Shown here: positions 1 through 64,000 of the stretch, in pieces
Layout: every line of letters starts with the position of its first letter
How positions within the stretch are numbered: position 1 is the stretch's first letter
Source of the DNA: Planctomycetota bacterium
Lineage (GTDB): Bacteria > Planctomycetota > UBA8108 > UBA1146
Direction: 5' to 3'
Assembly: GCA_036338595.1 (NCBI GenBank)
Contig: JAYZBV010000100.1
Span: 20,774 to 84,773, forward strand
DNA length: 64,000 nucleotides
Position numbers and translations under genes: made by a program
Notes under the pieces: generated by a model
What the model was told of the DNA's origin: nothing
What the model saw: the letters and a program-made list of their open reading frames with translations, nothing else
Databases searched by the model: none

Positions 1-474
1 GATCTTTCCCTGGTCGAGTTCGGGTCGCTGAAGACCTCGACCGATCTGCCTCATTCTCAACGACTGCTCGAGATCCATCAGGAGATCAAACGAGCCATCT
101 CGATGCACTCCCCGGATATCGCAGCGGTTGAGGATGTATTTTACGGAAAAAATGCTCGCAGTGCGTTGCTGGCGGGAGAGGGGCGAGCGGTGTGTATCCT
201 GGCCTGCTCCCTGGTGCAGTTGAGTGTGGTCGAACTCTCCGCCTCTGCGGTGAAACAGGGCGTGACCGGCAGTGGAAGGGCGAGCAAGCAGCAGGTGCAG
301 GCGATGGTGCAGAGGATACTGGGACTCGATGAGGCACCCAGGCCAGCCGATGCTGCGGACGCTCTGGCCGTTGCGATCGTCATGGCTCAGCGAAATAGGT
401 CCAGGTTGGTGTTCTCGCAGGACGGGACCGGTGGCGATTCCAGTGGTCCCCGGCTAGACTCACGCCCTGAGTGA
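1..474 (+). CDS. ruvC: Crossover junction endodeoxyribonuclease RuvC (5' partial)
   Basis: Frame 1 is open from base 1 (DLSLVEFGSLKT...RLLEIHQEI). RuvC motifs AVEDVF, VKQGVTGSGRASKQQVQAMV and PADAADALAVAI. Confidence 0.93.
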   Translation, partial: DLSLVEFGSLKTSTDLPHSQRLLEIHQEIKRAISMHSPDIAAVEDVFYGKNARSALLAGEGRAVCILACSLVQLSVVELSASAVKQGVTGSGRASKQQVQAMVQRILGLDEAPRPADAADALAVAIVMAQRNRSRLVFSQDGTGGDSSGPRLDSRPE

Positions 475-561
475 TGGCGGGCAGTCTCCCGTCACCTGCC
501 GGAGAGGAAGTCGTCGACTTCCCCCGATTTGAGGATCAATTACGACAGTGAGAGGACGCGG

Positions 562-780
562 ATGGCCAAGGAGGAACCGATCGAGGTCACGGCGATCGTC
601 AAGGAGGCGTTGCCGAATACGACCTTTCGGTGTGAGTTAGAGAACGGCCATATCGTTCTGGCCCACATCAGCGGAAAGATGCGTAAGCACTATATTCGTA
701 TCAATCCGGGAGATAGCGTCACGCTGCAAATCTCGCCTTATGATCTGACCAAGGGTCGCATCGTCTACAGGGAAAGATGA
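562..780 (+). CDS. infA: Translation initiation factor IF-1
   Basis: 72 aa, MAKEEPIEV...[33 protein letters not shown]...[23 protein letters not shown] before ATG 562. Confidence 0.98.
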
Positions 781-2414
781 TCGTCTTGGCACCATTTCCA
801 CGTACCCGAAGCTTCCAAGGACATGGTGATTCCCGCGTCATTTCCCTGACTCGATCCATCTGGATGCTGGTACTCGGGATTCTAATTCCAGTGTTGCTGG
901 CACCACTCGTCGAGGCTCAGGGGATTTCTCCTGGCAGTCGGAGAGACAGGAGTGCACGCCTCTCGCCCGATGTAAAACACGCCGCTCGCTCCATCACGAG
1001 CCGCGAAGCGATGGAACATGTTCGTTGGCTCGCAGACGATCTCCGTGAAGGGCGGCTGGCAGGTACCGCAGGATGCCGGGATTCCGCAGATTACATCGCA
1101 AACAAGTTCGAAGAGATAGGCGTACTGCCGGCAGGTGATGATGGCACCTGGTTTCACAATTTCATCATCCCGGGACGAGACGGACTTCGCGGGGAGGTTG
1201 AAAAAGGCAACAGGATCAAACTTCTGGTCTCCGAAAAGGCGACCCACGAGATCGTACTGAAGTTCCGTGAAGAGTTCTTACCTCATCCTCGTTGCCCGGA
1301 TGCTGAGATCTCTTCGCTGTGTGCTTTCATGCTGGAGCCTATGCAGTTCATCGGTGATCTGGAACGCGACCCGCTGAAGGAACGGCTGGTGATGCTTCCA
1401 GTCGATGAGCCGATCTCACCGGAGGTGCTGGAGGCGACGTGCAAGGATATTCACGAGCGTGGGGGCATTGGATTGCTGCTCATCGGCGAAGCTTGCCGAC
1501 CGTCACCCTCCGAGGTATGGCCTCCTGAAGACGCCACGGAGCTGTTGCCGATTCCCGTGATCCGGATCCACGGCGAGGGCATAAAGAAGATCTGGAAGAT
1601 CTCTGGAAGGCCGCTTCGCTCGTGGAAGCGACAGTCATCGGATGACGGCGCGATTGTCATGGGAAAGCCTCGTTTCATCATGGAAGTCAACCGCGATGGC
1701 CGAGACCTCAGCCTCGGTCGCAATGTGGTGGGTCAACTACTGGGTACCGATCCAGATCTGAGACATGAATCGATCGTCATCGGTGCTCATTACGATCACG
1801 TCGGTCGAGGAAGGTCTCCAGGACTGTCTCTCGGAGGAGAGCCGGGAGAGATTCACAATGGAGCCGATGATAACGCTTCAGGTGTTGCAGCATTGCTGGA
1901 ACTGGCCGAGGCCTATGCTCTCAATCGACTGCGCACCAAACGATCGATTCTGTTTGTCGCATTCGATGCGGAAGAACTGGGCCTGCATGGCTCCAATGCG
2001 TTCGTCGCAGACAGCGGACACGAGTCAACCGAGATGGCAGGAATGGTGAACATGGACATGATCTCCAGAAATGCCATGCGGGTGGTCAAGGTGGGGCGCA
2101 GGGCTTCCGATGAAGATCTGGGTCAGATCATCTATGAGATGGCCAAATTGCTGGAGCTTCAAATCGATGAGACTGGAATGGACGCTGTCCTGAACCGTTC
2201 TGATCAGGCACCGTTTCTGCGAGCAGGAGTGCCATCTGTCTTTTTCTTCGGCGGCTTCCATGAGGATTATCACACTCCCTCCGACGATATTGAGGATATG
2301 GTGCCTCGCAAACTGGAGAATGTCGCGCGCCTCGCATTCTTGACCTCCTGGGGGCTGTCACAACTTCCTCCTCGAGGCGATGATGGATCTGAATCCGCGG
2401 ACAGCGACGACTGA
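777..2414 (+). CDS. M28 family metallopeptidase with PA-like insert, probably exported
   Basis: Motifs [44 protein letters not shown] and YHTPSDD. Hydrophobic N-terminal segment. ATGA overlap with infA; the true start may be further downstream. Confidence 0.88.
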
Positions 2415-2545
2415 GGTCGATTTCTGGCCCGAGTCTCTGTTGCCGTGGTCAAGGCACGAGGTGCTGGCTTCCCGGAACTCACCGGTGGCCATCGAATCCG
2501 AACGGATGAGCAGCGTGCTCCTGGTCGCCACGAAGGTCACTGATA

Positions 2546-4495
2546 CTACTGATCCTCGCCGTTCGGATCCGTGGCTCCACCTCGGATGGCCTCGACGATA
2601 TCGGCGTTGGCGAGGGTGGTCACATCCCCCAGTTTTCGCCGTTCCGAGATGTCCCTCAGCAGCCTCCTCATGATCTTACCCGAGCGTGTCTTTGGAAGAT
2701 CTGGAGTGAATACGATACTTGCAGGTTTGGCGATGGGACCGATCTTGTTGGCCACATGCTTTCTCAGTTCAACGATCAACTCGTCGTGTCCCACTTCTGA
2801 ACCGCGTAGCACAACGAAGGCGGCGATCGCCTGCCCGGTTCTGTCATCCGCGCGGCCGACCACTGCGGCCTCTGCAACGGCAGCATGATCCACCAGGGCA
2901 CTTTCGACCTCGGTGGTGGAGATGTTGTGGCCCGAGATCAGCATCACATCATCGACTCGGCCGAGTAGCCACAGGTAGCCGTCCTCGTCTATCTTGCAAC
3001 CATCTCCAGGAAAGTAGATGCCCTCGAAACGGCTCCAGTAAACTTCCCTGTAGCGTTCGGGATCGCCATGAATCCCCCTCAGCATCGATGGCCATGGCGA
3101 ATCGATGACGAGCAATCCACCGTGGCCCCGTTCGACTCGATTGCCTTCATCGTCAACCACATGGGCATCGATTCCAGGATAGGGTGTCGTCGCAGAGCCA
3201 GGTTTGGTCGTCGTGATCCCCGGAAGGGGGGTGATCATGATCGCGCCAGTCTCCGTTTGCCACCAGGTGTCGACGATGGGGCATTTCTGCTGGCCGATGT
3301 GTTCGTGGTACCACATCCACGCCTCTGGATTGATCGGTTCTCCGACCGATCCGAGCAGCCTGAGGCTTGTCAGATCACAGCCGCCAGGGAGAGAATCTCC
3401 CCACTTCATGAAAGTTCGAATCGCAGTCGGGGCCGTGTAGAGAATCGTCACTCCATACTTTTCGATCAACTTCCACCATCGGTCTTGCTGCGGATGATCC
3501 GGGGTCCCCTCATAGATCAGGCTGGTTGCGTTGTTGGCGAGAGGTCCGTAAACGATGTAGGAGTGTCCTGTGACCCAACCACAGTCTGCAGTACACCAGT
3601 AGAGGTCATCGTTCTTGATATCGAAGACATTTCTGAAGGTGGAACTGACTCCTGTCAGATAGCCACCACAGGTATGTACAATTCCCTTCGGCTTGCCGGT
3701 GCTGCCTGATGTGTAGAGGATGAACAGCAGGTCTTCTGCCTCCATCTCCTCCGGTTCGCAGGTGTCAGACATCTCCGGGACCACTTCATGCCACCAATGA
3801 TCGCGACCTTCTTGCCAATCGACCTGGTTTTCGCCACGGCGCAGGACCAGCACATTTTTTACGGTCTGCTGACCGATGAGAGAATCGTCAACATTTTTCT
3901 TGAGGGGGAATACACTGCCTCGTCTCCAGGAACCATCCTGTGTGATGACCGCCTTGCACGCGCAGTCATCGATTCGTTCCCGCAAGCTGTCGGCGCTGAA
4001 TCCACCGAAAACTACCGAGTGAGCAGCTCCGATTCTGGCGCATGCGAGCATCGCCACGACGATTTCCGGCACCATTCCCATGTAGATCGCTACGGTGTCT
4101 CCCTTGCCGACTTCCATCTTCTTGAGAGCATTGGCGGTGCGGCAAACCTCTGCCAGCAACTCGCCGTAGGTGATGGAGCGGGAGTCGCCCGGTTCGCCCT
4201 CCCAGTGAAAGGCGACCCGATCCGGATTGGTTGCGACATGGCGATCGAGACAGGACTCGGTGACGTTGAGGGTGCCGCCCACGAACCAGCGGTAAAATGG
4301 TGCCTCGCTGTCATCGAGCACCTGGGTCCAGGGTCGTTTCCACTGCAGTTTCTTCGCTTCCTCGACCCAGAAAGCCTGGGGATCCGCAGCAGCTTCCTGG
4401 TGGATCTGAGGCTGAGCATTTGCCTGACTTGCCAGAGCCTCAGGTGGCGGGAATGAGCGTCCCTCCTGGAACAAGTTTTCGATCGTTTCAGACAT
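2546..4495 (-). CDS. acs: Acetyl-CoA synthetase (acetate--CoA ligase)
   Basis: YTSGSTGKPKG AMP-binding loop, WCTADCGWVTGHSY, SVGEPINPEAW, DTWWQTETG and PKTRSGKIMRR. AAGGAG RBS. Confidence 0.97.
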   Translation of the reverse strand: MSETIENLFQEGRSFPPPEALASQANAQPQIHQEAAADPQAFWVEEAKKLQWKRPWTQVLDDSEAPFYRWFVGGTLNVTESCLDRHVATNPDRVAFHWEGEPGDSRSITYGELLAEVCRTANALKKMEVGKGDTVAIYMGMVPEIVVAMLACARIGAAHSVVFGGFSADSLRERIDDCACKAVITQDGSWRRGSVFPLKKNVDDSLIGQQTVKNVLVLRRGENQVDWQEGRDHWWHEVVPEMSDTCEPEEMEAEDLLFILYTSGSTGKPKGIVHTCGGYLTGVSSTFRNVFDIKNDDLYWCTADCGWVTGHSYIVYGPLANNATSLIYEGTPDHPQQDRWWKLIEKYGVTILYTAPTAIRTFMKWGDSLPGGCDLTSLRLLGSVGEPINPEAWMWYHEHIGQQKCPIVDTWWQTETGAIMITPLPGITTTKPGSATTPYPGIDAHVVDDEGNRVERGHGGLLVIDSPWPSMLRGIHGDPERYREVYWSRFEGIYFPGDGCKIDEDGYLWLLGRVDDVMLISGHNISTTEVESALVDHAAVAEAAVVGRADDRTGQAIAAFVVLRGSEVGHDELIVELRKHVANKIGPIAKPASIVFTPDLPKTRSGKIMRRLLRDISERRKLGDVTTLANADIVEAIRGGATDPNGEDQ

Positions 4496-4596
4496 TCAGG
4501 GCTCCTTATTGTTGAGTAAATCCGGCCCGGGAGACTTTGAGGATACCGGGCCTTCAATATCGGATCGAGGGGGTTAGTTTCCCCAAGTCTACTTCC

Positions 4597-4605
4597 TGTT
4601 AGAAT
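4597..4605 (+). promoter_or_regulatory. Possible extended -10 promoter (TGn-TAGAAT) for the 4667 gene
   Basis: TGTTAGAAT in the divergent intergenic region, about 60 nt upstream of ATG 4667. Confidence 0.3.
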
Positions 4606-4666
4606 CAGCCGTGTCAGGAATCAATGAGATCCTGAATGGTCTGGAATAATCGAGAGAGAGGCCCCG

Positions 4667-7126
4667 ATGGGTCGTGTCTTACGACGCGTTGCCCGTGCCA
4701 TCGTCCTCTTACAGATGGCAACCGTTTGCTGGCTCACTACCGGTCAGGTGGTTTCGTCGGCTGCTGAGCCGCTGGTTACTGCCGTGGCACATCCATCTCT
4801 GACTGCTCTGGGTGCCAAGGAGTTCGTCCGAAAGGGAGTCCCGCAAGGCATCTTTGCTCCGGATGGGGGGTGGACCGCCAAGGATGGGAAGTACACCGGG
4901 TCGGGTAAGAACTGCATCGCGTACGCCGATCATTCTCTCGGCGTGGGTAATTTTGATATCGAAGTCAAACTGACCCTGCGCAAGGTGGGAGCCAACTATG
5001 CTGGCATCCAGTTTGGTGGCGGACGCCTCGTGCTCGGTGGCGATGGCGGCAAACTGGTCTTCAGGGGATTGCCGAAGCCGGATCACCGGGTGGATCTCGG
5101 CCCACTCTCCGACCGGGTCCAGAAGGACGAGATCATTCAGGTGCGCATCCGGCGCCGAGGTACCAACTTGCTGATCTTCATCGATGGAAAACGGCTGCAT
5201 AGTGTCAAGGGGGTCGGGGGTCCCATCGGAGAGTTCGGAGTGATAGCCGGGGATGGCCCTGTCGATGTCATTTCGTTTCGAGCCTCGGGAAATTTGCAGT
5301 CGAGCGGACGCAAGCAACGGATCAACAGGGAATCCTTGAAGTCCCTGAGTCGCGATGAACGCATCACCCGGAGCATAGAAGGTGGCATCGACTTCATCCT
5401 GGATAAAGCGCTGGAGAATCCTGCAGGAGTCAGTCCTTCTCGCCCGGAAGCGATTCCTGGCGCTCGCGCTCTGGAAGCCTATGCCCTGATCGTGGCTGGA
5501 GTCGATGTTGACCATCCAGTAGTCCGATCTCACCTCGAGGCCTGCGCCAGGGCTATGCCGACACAGCGACGCATTTACGATGTGTCTTGCTGGAGTTTTG
5601 CGCTAGATGCTGCGATCTCCCAGGCGGAGCAAGACGCATTATTGATCGAGCCGGGTCTGGTGGATCTCCAGCTGTTGAGGCTGGCCAGGGATCATAGAAA
5701 CAATTTGAAAATCGCCAGCGATATCATCCTCTCTGCACAGAACTCCACCGGCGGTTGGCGATATCTTCACAGTGCAACCGATGCAGACACCTCCGTGACG
5801 CAGTTTGCTTCGCTGGCTGTCGGAGTTTTCGCTCGTCGAGGCATCGAGATCTCCGATGAGTGCTGGCAAGGGATGGTCAACTACTGTCTTTCGCGGCAGA
5901 TGCCAACCGGTGGAGAGGTGAAACCGAAAATCGTACTGGAACCTGAAAGAGAGATTCGAAGAAGGAGGGGTGATCCGCGCGAAGGGACAACCGTTGCCGA
6001 GCCTGTAGATATGGCGAGGCCGCTCACTGCACAGGAGATGCAGACCGCATGGAAGCGGGGTTTTCACTACGCAGATAAAGATCCCAAATCGGGAAACTGG
6101 AACATGTCATGTGCAGGTGTCTCCTCCTTGCTTGTCGCTTACAGATTTGGCAAGCAGACGCTCTCGGCGGAGCTTCGTCAGAAGGTTCGTGACTCGCTTC
6201 GAGACGGAGTCGCCTGGATCGAGGCGGACTGGAAGCCTCACCATAATTTCTACGGCATGTATAGCCTCGAAAAGGTCGGGGATCTGGGCGAGATCCGCAG
6301 TTTTGGCGAGCACACCTGGTACCCGGAGATGAGCGACTACCTCCTCGATAGACAGCAAAATGAAGGCTCCTGGGGCAAGGGGAGCGGCTCCTACCATGGA
6401 GAGTCGGATCGGCTCAATACGTCGTTTGCTCTGCTGATCCTCAAACGCGCCAGCGCGCTGCTGACGCGCGGTCCTCGCGATGTTGTCATTTACACGGGTG
6501 GTGACAGTTCCGATCCGGAATCGCAAGATGAATGGGTGCTGATCCCGCGACTGGGCACCTCCGTCCATCTCCCGAGCCTGGTCCGAACGTTGCGACTACG
6601 ACCGCGACCTCAGATGCTGAAGATCTTCGAGGAGATGGTCGAGTCGCTTCCCGCCTGGAAGCGTCCAACGGTGGTTCCCTATCTCGCTCTGGTCAGAGAG
6701 CGTGCCATCAGCCGCGGGGTCAGACAAATCATGGAGCGATGCGAGGAACATATTCGTCCCAGCGGCTTCGAGGATCCCGACCACATGGCCTCCTGGTATC
6801 AGACCTGGCATCGCGCTCGAGAGATCGGTATCGATCAACTGCCTGAAGCTGGCGATGAGTTGATCGGAATCGCCAAGGCTGCTGCCGGCGACCCGGTGCT
6901 TCGCGAGACTGCCATCCGATCTGCGCTCCAGCTCGGATTGACGCAATCCGCGCTGCTGATGGTCGAGGACCTCGCATCTCCACATCGAGACCTGAGGCTT
7001 CTCGGATACCAGGGGATCCGATCCCTCTTCGCCGACACGCCTCCCGAGTTCGATCCCGATGGTGATAAAAAGGACAGGGAAGAGCAGATCGACAAGGTCC
7101 GCAGTTGGGTCAATTCTCGTCTGTAG
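4667..7126 (+). CDS. Exported multidomain protein: ConA/DUF1080-like beta-sandwich, prenyltransferase/squalene-oxidase-repeat alpha-toroid and HEAT-like C-terminus
   Basis: Signal-like N-terminus. Beta-rich segment (GNFDIEVKLT...LLIFIDGK). QW-type repeats AQNSTGGWRY, DTSVTQFASLAV, QQNEGSW and LNTSFALLIL. Helical HEAT-like end (DLASPHRDLR...PEFDPDG). Confidence 0.6.
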   Translation: MGRVLRRVARAIVLLQMATVCWLTTGQVVSSAAEPLVTAVAHPSLTALGAKEFVRKGVPQGIFAPDGGWTAKDGKYTGSGKNCIAYADHSLGVGNFDIEVKLTLRKVGANYAGIQFGGGRLVLGGDGGKLVFRGLPKPDHRVDLGPLSDRVQKDEIIQVRIRRRGTNLLIFIDGKRLHSVKGVGGPIGEFGVIAGDGPVDVISFRASGNLQSSGRKQRINRESLKSLSRDERITRSIEGGIDFILDKALENPAGVSPSRPEAIPGARALEAYALIVAGVDVDHPVVRSHLEACARAMPTQRRIYDVSCWSFALDAAISQAEQDALLIEPGLVDLQLLRLARDHRNNLKIASDIILSAQNSTGGWRYLHSATDADTSVTQFASLAVGVFARRGIEISDECWQGMVNYCLSRQMPTGGEVKPKIVLEPEREIRRRRGDPREGTTVAEPVDMARPLTAQEMQTAWKRGFHYADKDPKSGNWNMSCAGVSSLLVAYRFGKQTLSAELRQKVRDSLRDGVAWIEADWKPHHNFYGMYSLEKVGDLGEIRSFGEHTWYPEMSDYLLDRQQNEGSWGKGSGSYHGESDRLNTSFALLILKRASALLTRGPRDVVIYTGGDSSDPESQDEWVLIPRLGTSVHLPSLVRTLRLRPRPQMLKIFEEMVESLPAWKRPTVVPYLALVRERAISRGVRQIMERCEEHIRPSGFEDPDHMASWYQTWHRAREIGIDQLPEAGDELIGIAKAAAGDPVLRETAIRSALQLGLTQSALLMVEDLASPHRDLRLLGYQGIRSLFADTPPEFDPDGDKKDREEQIDKVRSWVNSRL

Positions 7127-7344
7127 GTCCCTGCCGCGCTCAATGGGTGCGGACTCTCTTCAGATCTCCGTGAGAATTTGAGATGTCTCTGCGGATCGTA
7201 GCCGCAGCAATTTATTGGCGGTTGTTATCAGAGTGACTCGATGAGGGGAATCACGCCAGTTACCATCGGGCCCTGATCTGACCGATGCCCTTGCCTGAAG
7301 AGGGCGGGCAGAATTGACCACCAGGGAAGCGGAAAGGGGCCACC

Positions 7345-8817
7345 ATGCCCACCCAGGAGACTCGTCAGGGAATCGAGTATCGCGTCAAGGATCTGAACCT
7401 CGCAAACTTTGGTCGCCAGGAGATCCGGCTCGCCGAACAGGAGATGCCTGGCCTGATGAGCCTCCGTGAGGAGTACCGAGGCAAGAGTCCACTCGCCGGT
7501 GCCCGCATCTCTGGATCGCTTCACATGACGATCCAGACCGCAGTTCTGATCGAGACACTCGTAGATCTCGGAGCAGAAGTACGGTGGGCTTCCTGCAACA
7601 TCTTTTCGACCCAGGACCATGCCGCTGCTGCAGTGGTGGTCGGACCGGAAGGCAGCATCGAGGAGCCAAAGGGCATCCCGGTGTTTGCATGGATGGGGGA
7701 GAGCCTCGAGGAATACTGGGAATGTACGGTTGCGGCGATGACATGGCCGGATGGTCCTCCCAACATGATTCTCGATGACGGCGGCGACGCCACGATGCTG
7801 GTCCTGAAGGGACGCGAGTTCGAGCAGTCGGGTGTGGTCCCCGAGTTCATGGCCGGTGATCCTGAGGAGTGGAAGTATGTCCTGGATCTGATGCACGTCA
7901 GCCTCCGGGATACTCCGGGCAAATGGAGCGCGATAGCGGATAACATCCGTGGAGTGACAGAGGAAACCACTACCGGTGTGCACCGGCTTTACCAGCTGGA
8001 AGAATCAGGAGCATTGCTTTTTCCGGCGATGAATGTCAACGACTCCGTCACCAAGAGCAAGTTTGACAACCTCTATGGCTGCCGCCACTCGGTGGTCGAT
8101 GGACTCTGCAGAGCCACGGATGTGATGTTGAGCGGTAAGATCTGTGTCGTACTTGGATTCGGCGATGTCGGCAAGGGCTGCGCTCAGGCGTTGCGAGGTC
8201 AAGGTGCCAGGGTCGTTGTCACCGAGATAGACCCGATCTGTGCGCTTCAGGCTGCGATGGAAGGCTACCAGGTAGTTCGCCTGGAGGATGTGGTCTCCGA
8301 CGGAGACATATTTGTCACCACCACAGGTAATCGTGACATCATCTGCGTTGCAGATATGCAGAAGATGAAGAACAACGCCATCGTTTCCAACATCGGTCAT
8401 TTCGACAACGAGATCGACATGGCAGGGCTTGCCGCTGTCGAGGGAATCACCTGCGAAAACCTGAAGAACCCCGAGCAACACCAGAACCAGGTCGACGTCT
8501 GGAAATTCCCGCAGGGCCATTCGATCATCGTGCTGGCAGAAGGTCGTCTGATGAATCTGGGTTGCGCCACAGGGCACCCATCCTTCGTGATGAGTGCGTC
8601 TTTTACAAATCAGGTGATGGCGCAGATCGAGTTGTTTCAGGATTCAGGGAAATACGCAAACAAGGTCTATGTGTTGCCGAAGACCCTCGATGAAAAAGTG
8701 GCCCGATTGCATCTGGCCAAACTCGGGGTCCGGCTCACCGAGTTGACGGATGTCCAGTCGAATTACCTGGGGATCGCCAAGCAGGGACCGTACAAAGCGG
8801 ACCATTATCGCTACTGA
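7345..8817 (+). CDS. ahcY: Adenosylhomocysteinase (SAH hydrolase)
   Basis: [79 protein letters not shown] and C-terminal YKADHYRY. Confidence 0.98.
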
Positions 8818-8859
8818 TGGAGTCCAGCGAGTCGTTCTTGGCTGTCGAACGGCATCGAT

Positions 8860-11523
8860 CTAGTGTGTCCAGGGAGTTGGTGCGTCCGGGTCCACAGAAA
8901 GGCGTTCGATGGCAGCATTGACCTGAGCCATCTCGATGGTTCCAGATCGAGCTAATGTGGAGAGCGCTGCGATCTCGATGGCAGCCTGATCGATCTCGAA
9001 AAAGCGTCGTAGTTGCTCGCGCGTATCCGATCTCCCGAAGCCGTCCGTTCCCAGACTTGTCCACTGACAATCGACCCATGGCCGCACCATGTCGGGCAAC
9101 TCTCGGATGTGATCGGTCACTGCAATCACCGGGTCATCACTTCCACCAAGCAGTTCAGTGACCCTGGGAACTCGCGCTGTTTCCATCGGGTGGAGGAGGT
9201 TCCAGCGGTCCACCTCGAGAGCATTCCTGCGCAATTCGGTGTAGGAGGTCGCAGACCAGACTTCAGCCAGGACACCATGGTGTTCCCGTAGCGAAGCCGC
9301 CGCTGCTCTGGCGTGCGGCAATAGTGGACCGCTTCCAAGCAGGCGTACCACGGGCCCATCCCCATCGGGGGCGGGTTCGATGCGATAGAGCCCGTCGAGA
9401 ATCCCCTGGCGACATCCTTCGGGCATCGGGGGCATGTCGAGATTTTCGTTGTAGAGAGTCAGGTAGAAGAACACATCTTCCTGCTCCCCGACCATCCGTC
9501 TCATTCCTTCCTCGATGATCACCGCAACCTCGTAGGCGTAGGCCGGATCGTAGGCGACGCAGGATGGGTAGGCGCCAGCGATGATCGGACTGTGACCGTC
9601 CTGGTGTTGAAGACCTTCACCGTTGAGAGTGGTACGACCGGCAGTGGCTCCGAGCAGGAACCCACGCCCACGTCCATCGCCCAGTGCCCAGATCTGATCC
9701 CCGACTCTCTGAAACCCGAACATCGAATAAAAGATGAAGAAGGGTAGCGTCACCTCACCATGCGTCGAGTAACTGGTCGCCGAGGCGATGGTCGTGGCCA
9801 GCGACCCACATTCGCTGAGGCCCTCCTGGAGGATCTGACCATCTGCCTTTTCGGTGTAGGAGAAGAGTAGCGAGTGATCCACCGGTTCGTACTTCTGCCC
9901 TCCTGGAGCGTAGATACCCACCGCCTTGAAGAGAGCTTCCATGCCGAAGGTGCGAGCCTCGTCGGCGAGGATCGGGACGATTCTGGGGCCGATCCCCTCC
10001 GCCTTGAGTAGATCACGGAACAGACGAGCGAACGCCATCGTGGTCGACGCCTGGAGCGAACCGCTCGTGCCTTCGTGGAGTTTCTCGAACACCTGTTTGT
10101 CGGGAAGAGTGGGGGCCGCTGCGCTGGATTTCCTGCGCGGCAAGGAGCCGCCCAGCGCCGCCCTTCTGTCGAGGAGGTACTGGATTTCCGGAGAGTCGGG
10201 CCCGGGGTGGTAGTACGGAGCGGACTCAACATCCTCATCCGATATGGGAATTTCGAGCAGATCCCGAACGGCTCGCACTTGCTCACCTGCGAGTTTCTTC
10301 ATCTGATGTGAGACGTTCCTCGAAGCCGCTTGTTGTCCCAACTGATATCCCTTGATGCTCTTGGTCAGGATCACGGTCGGTCTTCCATCGGGTTGACAGG
10401 CGAGATGATAAGCCGCAGCGACCTTGCGCCGATCATGACCACCCCGTCCGAGCTGGTGCAACTGGTCGTCACTCCAGCTGGCAAGCTGGGCCTGAAGCCG
10501 TGGATCATCGCCAGTGAGCTGCTTCCTGAGCCAGGCACCGTCCTCGGCGACCGATCTCTGCCAGACTCCATCGACGATCGATTCGAGTTTGCGGATCAGC
10601 GATCCCTCGGTGTCCTGGTCGAGGATCGGATCCCACAATCGGTCCCAGATCACCTTGATCACCCGCCAACCGGCACCGTGAAAAGCTCCTTCGAGATCCT
10701 GGATGATGCTGGAGTTTCCGGTGACGGGGCCGTCGAGGCGCTGGAGGTTACAGTTGACCACGAACACGAGATTGTCGAGGTTCTCACGAGAGGCGATGCG
10801 AAGCGCACCCAGTGTCTCTGGTTCGTCACACTCTCCGTCGCCGAGAAATCCCCAGACACGCTGATCGCTGGTGTCCTTTATTTTTCGAGCAGAGAGGTAT
10901 CGATTGAAGCGCGCCTGGTAGATGGCATTGATGGGTCCCAGACCCATCGAAACGGTCGGGAACTGCCAAAAACCGGGCATCAATCGTGGGTGAGGGTAAC
11001 TGGAGAGTCCGCCTCCCCGCACTTCCTGTCGGAACCGATCGAGTTCGGATCGATCGAGGTGACCCTCGAGAAAAGCACGTGAATACATCCCCGGGCTGGC
11101 GTGGCCCTGGAAAAACACTTGATCACCGCCACCGGGGTCATCCAATCCCCGGAAGAAATGCTGCTGTCCCACCTCGTAGAGAGTCGCAGCAGATGAAAAT
11201 GTCGACAGGTGTCCACCGAGACCATCATGAAGAGCATTGGCTCTCACGACCATCGCCATGGCGTTCCACCGGACTATGTTCTCGATTCGATCCTCGAGTT
11301 CTTCATCTCCCGGATAGTCGATCTCGGCAGCTGCGCAGATGGTGTTTTGATACGGGGTCACGGCAGTGGAGCCGACTGGCAAGTGGCGCAATCGTGCGTG
11401 CCAGAGCACCTCATCGAGCAAGGCGCCCGCCCGATCCACGCCGGCGGACTCGGCGACCGAATCCACAGACTCACACCATTCCGAGGTCTCGGCAGCGCCG
11501 TTTTCATCCGGAAGATCTGGCAT
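8860..11523 (-). CDS. aceE: Pyruvate dehydrogenase E1 component, homodimeric type
   Basis: GGHLSTFSSAATLYEVG, FQGHASPG, LSSYPHP, TVSMGLG, ThDP motif GDGECDEPE...VNCNLQRLDGPV, GRTTLNGEGLQHQDG and LGTDGFGRSD. Start set at ATG 11523 behind GAGAGGAG (887 aa). Confidence 0.96.
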   Translation of the reverse strand: MPDLPDENGAAETSEWCESVDSVAESAGVDRAGALLDEVLWHARLRHLPVGSTAVTPYQNTICAAAEIDYPGDEELEDRIENIVRWNAMAMVVRANALHDGLGGHLSTFSSAATLYEVGQQHFFRGLDDPGGGDQVFFQGHASPGMYSRAFLEGHLDRSELDRFRQEVRGGGLSSYPHPRLMPGFWQFPTVSMGLGPINAIYQARFNRYLSARKIKDTSDQRVWGFLGDGECDEPETLGALRIASRENLDNLVFVVNCNLQRLDGPVTGNSSIIQDLEGAFHGAGWRVIKVIWDRLWDPILDQDTEGSLIRKLESIVDGVWQRSVAEDGAWLRKQLTGDDPRLQAQLASWSDDQLHQLGRGGHDRRKVAAAYHLACQPDGRPTVILTKSIKGYQLGQQAASRNVSHQMKKLAGEQVRAVRDLLEIPISDEDVESAPYYHPGPDSPEIQYLLDRRAALGGSLPRRKSSAAAPTLPDKQVFEKLHEGTSGSLQASTTMAFARLFRDLLKAEGIGPRIVPILADEARTFGMEALFKAVGIYAPGGQKYEPVDHSLLFSYTEKADGQILQEGLSECGSLATTIASATSYSTHGEVTLPFFIFYSMFGFQRVGDQIWALGDGRGRGFLLGATAGRTTLNGEGLQHQDGHSPIIAGAYPSCVAYDPAYAYEVAVIIEEGMRRMVGEQEDVFFYLTLYNENLDMPPMPEGCRQGILDGLYRIEPAPDGDGPVVRLLGSGPLLPHARAAAASLREHHGVLAEVWSATSYTELRRNALEVDRWNLLHPMETARVPRVTELLGGSDDPVIAVTDHIRELPDMVRPWVDCQWTSLGTDGFGRSDTREQLRRFFEIDQAAIEIAALSTLARSGTIEMAQVNAAIERLSVDPDAPTPWTH

Positions 11524-11549
11524 GGAATCGATTCTCCTCTCCATCGGAC

Positions 11550-11759
11550 TCAGTCCTGGGGGGAATCTTCCGATTCGGGAAGGATCACGGGTATTCCGTC
11601 CACGACCGGAAAGACCCGCTCGCAGCCGGTGCAGCCGAGGCCATCTTGGCGCTGTTCCAGTGCACGATGTTCGTCGCAGGGGCAACAGAGCAGCGAGAGC
11701 AGGGCAGGATCGACCCCTGGTCGGGCATCGTCGGGTGTTGCCGCGCCAGCGTCGGTCAT
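11550..11759 (-). CDS. Trm112/YcaR-like small Zn-ribbon protein
   Basis: 69 aa, VDPALLSLLCCPC...GLGCTGCERVFPVVDGIPVIL. AAAGGAAG RBS before ATG 11759. Confidence 0.85.
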   Translation of the reverse strand: MTDAGAATPDDARPGVDPALLSLLCCPCDEHRALEQRQDGLGCTGCERVFPVVDGIPVILPESEDSPQD

Positions 11760-11984
11760 CGGGCTCTTCCTTTCGGCCATCTCGATCCTTCCGGAGCGGG
11801 AACCGGGGTGGCACTCAGCGCTACGGATCTCTAGAGTAGTCGATTCTCCGAGAACCTCACCAGAGGGCAACCGAATCGGCGACGACTGCCGACCAGAGAA
11901 GAGGACTTCGTTGCGATCTGCGTCGATCTTGAGCCGATTTTCGTGGATGCGAAGAAATTCCAATTCCGTCTCCGGAGACTGCTG

Positions 11985-12713
11985 ATGGCCACCCTCCAGC
12001 TGGTAGAGGGGGTCTTGTTGCGGCGCTACAAGAGGTTCCTGGCAGACTGTCATCTTCCCGATCATGGCGAAGTGCTCGCCCACTGCCCCAATCCTGGAAG
12101 CATGAAGACTCTCATCGATGGGGAGCCGCGTGCCTGGCTCAGGCATGTCCCAAAACCTGAACGAAAATTGAAGTGGACTCTGACCTTGATCGAAGTGGGT
12201 CCGGGGGGACAGGCACTCGTCGATACATCGCTTCCCAACGGCATCGTCGTCGATGGCATCCTGGCGCGACGCGTACCGAGGATCGAACCGATCGGTCATC
12301 TACGTCAAGAGGTGGTCATCGGAAAGGGATCTCGCCTCGATATTGTCCTGGGAGACCAACCTCGGCCGGATCAGAATTCAGGTCAGATCTTCATCGAGGT
12401 CAAAAATGTCACGATGCGATCATCCCAGCTGCCAGAACGTGCGGATTTCCCCGATTCGGTGACGGTTCGGGGCAGGAAGCACCTCGATGTGCTGACCTCC
12501 CTCTCGAAGGAGGGCAAGAGGTCGGTGCTGTTTCTACTGCTGGGTCGGACCGATTGCCATCGAGTAGGATTTGCCTGCGACATCGATCCTGATTACTGCA
12601 AGGCTCTCAAGAGCGCGGTTGCTGCCGGGGTGGAGGTGGTGTCGCACCGAATCAATGTTGAGGACTCCGAAATCACGCTCGGCGAAGAGGTTGAAGTGGA
12701 CCTTCCACGGTGA
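11985..12713 (+). CDS. sfsA: DNA/RNA nuclease SfsA (sugar fermentation stimulation protein)
   Basis: RRYKRFLAD, AHCPNPGSM, RKLKWTL, SRLDI, FIEVKNVT and FPDSVTVRGRKHL. GGAG RBS before ATG 11985. Confidence 0.93.
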   Translation: MATLQLVEGVLLRRYKRFLADCHLPDHGEVLAHCPNPGSMKTLIDGEPRAWLRHVPKPERKLKWTLTLIEVGPGGQALVDTSLPNGIVVDGILARRVPRIEPIGHLRQEVVIGKGSRLDIVLGDQPRPDQNSGQIFIEVKNVTMRSSQLPERADFPDSVTVRGRKHLDVLTSLSKEGKRSVLFLLLGRTDCHRVGFACDIDPDYCKALKSAVAAGVEVVSHRINVEDSEITLGEEVEVDLPR

Positions 12714-12788
12714 ATCGCATCAGAAGCCGCTTGGCCTCGAAGCCACTTGTGCCGTATTCTTTTCGATCTCCCCTGTCTGGAGGCGCAA

Positions 12789-13877
12789 TTGAGTGATACC
12801 GAGTGTGAAATCTCCATCGATCTTCTCCGCGAACTGAGTCTCGCGTCGGGGCCACCTGGTGCAGAGGACGAGGTGCGCGCGATCGTCCATCGAGAACTGG
12901 GGTCGCTCGGCACTCTCCAGCACGACGCCCATGGGAGTGTCATCGTGGAGGGGTCAGGGCAAGGACCTCGCATTGCGCTGGATGCACATATGGACGAGGT
13001 GGGATTCGCGGTGCAATCGATCGATGATGAGGGCCGGATTCACTTCGTGCCGCTGGGAGGCTGGTGGGGGCATGTGTTGCTGGCGCAGAGGGTAGATATT
13101 CTCGCTTCCGGTGGCAGAAAGATTCCCGGTTCGATCGGCTGCAAGCCCCCACATTTCCTCAAGAAGTCTGAACGTGAGAAGGTTCTCTCACTAGAAGATA
13201 TGCACATCGATGTCGGTGCTCGTAGTCGTTCTGATCTCGAGGAGTGGGGTGTGCTCGTGGGAGATCCCATCTGTCCAAGGGGACAGTTCGAGCCGCTGGC
13301 AGCAGATGGCCGCTATTGCTGCAAGGCGTTCGACGATCGAGTTGGCGTGGGAGTGCTCATCGAGTCCTTTCGAATTTTGAACACCGCTACCGATCTCGCA
13401 TGTCAGCCGATTGCAGTCGCTGCTGTACAGGAGGAGGTGGGGTGTCGCGGAGCCAGAACTGCCAGCGCCATCAGTCAGCCAGATGTTGGGATCATCCTGG
13501 AAGGAACTCCAGCTGACGATCTACCCGGAATGAAGTCCAGGCAGTCGGTTCTCGGGGCTGGACCCCAGATCAGATTTCTGGATCCGACCGCACTCTCCAA
13601 CAGGAGACTGGTTCGCCTCTGCGAGCAGGTTGCTGCAAAGGAGGAGATTCAGGTTCAGATGGCGGTTCGGCGCAGTGGTGGAACAGATGCTTCGACGACT
13701 CATCTGCATGGGAGTGGAGTTCCGACGATTGTCATCGGTGTTCCAGCCAGGTCGATCCACAGTCATTCAAGCATCATCGACTTCGACGATTATCAGCAAG
13801 CGATCAAACTGGTCGTCGCATTGGCGAGGCAACTGGACACAGATTCGGTCAGGTCACTGACCGACTACTCTTCGTAG
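12789..13877 (+). CDS. M42 family (TET/glutamyl-aminopeptidase-like) metallopeptidase
   Basis: ALDAHMDEVG, PLGGWWGHVLLAQ, KAFDDRVG, QEEVGCRGA, GGTDA and RSIHSH. TTG start behind GGAGG. Confidence 0.92.
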   Translation: MSDTECEISIDLLRELSLASGPPGAEDEVRAIVHRELGSLGTLQHDAHGSVIVEGSGQGPRIALDAHMDEVGFAVQSIDDEGRIHFVPLGGWWGHVLLAQRVDILASGGRKIPGSIGCKPPHFLKKSEREKVLSLEDMHIDVGARSRSDLEEWGVLVGDPICPRGQFEPLAADGRYCCKAFDDRVGVGVLIESFRILNTATDLACQPIAVAAVQEEVGCRGARTASAISQPDVGIILEGTPADDLPGMKSRQSVLGAGPQIRFLDPTALSNRRLVRLCEQVAAKEEIQVQMAVRRSGGTDASTTHLHGSGVPTIVIGVPARSIHSHSSIIDFDDYQQAIKLVVALARQLDTDSVRSLTDYSS

Positions 13878-16375
13878 CTGACCTCGATGCCGCTATCGAA
13901 GCAGATTCTCTCTATCTCCTTGCGTCGTTTGATACGCGCATTTGGCAACTCATCTCCGCGCTGATCCAGTTCCTGGAGAATCAACATCGCTTCGTCGTGC
14001 CTTCCAGCGAGCGCGTCAATCCTGACCCTTGCTTCCAGTGCGCTGAACTGGAACTCATGCGAGATCTCTCTCGTGTTCATCGTCGTACCCGCTTCCAGAA
14101 GCAGTTTCTGGGCATCTGCATCGCGTCCGCTTCGTAGCAGGATCGACGCCAGGCGCGCAAAGGAGCGCGCGCACAGCGGATGCTGGATGACATGCAGTTG
14201 CCTGACTGCCAGCAAGGCGGATCTAGCACTCTGCTCCGCTCCTTCAAAGTCTCCGATACGCTGCTGACAGCAAGCCAGCGCTCGATAGTGCCTCGAAGTG
14301 AAGTCAGATTTTTCTCCACGAAGTGAAATCTGGAGATGGACGGAGTGGGTCAGGTCTTCCAGCGCTGCAGTGAGTTCTTCCTGAGTTTCATCTCCTGAAG
14401 GGATATCCAGGATCGTTCCGGCCCGATGCAACAAGCAGGTCGCCAGAAGGTCGGGTTGGTCATCGCCGATGACCGATATCGCTTCATCGAGGATCTCTCG
14501 CGCTTCCTCACGGTATCCCTGGAGCGCTATCGAGTGCGATAGCGTCAGCAACTGCGGAGCCCTTTCTGATCTTGGTTCTGAGGGAAGAGTGATCAACAGG
14601 TCCCTGACGATCTCCTCCGCCTGCGCGTGATCCCCACGTATATTGAGCAGATCAGCCAGTTCGTGCTGGATTTCGAGAGTACAGGAGACTGGAGCATCCG
14701 CCGGTACTGACTCGAGCGCCGCCTGTAGCGATTTCTCCGCTTCAGAGAGTCGCCTGAGCAACTTGCGGGCGCGGGCCAGTTTTCTGAACGCTTCCACTCG
14801 TTCCTCGGGGGCCCAGTATGGGTGCTCCTCTCGAAGCGCTGTTTCTGCCTCGAGCAACTCGGCGGCACGCTCTGCAGCTCCTGTCTGGAGCAGGATCGAA
14901 GCCAACGAACCGAGCAGCGTTGCACGGGTCTGAGGCTGCTCATCGAGACCATAGAGTAGATCTCTGGCGCCCCGGTCCAGCAGTTCATGTGCGGTGATCC
15001 GGTGCAACGATGGATTTTCGCCCGATTCCTGGAGGAACAATTCGGTCAAGAAATCGGTGACCTCTCGCGAACGCTTGGCCTGCTCCTGCGCTTTTATTGC
15101 TTCTTCTGCTGCGTTGGCCCTGGCTCGAAGTACTCCTCGGAGCATCGTGGAAATTTCTCCTGCGCTGCGCGGGCGATCGGATTCATTGCGTTGCATCGCC
15201 TGGCGACAGATTTCCGCCAGGTCGTCGGGGGCATCGGGATCCATCTCCTGGACATCACTGGGCCCGCCCTTTTGAAGCAAGCGCAACACCCTGTGACCGG
15301 GTAGCGGCGCATCGCCGGTGCGATACGGTGGGCGCCCCGTGAGCATCTCGTAGAGGAGTGCGCCGATCGCATAGACATCGGTCCAGGGACCTATCTCTCC
15401 CTCCTCTGGATTTGCCTGTTCCGGAGACATGTAGGAGGGGGTGCCGACGACTGCACTGTCTCGAGTGATGACAGTGGATCCGGAGAGGGACGACGAAAGG
15501 CTGTCGGAGAGGATGTCCACGATCGGCTCATCATCGACATCGGCAAGGATTCGTGCGAGTCCCCAGTCCATCACATAGACCTCTCCGAAGCGTCCTACCA
15601 TGATGTTCGCAGGTTTCACATCGCGGTGAATGATGCCTCTCGAGTGTGCATATTCGAGGGTGTCGCAGACCTTCAGCAATACTTCCAGCAGCCGAGTACG
15701 ATCCCAACCATCGGTTCCGTCCCTGGCAAATCGAATGCAGTCTTTCAGCTCCCGGCCATGAACTCTGTCCATGGTGAAATAGAAGCGACCATCCGCGTCG
15801 CTGTTCAACTCATGCACCGGGACGATTCCGGGGTGAGCGAGTTGGGCTGTGACTCGTGCCTCTCGTAGAAATCTGCGCAATCTCTGAGGGGGTGCATCTC
15901 CGCTTTCGTTGCCGAGCACGACCTTCATCGCAAGATCTCGTTGCAGCACGGGATCGGAAACACTCAAGACAGCACCCATGCCTCCACGAGCAATCTCTTC
16001 AAGGAAGTCATATCTACCATCGAGACGGGGGGTCAGCGGAACCACATCTTGAGATTGGCCTGCAGAACTGAGATCCAGTTCATCGCTATATCTATCCAGC
16101 AGTTTTTCGGCCAACCCTGCGGGCAACTTGCTGTCTGCACTTGGCTTGCCTGGTTGAGCCAATCTCTCGTCACGGCGGCGATGATATTCCTGCAACTGTT
16201 GTTGCAGGTCTCCGGCCATCTGCGGATTTTCCTGGCAGGCTCGATCAATCGCTGCCTCGATCGCATCGGTGCCACCGAGCAATCGAGCGAAAAGGAGTTC
16301 TGCAGGGGAGAGGGGGGCATGGCCATCATCTGCATGAGGCTCGGGCTCGGTAGCCAATTGACGCTTCCAATCCAA
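13865..16375 (-). CDS. Hanks-type Ser/Thr protein kinase with C-terminal TPR repeats
   Basis: IARGGMGAV, AMK, REAR, HRDVKPANIM, DWGLAR, GTPSYMSPEQ and DVYAIG, followed by TPR-like helical repeats. Confidence 0.93.
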   Translation of the reverse strand: MDWKRQLATEPEPHADDGHAPLSPAELLFARLLGGTDAIEAAIDRACQENPQMAGDLQQQLQEYHRRRDERLAQPGKPSADSKLPAGLAEKLLDRYSDELDLSSAGQSQDVVPLTPRLDGRYDFLEEIARGGMGAVLSVSDPVLQRDLAMKVVLGNESGDAPPQRLRRFLREARVTAQLAHPGIVPVHELNSDADGRFYFTMDRVHGRELKDCIRFARDGTDGWDRTRLLEVLLKVCDTLEYAHSRGIIHRDVKPANIMVGRFGEVYVMDWGLARILADVDDEPIVDILSDSLSSSLSGSTVITRDSAVVGTPSYMSPEQANPEEGEIGPWTDVYAIGALLYEMLTGRPPYRTGDAPLPGHRVLRLLQKGGPSDVQEMDPDAPDDLAEICRQAMQRNESDRPRSAGEISTMLRGVLRARANAAEEAIKAQEQAKRSREVTDFLTELFLQESGENPSLHRITAHELLDRGARDLLYGLDEQPQTRATLLGSLASILLQTGAAERAAELLEAETALREEHPYWAPEERVEAFRKLARARKLLRRLSEAEKSLQAALESVPADAPVSCTLEIQHELADLLNIRGDHAQAEEIVRDLLITLPSEPRSERAPQLLTLSHSIALQGYREEAREILDEAISVIGDDQPDLLATCLLHRAGTILDIPSGDETQEELTAALEDLTHSVHLQISLRGEKSDFTSRHYRALACCQQRIGDFEGAEQSARSALLAVRQLHVIQHPLCARSFARLASILLRSGRDADAQKLLLEAGTTMNTREISHEFQFSALEARVRIDALAGRHDEAMLILQELDQRGDELPNARIKRRKEIERICFDSGIEVSYEE

Positions 16376-16451
16376 CCGGGACGCTCCACCACGGAGTCAG
16401 GGGTGTGAATTTTGATCCAGCCTGATATATCATGACGCAAGGGAGACGACC

Positions 16452-17186
16452 ATGACAGATCCAGTGCCACCCGACGCCGAAGATGCTCAGGTATCGCCCG
16501 ATGAGGAGCCGCAGGCGGATTCCCCAGGCGATGCGGGATCGGATGATCATAGTTCCATCGAGTGGTTGCAGAAATTTGCTGATGGCGACGAAGCCGCATT
16601 TGAGCACCTTCTGGCAGATGAATTGCCGAAGTTACGTCGTCGTGTCGAGGATCGGCTGGGCGTTGACTTGCGTCGACGCATCGATCCCAGCGATGTGCTG
16701 CAGCAAGCCGCTCTGGATGTATATCAGCTTCGTGACGCCTTCGAGGATCGTGGACTTCCAGCCTTCAGGGCATGGCTGAAGACGGTCACCTTCAATAACT
16801 TGAATCGACTGATCGAGAAGGAACTGGCACAGAAGCGAGATCCAAGACGAGAGAAGAGAAGGGCGATGGAAGCCGGTGCGAGCCGTTCGCTCGATCCTCT
16901 GGGAAACCTGGCGGCTTCCATATCATCTCCATCGGCCGGGCTGCATCGCCAGGAGGCGCTGGAACTGCTCGAAAACTGCCTGGATATGCTCTCCGATGAT
17001 GACCGGGATCTGCTTCGCTGGATCGATGAAGAAGGCATCGGCTACGAGGAGGTCGCTCGTAGGCTCACCGTCAACATCGACGCTGCTCGTCGCCGTCACA
17101 GTCGAGCCATCGCGAGACTGAGAAAACTGGCGGATACGATGCGAGGTGAGATTCCAGCCCCTGACCCAGATGCCGACGAGGAGTGA
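16452..17186 (+). CDS. ECF-type RNA polymerase sigma factor
   Basis: GDEAAFEHL, IDPSDVLQQ, FRAWLKTV, KRDPRRE and sigma4 region (LSDDDRDLL...GYEEVARRL...RHSRAIARLR). Divergent from the kinase gene. Confidence 0.9.
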   Translation: MTDPVPPDAEDAQVSPDEEPQADSPGDAGSDDHSSIEWLQKFADGDEAAFEHLLADELPKLRRRVEDRLGVDLRRRIDPSDVLQQAALDVYQLRDAFEDRGLPAFRAWLKTVTFNNLNRLIEKELAQKRDPRREKRRAMEAGASRSLDPLGNLAASISSPSAGLHRQEALELLENCLDMLSDDDRDLLRWIDEEGIGYEEVARRLTVNIDAARRRHSRAIARLRKLADTMRGEIPAPDPDADEE

Positions 17187-17233
17187 CGAGGACCACATTT
17201 GCAAGAATCCTGCGACTCACCTTCCATGTGACC

Positions 17234-17261
17234 TTGACCATTTGATCTTGAGACCTAGCAT
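17234..17261 (+). promoter_or_regulatory. Putative sigma70-like promoter for kgd/sucA
   Basis: TTGACC-16 nt-TAGCAT, about 80 nt upstream of GTG 17341. Confidence 0.4.
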
Positions 17262-17340
17262 CGGGCTGCAGGCCTGAGCGACGGGTTTGCCTTTTCCGGT
17301 ACATGGATGGCCGGACATCACCCCCATCGGGAGGATCACC

Positions 17341-20300
17341 GTGGACCGCTTCGGATCCAACTCTGGCTATGTCGATGCTCTCTACGAGCAATTCATCAGC
17401 GACCCCGAGAGTGTCAGTGCAGCCTGGCGGGAGTTTTTTGATGGGTATCAACCGGAGCAGGAAGCCAGGCACAAGAGTGACCCCGAGGAGGTAGAACTTC
17501 CTAAGCCGGAAGATGTTCTCGATCCTCCTCCTGCCCCCCTGGCGGCAGATAGCCCCGTCACCTCAGCGGATGTGTCGACCGAGTCTCTTGCATCCATCAC
17601 CGTCGCTGGTGATCCACAAGTGCCGCCAGTCAAGGCTGCGGAAGACGATTCCGCTGAAGACGTTGCCGCTGAAGACGATGCCGGGGTGACGCTGATCCCC
17701 ATCGAGGGGATCGCAAGTCGAATCGTCGAGAACATGGAGCAGAGTACTGAAGTGCCGACAGCTACGACTGTGCGGACCATTCCAGTGCGGCTTCTCGAAG
17801 AAAATCGCAAGATCATCAATGAACATCAAATCGCCTGGGCACGAGCCAAGGTGTCGTTCACTCACATCATCGCATGGGCGTTGATGAAGGCTCTGAGAAC
17901 TCACCCCCAGTTGAATCATGGATTTCAGCGAGTCGACGGGGATGCGATTCGCATCGAGCGCACTTCGACTCGTCTGGGGATTGCCGTCGATGTCGAACGG
18001 CGGGGCCAGCGTTCACTGGTGGTCCCGAACCTGAAAGACACGGGTCAGATTCAGTTCAGGGAGTTCCTGGCAGCATTCAATGATGTGGTATCCCGCGCGA
18101 GGCGAGGAAAACTCACACTCGATGACTTCGAGAACACATCCGTGACCATTACCAATCCGGGGATGCTCGGTACCAGCATGTCGGTTCCACGATTGATGGC
18201 GGGGCAGGGCGCCATCTTCGGGATCGGTTCCATCGCCTATCCTCCCGCCTGCGCGGGGATGGCTGCCGACACCGTCAGTCGGCTGGGCTTCTCGAAGGTG
18301 ATGACACTGACCAGTACCTACGATCATCGTGTGATCCAGGGGGCGGAATCGGGTGCCTTCTTGACGACCGTGGAGAACCTGTTGCTGGGGAATGAGCGCT
18401 TCTACGACTCCATCTTCGAGCAACTGGATGTCCCACATGAACCGTACCGCTGGTCTCAGGAGACTTCCGGGGAGGATCGATCCGTGGCGGTCAGCACCCC
18501 TGCCTATCGACAGGCACAGGTGCTCCAGCTGGTCGATGCCTATCGTTCTCGAGGGCACAGGATGGCACACCTCGATCCGCTCGGCACCAGTCCCGTTCCA
18601 GACCCGGAACTGGAAATGTCGAGTTATGGACTGAGCATTTGGGACCTCGATCGTTCCTTCATTTGCGGAGGAGTAGGAGGCCAGGACCAACCTCGAAAGC
18701 TACGCCAGATCCTCGATGTGCTGCGGCGCACCTATACCAGATATGTCGGAGCGGAGGTCTCGTACATCTCTGATGCCGAGGAGCGCGACTGGCTGCTGAA
18801 TGAGATGGAATCTACGGAAAATGATTCTCCGATCAGCATCGAGGAGAAACTGCACATCTTGCGCAAGCTGAATGAAGCCGAGGCATTCGAGAAATTTCTG
18901 CATTCCAGTTATGTCGGCCACAAGAGGTTCAGCCTCGAGGGCAGCGAGTCGTTGATTCCTGCTCTGGATGCTCTGCTTGAAGTGTGTTCAGGCTCCGGCG
19001 TCGAGGATGTGTTGATCGGCATGGCGCATCGCGGGCGACTCAATGTGCTCGTGAACATCCTGGGCAAACCTCTCGAGCAGGTGTTCGAGGAGTTTGAGGA
19101 TTTCGATACGGAAAATCCGGAAGGATCCGGGGATGTGAAGTATCACCTCGGGGCTCAGGGTGCCCATCGAGGACAGAATGGCACCGAGGTGAGGGTGACA
19201 CTCGCATCCAATCCCAGCCATCTTGAATCGGTCTGTCCAGTAGTCGAAGGAATGGCCAGGGCACTTCAGGATGAGAGTGAAAAACCAGGTTCAGTCATCC
19301 CTCTGTTGATCCATGGCGATGCGGCCCTCGCCGGCCAGGGTGTCACCTACGAGACCCTCAACATGTCTCAACTGGAGGGATATTCGACAGGTGGCACGGT
19401 CCACATCGTCATCAACAATCAGATCGGATTCACGACATCCCCGATCGATGGACGCTCCTCACGGTACTGCACCGATCTGGCCAAGACGGTCGAGGCACCG
19501 GTTTTCCACATCAATGCAGACCACCCGCAAACGGTCGTACGCATCGTGCGGCTGGCGCTCGAGTATCGGCGTCGCTTCTCCAAGGATGTATTCATCGATC
19601 TGGTCGGGTATCGACGCTGGGGGCACAACGAAGGGGATGAGCCTGCGTTCACCCAGCCACTGGCATCGAAGAATATCGAGAGTCATCGATCGGTCCGAAA
19701 ACTCACAACTGAACGATTACTGGCGCGTGGAGAGATCGATGTGGAAACCGCAGAGCAGATGCTTGGAGAGTTCCAGACGATTCTGGACGACTCGCTGAAG
19801 AGTGTGAAGGACAGCCTGAGGGAACGATCGGCTGCGCAGGTGCGTCCGGATCTCGAGGAATCGGAAGGGATGGCCAGACCGTCCGTTGACACCTCGATTT
19901 CCGCCCAGGAACTCGACTTGTTACTGGCGGAAGTGACGCGCACTCCGGATCAGTTCCAGGTACATCCAAAGTTGAAGAAACAGTTCGAGCGAAGACTGGA
20001 AATGGCGCGCGGAGGGTCCATCGACTGGGGGCTTGCCGAGTTGTGCGCATTTGGATCTCTGGTGCGCGAGGGGCACAGCATCCGGCTCTCCGGGGAAGAC
20101 AGCGGTCGCGGTACTTTCAGCCAGCGACACAGCGCACTTCTCGACTGTGTATCGGGTGCACGCCATGTTCCTCTGGACCATCTTCCAGGAGCCGATGGCC
20201 ATTTTGAAGTGCACGACAGTTTGCTCTCAGAATTTGGAGTGCTCGGTTTCGAATTCGGGTATAGCGTCCAGCGCCCGGAGGCGTTGACGATCTGGGAAGC

Positions 20301-21054
20301 TCAGTTCGGAGACTTTTCGAATGGCGCGCAGATCATCATCGATCAGTTCATTTCGAGTGCCGAAGAAAAATGGAACCAGAGTTCTGGCTTGACGATGCTG
20401 TTGCCTCACGGCTACGAGGGGCAGGGTCCCGAGCATTCCAGTGCACGGCTCGAGAGATTCCTTCAACTGTGCGCTGAGGGTAATCTCAGGGTTGTGCAGC
20501 CGAGTACACCCGCCCAGTATTTTCATGTATTGAGACGTCAGTTGCACGACCCGGCGATCAAACCGTTGGTGGTGTTGAACCCGAAGAGCCTGTTGAGGCT
20601 TCCTTCGGCGAGAAGTGAGACCTCTCGATTCACCGGGAGTTGTTTCCAGGAGGTGCTCGTGGATGGCACCGTGGGACCGGCGATCCAGAAGATCCTCATC
20701 GGCTCTGGAAGGGTGGTCTACGACCTTCTCGAGGAGCGCAAGAAACGCGCTGCCGATGAGGTTCTCATCCTCAGGATGGAGCAGTTCTATCCGTTTCCGA
20801 GGGCTGCGATCCAGCAGGTTCTCGAGCGCCTCTCTGCTGACTGCGATGTTCGCTGGGTACAGGACGAACCCAGAAACATGGGAGCGTGGTCCTACCTCAG
20901 GGACAGGGACGGGGGATTCCTGGGCGGGGGTCGCCGCGTGAAGTTCGTCGGAAGAGCCTGGAGCGCCAGTCCTGCCAGTGGGTCAAGATCGGTTCACGAA
21001 GCGGAACAGAAGGACCTGATTGAAAGGGCCTTTGCAGATGACGGTGACGAGTAG
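17341..21054 (+). CDS. kgd: Multifunctional 2-oxoglutarate dehydrogenase, fused E2o acyltransferase + E1o (Kgd/OdhA type)
   Basis: N-terminal FGSNSGYVDALYEQFISDPESVSAAW. Acyltransferase domain ending TLTSTYDHRVIQGAESG. E1o motifs KRFSLEG, GMAHRGRLN, GDVKYHLG, HGDAALAGQG, WEAQFGDF and LPHGYEGQGPEHSSAR. GTG behind GGGAGG. Confidence 0.95.
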   Translation: MDRFGSNSGYVDALYEQFISDPESVSAAWREFFDGYQPEQEARHKSDPEEVELPKPEDVLDPPPAPLAADSPVTSADVSTESLASITVAGDPQVPPVKAAEDDSAEDVAAEDDAGVTLIPIEGIASRIVENMEQSTEVPTATTVRTIPVRLLEENRKIINEHQIAWARAKVSFTHIIAWALMKALRTHPQLNHGFQRVDGDAIRIERTSTRLGIAVDVERRGQRSLVVPNLKDTGQIQFREFLAAFNDVVSRARRGKLTLDDFENTSVTITNPGMLGTSMSVPRLMAGQGAIFGIGSIAYPPACAGMAADTVSRLGFSKVMTLTSTYDHRVIQGAESGAFLTTVENLLLGNERFYDSIFEQLDVPHEPYRWSQETSGEDRSVAVSTPAYRQAQVLQLVDAYRSRGHRMAHLDPLGTSPVPDPELEMSSYGLSIWDLDRSFICGGVGGQDQPRKLRQILDVLRRTYTRYVGAEVSYISDAEERDWLLNEMESTENDSPISIEEKLHILRKLNEAEAFEKFLHSSYVGHKRFSLEGSESLIPALDALLEVCSGSGVEDVLIGMAHRGRLNVLVNILGKPLEQVFEEFEDFDTENPEGSGDVKYHLGAQGAHRGQNGTEVRVTLASNPSHLESVCPVVEGMARALQDESEKPGSVIPLLIHGDAALAGQGVTYETLNMSQLEGYSTGGTVHIVINNQIGFTTSPIDGRSSRYCTDLAKTVEAPVFHINADHPQTVVRIVRLALEYRRRFSKDVFIDLVGYRRWGHNEGDEPAFTQPLASKNIESHRSVRKLTTERLLARGEIDVETAEQMLGEFQTILDDSLKSVKDSLRERSAAQVRPDLEESEGMARPSVDTSISAQELDLLLAEVTRTPDQFQVHPKLKKQFERRLEMARGGSIDWGLAELCAFGSLVREGHSIRLSGEDSGRGTFSQRHSALLDCVSGARHVPLDHLPGADGHFEVHDSLLSEFGVLGFEFGYSVQRPEALTIWEAQFGDFSNGAQIIIDQFISSAEEKWNQSSGLTMLLPHGYEGQGPEHSSARLERFLQLCAEGNLRVVQPSTPAQYFHVLRRQLHDPAIKPLVVLNPKSLLRLPSARSETSRFTGSCFQEVLVDGTVGPAIQKILIGSGRVVYDLLEERKKRAADEVLILRMEQFYPFPRAAIQQVLERLSADCDVRWVQDEPRNMGAWSYLRDRDGGFLGGGRRVKFVGRAWSASPASGSRSVHEAEQKDLIERAFADDGDE

Positions 21055-21065
21055 GAGCGGCTGCA

Positions 21066-22235
21066 TTGTACATCAAAGATTCTAGTCAACTTTCGAACTG
21101 GATGGATCGCGCGAGTAGCGATGGTCGCTATGGGATGGATCTCGAATTCATCCGAGAGAAAACCTATTACCCTCAACTTGCTCTGATACAGATCTCTGTC
21201 GGGAGTGAACTTGCGCTCCTGGACCCGCTCGGAGATGTCGATCTATCGCCGCTGATCGCGACCGTCTCTGATCCCTCCATCATCAAGGTGGTTCATGCCG
21301 GATCGCAGGATCTGGAGATACTGGAGCATCTCAGTGACGGCATTCCTCGTGCAGTATTTGATACACAGGTTGCTTCTGCATTCACCGGCCTGGGGCTGCA
21401 GCCCTCCTATGCTTCGACCTGCGGTCAGTTACTGGACGTGGTGGTTGAAAAGGGAGAATCCTGGACCGATTGGCTGCGACGGCCTTTGACACGAGCGCAG
21501 GAAATCTATGCCATCGACGATGTTCGCCATCTGTTGCCGTTGCACGATGTGCTGGTGTCTCGTTTGGAGAAGGATGGCCGCTTGCTGTGGGCCATCGACG
21601 AGATGAAGAAGTACGAACGGGATACGACCTATCATCCTCAACTGGACAGCCAACTGCGAAAGGTCAAGCGGTCTGGAACTCTCAAGGAGCGAGGTCTGGC
21701 TTTGCTCGGAGAACTCTACCAGTGGCGAGAAGAGGAAGCTCAGAAAAAAGACCGTCCTCGGCGCAGGATCATCTCGGATGAAGTGCTGGTCGAGGTCGCT
21801 CGGAGATCACCATCCGATGAGGAAGGGCTCAACAGGATCCGTGGATTGGATCCGAGAGACCTTCGACGCCATGGCGATGCATTGCTCGCTGCGGTGGTGA
21901 AGGGAAACGCCATCCCGGAAGGTGATCTTCCAGTGATCCTTCGTCGAAGAAGGTTAGAACCCCAGGAGGAAGCAGCGGTTGAACTGGCGACCTCTGCTTT
22001 GCGTGCCCTGTGTCGTGCGGAGAGAATCGCGCCACCGTTGGTGGCTCGCGGAGACGATGTCGAACGCCTCGTCAGAGATTATTATGGATCCTGTCTTGTC
22101 ACGGCAGAGCACAACCTGTTGCAAGGCTGGCGTGGCGAGTTGTTTGGCGACAGGATGGTTGGCTTCCTCGAAGGGAAATCCCAGCTAGGGTTCGATGCCG
22201 AGAGCGGCTACCCCAGTTTACGCTCGTTCCATTAG
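21066..22235 (+). CDS. rnd: Ribonuclease D (DEDD exonuclease + HRDC)
   Basis: GMDLEFIREKTYYPQLALIQ, HAGSQDLE, FDTQVA, TDWLRRPL...YAIDDV, HRDC region (WREEEAQKKDRP) and LQGWRGE. Confidence 0.93.
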   Translation: MYIKDSSQLSNWMDRASSDGRYGMDLEFIREKTYYPQLALIQISVGSELALLDPLGDVDLSPLIATVSDPSIIKVVHAGSQDLEILEHLSDGIPRAVFDTQVASAFTGLGLQPSYASTCGQLLDVVVEKGESWTDWLRRPLTRAQEIYAIDDVRHLLPLHDVLVSRLEKDGRLLWAIDEMKKYERDTTYHPQLDSQLRKVKRSGTLKERGLALLGELYQWREEEAQKKDRPRRRIISDEVLVEVARRSPSDEEGLNRIRGLDPRDLRRHGDALLAAVVKGNAIPEGDLPVILRRRRLEPQEEAAVELATSALRALCRAERIAPPLVARGDDVERLVRDYYGSCLVTAEHNLLQGWRGELFGDRMVGFLEGKSQLGFDAESGYPSLRSFH

Positions 22236-22252
22236 CGCAGCAGGTTCTGGAA

Positions 22253-23626
22253 TCACTCCGCCTCGCTGGACTCGGGTACGCAGATGACATCCATGAAACT
22301 GGAGACGCTGAAGATCGCCTGGCCAGATCCGGGAGGGCCGTAACCCGGTGGTACCGGGAGATGGTGTTTCTGGTGGCAGTCCCTCCACGCTTCCAGCAGG
22401 CGAGCGTGGTATTCGAGTGGCGCTGGAGGTTGAGCTTCGCCCGTTGCGGCTTGCTCCTTGACCAGGGGTGACAGCGGTTCAGGGCACCATACCGTGAACC
22501 TCGGGCATACTCCCTGACTCATGAAGAAGTCCAGACCTTCTCTGGTCGATTCGACCGCAGCTTCAGGGTCGGTGTAGCCGTTTGGTCTCGACATCTCTAT
22601 TCCCGCTACAAAATTGGGGATGACATTGGCAGCACCAAATACATCCACTGCAGCAATGATTCGCCGGTGCCATTCGGATCTTCCGACATAACTCTCCTTG
22701 CCAGGGCAGATCAGCGAGAAGAGGCGCTCATCCCATATCTCGTAGTTGGGATGAAAGATCTGCACTCCTGCGTCCTTGAGAACCTGTTGTTCGGCTACTG
22801 GAAGTGCCTGTGTGACCGCCTTGGGGATCCAGCGCCCTGGGAACTTCTCCTCGATGGTGCGGGCATAGTCGGCATAAAACTCAGCCTCTCCCTTACCCCG
22901 CAACTTCCGGGTGATGGAGCCCCCGGTGAGCGTGTAGGCGCGTGATACATCGTCGACTCTGCTGATGATGGAGAGGGCTTCCAGCACATCCTCCATCGGC
23001 TTTACCGTGCGATAGGGTCGCCCTGCAGCGACCTGCTGCCGGTAGTTCTCGTTGATGTCACAAAAGCGACACTCTTCCTTGAATCCGAAGTACTGGCACT
23101 TTCGGTAGACAGTGAGATAAATCAGATAGCCCCATTCGATGGTGGGGGCAACCTCGTGGACCGGCTGGCCCGATTCCATCGGCTCCTTGTAATACTCGGG
23201 AACATCCTGAAGATCGATGCGGCTGATCGATTGCGTTCCGCAGAACAGATGCAGTTCCTCACCGTCCAGGTCGATTCGCCATGGGGAATGAGGATTGACT
23301 CTCACTGAAACCGTTGTTCGCCTGAAGTTCCAGGGTCCGTCTACCAGTTGTATCTCTTCAGGAGCTCGGAGATTCTCCTGTTGATCCATCGCGTCGATGG
23401 GGACCATGTCAAAGCTGAAGATGAAGTACGACTTGCTCTTGAATCTGGCGCAGTGACGAAGCGCATCCATGGAAAAGGAAACCCCGATGCGAAGCAGATC
23501 CTCCTTGACGAGTGCCTCCGTCGGAAGAGTGGGAAGCAGCTTCTTCAGGCGCTGGATCTCGGCAATCTGCTCCTCTGCCAGCCGTTCCTGATCGGCAGCG
23601 ATCTTGGTCGAGGGTTGGCTCGTCAT
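22253..23626 (-). CDS. Uncharacterised radical SAM protein with atypical CX8CX2C motif
   Basis: CQYFGFKEECRFC, TLTGG, HPNYEIWD...ICPGK and NFVAGIE. GAGGAG RBS. Confidence 0.8.
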   Translation of the reverse strand: MTSQPSTKIAADQERLAEEQIAEIQRLKKLLPTLPTEALVKEDLLRIGVSFSMDALRHCARFKSKSYFIFSFDMVPIDAMDQQENLRAPEEIQLVDGPWNFRRTTVSVRVNPHSPWRIDLDGEELHLFCGTQSISRIDLQDVPEYYKEPMESGQPVHEVAPTIEWGYLIYLTVYRKCQYFGFKEECRFCDINENYRQQVAAGRPYRTVKPMEDVLEALSIISRVDDVSRAYTLTGGSITRKLRGKGEAEFYADYARTIEEKFPGRWIPKAVTQALPVAEQQVLKDAGVQIFHPNYEIWDERLFSLICPGKESYVGRSEWHRRIIAAVDVFGAANVIPNFVAGIEMSRPNGYTDPEAAVESTREGLDFFMSQGVCPRFTVWCPEPLSPLVKEQAATGEAQPPAPLEYHARLLEAWRDCHQKHHLPVPPGYGPPGSGQAIFSVSSFMDVICVPESSEAE

Positions 23627-23724
23627 CGGTCTCCTCGCACTGTTCTGCTTCGTTGGGGCCCTTTGAGGCGGATGATCGCAGCCTCAGGGGGGTGCAGCAA
23701 GACATCTGGCGGCAGGGCTCGATA

Positions 23725-24735
23725 CTAGAAGGTGGTGCTGTAGCCGAGGCCCAGTAGCAACTCGATATCTTCACCCTCGATGGTGATCGGCGGATGGCTA
23801 TCGTATCGAATGTTCATCTGTGCATTCAAGGACAGCCCCCCGATGATGCGTGTCCTGATTCCGAGCCTACCCTCGACGAGCAGATCATCAGGATCCACGA
23901 GAGAGACGAAAATGGTGTGATCGTGAAAAGCTTCCAGTAAACCCTCGTCTATCGACCACTCCAGGTTTCCGGCAATGCGAAGAGTGCTGGCAGCCTCATC
24001 CTCAGCGGAGAAGAAATCCTCGTTGAGAGCCGAGATACCCGTTTCTTGCGACCATTTGATACTGTCGGAATCGAAAATCTGAATTCCTGCTCCGATTCCT
24101 GCGGTGGTTCGAAGTGAGAGATCGGCAAACTGATCATTCCGTGCCGAGAAACTGGTGTACAAGAACCACTCGTCGCGAGGAAAGAAGTCGTACTTGATCT
24201 CTGCTCCGGTGGTCCGTTTGCTCAGGATGGTATCGTCCTTGCCGTATGCCCAGTTGACCTTCGAGACGAATCGGTGGGTCTTGTATCGAAAGGTGTAATC
24301 GAGATTCATCGAAGCAGAGATGGTTCGTGTGTTGCCGGAAGTCTTGGTTCCGTTGAGTGTGATGGTTGCCTTCTGAAAGGACTCGGTGGGAGTCGGGTTG
24401 ATCGAGATCACACGGCTATTTGGAACCGATCTCTGGCCGAGAGAATTGTCAACGAGCCAGGCTCCATCCACCAGTTGTAGCGGGCCACTGAGAACTTCAT
24501 CCGCGTCAGTGACAAGGTTTCCGCCACTGGTAAAAAAGGCACCGATGACGAGATCTGCGGGAACCTTGACCTGCCCCATCCCTTCCACCTCGAAGGTGTA
24601 TTGACCATCTTCCAGTTGAACGATGGTGCCGACGAGGATGCTGCCGTCGCCGAGAAGTAGCCTATCCTCGCTGAAAGCAGAGGGATCGGTGCCATCTCCT
24701 ACCAGCAGCAGCAGAAGCAGCAGAGAATGAAGCAT
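23725..24735 (-). CDS. DUF481/YdiY-like outer-membrane beta-barrel protein
   Basis: Signal peptide MLHSLLLLLLL. DRLLLGDGSILVGTI N-domain. TSGNT, NDQFADLSLRTTAGIGAG and a terminal beta-signal LGLGYSTTF. Confidence 0.75.
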   Translation of the reverse strand: MLHSLLLLLLLVGDGTDPSAFSEDRLLLGDGSILVGTIVQLEDGQYTFEVEGMGQVKVPADLVIGAFFTSGGNLVTDADEVLSGPLQLVDGAWLVDNSLGQRSVPNSRVISINPTPTESFQKATITLNGTKTSGNTRTISASMNLDYTFRYKTHRFVSKVNWAYGKDDTILSKRTTGAEIKYDFFPRDEWFLYTSFSARNDQFADLSLRTTAGIGAGIQIFDSDSIKWSQETGISALNEDFFSAEDEAASTLRIAGNLEWSIDEGLLEAFHDHTIFVSLVDPDDLLVEGRLGIRTRIIGGLSLNAQMNIRYDSHPPITIEGEDIELLLGLGYSTTF

Positions 24736-24862
24736 GATGATCTTCCCTTCGGGACATGGAGAGGGAGAATAATCGCCACGGGGATGAGAGGACAATGCAA
24801 TTCCTCTCCGTTGCATCGACCACGATGGCCACAGGTCTGCTGAGCGGCAGGAGCCAGAAACA

Positions 24863-25837
24863 GTGATGGACGAGAAACTGCTGGAAAAAGCCCGTGCCCG
24901 TCGCGGCCGATCGGGTCCCAGGCAGCGGCGAGGATGGGATGCGCTACTGTCGGCGTTCGCTTCGGCCCTGGTGATCCTTCCGATGACACTGCTTCCGGCG
25001 TCCCTGGCGTGTGGTTTCGCCAGACTCCTCGCGATTCCGGCATGGTGGATCGCCAGACGTCGGCGCCAGGTGACTCTCAGCAATCTTCGTCACGCCTACG
25101 GATCGAAGTGGTCAGAGCAGAAGATCAGGAGGGTCGGACTGGAATCGTGGCAGGGTGTGGCGCTTTCTGCGGTCGAGGCGATCCAGATCGGTCGCTGGAT
25201 CGAGGACCCGCAGTTCGTGGACTCTGTCGTGTGGAATGGTCCGTGGCAACAACTGGAGAGGCGACATCTTGCCGGGGAGCCATTCTTGCTCGTCAGCGGC
25301 CATATTGGCCCCTTCGAGGTGATCTTGCCGCTGCTCGTCGCGAGAGGCTGGCGCATTGGACTGCTCTCTCGTCCGGTCAAGAATGCTTACATTCATTCCT
25401 GGTTGAAGTGGGTTCGTCGGGGCACCGTCCCGCGCATCCTCGACCCGGCAGGGGCCTTGCCGGAGATGGGTCAGGCACTCTCTGAAGGAACCTCGCTGGC
25501 TCTGCTGATCGATCAGAACGATAGGGACGGGGTCTTCGTGCCATTTCTGGGACGGGAAGCGGCGACCACTCCATCCATCGGGGTGCTGACACGACGCTAC
25601 AAGGTGCCGGTCGTCTATCTCCAGGCGCGTCGGATCGTTGCAGGACAGCGTTACAGTCTCAGCTGCGAGGAGGCTCAATTGCCGTGGGGAGACGATATCC
25701 GATCTCATGTCCAGGATGTGACGCAACTTGCCACGGCGCGTATCGAATCGATGGTTCGAGAGACTCCAGCGGACTGGTTGTGGATGCACCAGCGGTGGAA
25801 AGTTCGGCCGGATGGTCAACGTGAGAAATTGATCTGA
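24863..25837 (+). CDS. Lipid A lauroyl/lysophospholipid acyltransferase (LpxL/HtrB family)
   Basis: NLRHAY, SGHIGPFE, LLIDQ, VPFLGREAAT and WLWMHQRWK. N-terminal TM segment. Confidence 0.85.
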   Translation: MMDEKLLEKARARRGRSGPRQRRGWDALLSAFASALVILPMTLLPASLACGFARLLAIPAWWIARRRRQVTLSNLRHAYGSKWSEQKIRRVGLESWQGVALSAVEAIQIGRWIEDPQFVDSVVWNGPWQQLERRHLAGEPFLLVSGHIGPFEVILPLLVARGWRIGLLSRPVKNAYIHSWLKWVRRGTVPRILDPAGALPEMGQALSEGTSLALLIDQNDRDGVFVPFLGREAATTPSIGVLTRRYKVPVVYLQARRIVAGQRYSLSCEEAQLPWGDDIRSHVQDVTQLATARIESMVRETPADWLWMHQRWKVRPDGQREKLI

Positions 25838-25902
25838 GCTGCGAGGCTGCGGTGACAGGGACCAGGGTCGGGTGTATCCTGCGCACTCACGGGAGGAAAC
25901 CG

Positions 25903-26817
25903 ATGGATTCGACTGCTGTTCGAGATATCTGCGTTCCAGGACTGGAGCCAATTCTGCGTGGCAAGGTGCGTGACATCTTCGATCTCGGCGACCAGTTGCT
26001 GCTGGTCACCAGTGATCGAGTCAGTGCCTATGATGTCGTGTTACCCCAGGGGATCCCGGAAAAGGGCGCCATCCTGACCCAGCTGACGCGGTGGTGGCTC
26101 GATCGACTTCCCGACGGGATCCAGCATCATCTCATCTCGACCGATCCCGCTGACTTTCCCGAACCGTTTCGAAGTGCAGCCAGCGAATGGGGACCGCGGG
26201 CGATGCTGGTGAGAAAACTCGACATGATTCCCGTCGAGTGCGTGGTTCGTGGTTATGTTGTCGGCAGTGGCTGGAAGGATTACCAGGCGACAGGATCCAT
26301 CTGCGGCATCCCCTTGCCCGATGGAATGTGCCAGGCGGGTCGTATCGAAGATCCCATCTTCACTCCCGCTGCCAAGAACCACGATGGTCACGACGAGAAC
26401 ATATCCATCGAGAGAGCCGGGGAGATGGTCGGGCATGATCTGATGGCTCAACTGAAGGATCTGTCGGTGCAGATCTTTTCCCACGGCCGCGAGCATGCGG
26501 CGACGTGTGGACTCATCCTGGCTGACACCAAGTTCGAGTTCGGTATCGGCGCGGACGGACCGGTGCTCGCCGATGAAGTGCTCACCGCAGACTCGTCGCG
26601 CTACTGGCCTGCTGATCAGTACCAGGTCGGCATCAGTCCTCCCTCTTTTGACAAGCAGTACGTGCGCGATCATCTCGCTTCTTGCGGTTGGACCGGAGAT
26701 GGTCCAGTACCTGATCTTCCCGATGAAGTGGTCGAGGGCACGACGGCTCGCTATCAGGATCTGTTCGAGCGCGTGACAGGGGTGAGTTGGGGTACATGGA
26801 AGGAACAAACATCATGA
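25903..26817 (+). CDS. purC: SAICAR synthetase
   Basis: RGKVRDIF, SDRVSAYD, PVECVVRGY, ADTKFEFG, DEVLTADSSRYW and SFDKQYVRD. GGAGG RBS. Confidence 0.97.
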   Translation: MDSTAVRDICVPGLEPILRGKVRDIFDLGDQLLLVTSDRVSAYDVVLPQGIPEKGAILTQLTRWWLDRLPDGIQHHLISTDPADFPEPFRSAASEWGPRAMLVRKLDMIPVECVVRGYVVGSGWKDYQATGSICGIPLPDGMCQAGRIEDPIFTPAAKNHDGHDENISIERAGEMVGHDLMAQLKDLSVQIFSHGREHAATCGLILADTKFEFGIGADGPVLADEVLTADSSRYWPADQYQVGISPPSFDKQYVRDHLASCGWTGDGPVPDLPDEVVEGTTARYQDLFERVTGVSWGTWKEQTS

Positions 26818-27320
26818 TTGCCAAGGTTCTTGTCGTCATGGGCAGCGATAGCGACTGGTCGGTGATGGAAGCCTGTGTCGAGCAGTTGCAGAAGTTTGAT
26901 ATCGAAGCGGAGGTTCGTGTTTGCTCCGCGCATCGTACTCCCGAGGTCGCTCATCATCTCAGCCAGAGCGCTGTCGATGAGGGCTACTGCGCCATCATCG
27001 CGGCTGCTGGACACGCCGCACATCTGGCCGGTGTCATGGCCGCCAGCACGACGCTGCCGGTGATCGGCGTGCCCATCGATTCGAGTGCCCTCGATGGCAT
27101 GGACGCCTTGCTGGCAACGGTTCAGATGCCGCCAGGGGTTCCCGTCGCAACGGTGGCCATCGGCAAGCCCGGGGCCACCAACGCTGCCATACTGGCGGCG
27201 CAGATCGTCGCCGTGGCCAATCCCGAGATGCGTGCGCGCCTCGACGAGCACAAGGTGACGATGGCCAGCAAGGTGGCCGCCAAGGACGAAGCCCTGCGTG
27301 ACAGGGCTTCTGAAGCCTAG
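26814..27320 (+). CDS. purE: N5-CAIR mutase
   Basis: [28 protein letters not shown] and [18 protein letters not shown] overlap with purC. Confidence 0.97.
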
Positions 27321-28246
27321 GCCAGGTTGTAGAGCACTTCGAACCATAAGAGCCACGCCTCCAGGATCGCCAGCAGCACCACCAGTTGGGTCACCGTTGA
27401 TCGAAGCAGCCGGGTGAGCCATCGCTCGCTGGAGTCGGTCTGATAGCCAGCGAGCCAGTTACGGCAGCGAAAGAGAACGACGAACCCCCAGATGCTACTG
27501 CCGGCGATGAGTCCCAGCGGTTCGAGCAGTGGATTGCCTGTACCCTCGACACCTTGTTTCCACAGTGCCAGCAAGGTCAGTGCGACGCTCGAGACGAAGA
27601 TGGCACCGACCAGGGATGCCAGCGTATCGACGGCCCGGCCAGGGTGTGAAATCAACCCGATCAAGAATGCGGTAGCGACCAGCAGAAGAATTGCGGCATC
27701 CATCAGTAGCGGTAACTTGTCGACGGTGTTCTGGATGCCGGGATCAGAGTGAATGGGTTCTCCCAGGATCAGAGGCACCAGCCAGGTGAGCAGTGCGATC
27801 AGCACGATACTCCCGATCAGCCGGTAGCGAGCGACCCATCGAGGCTCTGGAAAGGTCGGATCGGGAGCGCTGGCAGGGGGCGAGAGCAGTCGTCGCCACG
27901 CGGCCACAAAGCGGTATCCGATGCACATCACCAGGAACAGGGGGGCCAGGTCGAGTAACCCACCGAGAGCCCGCGGTAGCCTCCTTTGCAGCAACCATCG
28001 AAAGGCAGCGGCTCCTGTGAGGACATCTGTTCGGTGCGAGTCGAGCAGGACGATCTCACCCGCTCGGCGATGCCGGTCAAGCAAACTCCGGTCGTCACCG
28101 CTCACGAGTGCTGCCGCTTGCGTGTCGATTCCCCTGAGGAGCCCCATCCGTTCCATCGAACGGATACTGCGGATACACATCCGACAATCTCCATCGTAGG
28201 CCAGTAGAGGATCCCGAGAAGTGTCAGGAGTCTCCAGTGGGGTCAT
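27317..28246 (-). CDS. DCC1-like thiol-disulfide oxidoreductase domain fused to a polytopic membrane domain
   Basis: YDGDCRMC (DxxCxxC), GYRFVAAWR and several C-terminal hydrophobic helices. ATGA overlap with the mtnA stop. Confidence 0.72.
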   Translation of the reverse strand: MTPLETPDTSRDPLLAYDGDCRMCIRSIRSMERMGLLRGIDTQAAALVSGDDRSLLDRHRRAGEIVLLDSHRTDVLTGAAAFRWLLQRRLPRALGGLLDLAPLFLVMCIGYRFVAAWRRLLSPPASAPDPTFPEPRWVARYRLIGSIVLIALLTWLVPLILGEPIHSDPGIQNTVDKLPLLMDAAILLLVATAFLIGLISHPGRAVDTLASLVGAIFVSSVALTLLALWKQGVEGTGNPLLEPLGLIAGSSIWGFVVLFRCRNWLAGYQTDSSERWLTRLLRSTVTQLVVLLAILEAWLLWFEVLYNLA

Positions 28247-29322
28247 TTGCGCATCTCCTCGAAGGGCGGCTGGAGGATTCCAAGTTCGGTGATCCAACCT
28301 GCGATGTGTGAGGCGGGAGTCACATCAAAGGCTGGATTACGGTACCCGATGCCCTCCAGAGGTTTCTTCTGGCCCGTCAGTGACCAGATCTCAGCAGTGG
28401 ATCGCTGCTCTATGGGGATCTCGCTACCGCTGTCGATGTTGAGATCGAAGGTGGAGGAGGGTGCGGCGATGTAGAAGGGGACCTCGTGGGCGCGGGCCAG
28501 CGCAGCGATGCTGTAGGTGCCGATCTTGTTGGCGGCATCCCCATTGGCGGCAATCCGATCCGATCCTGTGATCACCAGGTCGATCGCGCCCTTCTGAAAG
28601 AAACTACCCGCTGCTCCATCACAGATGACATCGACGGGGATCCCGATCCGCTGCAATTCCCATGCGGTCAGGCGTGAGCCCTGCAACAGTGGCCTGGTTT
28701 CATCGGCGAGAACGCTGAATCGCGTTCCTCTCTGCCATGCAGTGTAGAGCACCGAGAGCGCCGTTCCCCTGCCGGCGGTGGCCAGTGCACCGGCATTACA
28801 ATGCGTCAGGATGGTGGAGCCTTCCTCGATCAGGTCTGCTCCCGACTCACCGATTCCACGGCAGAAGCTCTGGTCCTCCTCATCGATGGCACGGGCCTCT
28901 TCAAGCAATCTCTCTCGCAATTGCTGACAGCCCTGACCATCGGAGACCGCTTCCATCGCAACCGCCGACATCCGATCCACCATGTGATGGAGATTGACTG
29001 CGGTGGGGCGTGCGGCGCGCATCGAAGGGATCGTCTCAGCCAGTTTCGCCTGAAGTTGCTCGAGCTGGGTGCAACCTCGCAGCGCCAGACAGAGTCCGTA
29101 GGCAGCCGCGACGCCGATGGCGGGTGCTCCTCGGACGGCCAGCTGCTGGATCGCCTCAATCACCTGATGGGGCTCTGCGAGGACACGTTCCTGCTCCCGG
29201 TCGGGCAGCAGCGTCTGATCGAGGATGTGCAGCACTCCATCGACATCCCCGACCCAACGAAGGGTCCGGAAGTTCAACGAACCGAGATCCTGAATCTTCG
29301 ACTCCTCGCTTCCAGCCACCAT
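28243..29322 (-). CDS. mtnA: S-methyl-5-thioribose-1-phosphate isomerase
   Basis: LDQTLLP, VRGAPAIG, ARPTAVNL, LTHCNAGALAT, DETRPLLQGSRLTAWEL, ANKIGTY and NPAFDVTP. Confidence 0.96.
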   Translation of the reverse strand: MVAGSEESKIQDLGSLNFRTLRWVGDVDGVLHILDQTLLPDREQERVLAEPHQVIEAIQQLAVRGAPAIGVAAAYGLCLALRGCTQLEQLQAKLAETIPSMRAARPTAVNLHHMVDRMSAVAMEAVSDGQGCQQLRERLLEEARAIDEEDQSFCRGIGESGADLIEEGSTILTHCNAGALATAGRGTALSVLYTAWQRGTRFSVLADETRPLLQGSRLTAWELQRIGIPVDVICDGAAGSFFQKGAIDLVITGSDRIAANGDAANKIGTYSIAALARAHEVPFYIAAPSSTFDLNIDSGSEIPIEQRSTAEIWSLTGQKKPLEGIGYRNPAFDVTPASHIAGWITELGILQPPFEEMRK

Positions 29323-31568
29323 CGGCGGTTTCCTTCCCTGCGTCGGCACGGAGATGCCGGTTCGCACGGCATCATCGACAAGGGTGAGCGTTCGAGCAAG
29401 GGATCCGTCTCATCGATTAGCGAAGTGGAATCGGGGCCAGCCCGGCTCTGCCATCTGGAAAGCGCCAGTGCCCTCTGCGTTGCGGGTGGCAGAGGACCCC
29501 TGCGTGCTGCCATCCAGCGCACTGGCGCGAGCCTCGAGATCCAGTCGGCGAGGCCCTCTGCAGGGGAGCCGTGGTGCGGCAGTAGCAACAGATCGATCGG
29601 CCCGGAAGCGAGGCTGGACGCCAGCAGAGCCGCTTCGGCATCTCCTGCGAGTAGCATCGAGTGCCGGAGCCCCAACAATTCCAGCACCAGCGACCTGTTG
29701 TTGGTCGAGATCGGCGGCCCTGCCCGCTGTGAACCTTGTGCCGAGATGGCACGAAGGTGCCAGCTTCCCAGTCGCAGTCGATCTCCCGCACCGATGTGCA
29801 GCACGGGGATCCCGCGCCGAGATGCGATTCTTTCCAGTGCGCTTCCTGTCGCATCGAGCGAGAAACCGTCACTGACGATCAGTCCCCCGACGGAGCCAGT
29901 CTGGAGCAACTCCGGTACGGCAGAATAGTGATCGAGGTGGAGGTGCGAGATGATGATCCAGTCCGCTCTGTGTCGACCCAGCCGCCATAATTCCCGCCGG
30001 ATCATCGCAGCACCGCCGTCGAGGGCATCGATGGCGCCCGCATCGTAGAGCAGCGTCGAATCGGGTGCATCGAGAAGCAGGCACTGTCCGCGACCCGTAG
30101 GAAGCAGGCGAACTGATTCCACGCTGCCCATCGTTGCCGAGATGGAAAAGGCGCCCACCGCCAGCAGGGTCGTACCCAGTGCCAGTCGTAGCCGGCCAGC
30201 GCTGACCCAGAGGAGTGCCAGCATCCCCAGCGACAGTGCCGGTACTCCGATGCAAGGAGCCAGCCACGGGCTGCCGGGACATCGATCTGCGAGGCGGGGA
30301 ATGCCGACGAGGATCCAGTCGAGTCCATGCCAGCACGGCTCCAACCAGGAGACAGGCAGCAGCATTTCGGGCAGCATGTTGAGTAGCCCCAGCAGGATTC
30401 CTGCCCCGACAGGGGGCAGCATCAGCAGCGTGAAGATCGGTGACAACGGCGACAGTTCAGGACTCCACCATGCGAGAGCGACATGAGCGCCAAAGAATGC
30501 ACCCAGTCCTGCAGAGAGGGTCGAGTGATTTTCACCTCGACAGAATCCAACGACATGGATCCCCGCCACGGCGCTCAGTGAGATGGTGGCTGCCGGCGAT
30601 GGTGGAGCCAATCCCATGGCACACCAGATCAGCATCGAGAAGGACAGGGCGTGGAAAGGAGATGGGATCCTTCCACCCAGAAGTCCGCTGGCGAGCATCG
30701 CACCGGTCATGGCGGCACGAATCGCAGGAGGGTCTGCACCGGAGAGAAACGCCTGCCCAAGGACAAGGATCGCTCCGCAGCAGCGCAGCGAGTGCGACCA
30801 GGGAGGCCGAAGTCGTCTCGCCAGAGCCAGGAAGAAACCGAGTACGATGCCGATGTGCAATCCACTCACTGCCAGCAGATGTCCGAGCCCGGTTCTGCGC
30901 ATCGTCCAGCGAGTCTCTGCATCCAGCAGTCCACGTTCTCCCAGCAGCAACGCACATCCCCAGGCACCATCCGCTGCCAACAGGCGATCGATGGCAGCCT
31001 GCCGCCAGTGATCGGCGCGCGCCATCCAGCCACCCGGCTCGATGATGTGCCAGTTTCTGGAGGAGCTCACCTGGCGATGACTTCCCGTTCCCGCTCGTAG
31101 AAGCAGATGCAGCCGATCTCCACGACCCACGCGGGCGGGCTCCGGCAGCGTGACGCTGATTTCCCCCTCGATCCGGAGGTCGCTGCAGCGGATCTGATCG
31201 ATCTTGATGCGGGTATATAGATTCTGGTTTGCCAGCTGGCGTCGGCGTTGCCCCAGTCGAGGAGTCGAGGATACGATTCCATCGAGAGTGACAGGTCCAG
31301 AGGGCAAGACCGCTTCTTGCGGTTGCTGGCCTTGACCGAGATAGATGCCGATCAGTAACGGTAACAGCATGCGAAGCATCAGCGATCGAGGCCCAGGTAG
31401 GCAGCCGATTCCGGCGACCACCAGCAGCATCAGCGGAGTGCCAATTCCGTCAGGAAGCTTCCACAGCCAGGGTCCCAGTGTGCCGATCCAGAGAGACAAC
31501 GCCGGAATCGCGAGCGGCGATCGGCTCGCTTCCCTCACTTCTGAACTCGAGATCCCTCGATGATTCAT
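29274..31568 (-). CDS. comEC: ComEC/Rec2 DNA-uptake channel with metallo-beta-lactamase domain
   Basis: GLGHLLAVSGLHIG competence motif, many TM helices, GRGQC, SHLHLDH, NNRSLVL, LAGD and PHHGS. Confidence 0.85.
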   Translation of the reverse strand: MNHRGISSSEVREASRSPLAIPALSLWIGTLGPWLWKLPDGIGTPLMLLVVAGIGCLPGPRSLMLRMLLPLLIGIYLGQGQQPQEAVLPSGPVTLDGIVSSTPRLGQRRRQLANQNLYTRIKIDQIRCSDLRIEGEISVTLPEPARVGRGDRLHLLLRAGTGSHRQVSSSRNWHIIEPGGWMARADHWRQAAIDRLLAADGAWGCALLLGERGLLDAETRWTMRRTGLGHLLAVSGLHIGIVLGFFLALARRLRPPWSHSLRCCGAILVLGQAFLSGADPPAIRAAMTGAMLASGLLGGRIPSPFHALSFSMLIWCAMGLAPPSPAATISLSAVAGIHVVGFCRGENHSTLSAGLGAFFGAHVALAWWSPELSPLSPIFTLLMLPPVGAGILLGLLNMLPEMLLPVSWLEPCWHGLDWILVGIPRLADRCPGSPWLAPCIGVPALSLGMLALLWVSAGRLRLALGTTLLAVGAFSISATMGSVESVRLLPTGRGQCLLLDAPDSTLLYDAGAIDALDGGAAMIRRELWRLGRHRADWIIISHLHLDHYSAVPELLQTGSVGGLIVSDGFSLDATGSALERIASRRGIPVLHIGAGDRLRLGSWHLRAISAQGSQRAGPPISTNNRSLVLELLGLRHSMLLAGDAEAALLASSLASGPIDLLLLPHHGSPAEGLADWISRLAPVRWMAARRGPLPPATQRALALSRWQSRAGPDSTSLIDETDPLLERSPLSMMPCEPASPCRRREGNRRWWLEARSRRFRISVR

Positions 31569-31769
31569 GACCGCGCTCGCCTCCGCCGGGCCATATCAGG
31601 CTGTATGGCTGCTTTTCCATGAAAACCGGCGAGCACTCCCCCCGGGACACAACTCAGGAGTGTCAGGTTGCTCATGACAGCGCTGCGAACCAGTCAGCAG
31701 ATGCATTCAATGCCCGGATCTGGTCGAATGGAGGGGCATCGCGGATCCGGATGCTCGGAAGGATGCCTC

Positions 31770-34700
31770 ATGTCCAGAAACTCACTGATCGCCGTCGGGC
31801 TGGTCGTTGCACTGGCGTTCCTCATCGGCATCTTTCTGGGCGATCAGTCCAGCGCTCCTCCTTTCGTCGAGCGAGCGCAAGATGAAGAAGTGACTGTCGA
31901 CGGCGAGTTCGTCAGTGGTGAGCCGCTGATTACGGATACGGATCAGGCAGGCGTTGAGGAGCAGCCCCCCGCGCAAGTGTGGGGCATCATCTCGGCACCC
32001 GAGGGAGGCGTGGCTCCGCTGGCCGAGGTTTCCATCTACAGGGTTCGATTTCCCGATCGCTTCATCGACCGTGGAGGAGTCTCGCTATTCGAGGTCATCG
32101 ACTGGGACGAGGTTCGCTCGGTCGGTTCTCGACTGACAAGGCTGCCGCTTCGTAATGAACTGGGCAACTCGCTGCAACGGGTCTCGGAGACCCTCGCGGA
32201 TGACCGGGGTCGGTATCAGTTTCACGGCCTCGATGCGGGAAGTTATCTGGTCGCTGCATCCGCAGCCGGTTCCTTATTGACTCCAGCGCAGCAATTGATC
32301 GAGTTGGCGGATTCGGTAAAGCGCCAGGATCTGATGCTGTTGCCAGGGGCAAGCCTGACGGTTCGAACCAGGAGCGCTTCGGGAGTAGAGGCTGAGTGTC
32401 GTGTCATCGTCAGAGGGACGATGGTCGACTCGTCTGCGGGTAATGAAACCTGGTACCTGTCGCGAGAGGAACTGCTTCTCTACATGCTCAACCCTCCGAT
32501 GCTGGAGGGGAAAACCGATGCCGATGGTGTGGTCCAGTTTGACCACCTTCCACCGCTTGAGTACACCGTCTATGCACAGAAGCCACCGCTTGCACAGGCG
32601 AGCAAGAGATTGAATCTGATCGATGCTCGAGAGATCACCCTCGAACTGGTCCCCGGTGCGCTGATCGATGGCATGGTGTTCACCGTCGATGGAACCGCAG
32701 TCGAAGGCAGCATCGTCAAACTGGTGGAGTCGGGACGCAACCGCTGGGGAGAAGTGCCACGCCCACTGCCCGAGACGATCAGTGACGCTGCAGGGCGTTT
32801 CCTGTTGCAGGGCGTTCCACCGGGCAGTTTCGAGATCGTCACGGAGGCGAAGGGATTCATCGAAGGCCGTGTGACCGGCATCGAGGTGGAATCCGATGAG
32901 ACGATCCCGGTCGAGGTTGTGCTCGAGCAGGGTGCGGTGATCCGGGGTATCGTCCGAGATGGGGCTGGCGCGCCGCTACCTGGCATCGATGTCGCTGCCG
33001 AGACCACTGCTCGTGGTGGTCGCCCGGCAACCAAGGTGGTGACCGATGAAGCGGGACAGTTCAACATCGATACCTTGACGCCAGGCGAGTACCGCCTCAC
33101 CTGCTCCGGTTCCGGCTGGCGCCGCTCCCGAGAAAGGGTCGAGACGGGACCTGAACTGGTCGAGGTGACCCTTGATGAGGCACCAGTACTGACGGGAAGG
33201 GTGATCCAACCCGGCGGTGAACCGATCTCGCGCGCACTGGTGCAGATCGATCAGAACTGGGGCGGTGGAGACTCCACATCTTCAGATTCTGAGGGGCGTT
33301 TTCGGCTGGTGCTGGAGGTGGGTGGAGATCGCATCGTCGTCACGGCTCGTGGCTTCGCAAGATTCAGCCAGGACATCCTCGATGAGGGGGGTGACCTGGG
33401 GGATCTGGTGCTGTCACCGGCGGAACTGGTCGAGGGGCTGGTCCTGTCACCCGATGGCAGCCCGCTCTCCGGAGCACGGGTCACTGCATCGGAGCAGGTC
33501 GAAGGATCGCGGCGGCAACGTCGAGCCAGCAGCACCGCCTGGTCGGATGTCAACGGCAGTTTCAAACTCGAACTTCCGCAGCCAGATCGGCGCTGGGGGA
33601 TCAAGGGTTCCTTTCCGCTGCTTCTTGAGAGTGATGTGCTGACCGTCGAACCCCGGGGCAACAACGTCACAGGAGTGCAATTGGTCCTGCGATGGGGCGC
33701 TGAAGTGAGTGGGACCGTGGTTGGAGAAGGCGTCGCTGTCGTGGGTGCTTCAGTGACTCTTTCCTACGGAAGAAGTCGAAACAGAAATCGCAGTGCGAGA
33801 ACCGATGAAGCAGGTCAGTTCATGATTCGAGGTCTCGAGGCGGGGACCTTTTCTCTCAGAGCGAGTGCCGAAGGCTTTGGAGATGCGAGAATTGATCAGA
33901 TCGTTCTTGCCCCCGATGAACAGCGACGAGTCGAGATCCAGTTACGACGCGAGGCCGAACTCACGGGGATTGTCATCGATCATTTCGGTGCTCCGATGGC
34001 CTCGGTTCGGGTTTCGGTGTCCGATTCTTCCGGTGCCTGGCGACGAAGCAATACCGCTGACGATGGGCGCTTTTCCATCGATCAGCTGGCTCCTGGCCTG
34101 GTCAATATCCGTGCCGAGGCTACCGGATTCATGCGGTCGACGCTGAGCGATATCGATCCTGCACTCGGGCCCATCGAGATCGTCATGGATCGCAGCTATG
34201 AACTGAGGGGATTTGTCGTCGATGCCGAGACGGGAGACCCCATCTCCCGCGCGCGGGTGTCTGCACAGCGAGAAGGTACTCGCGGCAGCTGGGATAGAGC
34301 CAGTCGGGAGGGGTTGTTCCGCATCGACGGACTGCGAGCGGGTCAGTACCGGGTGAGTGCTTCTGCGGATGGATTCATCAGCGCCAGCTTCAACATCGAG
34401 GTCCCTGGCAATGATCCCGAGGAGTTGATCGTGATCGAACTGGAGCCAGGGGGCAGGATCATCGTCGATGTCGTCGACCTGGCAGGAGCTTCGGTGGAGG
34501 GGGCCAGCCTGCGCGCCTATCGCCTCGAAGACGACGCAGTGGGGGGGTCGGAGGCCTCGAGTCGCAGTTCTTCACGTTCCGATGCCAGAGCCTCGACCGA
34601 CGTGGGAGGCCGAGGCACTCTCGTTGGGCTCATCGATGGGTTCTATCGCGTGTCGATTGACCATGCGATGTACATCCCGACTCAATCCGTTGCGATACTG

Positions 34701-34994
34701 AAGAAGATCGAGGGGAGCGCCCGGGTTCGAGTGGTTCTCGAGCGCGGCGCATCCATCCGTGGTCAGGTCAGAGATGCATCAGGTAATCTGGTCAGGAACG
34801 GTCGCATCGTTGCCAGGGGCCCTGTACGACGAAGCGGCTCCGTGGACGATTCGGGTAATTATTCGATAGCCGGACTGGTCGAGGGAAGCTACGAGGTCGC
34901 TTTCGATGATCGTAGATATGATCTGGATCCTGCTCCCCGCGGGCAGATTGAAGTGAGCGGAACCGAGCAGCGCATCCTTGATCTGCGCCCCTGA
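31770..34994 (+). CDS. Membrane-anchored protein with many tandem carboxypeptidase-regulatory-like (CarboxypepD_reg/prealbumin-fold) repeats
   Basis: N-terminal TM. Repeated GxVxxxxGxPxxGAxV...TDxxGxFxxxxLxxGxY units throughout. Confidence 0.8.
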   Translation: MSRNSLIAVGLVVALAFLIGIFLGDQSSAPPFVERAQDEEVTVDGEFVSGEPLITDTDQAGVEEQPPAQVWGIISAPEGGVAPLAEVSIYRVRFPDRFIDRGGVSLFEVIDWDEVRSVGSRLTRLPLRNELGNSLQRVSETLADDRGRYQFHGLDAGSYLVAASAAGSLLTPAQQLIELADSVKRQDLMLLPGASLTVRTRSASGVEAECRVIVRGTMVDSSAGNETWYLSREELLLYMLNPPMLEGKTDADGVVQFDHLPPLEYTVYAQKPPLAQASKRLNLIDAREITLELVPGALIDGMVFTVDGTAVEGSIVKLVESGRNRWGEVPRPLPETISDAAGRFLLQGVPPGSFEIVTEAKGFIEGRVTGIEVESDETIPVEVVLEQGAVIRGIVRDGAGAPLPGIDVAAETTARGGRPATKVVTDEAGQFNIDTLTPGEYRLTCSGSGWRRSRERVETGPELVEVTLDEAPVLTGRVIQPGGEPISRALVQIDQNWGGGDSTSSDSEGRFRLVLEVGGDRIVVTARGFARFSQDILDEGGDLGDLVLSPAELVEGLVLSPDGSPLSGARVTASEQVEGSRRQRRASSTAWSDVNGSFKLELPQPDRRWGIKGSFPLLLESDVLTVEPRGNNVTGVQLVLRWGAEVSGTVVGEGVAVVGASVTLSYGRSRNRNRSARTDEAGQFMIRGLEAGTFSLRASAEGFGDARIDQIVLAPDEQRRVEIQLRREAELTGIVIDHFGAPMASVRVSVSDSSGAWRRSNTADDGRFSIDQLAPGLVNIRAEATGFMRSTLSDIDPALGPIEIVMDRSYELRGFVVDAETGDPISRARVSAQREGTRGSWDRASREGLFRIDGLRAGQYRVSASADGFISASFNIEVPGNDPEELIVIELEPGGRIIVDVVDLAGASVEGASLRAYRLEDDAVGGSEASSRSSSRSDARASTDVGGRGTLVGLIDGFYRVSIDHAMYIPTQSVAILKKIEGSARVRVVLERGASIRGQVRDASGNLVRNGRIVARGPVRRSGSVDDSGNYSIAGLVEGSYEVAFDDRRYDLDPAPRGQIEVSGTEQRILDLRP

Positions 34995-35174
34995 AAGCAC
35001 TTTCCGAATCCCCGGTATTCCTCGGTACATCCCACCCGATTGGCCTTTTGTGGCAAATTTCGTTATTATTCAAGGGACGCTGCATCCGGATCTTTGAGTT
35101 CTTTCCCTCCCGCTGGAGCGGATCGAGTCGGAATCTTGTCAGTAGTTGCGTCCGGAGGCCCGGAAGGATCCAGC

Positions 35175-36857
35175 ATGATCGACAATTTCTCTGGCGATCG
35201 CCCTCGATATCTCCTGCTGAGTAAGGGTCTGATGCGATTTCTGGTCGCTGTATTCCTCTTTTCGACGGCCAGCACCATCCACATCTTCATGGCCGGTCCG
35301 GGAGCGTCAGCACTCGGGACTGCATTCTCGACGAACTCGCTGGAGACAGCAGAAGTTGCGAATCCAAACGGTGATATCGAAGCGCCAGAGGCCGCCTCTC
35401 AGGATGACGATGTCCCGAAGCCGAAACTCACCGAGCAAGAAGCAGCGATGCAGATCATCAGCGTCGAGGCTCGCATTCCTGAAGATGTGCGAAAGCCAGT
35501 CGGGATGACGCTGAGAGAACTGCAAGACCTGACCGACCAGACTCTGATTCGTGGGGAGAAGTACCTGCAGGATTTTCCTGAGGGGGACTCCCGGTCACAG
35601 GTGATACCGATCCTTTGCCGTCTCTACCTGATGAACTCGAGTCGAACCTTCATCGATGCCACCCGCCTCTACAAGGAGCGTACAGGAACCAGTCCGGATC
35701 CATCCTGGATCAAGGTCTTGCGGGCCAATTACTTCACCCGGATCCTCGGTCATCTCGAAGAGGCGCTGGCCGGTATTGACGAGGGGGAGAGCGACTGCAA
35801 GCTGGTCCGCTTGAAAGCAGATACCTTCTGGCACTCCCAGCAGTACTCCCGCGCCATAGCGCAGTACAGACTCCTGGTGGAACGCTGCTCCTCGATGGGG
35901 GACCTGGATGTGGTGCGCTGCGCATTGCTCAATTCTCAACTGCGTGACCATGACCATTCGGGCGCGGTATCGACTGCAGACTCGTTTCTTGCAAACCATA
36001 GTGACTCGGAATTGCTGCCTCATGTCTTGCATCTGCGAGGCAAGGCGCTGATGGAAGCGGGGCGATTGCTGGATGCTCTCGCCTGGTGGAAATCAATCGA
36101 AGATGTCATCCATGCTGCTGCCACTGGAGCAGCTGTGGTTCTCGGTGGAGAGACGGTTCCCATCAGTGCCAAGACGCGAGCAGACTTTCAGCGCTACCAC
36201 GAAGAAATCAACTTCACTCTCGGGTTCATCGAGTTTGCGCTGGGTGAGTATCGCTCAGCGGAACAGAGTTTCCGCGAGGAGAAGGATCTTCTGCTCGCAC
36301 GCCAGAGCGAGAACTTGATCACCAATGTTGGTCAGGTTTATATCAATCGAACAGATCGAGTTTACGACAGCCTTGTTCGGCTTGCCGGAAAACCTTCGCC
36401 GCCACTCGATCTCGGGGACGGTTGGATTGCGAATGTGTCGCTCGATCCGATCCAGGAACAGGGCAATGTGGTGCTGCTGCTCTTTGCACCGTACGAAAAT
36501 GTACGCTACCGAGATGTGCTCAAGAAATTACAAGAACTCTATAATGCTCACTGGCACGAAGGCCTGAGAGTTGCATGGGTTGCCATCCCCAAGGGGCAGA
36601 ACGATCTGCCCGGGCAGATGGCGAAGCTGGCTCATGACGCATCCAGCAAGGGACTCGCCTTTCCTGTGGGGATGGAACTCGACAAGGATTACTCGAATTA
36701 CAGGGCCTATAACTGCGCCGTGGGAGGCGGAACCCTGGTCGCCATAGATCGCAAGGGCAACTTCTGCTGGTACAAGATGGATCCGACCTTTCGCGATGAT
36801 TCGATCATCTCCGTCGTAGCCAGGCGCCTGCTAGAATCGGACTCCGGGCAGAAGTAG
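35175..36857 (+). CDS. Exported or anchored TPR protein with C-terminal TlpA/thioredoxin-like fold lacking CXXC
   Basis: TPR-like helices (AIAQYRLL, FLANHSDSELLPHVL). C-terminal GKPSPPL...GNVVLLLFAPY...LQELY...GLRVAWV...TLVAIDRKG. Confidence 0.6.
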   Translation: MIDNFSGDRPRYLLLSKGLMRFLVAVFLFSTASTIHIFMAGPGASALGTAFSTNSLETAEVANPNGDIEAPEAASQDDDVPKPKLTEQEAAMQIISVEARIPEDVRKPVGMTLRELQDLTDQTLIRGEKYLQDFPEGDSRSQVIPILCRLYLMNSSRTFIDATRLYKERTGTSPDPSWIKVLRANYFTRILGHLEEALAGIDEGESDCKLVRLKADTFWHSQQYSRAIAQYRLLVERCSSMGDLDVVRCALLNSQLRDHDHSGAVSTADSFLANHSDSELLPHVLHLRGKALMEAGRLLDALAWWKSIEDVIHAAATGAAVVLGGETVPISAKTRADFQRYHEEINFTLGFIEFALGEYRSAEQSFREEKDLLLARQSENLITNVGQVYINRTDRVYDSLVRLAGKPSPPLDLGDGWIANVSLDPIQEQGNVVLLLFAPYENVRYRDVLKKLQELYNAHWHEGLRVAWVAIPKGQNDLPGQMAKLAHDASSKGLAFPVGMELDKDYSNYRAYNCAVGGGTLVAIDRKGNFCWYKMDPTFRDDSIISVVARRLLESDSGQK

Positions 36858-36961
36858 GGCATTCATCCGCCCCCTGTTGAGGGGATACAATAGATCTCGA
36901 TCAAGGCAGGTACCCTGAAGAGGGTCTCTGCTGCGTTTTGGCTGACTGAAGGAGTCTGAAG

Positions 36962-38749
36962 ATGCGCCTGTCTGCGAGATCTCTGCTGCTGGGGCTGCTG
37001 CTGACCGCCTTTCCATGCTCGATGGTGGTGGTCGCATCCTGGGACGCCGACGTTGAGCGCTCGACTGCCGCACCTTCCTCCTCGGATGACGAGAAGCCGC
37101 CGACTGCCAAGGAACTGAAGAAACTGATCCAGCAGGCTGCGATGTCGGGGGATGCTGCGGCTCTCGCAGAGGTGCTTCGAACCGTGGGCAAACTGCCCGG
37201 CCGCGAAGGCGCTGCTGCAGTGCTTTCCACGGCAGCCTCGCTCTCTTCCGGACCCGATGACATCTACTGGTTCTTGCTCCAGGGCGTGGCAGGGTTCAAG
37301 GGCCCTGAAGCATTCACGGAGATGGGTGAGTTCGTCCTGCGCTACAAGTCGAAGCCAGTATCGCGCGATCTTCTCAACTCCCTGTCCAGGTGTCGGTCGA
37401 GGTATGTCAACAGGGTGATCCGACGGGTGCTGGAGCGTGGCAGTGTCGATATGCAACTGATGGCGGTCGACATCGCTGCCGGAGTTCCTGTCCGGCGAAC
37501 CGTCGATGTGTTGATGCCAGTGCTGGAGAGGGAGGCTGCCAAGGAGCGTGGCGGCAAGAAGCCACCGACCCCCCTCAAACTCGCCATCATCTCTGCCCTG
37601 GAAGCGCTGACCAAGCAACAACTAGGAGATAGCCTCATCAACTGGCAAGGCTGGTGGGCCAAGGAGCGGGTCCGGGGACTCAAGACGATCCGAGATGAAG
37701 CCGAGGACCACCCTGCAACGACCGGGCTTGCGCGTCCCCTCGATCCTGTTCGGGCGCGTCAATTTCTCGGTCTCGAGGAGATGCCAGCAGGATCAGTACT
37801 GGTGGTCAAAGGTCCCAGGGCGGCGAACGGATTCGATACCAACTACGATCACATCGAAGCAGTCCTCGATCGAATCCGAGTTGCCAACACCGTGGTCCTG
37901 AAGGAGGAACTGGAAGACCCTGCCTTCTCCCTCGATGGAGTGGCAGCGATCTTCATCAACTGCAGTCAGATTCACAAGTTCTGTCAGAGCCCCGGTCACA
38001 CGGCGGGAGCCTATACCGGCAAGCGGCTCCACAGGTGTGAAGGCCCGGCACCCCACGACACGGTCCAGTTCAAGATGAAGCAGAAAGCGATCGAGAAGCT
38101 GGTCAAGTGGGTGGAAAAGGGTGGTTACCTCTTCACCGAGGATTGGGTGCTGGTCGAACTCCTGGAGATTGGATTTAGCCGCTACGTTCGTTCCGGTAGC
38201 CCACTCGAGGGGGCAGAGGTCTCCATCCATCCGGAACGTGGAATGACGGCACATCCGATGCTCAGGGGGGTGTTCATCGCTCCCGTCGATCTGGACGCAT
38301 TGCGGCGCGAACGCTGGGCCGGCTATGACGACGATGAAGATGATGACGATGACGAAGATGAGTATGACCCGACCGTGGAGGATGATCCTGGTGATGTAGA
38401 TCGAGAGCGCGGAAAAACTGCCGTGGGAGATGGAGAAGCGGCGACCGATCCATCGGAGATCGAGGATCCAGACATTCGCATGATCGATCACCGGTGGAAG
38501 ATCGACAAGGAGAGTCCTTCTCTGGACATCCAGTCAAAGAAGGTCCAGGTGCTCGTGGAGTCAGAACAGTTGCGGCAGATGTGCGGCGAGGGTGCGGTGG
38601 CGATCACATTCCCGGTTGGAAGAGGTCGCGTGCTTCACGTGCTGTCGCATTTCGGGAAACAGAGCAGTTCCGACAACGAGGCCACGATCGAGAATATTCT
38701 CGTCAATTTCCTTCTACAGGTGAGGATTCGAGCCAGCGGAACACGCTGA
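36962..38749 (+). CDS. Exported HEAT-repeat protein with C-terminal class I GATase-like (flavodoxin-like) domain and acidic insert
   Basis: Signal peptide. HEAT-like helices ending ALEALTKQQLG...WQGWW. YDHIEAVL, AIFINC, KWVEKGGYLFTEDW and GRGRVLHVLSHF. Poly-D/E stretch. Confidence 0.5.
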   Translation: MRLSARSLLLGLLLTAFPCSMVVVASWDADVERSTAAPSSSDDEKPPTAKELKKLIQQAAMSGDAAALAEVLRTVGKLPGREGAAAVLSTAASLSSGPDDIYWFLLQGVAGFKGPEAFTEMGEFVLRYKSKPVSRDLLNSLSRCRSRYVNRVIRRVLERGSVDMQLMAVDIAAGVPVRRTVDVLMPVLEREAAKERGGKKPPTPLKLAIISALEALTKQQLGDSLINWQGWWAKERVRGLKTIRDEAEDHPATTGLARPLDPVRARQFLGLEEMPAGSVLVVKGPRAANGFDTNYDHIEAVLDRIRVANTVVLKEELEDPAFSLDGVAAIFINCSQIHKFCQSPGHTAGAYTGKRLHRCEGPAPHDTVQFKMKQKAIEKLVKWVEKGGYLFTEDWVLVELLEIGFSRYVRSGSPLEGAEVSIHPERGMTAHPMLRGVFIAPVDLDALRRERWAGYDDDEDDDDDEDEYDPTVEDDPGDVDRERGKTAVGDGEAATDPSEIEDPDIRMIDHRWKIDKESPSLDIQSKKVQVLVESEQLRQMCGEGAVAITFPVGRGRVLHVLSHFGKQSSSDNEATIENILVNFLLQVRIRASGTR

Positions 38750-38808
38750 ATCGACGCATCGAGTCCGGTGTTGCTTTCTGCCCGGGTCGACGCTGGAAGA
38801 GCAAATCC

Positions 38809-38837
38809 GCTCAAGTTGTCTCTCTGTGCTCAAGTTG
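38809..38837. repeat. Direct repeat GCTCAAGTTG x2, 19-bp period, overlapping the predicted lptD -35
   Basis: GCTCAAGTTG at 38809-38818 and 38828-38837. Confidence 0.6.
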
Positions 38838-38863
38838 ACTCCCTTGTGGCCAGGGACTACCTT
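38835..38863 (+). promoter_or_regulatory. Putative sigma70-like promoter for the lptD-coaD-ridA-oppDF-mtaB-udg run
   Basis: TTGACT-17 nt-TACCTT. Confidence 0.5.
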
Positions 38864-38943
38864 GCTGATCGGTTCCGGGACCTGCACCCGGAGGGGGATG
38901 CCTTCAGGCGAGCGCGGTTTGGATCTGCACGATCCAGGGTGGG

Positions 38944-41391
38944 GTGAAATTCTTGAAATTGCAGCTTCCTGCTGGCCGCACTGCTTCTTCATCGACCCTC
39001 TATCTGCGCTTCATCCTGACATTGTTGGTCTCTCTGCAACTGCTGATGTTCAGCGGCTCTCCAACTCTGGCTCAGGACAGCGCCAGAGGGCTCTTCGGCA
39101 CTGACGAAGATTTCACCATCCGCTACGACCGTCTCGAGGCGGACATATCCACTGAAGATGGCGGCCGGTCGCTGGTCGTTCTGGGGAATGTAGTGCTGGA
39201 GGGTCTCGGCTTTTCACTGAGAGCCGATGCGATCGGGGTCTTCATCGATGGCGTGGATCCCACCACCGGACCGGTTCACCCCAGGGTGCTGGCGATCGGC
39301 GAGGTGTTGCTGGCGCGAGGTGAGCAGTCGTTTCGAGCCAGCACGCTCTTTCTGGATGTCGATTCGCGTCAGATGGTGCTCTCGGATGCGCGACTCCGTC
39401 TGAGCCAAGCGATGGTCGAGCGGCTCAGGACCTTGCCCTTCGACGATCCGATACGAGCGAGGCTGGTGGCAGAATCGTGGGTCGCAGGTGTTTCCGAGGT
39501 GGGTGAGGTGGAATTGCCCATCTCACGTCTTGGCATCCAGGCGCGCTTGCTGCGTGTCTCGGATTTCAAGGATGTCGAGGGAGATGAGATCACCATCACC
39601 ACCGATGAGTTCTTCGATCCGGAGTGGGCACTCGTCGCTCGATGGGCTCGTGCGTCATCTCGCAAGGAAATCGATCAGCGTGCGGATGAGGATCAGCCCG
39701 GTGGCTACCTCATCGAGGTGGAAGATGCACGGTTGGAAGTGGCAGGAGTCTCGGTGCTGCCCTTTTCCTCGACGATCTGGGACAGTCGCTGGGCACGCTC
39801 CTTCCCGCTGAGGGATTTACGCATCTCCGATTCGTCCAGGTTTGGCAGGCGCATCGATACCGCCTGGGATGGGGACTTGCTGCTTCCTGAGCGATTCGAA
39901 GATGAGATCGACCTGACACCACGGATCGACAATCTCTCCGATCGTGGCACCGGTCTGGGGCTCGATTTTGAACTGGGAAGGGACCCACTGAGATGGGCTC
40001 AGCAACCCGATGGGCGCCTCGAACTGTTCGCTTACGGTTCCTACTGGGGGATCCAGGATGATGCTCCGACCGATAGTGACGGAACTGCGGTTGCAGACCC
40101 TGATCGATTCCGAACCAGAGCATTCCTGCACGCTCGCCTCGGTCAGGGAACCCTGATCGACGGCGAACTCTCCAACGTCAGCGATGCGGGCTTCATCGAG
40201 GAGTTTTTCCGAGCAGAGGCGAGAACTCTCAAGTCGCCCGAGAATTTCCTCTCGCTGCGACAGGTGTTCTCGGAAGACTATGTTGCCACGGCGATGTCGC
40301 GAGTTCGACTCTCCGATCATCTTCGAGTTCTTGAGAAGAATCCGGAGTTCACCTTTCGTGCCCTCGACTCCAGTTTATTCGACGCCCTTCGATGGGACTC
40401 GGACCTGGCGCTCTCCGACATGCATCTGCTGCCAGAGGAAGGGTCGCTGGATCCTGAGCTGGAAACGAAGCGATCAGATCTTCGTGTCGAGTTCTCTATG
40501 CCGCTGGGTTTGTCGCGCTGGGTGCGCTGGGTGCCCCGGGCTGGTGCCCGCTGGACCTCCTGGAACTCCATCAATTTTGGTTCCAGGGAACGGACACAGT
40601 TTCAGGCTGGATTGCAGGGTGCCACTCGCTTTTCCCGCACCTTTGATGTCAAGAATCCTTCGTGGGGGATCGACGGACTGCGCCATGTCATCGACTTCAC
40701 CGCAGGATATTCGAGCATCTTTGATACTTCGCTGGATCTTGCAGATGTTCCGGTACAGATCGATGAGATCGATGCGCTCACTGATTTCGATGAAGTGCAG
40801 CTGTCGCTGGTACAGAGATTTCAAACTCGCGACTCTCGAACCGATCGTGAGCGGATGCAGCGTCTCGGTACGCGGACCATCGCAGAGGCAAGAGTGGATG
40901 TGTTTTATTACCCGGATGCAGATAGGGATCATGGCGGTGTGCCGTGGGGAGATCTCTTCTCCGAGGTCGTCTTGCACGGTGGCGGTGGCTGGAGCCTGTT
41001 CGGAGAGAGTCATCATGACGTGGGTGCCGGCACCGGTCTTGAACGAAACGGTGGGGTGCGCTGGCTCGATCTCGACAAGGGGTTGCTCGAACTCGCCTGG
41101 AGAGAACGACCCGATGCACACAGAACCATTCTGCTGGGGGGGAGAACCGCAGCTGCTGATCGGTGGGACATCGGCCTGTTTGTCGAGTACGATGCCATCA
41201 ACAAGGAAGCGATCGGGCAATGGTGGGAAGTCGGACGTAACTTCCGCACTTTTCGTATGCTCTTTAGCCTCGATGTGGAGCGCGGGGATGTCGACGAAAC
41301 GACCTTTCGTGTCGACATCGGGTTGCGCGAGATGATGGGAGCGTTGAGGGGGTCGAGGATCGGTGCCGCCGGCGCTGGCAGATTTCGCTGA
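38944..41391 (+). CDS. lptD: LPS-assembly protein LptD-like outer-membrane beta-barrel
   Basis: Signal peptide. Beta-jellyroll-like N-domain (LGNVVL, LRADAI, GEVLL). SSRFG, DRGTGLG, VSDAGFIEEFF, GLRHVID and QRFQTR typical of PVC LptD-like proteins. Confidence 0.65.
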   Translation: MKFLKLQLPAGRTASSSTLYLRFILTLLVSLQLLMFSGSPTLAQDSARGLFGTDEDFTIRYDRLEADISTEDGGRSLVVLGNVVLEGLGFSLRADAIGVFIDGVDPTTGPVHPRVLAIGEVLLARGEQSFRASTLFLDVDSRQMVLSDARLRLSQAMVERLRTLPFDDPIRARLVAESWVAGVSEVGEVELPISRLGIQARLLRVSDFKDVEGDEITITTDEFFDPEWALVARWARASSRKEIDQRADEDQPGGYLIEVEDARLEVAGVSVLPFSSTIWDSRWARSFPLRDLRISDSSRFGRRIDTAWDGDLLLPERFEDEIDLTPRIDNLSDRGTGLGLDFELGRDPLRWAQQPDGRLELFAYGSYWGIQDDAPTDSDGTAVADPDRFRTRAFLHARLGQGTLIDGELSNVSDAGFIEEFFRAEARTLKSPENFLSLRQVFSEDYVATAMSRVRLSDHLRVLEKNPEFTFRALDSSLFDALRWDSDLALSDMHLLPEEGSLDPELETKRSDLRVEFSMPLGLSRWVRWVPRAGARWTSWNSINFGSRERTQFQAGLQGATRFSRTFDVKNPSWGIDGLRHVIDFTAGYSSIFDTSLDLADVPVQIDEIDALTDFDEVQLSLVQRFQTRDSRTDRERMQRLGTRTIAEARVDVFYYPDADRDHGGVPWGDLFSEVVLHGGGGWSLFGESHHDVGAGTGLERNGGVRWLDLDKGLLELAWRERPDAHRTILLGGRTAAADRWDIGLFVEYDAINKEAIGQWWEVGRNFRTFRMLFSLDVERGDVDETTFRVDIGLREMMGALRGSRIGAAGAGRFR

Positions 41392-41434
41392 GCTCGTCCG
41401 ACACTCTTTGTACAGCCGTGAGGAAGGGGCACCG

Positions 41435-41965
41435 ATGCATGGGCCTGCGATCTATCCCGGGACCTTTGATCCTCCTCACAAGGGGCACATGGACCTGATC
41501 CAGCGCGGCGTTCGGCTGTTTGGATCGGTCGTGGTGGCGGTCGCAGACAACCGAGAGAAGAGCACATTTTTCAGCCCCGAGGAGCGTGTCCACTGGCTCC
41601 AGCTCTGCACCGAGGCAATTCCAGCGGTGAGGGTCGTTCGATTTCAGGGTCTGGTCGTGGACCTGCTCGGGCGAGAGGGATCACGCGTGCTGCTGAGGGG
41701 AATCCGGACCTTCGCCGATTTCGAGGCGGAGTACACCATGGCGCTCACCAATCGCTCCATCTCGGCCGAGATCGAGGCGGAGACGGTATTCGTGATGCCG
41801 TCGCTGGAATACTCACACTACTCCAGCCGCCATGTGAAGGAGATCGCTTCCTTCGGAGGAGATGTCCGCTCATACCTGCCTGACCAGATCTCGAAAGAGG
41901 TTTCCAGTCGACTCGAGGAGTTGCAGGGGCCGGGCACGGTGGAATCGGGTGGTTCACAGCGGTAG
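41435..41965 (+). CDS. coaD: Phosphopantetheine adenylyltransferase
   Basis: IYPGTFDPPHKGHMDLI, RGIR...FEAEYTMALTNR and SSRHVKEIASFGGDV. Confidence 0.96.
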   Translation: MHGPAIYPGTFDPPHKGHMDLIQRGVRLFGSVVVAVADNREKSTFFSPEERVHWLQLCTEAIPAVRVVRFQGLVVDLLGREGSRVLLRGIRTFADFEAEYTMALTNRSISAEIEAETVFVMPSLEYSHYSSRHVKEIASFGGDVRSYLPDQISKEVSSRLEELQGPGTVESGGSQR

Positions 41966-42049
41966 GATTCCACACCTGCGACCATCGCTGTGCCTCGGCA
42001 TCGGAGCGAGGCGGAATCGAAGCGAGGTGTTGCGAGGAGGAGGGTCCAC

Positions 42050-42448
42050 ATGAGTCCGGACGAGCGAGTCCCCATCTGTATTGACAACGCCCCGGCTGCG
42101 ATCGGCCCCTATTCACAGGGGATCGTGGTAGATGGCTGGGTCTATTGTTCAGGCCAGATTCCCATCATTCCGGCAGATGGCTCGGTAGCGCAGGGAATCG
42201 AAGATCAGACGCGGCAGGTTCTTGTGAATCTTGGCCATGTGCTGTCTGCTGCCGAATGTGATTTTTCTGATGTGATCAAGACGACGGTGTACCTGGCTGA
42301 CATGGCGACGTTCTCACGGATGAACGAAGTCTATGCTCAATTTTTCGAAGATCCATTTCCTGCCCGCGCATGTATCGAGGCGGCGGCACTTCCCAAGGGT
42401 GTGCAGGTTGAAATCGATGCCATCGCAAGAAAGAGAGACTCTTCTTGA
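42050..42448 (+). CDS. ridA: RidA/YjgF family enamine/imine deaminase
   Basis: [32 protein letters not shown] and [10 protein letters not shown]. Confidence 0.93.
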
Positions 42449-43461
42449 GCCAGGACCCTCCGCTGCTTGAAATCGATGACCTGCGCACCTGGTTCTACAC
42501 CGACGATGGGGTTGCCAAGGCGGTCGATGGCGTCAGTTATACCATCGGGGCCGGAAAGACCCTTGGCGTGGTAGGCGAGTCCGGTTGTGGTAAGTCCGTT
42601 ACTGCCATGAGCATCCTGCAACTGGTCCCGACCCCTCCTGGGAAATATGTCGGAGGAGAGATCCGCTTTCATGGTGAGAATTTGCTCCTCCACAACGAGA
42701 AAGCGATGCGGAAAATCCGCGGTAAAGAAATATCGGTCATCTTTCAGGAGCCGATGACGAGTCTCAATCCGGTTTTCAGGGTCGGCGATCAGATAGGGGA
42801 GGCGCTTCGTCTTCACGAGGGAATGAGCCGCGCAGAAGCGAGAGTGCGATGCATCGAATTGCTCACGCAGGTTGGTATCCCTTCTCCAGAAACTCGCGTT
42901 GACGAGTACCCGCACCAGTTGTCTGGCGGCATGAAGCAGCGTGTGATGATTGCGATGGCGCTTGCTTGCAGTCCAGCGTTACTGATTGCGGATGAACCGA
43001 CGACTGCCCTGGATGTGACGATCCAGGCCCAGATCCTGGATCTGTTGAGGGATCTCCAGAAGGAGAAGGGGATGGCCATCTTGCTGATCACGCACGATCT
43101 GGGAGTGGTGGCAGAGAACGCCGATGATGTAGTCGTGATGTATGCTGGCAAGATCGTCGAGCGAGCACCCGTGGAGCAACTATTCGAGACGCCTCGCCAT
43201 CCCTACACGCTTGGACTGTTTCGTTCGATTCCCGGACTCGGTACCGACTGCGATCGGCTGGAGGTGATCGAGGGCAATGTTCCGAATCCTCTCGAGTTCC
43301 CCAGTGGTTGCAAGTTCAGGCCGCGTTGCCCTTTTGCATCCGATGAGTGTGCTGCGCAGGAGCCAGAACTATCCGAGGTGGCAGAGCGGCATGAGGTGGC
43401 TTGCCTGCATCTGGATCAGGTTTCGAGGGCTACTGAAGAGAGCCGGGGAGGTGGGGCGTGA
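42445..43461 (+). CDS. oppD: Oligopeptide/dipeptide ABC transporter ATP-binding subunit (OppD/DppD)
   Basis: [44 protein letters not shown] and C-terminal Cys cluster. Confidence 0.93.
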
Positions 43462-44471
43462 GCGATATCGACTTGCCACTGCTCGATGTTCAAGATCTAC
43501 GCACCTGGTTCCCTATCCGTTCGGGTGTCTTTTCCAGGGTTACCGCCCATGTGAAGGCTGTCGATGGGGTCTCCTTCCAGCTGGGGCGAAAGGAAACCCT
43601 GGGACTGGTCGGTGAATCAGGATGCGGAAAAACAACTGTGGGTCGTTCCATCCTCAGATTGGTGGAACCCACCAGCGGCAAGGTCACCTTTGATGGACAC
43701 GATGTGGGCTCGATCGAGGGCGCCAAGATGCGTCAGTTGCGCAAGCGGATGCAGATCATTTTCCAGGATCCATACGGCTCACTCAATCCAAGAATGACCG
43801 TGGGGTCGATCCTCAGTGAAGGTCCACGAATCCATCAGATGGGCAGCGAGAGTCAGATCCGAAGTCGTATCGAGCACTTGATGCAGCGTTGCGGTCTCGA
43901 CCCCCTGCATCATATCAACCGCTATCCTCACGAGTTCTCTGGCGGCCAGCGGCAGAGAATCGGCATCGCTCGGGCGTTGTCGGTGGAGCCGGAGTTCATA
44001 GTCTGTGACGAGGCAGTCAGTGCCCTCGATGTTTCGATCCAGGCTCAGATCATCAACCTTCTCCTCGACCTGCAGGATGAGTTCGATCTCTCCTACCTGT
44101 TCATAGCGCACGACCTTGCCGTGGTGGAACACATCAGCGATCGAGTGGCAGTGATGTATCTGGGCAAGATCGTCGAGGAGGCTTCTTCAGAGCAACTCTA
44201 CAGTAATCCTCGCCATCCCTACACGCAGGCACTGCTCTCAGCAGTACCTGGAACCCGGCCCGGGCAGAGCAAGGATCGGATCCTGCTCGAGGGCGATGTG
44301 CCATCGCCGATCGATCCTCCGTCAGGGTGTCCTTTCCACACTCGCTGTCCTAGCGTAGGACCACGCTGTAGTGTCGAGGTTCCCGCTGCATTTGGTATTG
44401 CGGATGGTCACTGCAGTTACTGTTGGCTGGAGGATGCCGCAGGAGTGGAAGGGACCACGGTCCACAGCTAG
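43458..44471 (+). CDS. oppF: Oligopeptide/dipeptide ABC transporter ATP-binding subunit (OppF/DppF)
   Basis: [41 protein letters not shown] and [11 protein letters not shown]. Confidence 0.93.
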
Positions 44472-44504
44472 CCAGTGGACCGAAGTCGAAGAAGGAGACG
44501 TCAC

Positions 44505-45836
44505 ATGCCCAGTTGCGCATTCGTCACCTTTGGCTGCAAGATCAATCAGTACGACACGCAGGCAATCCGGGAAGAAATCATCGACCTCGGATATTCCGAA
44601 AGCGGCGAGGCAGAGGGCGTCGACCTGCTGGTGGTGAATTCATGCACAGTAACGGAGCGCGCCGGCGAAAAAGTGGTTGAGAAGATCAGATCCCTGACGC
44701 GCAAGAATCCCAACGCTCGCATCATCGTTACAGGCTGCATGAGTGAGACCGATCGTTTGCGCCTCGAGAAAATTCCCGAGGTGGTGCACTTGATCGGAAA
44801 CGAAGAAAAGCACCGGGTTGCCGAGGTGATCCAGGGCGAGCCATTGCTCGATACAAAGCCCAGGCGCAGGAGTCGGGAGATCTTCAACCTGAAGATCAGT
44901 GGATTCGAGGGGCGGACACGAGCATTCCTGAAAATCCAGGATGGTTGCGATTCCTTCTGCAGCTACTGCATCATCCCGTACATGCGAGGTTCATCGCGCA
45001 GTCGCGATCATGGCCCGGTGCTCGAGGAAGCGAGGCGTCTGGCCGCAGCAGGATTCAGTGAAGTGGTGCTGACGGGAATCCACCTGCGCCAATGGGGGCT
45101 GGATCTGGGAATCGAGGACGGTCTGGCAGCGTTGCTCGGCGATCTGCGTCGTATCGAGGGGCTGGAACGGGTTCGCCTCTCGTCGATCGGTGAGGGTGCT
45201 TTCTCGAAGGCCTTCATCGACGCCTTTCGCGACGACCTGGGCCTTTGTCGCTTCTTTCATGTGCCTCTTCAGAGTGGCAGCGCCAAGATTCTCGACAGGA
45301 TGCGCAGAGACTACAGCCTCGAGAAATTTGTCGAGGCGATGGAGCGTGTGCGCGACCGCTTGCCAGATGCTGTGCTGGCGACCGATGTTATCGTCGGCTT
45401 TCCCGGCGAAACGGAAGCAGATTTTTGTCTTACCCTGCAACTGCTCGAACGCTTGCAATTCCTCAAGGTGCATCTGTTTCCTTACAGTCCGCGCCCCAGG
45501 ACTTCCGCGGCACGACTCGATGGGCATGTATCCCCCGAGACCCGAGCAAAGCGCATGGTTCGAGCGAGGGAACTGTGTCAACAACTACAACAGCGGGGAC
45601 TGGAATCGCGCATCGGAGATCAGGTTCAGGTATTGATCGAGAAAGGTTCCCCCAGAGGGTCCACGATGGTCGCTGAAGGACTCTCCAGAGAGGGCCTTCG
45701 TGTGCTTGTTGAGAGCAGCTCAGAGATCGAGATCGAGCGTGGCTCAGAGGTCGAGGCTCTGCTGCACCAGCGAGAGGGGGCAGCCATTCGCGCGCATCTG
45801 CAATCCGAGTGGGTGCTGGAGCGGGTGGCGCCATGA
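44505..45836 (+). CDS. mtaB: tRNA t6A37 methylthiotransferase MtaB (radical SAM)
   Basis: TFGCKINQYD, NSCTVT, TGC, RTRAFLKIQDGCDSFCSYC and HLFPYSPRPRT. AAGGAG RBS. Confidence 0.92.
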   Translation: MPSCAFVTFGCKINQYDTQAIREEIIDLGYSESGEAEGVDLLVVNSCTVTERAGEKVVEKIRSLTRKNPNARIIVTGCMSETDRLRLEKIPEVVHLIGNEEKHRVAEVIQGEPLLDTKPRRRSREIFNLKISGFEGRTRAFLKIQDGCDSFCSYCIIPYMRGSSRSRDHGPVLEEARRLAAAGFSEVVLTGIHLRQWGLDLGIEDGLAALLGDLRRIEGLERVRLSSIGEGAFSKAFIDAFRDDLGLCRFFHVPLQSGSAKILDRMRRDYSLEKFVEAMERVRDRLPDAVLATDVIVGFPGETEADFCLTLQLLERLQFLKVHLFPYSPRPRTSAARLDGHVSPETRAKRMVRARELCQQLQQRGLESRIGDQVQVLIEKGSPRGSTMVAEGLSREGLRVLVESSSEIEIERGSEVEALLHQREGAAIRAHLQSEWVLERVAP

Positions 45837-46588
45837 ACGGTGAGATGCAGGACACCTCGACCGAAAATGGTGAGGCAGGGCCGCTTCGGTTCCGATCCCG
45901 GCTGCACCTGCGAGGTTTGCTGGGCTGGGGAATCGAGCGGGTGATGTGCTTGCAGTCACCGGCGCCCGCCGAGGCCCCGCCGCCAGATCTTCCTCCGCCA
46001 CCCCGACCTCTCGATCAGGAGGCAGCGCTCGAACAGCAGGCGCAGCGGGTCGCCAGCTGCCGGCAGTGCGACCTGTGTGAAAGCCGGCATCTGACCGCAT
46101 TTGGCACCGGAGATGCGGATGCGGACCTGATGTTCGTGGGCGAAGCTCCGGGGCAGCAGGAGGATCTGCGTGGCGAGCCCTTTGTGGGCCCCGCAGGGCA
46201 ACTGCTCGACCGGATCATCGAGGCGATGGGGCTCCGGCGAGAACAGGTTTACATTGCCAATGTATTGAAGTGCCGTCCCCCCGGTAACAGGGACCCCCAG
46301 CCGCAGGAGGTGAATGCGTGTGAGGGGCACCTGGAGAGCCAGATCCTGACCATCCAACCAAAAATTCTGGTCGCTCTGGGCCGCCCGGCCGCTTGCTGGC
46401 TGACGGGGCTGGACACTTCTCTGGCGCAGATGAGGGGTCAGGAGCACGACTGGAGGGGCATTCCCGTGGTGGCTACCTATCACCCGGCCTATTTGCTGCG
46501 CCAGGAGCAATTCAAGGCCCGCTGCTGGCAAGATCTTCAGCGAGTCATCCAGGCGCTCGATCTTCCCGGTGGCCGAGCCAGATCCTGA
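45833..46588 (+). CDS. udg: Family 4 uracil-DNA glycosylase ([4Fe-4S])
   Basis: CRQCDLC, GEAPGQQED, PFVGPAG, NVLKCRPPGNR and TYHPAYLLR. ATGA overlap with mtaB. Confidence 0.92.
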   Translation: MNGEMQDTSTENGEAGPLRFRSRLHLRGLLGWGIERVMCLQSPAPAEAPPPDLPPPPRPLDQEAALEQQAQRVASCRQCDLCESRHLTAFGTGDADADLMFVGEAPGQQEDLRGEPFVGPAGQLLDRIIEAMGLRREQVYIANVLKCRPPGNRDPQPQEVNACEGHLESQILTIQPKILVALGRPAACWLTGLDTSLAQMRGQEHDWRGIPVVATYHPAYLLRQEQFKARCWQDLQRVIQALDLPGGRARS

Positions 46589-46634
46589 TCGTTGCAACAC
46601 CGCTCCCGATCACGATGTGCAGATTCGAGGGAAG

Positions 46635-46662
46635 TTGACTCCCTCCCTCTGGGATCTATACT
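46635..46662 (+). promoter_or_regulatory. Strong sigma70-like promoter upstream of the pilM/secretin/exbBD cluster
   Basis: TTGACT (46635-40), 16-nt spacer, TATACT (46657-62). Predicted TSS about 46669. Confidence 0.65.
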
Positions 46663-46668
46663 TCCCTC

Positions 46669-47289
46669 TTCCCGGGGATCGATCGGTTCTCCCGCTTTGT
46701 GGCCCTTGGGGGCAGGCGGGGACTGTTCGAGAAACATGATCAAGGGAAGGAATGCGCTCCACATATTGAGAGCAGAAACTGCGGGAACCGACCCTCACGG
46801 GCGGCTCTGGATGCATTTGTCTTCTGATCTCGATGTGTCGGAGTAGGTGCAGGAGGCATCTCCTGCACCGGTAGTGGTGGTCATCGCGGCGACCTGGTTC
46901 GTGCGATGGTCTGCAAAGGATCTGGGTCTTCGAGATGAAGATAGGCCCAACAGGCCCGACTCAAGACGAGGCTAACCTGAACTGCCGTTGCAGTTGTGGG
47001 TTCATGACCTCGACGGGTATCACCTTTGCGATCATCCTCTGGCCGGTAGCTCGATCTCTACCGCTGTCGTGTTCTTTCAGTCCTCGATCATTGGATTGCG
47101 ATCACCGGGAAACGAATCGATAGCGAGATCAGTACCCGGCATGTCCGGAATTCTCGTGACTCGTGTCACTGAACATCTCAACGCGGGACCATTCCCGGGT
47201 GGCTGATGGTGTTCTGTGAGTGCTAGGAATTTGATACTGGTTGACCATTAGACGTAACGGTGCGTTGGCGCCGTTGGAGAGAGGTATCC
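46669..47289 (+). ncRNA. Candidate structured leader or small RNA (unassigned family)
   Basis: No credible ORF. Long-range pairing of 46671-46695 with 46781-46801. Perfect 10-bp hairpin 46846-46869 and further stems at 46882-46908, 46980-46995, 47044-47063 and 47256-47275. Confidence 0.35.
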
Positions 47290-49176
47290 ATGGCCGACTT
47301 TGATGAAGTCTGGTGCATCGATGCAGGAAAATCATCTCTCAAGGCAGTGAAACTACAGCGAGCCGGAAACGGTGCCGAGGTAATTGCTGCAGAGAAGATT
47401 GATAATCCAGGCGGTGGCGAGGTAGACACCTCGACTGCTGCTGTATCTGCACTGGCCTCACGGCATGATCTGACGGGCGCCGTCGTCGTGACGCTTCCGA
47501 GTAGATCAGCTCTGACCAGTTTTATTCCGATTCCACCCGTGGATGGAAAGAAGCTGGAGGAGTTGATTGGATACGAGGCTCAGCAGAATATTCCCCTGCC
47601 GATCGATGAAGTGATCTGGGGAAGCCATGTCAGTGGCGACACCGAGGAGGGGGAGAAGGAAGTCGGTATCTTTGCTGTTCGCAGCGAAGAGATCTCGGAT
47701 CTTCTGGTCGACTATGATCAAGACGGGGTGGATATCGATCTGCTGACTCTTGGCAATGTCGGCCTGCTGAATCTGATCCGATTCGACCTCAGACCTACTC
47801 GTCCCATCGTGGCACTTGAGATGGGTTCCGATCACACGGACCTGATCATCGTCAACGAGAACAGGTTCTGGTTCAGATCACTTCCTATCGCAGGAAAAGA
47901 CTTCACGAATGCATTAAAGGAGAAGTTTGGCTGTACCGAAGAAGAGGCAGAAAATCTCAAGGTAACGGCCGCTCGATCGGAGCATGCAGCCAAGATCTTC
48001 AAGGAGGTCCAGCCGTTGCTTCGTGATCTCGTCAATGAGATCAACAGGTCGATCGGGTACTACAAATCGCGAGTGGGAGAGGTCAAGGTGGACGACCTTT
48101 TCCTCTTCGGTGGTAGCAGTAAATTGGTGGGGCTTCGCAAGTTCCTCGAGGAAAATCTGAGAATCCGGGTTCAATTGACCAAGAACCTGAACCGAGTTCG
48201 CATCGGTTCTGAAGCGAGCGCTTCAGGGATTCAGCAGGATCTTGCTTCCTACTGCACCGCCATCGGAGCGGGGCTGCAAGCGCTCGGTCTTGGAGATGTT
48301 GACCTGAATCTGCTCCCTCAAGAGAAGCAGGAGGCGGTCGAGTTTCAGAAGAAAAAGAAAACAGTTCTGGTCGCCGCTGCGAGCTTGTATCTGCTGATCG
48401 TGTTCTTCATCCTGAATTTCGGTGGAAAGATCGAACGCGCCCAGGAGGTGCTCGCTTCCGCTGGTGTGGTCAAGGATCTCAAGGCCAATCAGGTTCGGCT
48501 TTCAGACCTGGAGCAGACCGTCTCTCTCGATCTGCAGGCCAAGCAGCAACAGTTGCTGATGCGCGGCGCAGGCCGTCTGGCACCACGTGAAATCCTCAGC
48601 ATCGTCGGCGGCGTGGTCTCTGGCGAGGTTGGCGCCAACATTCTTTCCCAGCGCTCCGAGGCTGGGCCCGAGCACGATAGCATTCGTGGCCAGATCGTGG
48701 CGGACCAGGAAGTCCTCAACAGGCAAAAGACCTGGCTTTCCGGCCTCGATTTCAAAAAGGTGCGCGTCGACGAGAATGGTGTCATCAAGGAAGCCGGTTC
48801 CAAGATCGTCGAAGGGGTCAAGATCTACGACGATCGGTTCCTCGTGGTGCTCACAGGATTCCGATATGACGCCGGAGATTCGCAATCCAATGATCAAAAG
48901 TTGAAGGATCTGGTGGTCGCTCCCATCGAGTTGAAACTCGCTGAGATGTACGGCGAGGGCGATCCCACCATGCCCCGCGTGAGTCGCGAGGTGGGGGGGG
49001 AGATGAGGACGATGTTCCAGAGACATGAGAGTTTCAAGAGCACGGGAAGAACCAGGGGAGTCAAGGTCGACGACGAACGCGACCACGGCGCTATTTTCTA
49101 TCCATGGACGGTGACCTGGATTCATCCACCCCTTCCGGGTTTGGGTGATGAGCCAGGCTCCGGTGATGAAGAATAG
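47290..49176 (+). CDS. pilM: PilM-PilN fusion: actin-like cytoplasmic domain, NLLP motif, TM and periplasmic domain
   Basis: CIDAGKSSLKAV, YEAQQNIPLPIDEVIW, LEMGSDHT, AGKDFT, EINRSIGYY and GGSSKLVGL. Then AIGAGLQ-VDLNLLP (PilN-like), a TM helix and a coiled coil. GAGAGG RBS. Confidence 0.85.
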   Translation: MADFDEVWCIDAGKSSLKAVKLQRAGNGAEVIAAEKIDNPGGGEVDTSTAAVSALASRHDLTGAVVVTLPSRSALTSFIPIPPVDGKKLEELIGYEAQQNIPLPIDEVIWGSHVSGDTEEGEKEVGIFAVRSEEISDLLVDYDQDGVDIDLLTLGNVGLLNLIRFDLRPTRPIVALEMGSDHTDLIIVNENRFWFRSLPIAGKDFTNALKEKFGCTEEEAENLKVTAARSEHAAKIFKEVQPLLRDLVNEINRSIGYYKSRVGEVKVDDLFLFGGSSKLVGLRKFLEENLRIRVQLTKNLNRVRIGSEASASGIQQDLASYCTAIGAGLQALGLGDVDLNLLPQEKQEAVEFQKKKKTVLVAAASLYLLIVFFILNFGGKIERAQEVLASAGVVKDLKANQVRLSDLEQTVSLDLQAKQQQLLMRGAGRLAPREILSIVGGVVSGEVGANILSQRSEAGPEHDSIRGQIVADQEVLNRQKTWLSGLDFKKVRVDENGVIKEAGSKIVEGVKIYDDRFLVVLTGFRYDAGDSQSNDQKLKDLVVAPIELKLAEMYGEGDPTMPRVSREVGGEMRTMFQRHESFKSTGRTRGVKVDDERDHGAIFYPWTVTWIHPPLPGLGDEPGSGDEE

Positions 49177-49184
49177 GGGGCCAC

Positions 49185-50006
49185 ATGAATGACAAACTAT
49201 TCTGGTCGCTCCTCGGAGTCATCCTGCTCGGTTGGATCATCCTGTTCCTGTTCATGGTCGTACCAAAGATGAACGAATACGATGCGGTGACCAAGAAGCT
49301 ATCGAGTGAGAAGCGTGCGATTCAGAAGTATGCCGAAATGGATTCATCGATGCTTCCCACCGAAGATCTTGTCGAGGCCAAGGAGAAGTTCCTGACCAGA
49401 TGGCGCCGTCAGATCGACCGTGCAGAGCAATTCCATGAGAACCGTTCGATTCTCTTTGCCGAGGGTGCCATCAGTGATCTGAGTGCCTGGGCAACACGTT
49501 ACAGGGATAACTTCGAATCGCTTCAAAGTCGCTATAGCCAGCATACGGGCCATCAGTTCGATGCAGAAGATAAGGATCCTCCGTTCGAGATCATGGACGA
49601 CATCTCTGATCCCGGACAGGTCGAGAAGTATGAGCGGAGCTGGAAGGTGCAAAAGGATCTTGTCGATCGCATCATTGCAATTCCTGGAGCTTCCATCGAC
49701 GAATTGACCATCGCCAAGAAGACAACTAGAAAGTCAAACCAGGCCGATTCCGGTGTATTCCCCGTGGTCTTGTTTGCGAAAGTACCTCCTGCCAGTGTCG
49801 GCAGCCTGGTCGACGGTCTTCTTCGCCATACCTATGTCGACTTCGAGGTCAAGCATCTGGCCATCGCCAAGGATAAGGCTGGCCTGATCTTTGATGTTGT
49901 CGAGGAACTGGAAGAAGGAAGCGCTGGCATCGGATCCGAGCCTGTTGTGTTGTTACTCATCGAAATGAATGTGCTCCACGGCGTGGTTGCCGAGAGCAGC
50001 CAGTAG
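49185..50006 (+). CDS. PilO/GspM-like bitopic inner-membrane protein
   Basis: N-terminal TM (WSLLGVILLGWIILFLFMVVP), coiled coil and ferredoxin-like C-terminal pattern. Lies directly after pilM-N. Confidence 0.5.
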   Translation: MNDKLFWSLLGVILLGWIILFLFMVVPKMNEYDAVTKKLSSEKRAIQKYAEMDSSMLPTEDLVEAKEKFLTRWRRQIDRAEQFHENRSILFAEGAISDLSAWATRYRDNFESLQSRYSQHTGHQFDAEDKDPPFEIMDDISDPGQVEKYERSWKVQKDLVDRIIAIPGASIDELTIAKKTTRKSNQADSGVFPVVLFAKVPPASVGSLVDGLLRHTYVDFEVKHLAIAKDKAGLIFDVVEELEEGSAGIGSEPVVLLLIEMNVLHGVVAESSQ

Positions 50007-50020
50007 GAACGAGGCAGTCA

Positions 50021-51124
50021 GTGCAGAATATCGACAAGTGGGCCGGTGCAGTGGCAATCCTGGTCCTGGTGGTTGGATTCGCCTGGTCTTTACTGATGAA
50101 AGATCAGGGGGGGGAGTACTCGGATGCTATCGAAAGAGCCGACGATAGGATCAACGAGATTTCTGCCGCACAAAACCTGGGACCCCAAGCGCCTCCTGAA
50201 GTCGAGAATGAGGTCCGAAGTGCCTACTCCTTCCAGGGGGAAACCAGGATTCCAGAATGGGCCTTTTACCGCCGTCCTGCTCGACTGGAACTGTTCAGCA
50301 CCGCAGTGGCTCTTCCTCCGCAATTGAGTGAGAACTGGATCGCCAGAGTTGATGTCGTCAGGGTGGCCGAAAATCGCTCGACGATTCACAAGATCAGTGG
50401 TCGACACTGCGCGTTCGAACGTGCCGAGATCGTGTCTTGCAGTCTCGAGATGAGTGTCGGTTCCGAAGACTGGGCCAAGGTGGCATCTTTCCCGGGTGCC
50501 GCATCGGGTGCCGAGTTCTCGCATCTGGTCGACGTCTCCCTGGAGCCCGGAAAAGCCTATCGCTACCGTATTGTGACGCGAGGCCGATCCACCAGTTCGA
50601 TCGCCTTTTCTGCGGGCGCTGATGTTGTGACATCGGCTGCGACCGGAGCGGTTCTTTTTCCAGCGGATTCCATCTGGCGAGTCAGTGGTGCTCAGATAGG
50701 TAAGCTGGATTCAGGCGGTAACTTCGTTCCAGGGCGAGTGACGATACAGAACTCGTACTGGGATTGGGATTCAGCCTCGACGAAACGCAATACCAAGATC
50801 ATCACGGAGAGCGCCCAGGGTGTACCCGGGATTGATCTATTCGGAACCGGATACAGCCTCGAGCGAATCCAGGATACGGCAGACGGTCGCACCGTCGTGC
50901 TCAAGGACGCAACGGGCAAGCGTATGTATCTCAAGAACAATGCCGATCCCCAACCGCTGGTCCCAGATGGGTGGGCAAATCTGGATGGGGATCCTGCGGA
51001 TGCATCGGAAATCGAATCGGATGATGCGGAGACTCCCGAGGCAATTCCTGATGAGGAGAAGCCCGTGGAGCCTGCGAAACCTCGTCCCAGCGGCGGCGGA
51101 CTCTTCGGAGGTGGAGACGACTGA
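50021..51124 (+). CDS. Membrane-anchored periplasmic protein with FN3-like domain and acidic/Pro-rich tail
   Basis: N-terminal TM, LEPGKAYRYRIV FN3 signature and C-terminal DDAETPEAIPDEEKPVEPAKPRPS. Confidence 0.5.
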   Translation: MQNIDKWAGAVAILVLVVGFAWSLLMKDQGGEYSDAIERADDRINEISAAQNLGPQAPPEVENEVRSAYSFQGETRIPEWAFYRRPARLELFSTAVALPPQLSENWIARVDVVRVAENRSTIHKISGRHCAFERAEIVSCSLEMSVGSEDWAKVASFPGAASGAEFSHLVDVSLEPGKAYRYRIVTRGRSTSSIAFSAGADVVTSAATGAVLFPADSIWRVSGAQIGKLDSGGNFVPGRVTIQNSYWDWDSASTKRNTKIITESAQGVPGIDLFGTGYSLERIQDTADGRTVVLKDATGKRMYLKNNADPQPLVPDGWANLDGDPADASEIESDDAETPEAIPDEEKPVEPAKPRPSGGGLFGGGDD

Positions 51125-51408
51125 TCGACAACCAGGGATGCCGCCCAGCAGGTCGGCACAGCCAAGGGGCTGATTCGATCTGCGGGACGGTATCGATGAC
51201 AATGAACTGCGAGTCGCCGGGGCCATGCCATGGTTCCCATACGCTGGCAGGGGAACCCGGGAGCCGTTTCTCGGGGGTCGGAATGGATGAAAATCGGAAA
51301 GATCGGGGATCGGAACATCTGATCCCTGGAGACACACGCCCTTCAAGGGCCGGCATCTGCATTGAGGCGCCGGATCCAGGGTTGGCCGTGCGAAGCAAGG
51401 AGAGATTG

Positions 51409-53913
51409 ATGACGAATATCCTGCGGGCATCTTCTGCGCGAGTCGGTGCGCTGATCTTCGCGTGCTTTCTGTTGCTCGTTTGCGGAACTGCCAGTCCAGT
51501 GTCTGCCTATCAGGCAGATGATGTGGATGAACTGATCCGTGATATTGCCCTCGAAGGCCAGGAGCGAGTCAAAGCTTCTCAGTCTGCCACCGAGGCGGCG
51601 CAGAAGTTGATGAACGAACTCCGGTATGTTGAGGCCGAAGATAAGTTGCAGGAGGCCGTTCGCCTCGATCCGGGAAATGATGATGCCCGGCAGAAGCTGG
51701 AGACGGTGCTGCTGATCCTTGGAGATCGAAGCGGTGACATCCAGGATCTGAGGAGACGTCTGGTCGAGGAGAAGAATGTTCGTCTTCAGCAGGATGTGTT
51801 CGAACTGGAGAGACTCTATCTCTCCGGGCGTCGTGCCATGGACGACAACGATTATGACAAGGCGATCACTGTATTCGATCAGGTTCTGGAACGGATTCGC
51901 TGGTTCCCCTTCGACTTTGACCTCAGCGATCAGCAGAACCGCGCCAAGCAATCCAAGCAGGAGGCGACCAGGCTGCGCCAGCAGGCGACAGCTGCTGCTC
52001 GCAGAGAGCAAGAGATGCGCATCCTCTCCCAGGCCGAGTCAGAGATGGCTCGCTCTGTTTCCTTCATCCAGAACCGGATCGAGGAAGTGCTGCGCCAGGC
52101 CCGTCGTCTCTTTGCAGAGAGGGACTACGAGGCGGTGATTGACCTCTGTGATACCGTGCTGAATCTCGACCCAACGCGACAGGATGTCCGCGCACTGCGG
52201 AGAGAAGCTGCGGAGTTGAGACACATGTACGAGGTTCTGGATTCGGGCATGCAAACAGCCGTCGAGTGGGATCGGACCTTCATCTCGCAGCTGGAATCCG
52301 AGATCCCTTACACCGACATCTTCAATTTCCCCTCTCGGGAAGACTGGATGCGGATCAGCCGCCAGGACCAGAGCCTGGAGCAAAGGCTGCAAGCCGTTGA
52401 GAGCGCCCAGGAGCAGAGTATTCGAAGCAAGTTGCGAGTTCGGGTGGCGAGCGTTGAATTCCCGGATGAGCCCTTCGATCAGGTGATGAAGTTCTTGTCG
52501 GATCTGTCAGGCATCAACTTTGTACTGACGATGGAAGCGCGTGAAGCACTCGAAGGTGGCGATGGCATGGTGCGACTGGCTGAGGTTTCCGACCTGCCGC
52601 TGGAAAATGTTTTGAACCTGGTTCTTTCAGGGAACGAACCGCCATTTTCGTACGTCATCCGTTCGGGGGCTGTGCTGGTTGGACCTTCCGATTCCATCAG
52701 GAATGATCTTTTCCTGGAGTTCTACGAGGTCTCCGACATCACCAAGGACCATCCGGACTTCCGGGCACCCAAACTTGCGCTCCAGTCGAGCCAGGACGGT
52801 GACGCCGGTGGTGGTGGGGGCCTGTTTGACCTCGGAGGTGAAGAAGACACGCAGGAGACGACGCTAGATAGTGACCTGCTGGTCGAACTGGTGATCACTG
52901 CACTCTTCGGAGATGAAGGAGAACCAGATGGTGAGAGCGTCAAGTACCAGAACGGAAAGCTGGTGGCGCGTACTACCCTGGAAAACCACAGGAAGTTGAT
53001 CCAGTTGCTCCAGGCATTGCGCAAGTCAACAGGAGTGATGGTGACGGTTGAAGCGCGCTTCATCGATCTCCAGGACAACTTCCTCGAGTCTATTGGTGTC
53101 GACTACGGAAATCCCTTCAACTCGAATCTGCCGAACCCGATCAATGACACGGATGGTGCGGGTGCTCAGATTGCATCCGGTTTCGAAATTGTTGATGCAC
53201 AGGGCGAAATCGATGTCAGGGCTGCTGCCTACAATGCTTTCTCGTTGCCGCTGGGCTCCTCGGTCTCTCCATTCGAGATCAGTAACCGCGGTGGGTTTGC
53301 CCTTCAGTACAATGTTCTCGACACCTATGCACTTGAGGCGATTCTCGAAGCGAACCAGAAGTCGCAACAGTTCCGTCGTCTCGACGCGCCTCGCGTGACT
53401 GCGTTCAATACCCAGATTTCTCACTCATTGGTGATAGATCAGAGCGCATATATCGCGGACGCCGAGGTCAACCAGACTGGCGTGGTGCCGGTCATCAATC
53501 CTGTCATCGAGATCCTCAATGCAGGTTCCATCCTGCAGGTACGCCCCACGGTGAGCCACGACAGGAAGTATGTGATCCTGGAGATCGAGCCGACGCTGGC
53601 AGTGCAGTTGCCTTCTCGTTTCAAGACGCTGACGCTGGGGCTGACCAACCTCAATGTCGAGTTCCCGGTGCTGTCGGTCACCAACATCAAGACTACGGTG
53701 ACGATTCCCGATGGAGGCACGGTACTGGTCGGTGGACTGAAACGAACCATCACCCAGGACTCTCAGGTTGGAATCCCAAGTATCTCACGGTTGCCGCTGC
53801 TAGATTTTCTGCTCGGAAGAAAGGGTCAAGCACGGATGCAGTCAAATCTGTTTGTGCTGATCAGTTCGAAAATCACCGTGATTCGTGATGAGGAGAGCAA
53901 GAGGTTCAACTGA
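51409..53913 (+). CDS. Secretin 1 (T2SS/T4P family) with N-terminal TPR/coiled-coil extension
   Basis: Signal peptide, TPR (AVRLDPGND) and STN-like domain (VEFPDEPFDQVMKFLSDLSGINFV). MVTVEARFI, APRVTAFN, LQVRPTVSHDRKYV, TTVTIPDGGTVLVGGL and GIPSISRLP. AAGGAG RBS. Confidence 0.85.
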   Translation: MTNILRASSARVGALIFACFLLLVCGTASPVSAYQADDVDELIRDIALEGQERVKASQSATEAAQKLMNELRYVEAEDKLQEAVRLDPGNDDARQKLETVLLILGDRSGDIQDLRRRLVEEKNVRLQQDVFELERLYLSGRRAMDDNDYDKAITVFDQVLERIRWFPFDFDLSDQQNRAKQSKQEATRLRQQATAAARREQEMRILSQAESEMARSVSFIQNRIEEVLRQARRLFAERDYEAVIDLCDTVLNLDPTRQDVRALRREAAELRHMYEVLDSGMQTAVEWDRTFISQLESEIPYTDIFNFPSREDWMRISRQDQSLEQRLQAVESAQEQSIRSKLRVRVASVEFPDEPFDQVMKFLSDLSGINFVLTMEAREALEGGDGMVRLAEVSDLPLENVLNLVLSGNEPPFSYVIRSGAVLVGPSDSIRNDLFLEFYEVSDITKDHPDFRAPKLALQSSQDGDAGGGGGLFDLGGEEDTQETTLDSDLLVELVITALFGDEGEPDGESVKYQNGKLVARTTLENHRKLIQLLQALRKSTGVMVTVEARFIDLQDNFLESIGVDYGNPFNSNLPNPINDTDGAGAQIASGFEIVDAQGEIDVRAAAYNAFSLPLGSSVSPFEISNRGGFALQYNVLDTYALEAILEANQKSQQFRRLDAPRVTAFNTQISHSLVIDQSAYIADAEVNQTGVVPVINPVIEILNAGSILQVRPTVSHDRKYVILEIEPTLAVQLPSRFKTLTLGLTNLNVEFPVLSVTNIKTTVTIPDGGTVLVGGLKRTITQDSQVGIPSISRLPLLDFLLGRKGQARMQSNLFVLISSKITVIRDEESKRFN

Positions 53914-53981
53914 GTCGCTGGTTGCCTGAAGTTTAGTTGCACGGCATGAATGTCGTTGCCCGCGCCGGGGAGGCGGGGATG

Positions 53982-54017
53982 GAATTGATGAAGTCACAGA
54001 ATTGATGAAGTCACAGA
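53982..54017. repeat. Perfect 17-bp tandem duplication GAATTGATGAAGTCACA at the start of the 951-aa TPR gene
   Basis: Copies at 53982-53998 and 53999-54015, plus GA. Confidence 0.9.
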
Positions 54018-56857
54018 GCCGATCTGAGTGGGAATCCGTCAGGTTTCCTGCACTGCTATGTTTGTGGGTCTGGGTGTCGCTGATTGCGACTCCTCTGGCT
54101 CCTGCACAGAGTATTGGTCGTGGTGATCTGACCAGCGAAGAGACGCTGCTGGTGAGGGAACTGCTCGTGACATACAGCAGCCCCGATCTTGCTCGCATCT
54201 GGATCGCCTCCCGTCAAAAAACAGCCAGCGGATCGGGAAGAGCCACTCTCGAGTACTTCCTTGCCGACGCAGTGCGCATCGAGGGAGATGTGGATCGGTA
54301 CGAGGAGATGATTCTCGCGCTCGCAAAGAGGTATCCAGACCACTCCCGTTCGAAGGGCGCAAAACTGGAGGCTGTCCTGGCTGCGATGTTGAGGCTCTCC
54401 GATGCCAACACGGAGGCTGTCTTTGCGACCAGTCCCTCTGACCGCAACAGATTCATCCAGGACCGGGATCGGATCTGGGAAGACGAGGTCCGTAGAGTCC
54501 TCGAGGACAACATCCGGATTCAAAACTCTGACGTGGATTCCATCGAGGCCCAGGTCATCGCAGTTTCGCCTTCCAATCCGGAGCAGAAACAGCAACTCGT
54601 GGCCCAGATGAATGAAAAAGTCGAGATTCGAGATCTGTGGGAGTTCCAGTTGCTGGCGGCGATTCAAACCTACTCCGCCTTGCTGCCCGACGATTCGCCG
54701 AAAAAGGTCGATCTGTTCAATGAACTTGCGGAAAGAGCCAAGGGATTTGTCGATCAACGCTACGAGAACTTTGGTCGACGATACAGGGCGCAACTGATCT
54801 ACGGTCAAGCCCTTGCCGCTTCCGGGAAGCCGGAACAGGCTGCTGCTGAACTGGAACTTCTTGTCGACATCGAACCGAGTGGCGACCCTCCCTATGCGGC
54901 TGAGGTGGTTCAGTTCATCCGCAGCTTGAGAATCGAGTCCCTGGCAGGTTCGCTGGCCGCTTATAATCGTGCGTCTCGAGCCTCCGATGCGCTGGAGTTG
55001 CTCGAGTATCTGTTCGAGGAGATCGATCCCAACTTCCCATACCGGAGAACGCCTGAGGATCCGGAAATCGCACCGCTGGTAGCGATGCTCGATGTAGAGG
55101 AAGCGATCTCTCGAATTGCTGGAGGAGATCGGGTGGGTGGGCTTGCGTTGCTGAATGACCTGATCGATCGCTACGATCATCCCGATTCCTGGAAAGCGGA
55201 TCCAGCTGGTACGAGGGAGACACTGGATCGCCTATCTCGAGGAATCAGCCGCCTCATTGACATGCGGGTGGGTTCTCTGGAACCCGAGTTGTATGTGCGA
55301 GGTGCGGCAGGATTCCGTGACCGTGGACAACCGGTGCTGGCAGTCGAAACTGCAAAACACGCCCTCTCGGCCGGCACGAGTGACAAGAATTCGAAGCAGT
55401 GGAAGGCCAAGGCGCTCTACGAGATCGGCGAATCAAACGATGTTCTGGGCAGGACCGAAGAAGCGGCACTGGCTTACCAGACCCTTGTCGAGTCGTACCC
55501 CGAGAGCGAAGTGGTCGCGATGGCGAGTCAGAACTTCTTTGCCATCGTCGGGGACCTCGGAGTCGATCAGGGCGGTGCCTGGGCTGAATTGATTCCTGTA
55601 GCTGAGAAATATTTTGCGGATAATTCCCAGGGTCTCGGTAGCGAACAACTGAAGTTGCAGCAAGCGACAGAGGCCGAGATGGAGGGGGACTACCGCAAGG
55701 CACGGGATCTGTTCAGAAGAATTGTTGCCCACTACGACGATGGTGCGGGAGATGTCCGCGTCCCATTCTTCTACAGGGCTCGCGCTGGCGGGGCTCGATG
55801 CCTCTTCAGGATGGGCACGGATGTCGAACAGGCGACCAGGGATGCCGCTGGCGAGATTCTTGCCTTGCTCGACGGTGCTCGCAACGACCGAGATGTGTCG
55901 GGCGAGTCTGCACTCAGATATGAACTGGCTCGAATCTACTGGAGTGATCGAGGCGAAGATGCCGAGAAGGCGATCTCTGCGCTTCAACCTGTGCTCGATA
56001 AACTGGCCGGTACCGGAGTATATCGCGAAGGTGCGGTTTTACTTCTTCATGAGATTCAGTGTGCTGACGGCAAGATCGCCGCTGCTGAGAAGAGCCTGGC
56101 CGAGATTCGCAGGAGCTGGTCGAAAGAGCACTCCCTGGTTGTCGCAACCTACAACCACATCGAAGCGTGTCGGCTCGGTTCGGAAACCGAGCAAAAGCGT
56201 CGTGCTGGCGAACTGGTGCTGGATTGGATCAAGTTGCCCGGGGCAAACTTCGATGAATCGGATCCAGCGGTGCGACTCGGGTTGGCCAACATCCTCATCG
56301 AGGGCAATTTTGCGGATGAGGCTGCCTTGATGCTTTCCGGGGCGCAAAAGGCACTGGAGGGTACGGACGATCCGGTGCTCGATATTGGAGTTTCATACTT
56401 CCTCGCCAAGGCAGCAAATGCTGCGAGCAAGCATCTGGATGCTCTCAAGAGCCTCGACACCATCATCGAGCGATACAACGATGACACATATAACGGTACC
56501 TACCCCGATGCGCCTTTCGTGTTTGTGCAGAGGGCCGTCGCGCACCGCGGATTGTACGAGAAAGACCGCGATGCCGGACGCCTGGAGAAGATGGCGGATG
56601 ACCTGACGGCGGCTCTGGCAATTCTCGACCAGCGTCGACAATCTCTCATCTTTGCCGGCGGCTCGACGCCGCTCTTCGAGCGAGATTACTGGGCAACATG
56701 GCTGCAGTATCTGGAGGTATTGAAGGCGAGACGGATGTGCGAACGAGTGGTACTTCTGATCAGTAGTCGAAGGTTGATGGCGGGTGGAGAGACGGCAGCA
56801 TTTGCTCCGACTTCCCTGCAGGGTCGATTCGACCAGCTGGAGAAGGATTGCCAGTGA
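54005..56857 (+). CDS. Large exported TPR/alpha-solenoid protein
   Basis: Signal-like ALLCLWVWVSLIATPLAPAQ. TPR motifs (LAKRYPD, ALYEIGE...AYQTLVESYPES). Confidence 0.65.
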   Translation: MKSQSRSEWESVRFPALLCLWVWVSLIATPLAPAQSIGRGDLTSEETLLVRELLVTYSSPDLARIWIASRQKTASGSGRATLEYFLADAVRIEGDVDRYEEMILALAKRYPDHSRSKGAKLEAVLAAMLRLSDANTEAVFATSPSDRNRFIQDRDRIWEDEVRRVLEDNIRIQNSDVDSIEAQVIAVSPSNPEQKQQLVAQMNEKVEIRDLWEFQLLAAIQTYSALLPDDSPKKVDLFNELAERAKGFVDQRYENFGRRYRAQLIYGQALAASGKPEQAAAELELLVDIEPSGDPPYAAEVVQFIRSLRIESLAGSLAAYNRASRASDALELLEYLFEEIDPNFPYRRTPEDPEIAPLVAMLDVEEAISRIAGGDRVGGLALLNDLIDRYDHPDSWKADPAGTRETLDRLSRGISRLIDMRVGSLEPELYVRGAAGFRDRGQPVLAVETAKHALSAGTSDKNSKQWKAKALYEIGESNDVLGRTEEAALAYQTLVESYPESEVVAMASQNFFAIVGDLGVDQGGAWAELIPVAEKYFADNSQGLGSEQLKLQQATEAEMEGDYRKARDLFRRIVAHYDDGAGDVRVPFFYRARAGGARCLFRMGTDVEQATRDAAGEILALLDGARNDRDVSGESALRYELARIYWSDRGEDAEKAISALQPVLDKLAGTGVYREGAVLLLHEIQCADGKIAAAEKSLAEIRRSWSKEHSLVVATYNHIEACRLGSETEQKRRAGELVLDWIKLPGANFDESDPAVRLGLANILIEGNFADEAALMLSGAQKALEGTDDPVLDIGVSYFLAKAANAASKHLDALKSLDTIIERYNDDTYNGTYPDAPFVFVQRAVAHRGLYEKDRDAGRLEKMADDLTAALAILDQRRQSLIFAGGSTPLFERDYWATWLQYLEVLKARRMCERVVLLISSRRLMAGGETAAFAPTSLQGRFDQLEKDCQ

Positions 56858-57975
56858 TGAAAGATGGATGGATGACCTTCTTCAGTGTCTCAATCGACTG
56901 CTTCCAGTTCACCTGGACCAGGAATGCGCTGTCTCTGATATTGCTGCTGACCACTGGCCTTGCTGGAACCCTGGATTCGCATGCCGATGAAATCTACGTC
57001 ACCGGCGGGCGGGACTATCAGGGGGTGACCATCACCACTGCCACCTGGGAGCAGGTCGAGTACCGCCTTCAAGGTGTGAGTACATCACAGAAGATTGCTG
57101 CAGATCGGGTTCTCGAACTGGTCTTCTCACTCGAGCCGGTCGGGATTGGTCGTGGACGCGGAGCGTTGGAGCAAGGTGATTACGAGGGGGCGGTAGAGGC
57201 CCTCAAGAGTTCCACCAGTCAGGGCGACCCTCGCCAGAGAGCCAATGCCAAGTACCTGTACGGGATGGCCCTCTTGCGCTGGGGGGAACAGGATCCTGTG
57301 CACCTTCCCGAGGCGGTCGTTGCACTCGGTGAGTACCTCTCCGAATTCGAGCAGAGCAGGGACTACTATGTTCCCCATGCACGGATGGCGCTGGCGGAAG
57401 CTCACCGTCGTTCAGGGAATTGGACTGAAGCCGGGCAGGCACTGGCGGTACTGTCGGGAGGCGACCTGGGAAAACACTGGATTCTCGGAGCGACTCTGGG
57501 CAAGGCGGAAGTGCTACTCGCGCAGGATATGTGGGTCGAGGCGCGCGAGTTGTTCTCAACGGTAGCGAACGACTCGCAGGCCGGTGCCAGATTGGTTGCC
57601 GATGCCTGGCTCGGATACGCCACCTGTCAGGTTGGGCAGAAGCAGTGGAGTTCTGCCGCGGATACGGTGCGCCAGAAGATCCTGGAAACTCGGGATCGCA
57701 ACATCGAAACGATGACTTCCGCAAGAGCTCGCGCATGGTTGATCTGGGGGCGAGCAACACAGGGGAAGTCTCCCGATGACAGGGCAGAACTGCAGTGGGC
57801 GATGATTCGCTACTTCAGGGCAACAGTGATTGCGACAGCCGGCGATGGAGAGATCCTTGCCGAAGCACTCTTCAGAGCAAAAAGCGCTGCAATGGCACTC
57901 GGTCAGTCGGATCGCGTGGAGGAATTGACGCAGCGATTACAGCAACTGGTACCGAATTCGACATGGAATCGCTGA
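56857..57975 (+). CDS. Exported TPR protein
   Basis: Signal ending SHA-DEI, small beta N-domain, TPR helices and C-terminal AEALFRA...LQQLVPNSTW. TGATG coupling to the previous gene. Confidence 0.65.
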   Translation: MKDGWMTFFSVSIDCFQFTWTRNALSLILLLTTGLAGTLDSHADEIYVTGGRDYQGVTITTATWEQVEYRLQGVSTSQKIAADRVLELVFSLEPVGIGRGRGALEQGDYEGAVEALKSSTSQGDPRQRANAKYLYGMALLRWGEQDPVHLPEAVVALGEYLSEFEQSRDYYVPHARMALAEAHRRSGNWTEAGQALAVLSGGDLGKHWILGATLGKAEVLLAQDMWVEARELFSTVANDSQAGARLVADAWLGYATCQVGQKQWSSAADTVRQKILETRDRNIETMTSARARAWLIWGRATQGKSPDDRAELQWAMIRYFRATVIATAGDGEILAEALFRAKSAAMALGQSDRVEELTQRLQQLVPNSTWNR

Positions 57976-58035
57976 TCAACAGGAATCGATCCAGCTACAG
58001 GGTCACTCCCTGAGCTATTGAGAGGAAACGCACAG

Positions 58036-58782
58036 ATGAACATGACGAGTCTTTTCCGCGGAAAGTATTCGCGGCAGGTACTCATGATCCTGGTGTTGCT
58101 GGTGGTGGGGGCAATCGTGTCTCCTCTGGCTCAGGCCCAGGATCCTGCCCCTGTTGAGACGATTTCCATTCTGGATAATATCCTGGCCGCAGGAGTTGTC
58201 GGTGTAGTGCTGATCTTGCTTTCGGTTGCAGGAGTGTCACTGATCATCATGAACGCCATGCAGATGCGTCGAGATGTGCTAGTGCCTCCTGAACTGGTTG
58301 GCCATGTTGAAGGATTGTTCGAGACCGGTGACTACGAATCTGCGCTGGACGCCTGTGAGCAACAGCCCAGTTACTTTTCCAGCGTGCTCGCCGCAGGACT
58401 TCCAAAAATTGACCGCCCCTATGATGAAATCATGGAAGCGATGGAGGAAGCTGGCGAGGTGGAGGCTGCGCATCTGCACAGGAAAATCAGCCTCATCTCG
58501 CTGATTGCGGCGATTTCACCGATGTTGGGACTTCTGGGAACCGTGATCGGCATGGTCTCGGCATTCAATGTCATCGCCATCAGCAAGACATCGCCCAAGC
58601 CAAAGGAACTGGCGGGCGGTATCTCCCAGGCGTTGATGACGACGATGATGGGACTGATCGTGGCGATACCGATGACCGTGGCCTACTTCATCTTCAAGAC
58701 GAAGATCGACGCTGCTGCGGTGGAGGTGAGTAGTACTGCTACCGAGTTGATGGAACAGTTTGACGACCATCAGGTCCAGTAA
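58036..58782 (+). CDS. MotA/TolQ/ExbB proton channel family protein
   Basis: Cleavable-looking signal (AQA-QD) and TM helices. SPMLGLLGTVIGM and LAGGISQALMTTMMGLIVAIP. Confidence 0.93.
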   Translation: MNMTSLFRGKYSRQVLMILVLLVVGAIVSPLAQAQDPAPVETISILDNILAAGVVGVVLILLSVAGVSLIIMNAMQMRRDVLVPPELVGHVEGLFETGDYESALDACEQQPSYFSSVLAAGLPKIDRPYDEIMEAMEEAGEVEAAHLHRKISLISLIAAISPMLGLLGTVIGMVSAFNVIAISKTSPKPKELAGGISQALMTTMMGLIVAIPMTVAYFIFKTKIDAAAVEVSSTATELMEQFDDHQVQ

Positions 58783-58804
58783 CGCATAGTCTGGAGACAT
58801 AGCG

Positions 58805-59308
58805 ATGGCGAGAAAGAAGAAGGCGAAAAAGATCCACGAGGGTGTCGAGATGGACATGACTCCGATGATTGACATCGTGTTCCTTCTGATTGTCTTTTTC
58901 ATGGTTGTGACGGAACTTGCCGTCCAGCAGGCGGTGGTCATCCTTCCGGTAGCCAGTGAGGCGAAAGTTGAAGAACCACAACCCGGTTCCAGAATCCTGG
59001 TCGTGAATGTGTCGTTCGGAAAAGATGGAAATGAAATCCTCCAGTTGATGAATGGGGAGCCGTTGACTCCGAAGGAACTGGAAGTTGAATTGAAAGCGGA
59101 AGCTGAGGCGTACGGAAAGTTTGAAGACAACCCAAACAATCCGACTATGAAATTGTCCACTCTGCAGGTGACGATACGGTGTGACCAGGGAGCAGAAAGT
59201 GGAAACATTCACAAGATCTTTGCAGCCTGTCAGGCGGCAAGGATCTATCAGGTGAGTTGTGCAGCGATCAACGAGAGGTTGGAAGACCCGTACGTGACCC
59301 AGCCCTGA
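58805..59308 (+). CDS. ExbD/TolR family protein 1
   Basis: MDMTPMIDIVFLLIVFFMV with the conserved TM Asp, LPVA and VTIRCD. Confidence 0.9.
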   Translation: MARKKKAKKIHEGVEMDMTPMIDIVFLLIVFFMVVTELAVQQAVVILPVASEAKVEEPQPGSRILVVNVSFGKDGNEILQLMNGEPLTPKELEVELKAEAEAYGKFEDNPNNPTMKLSTLQVTIRCDQGAESGNIHKIFAACQAARIYQVSCAAINERLEDPYVTQP

Positions 59309-59358
59309 AGGCAGTACGGTTCGGTCGAGGTAAACCACGGTGATGGAAAGGAGGAAGA

Positions 59359-59871
59359 ATGGCGCGGCGAGCAAAGCCGAAACGAAATGTTGGCGAAGTG
59401 GAAACTGACATGACATCGATGATCGATGTTGTTTTCCTCCTGCTGATCTTTTTCATGTTGGCGACCAAGTTCAAATTGCCCGAGGGAACTTTGCGTTCGT
59501 ATCTGCCGAAGAACCGGGGCGAATCCAACAGCAGACCGATCATGTCGGAAACCTGCAGAATCACGCTGATGAACCAGGGTGGGCAGGTGATCGCCTACGC
59601 AGATCAGGCTCAAGTGCCCGTCAGTGACCTCCTCGATTCGGATTTCGAGCAGCACACCGGGATTCCAGGGCCAGATCTGCTCTTCATCGAGGACCATATT
59701 GGCCGCAGAAAGGCGACCTATGTGCCATTAGATGGTACGGGAACCCTTCCAGTGGTCATCGATTTCGCTGAGAATGTGCCTTACAAATATGTCATGGATG
59801 TCCTGAACATCTGTGCCAGAGCGAGAATTGATAACATCGCCTTTGCCCAGCCGGAGATTCCGCTGGAGTGA
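59359..59871 (+). CDS. ExbD/TolR family protein 2
   Basis: DMTSMIDVVFLLLIFFML with the conserved TM Asp, YLPK and VVID...VPYKYVMDVLN...IDNIAFA. Confidence 0.9.
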   Translation: MARRAKPKRNVGEVETDMTSMIDVVFLLLIFFMLATKFKLPEGTLRSYLPKNRGESNSRPIMSETCRITLMNQGGQVIAYADQAQVPVSDLLDSDFEQHTGIPGPDLLFIEDHIGRRKATYVPLDGTGTLPVVIDFAENVPYKYVMDVLNICARARIDNIAFAQPEIPLE

Positions 59872-59878
59872 GGTGGTG

Positions 59879-59911
59879 ACTGCCGAATCGGTAACTGTGT
59901 TTTTCGGCAGT
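59879..59911 (+). other. Intercistronic hairpin before secretin 2
   Basis: ACTGCCGAA...TTCGGCAGT 9-bp inverted repeat with no U-tract. Confidence 0.5.
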
Positions 59912-59991
59912 GCTGAAGATTGAATACATACTGCTCAGTTCGTCGATGTCCTCTTCAGGGAGGAATAGGCGACAAAAGAAAGGGTGCTCTC

Positions 59992-62676
59992 GTGATCGAG
60001 ACCCAAACCTCAAGCCCACGCGCATCGTTCCAATTCGCATGGGTGCTATGTGGACTGCTGTCTGCTGGCTTCGCCGTTTCTTCCCTGGCTGGCTGCGCCG
60101 GTTCCTCTGGCGACATTCTTGCCTCGTCAAGGAATGAGGTGACCGTTGAGCCACCTCGCACGGCGACAGGGGACTCCAGCCAGGATCTCTTCTCCAAGAC
60201 TTCTGGGGGGAACCAGGATGCCTCGGATGATGCGGTTCAGAATATCGCTGACGAGATCTCGCTCGAAGCACAGGAGCGTCGGCGTACTGCAATATGGCTT
60301 GTTGCTCAGGCAGACCGTTTCTTCGCCGAGGCCGATTACGCTGCGGCTGAGAGGGCGTATCGCAGAGCGCTGGATGCAGATCCCAGCCTGCAGGAAGCAA
60401 AGAAGAATCTTGCTCGCTGCCTGATGTTCCTTGGTCGTCGTGACGGAGAGATCCTCACCGTGCTCCAGCAGTTCGGCGAAGAGGTCCAGGTACTCGAGCA
60501 GCAGCGTCTCAGCGAGGCCACTCGGTTTCTTGCCGAGGGTAAGGCGGCTCTCGAGGATGGCAGAACCGATGAGGCCCTCGATTTACTTCAGCGTGCTCGC
60601 GAACGTCTGATCTGGTTCGAGTATGGTGTCGATGTTACGGAGATGCAGGAGGAAGCTCAGGCTCTCTACGATCGGGCCCGAAATCTCAAGATCTCATCGG
60701 ATGAGGTGGACCGTCGAAGCCGCGAAGAGTTCGCAATTCGCGAGGCGGAGCGGCTCACTTCGGAGGCTGAACAGCGCCGGGTCGAGCGAATCGCAACATT
60801 GATGGACCGCATCGAGGACGCCATGGTCCGGGAGGATTTCCGCGAGGCGGCTCAACTGTGCAAGACGATCCTGCAAATCGATCCTCAGAATAGTAGTGCT
60901 CAGCGTCTCCAGGAGCGTGCTCAGGAGTACCTGTCCTCGCACCGATATGTCAACTACCTCGAGCGTGACAAGGAACAGGAAATCAGGGTGTGGGAGGATC
61001 TGAAGCGTTCAGCGATCCCTTATGAGGATCCATTCCGTTTCCCGGACTCCCGTGACTTCTGGCAAACTGAGGTTCAGCAGCGCCTGAGTCGTCTATCGAC
61101 GGCGAGCCTCGAGGAATCGCCGGAGATCCGCAAGATCCGCAGAACTCTCGCCTCGGGTTCGACCTCATTTGACTTCCCGGATGCAAATCTAGCCGAGGTC
61201 GTCGATTTCCTTCGCAGCGTCAGTGACCTCAACATCAATATCGATCCCGAGATCGAAGGGGCCGATGTCCCGGTAAATTTGTCGCTCGACGGTGTCAAAC
61301 TGGGTGAAGCACTCGACCTCATCATGAAGTCTACGGGGAAAGCCTACACCTTCCGCGAAAATGTGTTGTTCATCACCGAGCCAGAGAACGCCTTTGGAAA
61401 CCTCTTGTTCGAGATCTACAACGTCACCGACATCCTCAACAAGATCAGAGATTTCCCGGGACCGAGGATTCGCGTCACCAGTAATGACGAAAGCGATGAT
61501 GGTGGAGGCAGTAATCCCTTCGACTTCGGTGGGTTTGATGAGGAAGAGGATGCGGAATTGACCCCGGATGACCTGGTCGAACTGATCCAGGAGTCTACCG
61601 GTGGTTCTGAGTCATGGGATGATTCCGGATCGACCATCAGTGGTCACAAGGGTCAGATTCTGGTCACCGCTACTCGTGAACTGCATCTGGCAATCCATGA
61701 TTTCCTCCAGAATCTCCGGACCAACAGCGATGTTTTCGTGGTTGTTGAAGCACGATTCATCGACATGGTGGACGACTTCCTCGAGGACATCGGTGTCGAT
61801 TCGAGAAATCTTGGCCAACCTCCTGGTCAGGGATTCGGAACCGCTTACGGCAACCTGAACTCCTCGGGCACTGGCGGATCCGACATCGGATTCAACAATC
61901 TTGGAGATCCGACCGATCCGGCACTGATCATGGGGCAGGACCGTACAGCTGGACGGATGCAACACATCCTGGACGGTTTCGTGGGAGCAGCCCGAGGTAG
62001 CCGACTCAATGCAACCTTGCGTGGCTTGACGATGCAGGTCACCTGGCTCGATCCCTTCCAGATCAATGCGATCATTCGCGCCAGCCAGGAGCAGCGCGCT
62101 GCACGGATCGTCACGGCACCCAAGGTGACCGCTTCGAACGGCCAGAGAGTGCATGTTTCCGTGATCACGCAGCGATCCTATGTTCAGGATTACGAACTGG
62201 TCTCAGGTGGTACCGGTCTGGTGGTCTCGGAAGTTGCTGACCCCGTCATCGACACCTTTCAGGATGGAGTCGTGCTCGATGTGCGTCCGGTGATCTCTGC
62301 AGATCGCCGATACATCACCATCGATGTGCGTCCTACGCTGGCAAGTCTCATCAACGGAGTGATCTCGACTGTGACGATCAGCCTCGGAACCTTGAACAAT
62401 GCAGCGAGCCTGGTGGAGATCGATCTGCCCGAGATATCGCTGCAACAGGCCTTCACTTCGGTGACAGTGCCAGATGGTGGAACGGTTCTACTGGGAGGAT
62501 TCAGGAGCCTCAATGAGCTCTCCTACAGGTCTCAGGTACCGATTCTCGGTAACATACCCTTCCTCAAGAATGCATTCCGTCGTAAGGCGTACCTCAATGA
62601 GAAGCGGAGTCTCTACATCCTCATCACGGCCAAGATTGTCGATCTGCGTGCTGAGGAGCGAAAACTCTACAACTGA
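59992..62676 (+). CDS. Secretin 2 (putative lipoprotein) with N-terminal TPR extension
   Basis: Lipobox LAGC, TPRs (AYRRALDADPS, ILQIDPQN) and STN-like FDFPDANLAEVVDFL. VVEARFI, APKVTASNGQ, LDVRPVISADRRYI, SVTVPDGGTVLLGG and VPILGNIPFLKNAF. Start codon uncertain. Confidence 0.87.
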   Translation: MIETQTSSPRASFQFAWVLCGLLSAGFAVSSLAGCAGSSGDILASSRNEVTVEPPRTATGDSSQDLFSKTSGGNQDASDDAVQNIADEISLEAQERRRTAIWLVAQADRFFAEADYAAAERAYRRALDADPSLQEAKKNLARCLMFLGRRDGEILTVLQQFGEEVQVLEQQRLSEATRFLAEGKAALEDGRTDEALDLLQRARERLIWFEYGVDVTEMQEEAQALYDRARNLKISSDEVDRRSREEFAIREAERLTSEAEQRRVERIATLMDRIEDAMVREDFREAAQLCKTILQIDPQNSSAQRLQERAQEYLSSHRYVNYLERDKEQEIRVWEDLKRSAIPYEDPFRFPDSRDFWQTEVQQRLSRLSTASLEESPEIRKIRRTLASGSTSFDFPDANLAEVVDFLRSVSDLNINIDPEIEGADVPVNLSLDGVKLGEALDLIMKSTGKAYTFRENVLFITEPENAFGNLLFEIYNVTDILNKIRDFPGPRIRVTSNDESDDGGGSNPFDFGGFDEEEDAELTPDDLVELIQESTGGSESWDDSGSTISGHKGQILVTATRELHLAIHDFLQNLRTNSDVFVVVEARFIDMVDDFLEDIGVDSRNLGQPPGQGFGTAYGNLNSSGTGGSDIGFNNLGDPTDPALIMGQDRTAGRMQHILDGFVGAARGSRLNATLRGLTMQVTWLDPFQINAIIRASQEQRAARIVTAPKVTASNGQRVHVSVITQRSYVQDYELVSGGTGLVVSEVADPVIDTFQDGVVLDVRPVISADRRYITIDVRPTLASLINGVISTVTISLGTLNNAASLVEIDLPEISLQQAFTSVTVPDGGTVLLGGFRSLNELSYRSQVPILGNIPFLKNAFRRKAYLNEKRSLYILITAKIVDLRAEERKLYN

Positions 62677-62710
62677 TTTGGACCGTAGCGTGGTCGAATG
62701 AACCACGACT

Positions 62711-62756
62711 CGGGGGTCGTTTCCTGGGCAGATGCCGGAAACGACCCCCGTTTCTT
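62711..62756 (+). terminator. Rho-independent terminator closing the secretin cluster
   Basis: 14-bp perfect stem CGGGGGTCGTTTCC / GGAAACGACCCCCG followed by TTTCTT. Confidence 0.75.
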
Positions 62757-62773
62757 GTCAGGAAGGTCACCGC

Positions 62774-63505
62774 ATGAGCGAAATTCGGGCGGTATTCTTC
62801 GATATTGACGGCACTCTATTTTCAACCGTTGACTTCGCATCTCGGGCCAGAGAAGCCAGTGTCGATGCGATGCTCGAAGCGGGGCTTCCAGTTGGCCGTG
62901 GCGAACTGCTGGAAGAACTGGCAGAGGTCGTTCGCGAGTTCTCCTCCAACTACGAACGGCACTTCGATAAGTTGCTACTTCGACTGCCGAGACGAGCGCT
63001 CAAGGGGCTCAATCCCGCGGTCATCATTGCGGCTGGAATCGTTGCTTATCACGATACGAAGACCCGTTTGCTGGAACCGTTCGAGGATGCCAGTGAAGTG
63101 TTGAGGCGTCTCGCACAGACCGATTTGATGCTCGGAATCATCACCGAGGGACTGGAAGTGAAGCAGGCGGAAAAGCTGGTGAGATTGCGTCTGCTCGAAT
63201 ATTTCCAGCAACGAGCGATCTTCATCTCTCACCAGGTGGGGATCTCCAAACCCAATCCAAAATTGTATCAGCGTGCCTGTATTGATCTGAATCTTCGGCC
63301 TTCCGAGTGCGTCTATGTGGGAGACAACCCGCTCATGGATGTAGACCCTGCCAATGAGATCGGCATGGTCACTGTTCAGGTCCAGCGCGAAGATCGGTAT
63401 CGAGATCTCAAGGGGGCGACGAACCCTGACCATGTCATCCAGAATTTCTGGGACCTGGCAGAACTGCTGCGTGAGCACGGTGTCGAGGTACCGGAGGTGC
63501 TCTAG
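62774..63505 (+). CDS. HAD-superfamily hydrolase (TIGR02253-like)
   Basis: FFDIDGTL, GIITEGLEVKQAEKL, SKPNP and YVGDNPLMDV. Confidence 0.88.
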   Translation: MSEIRAVFFDIDGTLFSTVDFASRAREASVDAMLEAGLPVGRGELLEELAEVVREFSSNYERHFDKLLLRLPRRALKGLNPAVIIAAGIVAYHDTKTRLLEPFEDASEVLRRLAQTDLMLGIITEGLEVKQAEKLVRLRLLEYFQQRAIFISHQVGISKPNPKLYQRACIDLNLRPSECVYVGDNPLMDVDPANEIGMVTVQVQREDRYRDLKGATNPDHVIQNFWDLAELLREHGVEVPEVL

Positions 63506-64000
63506 ATGTCGCATCCGCCGTATCTATCGATGGTCGTACCCTGCAGGGACGAGAAGGATGGGATTGAAAACCTCATCGTTCGTCTGGTTCCTGCGCTCGA
63601 GGCATCGGGAGTGGCATCTTTCGAGATCATATTTGTCGATGATGGATCCAGGGATGGAACGTCCGATGTCCTGAGTTCTGTTTGTGAGTCCGATGAGAGG
63701 TGCCGATTGATTCGGCTCAGGCGCCCTTTTGGCAAGGGAGATGCTCTGAGTGCGGGATTTGATGATGCCCGGGGTGAGGTGATCGGAACCATCGATGCGG
63801 ATCTTCAGGAATCACCTGAAGAACTGGATCGGTTACTGGACGCCATTGAAGATGGTGCGGACCTTGTCATCGGGTGGCGGCACCATCGCCTGGATGGTGC
63901 CGGAAAGCGCATCTCCTCGCTCCTCTTCAATGGTGCCGTCAGGCTGGCGGGGGGGCCGCCGATCCATGATGGAAATTGTGGATTCAAGTTGATCCGAAGC
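63506..64000 (+). CDS. GT2 glycosyltransferase, ArnC/DPM-synthase-like (3' partial)
   Basis: Read directly from the DNA: MSHPPYLSMVVPCRDE...EIIFVDDGSRDGT...RPFGKGDALSAGF...TIDADLQ. The frame is open to the window end. Confidence 0.88.
   Translation, partial: MSHPPYLSMVVPCRDEKDGIENLIVRLVPALEASGVASFEIIFVDDGSRDGTSDVLSSVCESDERCRLIRLRRPFGKGDALSAGFDDARGEVIGTIDADLQESPEELDRLLDAIEDGADLVIGWRHHRLDGAGKRISSLLFNGAVRLAGGPPIHDGNCGFKLIRS

Follow-up and report, generated by a model that had tools for sequence, protein, structure and literature searches.

Organization of the ten-gene cluster

Within the window, i.e. the whole stretch of 64,000 nucleotides that was analysed, positions 47290-62676 carry ten open reading frames, all read in the same direction and in the order originally described, confirming that the co-directional cluster is real. 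A UDG gene lies upstream of pilM and a HAD hydrolase gene downstream of secretin 2. Pfam and NCBIfam searches recognised a PilM_2 domain, two proteins combining Secretin and TPR domains, two TPR proteins, one MotA_ExbB and two ExbD proteins. None of the ten genes encodes PilB, PilT, PilC, a pilin, TonB or a TonB-dependent receptor, as the first-pass annotation had stated.

A sigma-70-type promoter, TTGACT-N16-TATACT, is located upstream of pilM (46635..46662, + strand); a leader of roughly 630 nt, with neither an ORF of 100 aa nor any Rfam match, separates it from the pilM ATG at 47290. The motif by itself is not above chance, as four TTGACT-16-TATACT-like sites were found versus 7.3 expected; however, TTGAC and TATACT are invariant in all six aligned upstream regions, where the mean column identity is 46%, and the promoter proposed at 46635 was retained as real on this basis. 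At the opposite end, an intrinsic terminator-like hairpin with a T-rich tail (62711..62756, + strand) separates secretin 2 from the HAD hydrolase gene. Its perfect 14-bp stem (62711-62724 paired with 62737-62750) is followed by TTTCTT and has a folding energy of -35.5 kcal/mol (z -4.6), bearing out the terminator predicted there, which a simple terminator scan overlooked, probably because the loop exceeds 8 nt. A fraction of 0.11 of the sequence words was present in one marine metatranscriptome with 23 matching records; those listed were short contigs of depth 2-5 that covered the leader, the large TPR gene, both exbD genes and both secretin genes, and the reads may come from DNA in the library.

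The first gene (47290..49176, + strand) encodes a PilM-PilN-like fusion, assigned by a PilM_2 match (E 3e-25), a 181-bit match to NF045709 and hydropathy, with a cytoplasmic actin-like domain, one membrane helix near residues 360-377 and a periplasmic part; ATG 47290, giving 628 aa, is its most likely start. It is followed by a PilO/GspM-like bitopic protein (49185..50006, + strand) and by a putative membrane-anchored fibronectin-III (FN3) protein in the PilP position (50021..51124, + strand). The labels given earlier to these two products gained no match from the window proteins themselves but were supported through orthologues: 7/22 PilO-like orthologues weakly matched the Amuc_1100 family NF038287 (best E 9e-7) and 4/22 matched GspM, while an fn3 match occurred in 5/20 orthologues of the FN3 protein, whose assignment also draws on hydropathy. 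Judged by sequence, PilM is a distant relative of Amuc_1101/Mul2B (181.1 bits against the Amuc_1101 family NF045709, curated cut-off 650), and the PilO-like protein may be a distant relative of Amuc_1100 (E 3.3 against the PDB entry).

Secretin 1 (51196..53913, + strand), whose true start may lie further downstream, contains a helical TPR-like N-region and a secretin domain, as indicated by Pfam/NCBIfam and alignment. Secretin 2 (59920..62676, + strand), a likely lipoprotein assigned by Pfam/NCBIfam and structure search, combines a secretin beta domain with a long helical/TPR N-region and two small alpha/beta domains, which we interpret as N0/STN and N3. The PF00263 secretin domain scored 69.3 and 88.9 bits in the two proteins (cut-off 27.5) and the fold was confirmed by structural matches (E 5e-22), the best being BfpB, PilQ, InvG and GspD. 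The two secretins align over 790 columns and, in a FastTree phylogeny that left out loci L041-L068 and some near-duplicates, the upstream and downstream proteins sorted mostly by position, showing that they are old paralogues. Their scores against the Amuc_1098 family NF042912 (111.6 and 69.7 bits, curated cut-off 750) mark them as no more than distant relatives of that family.

The region between the secretins encodes a large exported TPR protein (TPR-951; 54002..56857, + strand), a constant member of the motor cassette, and a small one (TPR-372; 56848..57975, + strand). The predicted model of the latter (pLDDT 89.9) consists of a short beta domain (residues 45-92) and a TPR superhelix; its fold searches returned generic TPR matches only, and TPR repeats dominated the outcome of a profile search against protein representatives. 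Pfam then assigned an ExbB/TolQ-like motor subunit with invariant T175 and T209 (58018..58782, + strand), an ExbD/TolR-like subunit 1 with invariant D23 (58805..59308, + strand) and a subunit 2 (59359..59871, + strand) that keeps the invariant aspartate and is 26% identical to subunit 1. We take T175, T209 and D23 to be equivalent to E. coli T148, T181 and D25. The Pfam families, the pore threonines and the ExbD aspartate of an ExbB/TolQ-ExbD/TolR motor are all present, showing that the ExbB-ExbD1-ExbD2 motor is, as far as sequence can tell, intact-looking.

Pilus, Ton and Tol genes elsewhere in the genome

The first-pass annotation had described a machine with no ATPase, pilin or platform in its cluster; this is true of the cluster but fails genome-wide, since the source genome contains four genes for PilB/GspE, three for PilC and 18 prepilin-like ones, with a widely kept orphan pilB-pilB-pilC set and pilin clusters. 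The extension ATPase, platform and prepilins of a split type IV filament are thus all found in the genome, which also holds a separate ordinary pilMNOPQ (C99) and a separate gspD-E-F-pseudopilin locus (C111). A pilB-(pilT)-pilB-pilC locus was detected in 16 of the 20 loci examined, including lineages without a pilM orthologue. This favours two independent systems sharing one ancient envelope super-operon. One would be a split type IV pilus, its PilMN-O-FN3 and secretins driven in trans by PilB/PilT/PilC; the other would be a general motor cassette acting on other outer-membrane targets via barrel transducers. We consider this explanation unlikely, on the linkage data given in the next section. 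A joint loss of pilM and the pilB pair was rejected, as 8/11 pilM-less loci keep pilB-pilT-pilB-pilC, while pilC without adjacent pilB was found in 3/11; the idea of a pilus ATPase locus adjoining the cluster in some relative found no support among the genomes compared.

Neither a TonB C-terminal domain (TonB_C) nor a TonB-dependent receptor was found in the source genome, which is 88% complete. Such receptors occur in 32 of 41 relatives and adjoin other exbB paralogues in at least nine genomes. The cluster motor is therefore not accounted for by a TonB/receptor set, in agreement with what had been supposed.

The best NCBIfam matches of the motor cassette were TolQ, TolR and a YbgF-like TPR protein, all below cut-off, which would suit a Tol-Pal-like role in which the motor assembles, positions or tethers the pores and pins the outer membrane to the inner one, with no cargo moved. 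Pfam and NCBIfam found no tolA, tolB or pal in the cluster, and since the source genome gave TolB matches below cut-off only, the motor appears to be without a canonical Tol target, again favouring this role; two OmpA-domain genes lie on other contigs. The inner and outer membranes of planctomycetes are joined at crateriform structures, according to PMC5394234, and this too is consistent with a pinning function. On the other hand, no peptidoglycan-binding domain was detected by Pfam/NCBIfam in the ten proteins, and the horizontal spread of a complete sister cassette, described below, would be more typical of a substrate-related function, making the Tol-Pal-like role decidedly unlikely.

One TolQ-like and two unlike TolR-like subunits together with periplasmic TPR proteins presumably resemble AglRQS-Glt, suggesting a proton-driven export or surface-motility machine whose secretins would release or move a surface adhesin. 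Gliding has been suggested for TPR-tolQ-tolR-tolR loci of the PVC group in PMC12204202. However, none of the ten proteins gave a Glt-family match and the nearest relatives of the scaffold that have been tested function in mucin uptake, so that we regard an Agl-Glt-like machine as very improbable.

Conservation, linkage and a mobile sister cassette

The core secretin-TPR-TPR-exbB-exbD-exbD-secretin is widespread in Planctomycetota. No more than 10 kb separates the exbB orthologue from a family secretin in 65 of the 83 genomes with both listed (27 families), and among 46 loci with twin secretins picked by hand, 33 (25 families) have exbB plus exbD between the pair. Synteny thus holds for the secretin pair and TPR-TPR-exbBDD, which stay together across much of the phylum, but not for pilM-O-FN3, which is gone in several lineages still holding pores and motor, where no pilM orthologue was found; its presumed place as a constant part of the machine was not borne out. 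The unlinking that the first-pass annotation had treated as contrary evidence was seen in several lineages, against linkage in the 65 genomes. The modules are apart in family f10 and others, and complete f10 genomes show as dispersed parts a motor cassette with both TPR genes, a pilM operon and one enlarged family secretin. Family f32 has a pilM-O-secretin operon and no motor orthologue was found there.

Both situations count against a joined machine and, together with a cassette standing alone in f10/f71, speak for two independent systems, as do the unrelated UDG and HAD hydrolase neighbours, which are equally syntenic across the phylum and thereby indicate that gene order here is slow to change. 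Two independent systems would nevertheless leave unexplained the nesting of the cassette between the secretins in one promoter-terminator unit, its persistence beside them after pilM-O-FN3 has gone, the coincidence of in-cluster motor loss with gain of a sister cassette, and the single TPR gene still placed between the secretins in three genomes that have lost the motor (G042, G112 and G184). Separately, a sulfatase-like insert in relatives was considered as evidence that sulfated glycans are used, a reading rejected because the sulfatase motif is missing: TxPxH occurs in 13/14 inserts and any C/SxPxR-like match in only 2/14.

The mobile sister motor cassette forms one ExbB clade (SH-aLRT 100) in a tree built by a quick method, with loci L041-L068 and some near-duplicates left out. 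It was found in 17/201 genomes and in 0/65 genomes with a well-conserved linked motor. Among its 17 hosts the in-cluster motor is gone in seven and divergent in four, and G224 and G169 keep it beside the sister cassette; G049 has a divergent in-cluster motor and no sister cassette. This cassette travels without a secretin, which counts against a joined machine and, like its mobile form, fits two systems; at E 1e-25 no family secretin was found in two of the 17 hosts (G110 and G146). It carries in cis an SxxxH barrel gene, and the source genome encodes two TonB-like SxxxH proteins in trans, elsewhere than the cluster. These proteins combine an SxxxH membrane anchor, a charged or proline-rich linker and an alpha/alpha barrel with weak SQHop_cyclase_C matches. 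The family is present in 131/201 genomes and in 0/11 genomes of f32, where no motor orthologue was found.

A candidate uptake machine and its known counterparts

From this analysis we tentatively favour a single envelope-spanning uptake machine made of two modules, a joined counterpart of Akkermansia MUL1 and MUL2, whose probability we place somewhat short of even. An ATP-driven pilus or pseudopilus, encoded in trans, would attach to the PilM scaffold and deliver substrate to the secretin pore, and the proton motor, acting via the TPR scaffold and the SxxxH barrel proteins, would open the pore or pull large substrates such as glycans or proteins through into the periplasm. We infer that this may involve direct proton-driven work on the secretin; in lineages lacking pilM-O-FN3, pores and motor would persist as the core. 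The lack of any substrate-binding or degrading enzyme in the operon counts against uptake. A bolder version, which we hold to be rather unlikely, sees the twin secretins as a gated import pore that the motor would open or ratchet directly via new TonB-like alpha/alpha-barrel transducers and the TPR scaffold, no pilus ATPase being needed where PilM-O-FN3 was lost. If true, a secretin would be energised like a TonB-dependent receptor, which would account at the molecular level for the crateriform structures of planctomycetes and for their CCCP-sensitive uptake of macromolecules.

According to PMC5394234, CCCP blocks the uptake of GFP and dextran by planctomycetes, which proceeds through uncharacterised machinery; the operon is a concrete candidate, with a finite gene set, for such energy-dependent uptake. 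A single uptake machine would also unite the two mucin-uptake loci of Akkermansia in one gene unit and point to a second TonB-like transducer family beside the published vWA type. The f10 genomes with dispersed parts would make the idea testable if the strains are cultured, as their size and completeness suggest.

Mul1A (Amuc_0544) and Mul1B (Amuc_0543) of Akkermansia are TPR proteins. PMC13174399 describes MUL2 as a PilM-type cluster, places ExbD/B in MUL1 and reports that mucin uptake into the periplasm requires mul genes, MUL1 being needed for mucin transport (PMC13174399; PMC12570417). Our cluster shares with A. muciniphila MUL2 (Amuc_1098-1102) a PilM-type gene and a secretin of about 900 residues with N-terminal TPRs, with a putative Amuc_1100-like gene between them in the same order (PMC4960237, PMC13174399); the best NCBIfam matches of PilM and secretin 2 are Amuc families, with scores far below the family cut-offs. 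It differs in having a pair of secretin paralogues where MUL2 has a single secretin, an FN3 protein as its third product and the motor cassette inside the operon, and no ORF of at least 100 aa for a Mul2A/Amuc_1102-like pilin lies between UDG and pilM. ExbB/ExbD motor genes are shared with MUL1, which in Akkermansia is a separate locus; no synteny of MUL1 was seen among aquatic Akkermansiaceae, which counts against the joined reading.

The PVC TPR-tolQ-tolR-tolR loci with vWA force transducers, of unknown function (PMC12204202), likewise have a TPR gene, one tolQ-like and two unlike tolR-like genes, and their transducers resemble the SxxxH proteins in having a His-containing membrane anchor. 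In our case, by contrast, the candidate transducer is encoded in trans and terminates in an alpha/alpha barrel, and secretin 2 comes after exbD2 in place of a vWA transducer; a simple vWA motif scan found none among the downstream genes listed from 17 loci or in the two SxxxH proteins of the source genome. The word "secretin" is absent from the main text of PMC12204202, and the open-access literature searched yielded no account of a planctomycete operon that joins secretin and ExbBD genes.

The PilM-like scaffold, the secretin fold and the ATPases, platform and pilins in the genome are as in type IVa pilus PilMNOPQ and type II secretion systems, from which the cluster differs in its fused PilMN, twin secretins, long helical TPR region and in-operon motor genes. 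With TonB-ExbB-ExbD and Tol-Pal it shares the motor fold, the proton-path residues and SxxxH-anchored partners, here in trans, and it is distinguished from both by two different ExbD subunits.

The ten-gene cluster and its conservation in Planctomycetota

The ten-gene cluster is real and conserved. ORF calling in the window returned the ten genes (47290-62676) in the order and on the strand proposed by the first-pass annotation, and family scans identified PilM, two TPR-bearing secretins, two TPR proteins, an ExbB/TolQ and two ExbD/TolR proteins. The proposed promoter was supported by its conservation in 6/6 aligned upstream regions and not by the promoter scan itself; the terminator proved to be a genuine hairpin with a 14-bp stem and a T-rich tail. 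A leader of about 630 nt (46663-47289) was poorly conserved, returned no match in an Rfam search and carried the deepest contig in the single metatranscriptome mapped to the window. MtaB-like radical SAM and uracil-DNA glycosylase (UDG) genes lie upstream (44475-46588) and HAD hydrolase and glycosyltransferase genes downstream (62774-64000); UDG and HAD remain neighbours of the cluster over much of the phylum.

At least two secretin 2 matches occurred in each genome of the relatives set (41/41) and an exbB match in 40 of the 41. Within the reach of the contigs, families f1, f2, f5, f6 and f7 kept the full ten-gene order. In a phylum sample of 201 genomes, secretin 2 was matched in 174 at E 1e-25 and exbB in 163 at E 1e-33. 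The secretin-exbB synteny that the first-pass annotation had proposed to check was found: exbB and a family secretin lay 10 kb or less apart in 65 of the 83 genomes having both among the matches listed (150 of 349 for secretin 2, 150 of 186 for exbB), spanning 27 families, the chance expectation being about 1% in a 4.5-Mb genome. Three of the other 18 showed linkage to the first secretin, absent among the matches listed, and exbB and exbD stood between both secretins in 33/46 hand-picked twin-secretin loci (25 families). This linkage must not be over-read, since related genomes in the counts are not independent and, as a control, most of these loci also have two unrelated genes, UDG and HAD, on either side of the cluster.

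Of 60 chosen genomes, 26 had an orthologue of PilM at E 1e-104 or better, five had a divergent copy recognised by position and 29 had none above ordinary-PilM level. Ten loci from genomes lacking the orthologue showed no pilM in the interval from UDG to the first secretin; in seven of these the two secretins still enclosed the motor. As a unit, the TPR-TPR-exbB-exbD-exbD cassette is more stable. It is intact and stands alone in complete f10 and f71 genomes, the pilM operon and an enlarged family secretin being located elsewhere; in f17 the exbB-exbD cluster is unlinked, and f32 has pilM-O-secretin, six of its genomes giving generic exbB matches only and no full-length small TPR protein. Such arrangements are what two separate but co-located systems would leave, and the frequent linkage speaks for a joint one; we consider the former unlikely.

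In the model of the small TPR protein a TPR superhelix carries a short beta domain; fold searches returned generic matches only. In many families a sulfatase-fold and TPR gene (560-760 aa), not present in the window's cluster, directly precedes the second secretin (L024:3793-5832, L025, L026, L027, L028, L030, L031, L033, L034, L035, L037, L133, L150, L154, L157, L162-L164, L169). As TxPxH occupies the position of the sulfatases' C/SxPxR, its product could be a transferase or phosphodiesterase with a threonine nucleophile.

Proton motor, sister cassette and candidate transducers

The in-cluster proton motor looks functional, as the alignments show ExbB T175 and T209 and the aspartate in each ExbD to be invariant. 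Eight genomes (G029, G031, G033, G042, G044, G112, G184, G222) had secretins without an in-cluster motor and carried a sister cassette, a separate mobile locus whose ExbBs, from distant families, grouped in a single clade (quick tree, SH-aLRT 100). The sister cassette was found in 17/201 genomes (E 1e-59 or better) and in 0/65 with a well-conserved linked motor, a zero favoured by the strong-match definition of the 65. The in-cluster motor was absent in seven of the 17, divergent in four (with motor residues retained in those checked) and present in G224 and G169; two had no family secretin found and two fell outside the secretin-locus comparison. No secretin occurred near the sister cassette within the stretches retrieved. 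This horizontally spread unit (L013, L014, L142-L145, L147, L149, L170-L175) comprises a putative barrel transducer, two TPRs, exbB, exbD, exbD and a membrane-anchored protein of 280-350 aa without Pfam match.

One sister-cassette gene encodes a protein with S/AxxxH in its membrane helix, a linker that is charged or rich in proline, and a domain matching SQHop_cyclase_C weakly, read as an alpha/alpha barrel. This family occurred in 131/201 genomes and in 0/11 of f32; it is often in tandem, some genomes having seven or more copies. The source genome carries two members in trans, at C111:45664-47316 (L177) and C15:57880-59976 (L178). Because the SHLS-type anchor is the TonB/TolA motif that binds the motor (PMC12204202), the barrel proteins are likely transducers; as force transducers they may form a new class. 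PVC loci of TPR-tolQ-tolR-tolR type with vWA transducers have been described (PMC12204202), the word 'secretin' being absent from the main text. A structural, Tol-like role would suit the TolQ/TolR kinship of the motor; we regard it as distinctly improbable.

No TonB_C domain or TonB-dependent receptor was found in the source genome (88% complete, 7% contamination). Receptors were present in 32/41 relatives, and in at least nine genomes they are no more than about 4 kb from other exbB paralogues.

Twin secretins and pilus genes in trans

Secretins 1 and 2 share 27% identity over 790 columns and, since upstream and downstream copies sort mostly by position in the tree, are old paralogues. In the secretin 2 model (pLDDT 76, pTM 0.44), long helices and TPR-like hairpins make up about 265 residues, accompanied by two small alpha/beta domains and by a secretin beta domain that structurally matches BfpB, PilQ, InvG and GspD. 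One locus (L125, G050) has a tandem of three family secretins downstream of pilM-O. The enlarged f10/f71 secretins (L137-L140) are single genes of 1370-1710 codons, unlinked to pilM and motor; provided that their hosts are cultured Planctomycetia, one might guess at candidates for the crateriform pore.

The lack of ATPase, pilin and platform claimed for the cluster does not extend to the genome, in which PilB/GspE-like, PilC/GspF and prepilin-motif genes are present: nine T2SSE-family ATPases (four PilB/GspE-like, five weaker and read as PilT-like), three PilC/GspF genes, five secretins above cut-off and 18 prepilin-motif ORFs. These genes are distributed over C111 (gspD-E-F-pseudopilin locus), C99 (ordinary pilMNOPQ), C37 (pilT-pilB-pilC), C71 (orphan pilB-pilB-pilC) and the pilin clusters of C20 and C113. 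An ATP-driven partner for the cluster PilM is therefore available in trans as judged by gene content, with several candidate sets. A role of the cluster in export or motility is the reading to which we give the least credence.

The C71-type set is widespread, with a PilC match in 60/60 chosen genomes; two pilB genes precede pilC in 16/20 loci and pilins follow it in two. This PilC is full-length in lineages with long PilM and apparently lacks the usual N-terminal 40-80 residues where PilM is lost or divergent (L102-L116). A further orphan type IV filament locus (C113:13567-28165, L095) follows genes for a sigma-54 activator and an FHA protein; it encodes a divergent PilM-like protein, a TPR protein, four pilin-like proteins and a GspK-like giant of 1910 aa. 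Several genomes have, 12-20 kb from the secretin cluster, a PilM-like gene whose matches follow a similar pattern.

Comparison with known uptake systems

No description of a secretin-ExbBD operon of planctomycetes was found in the open-access literature searched. In Planctopirus and Gemmata uptake is reported as CCCP-sensitive and crateriform contact sites are present (PMC5394234). In Akkermansia muciniphila, mucin uptake into the periplasm is reported to require mul genes, ExbD/B being named as expected components of MUL1 and amuc_1099-1102 constituting MUL2; MUL1 synteny was not found in aquatic Akkermansiaceae (PMC13174399). Mul1A is termed a mucin transport gene, and a pilus-linked import system is mentioned (PMC12570417, bioRxiv 2024.03.27.586211). 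Amuc_1098 is an abundant outer-membrane secretin of 907 residues with TPRs at its N-terminus (PMC4960237).

A secretin directly energised by the proton gradient, which would be of very high interest, seems to us doubtful. We tentatively favour, at somewhat less than even chance, a joined MUL1-like and MUL2-like uptake machine using the proton motor plus pilus genes in trans; the cluster scaffold and secretins are distantly related to Amuc_1098-1101, below every family cut-off.
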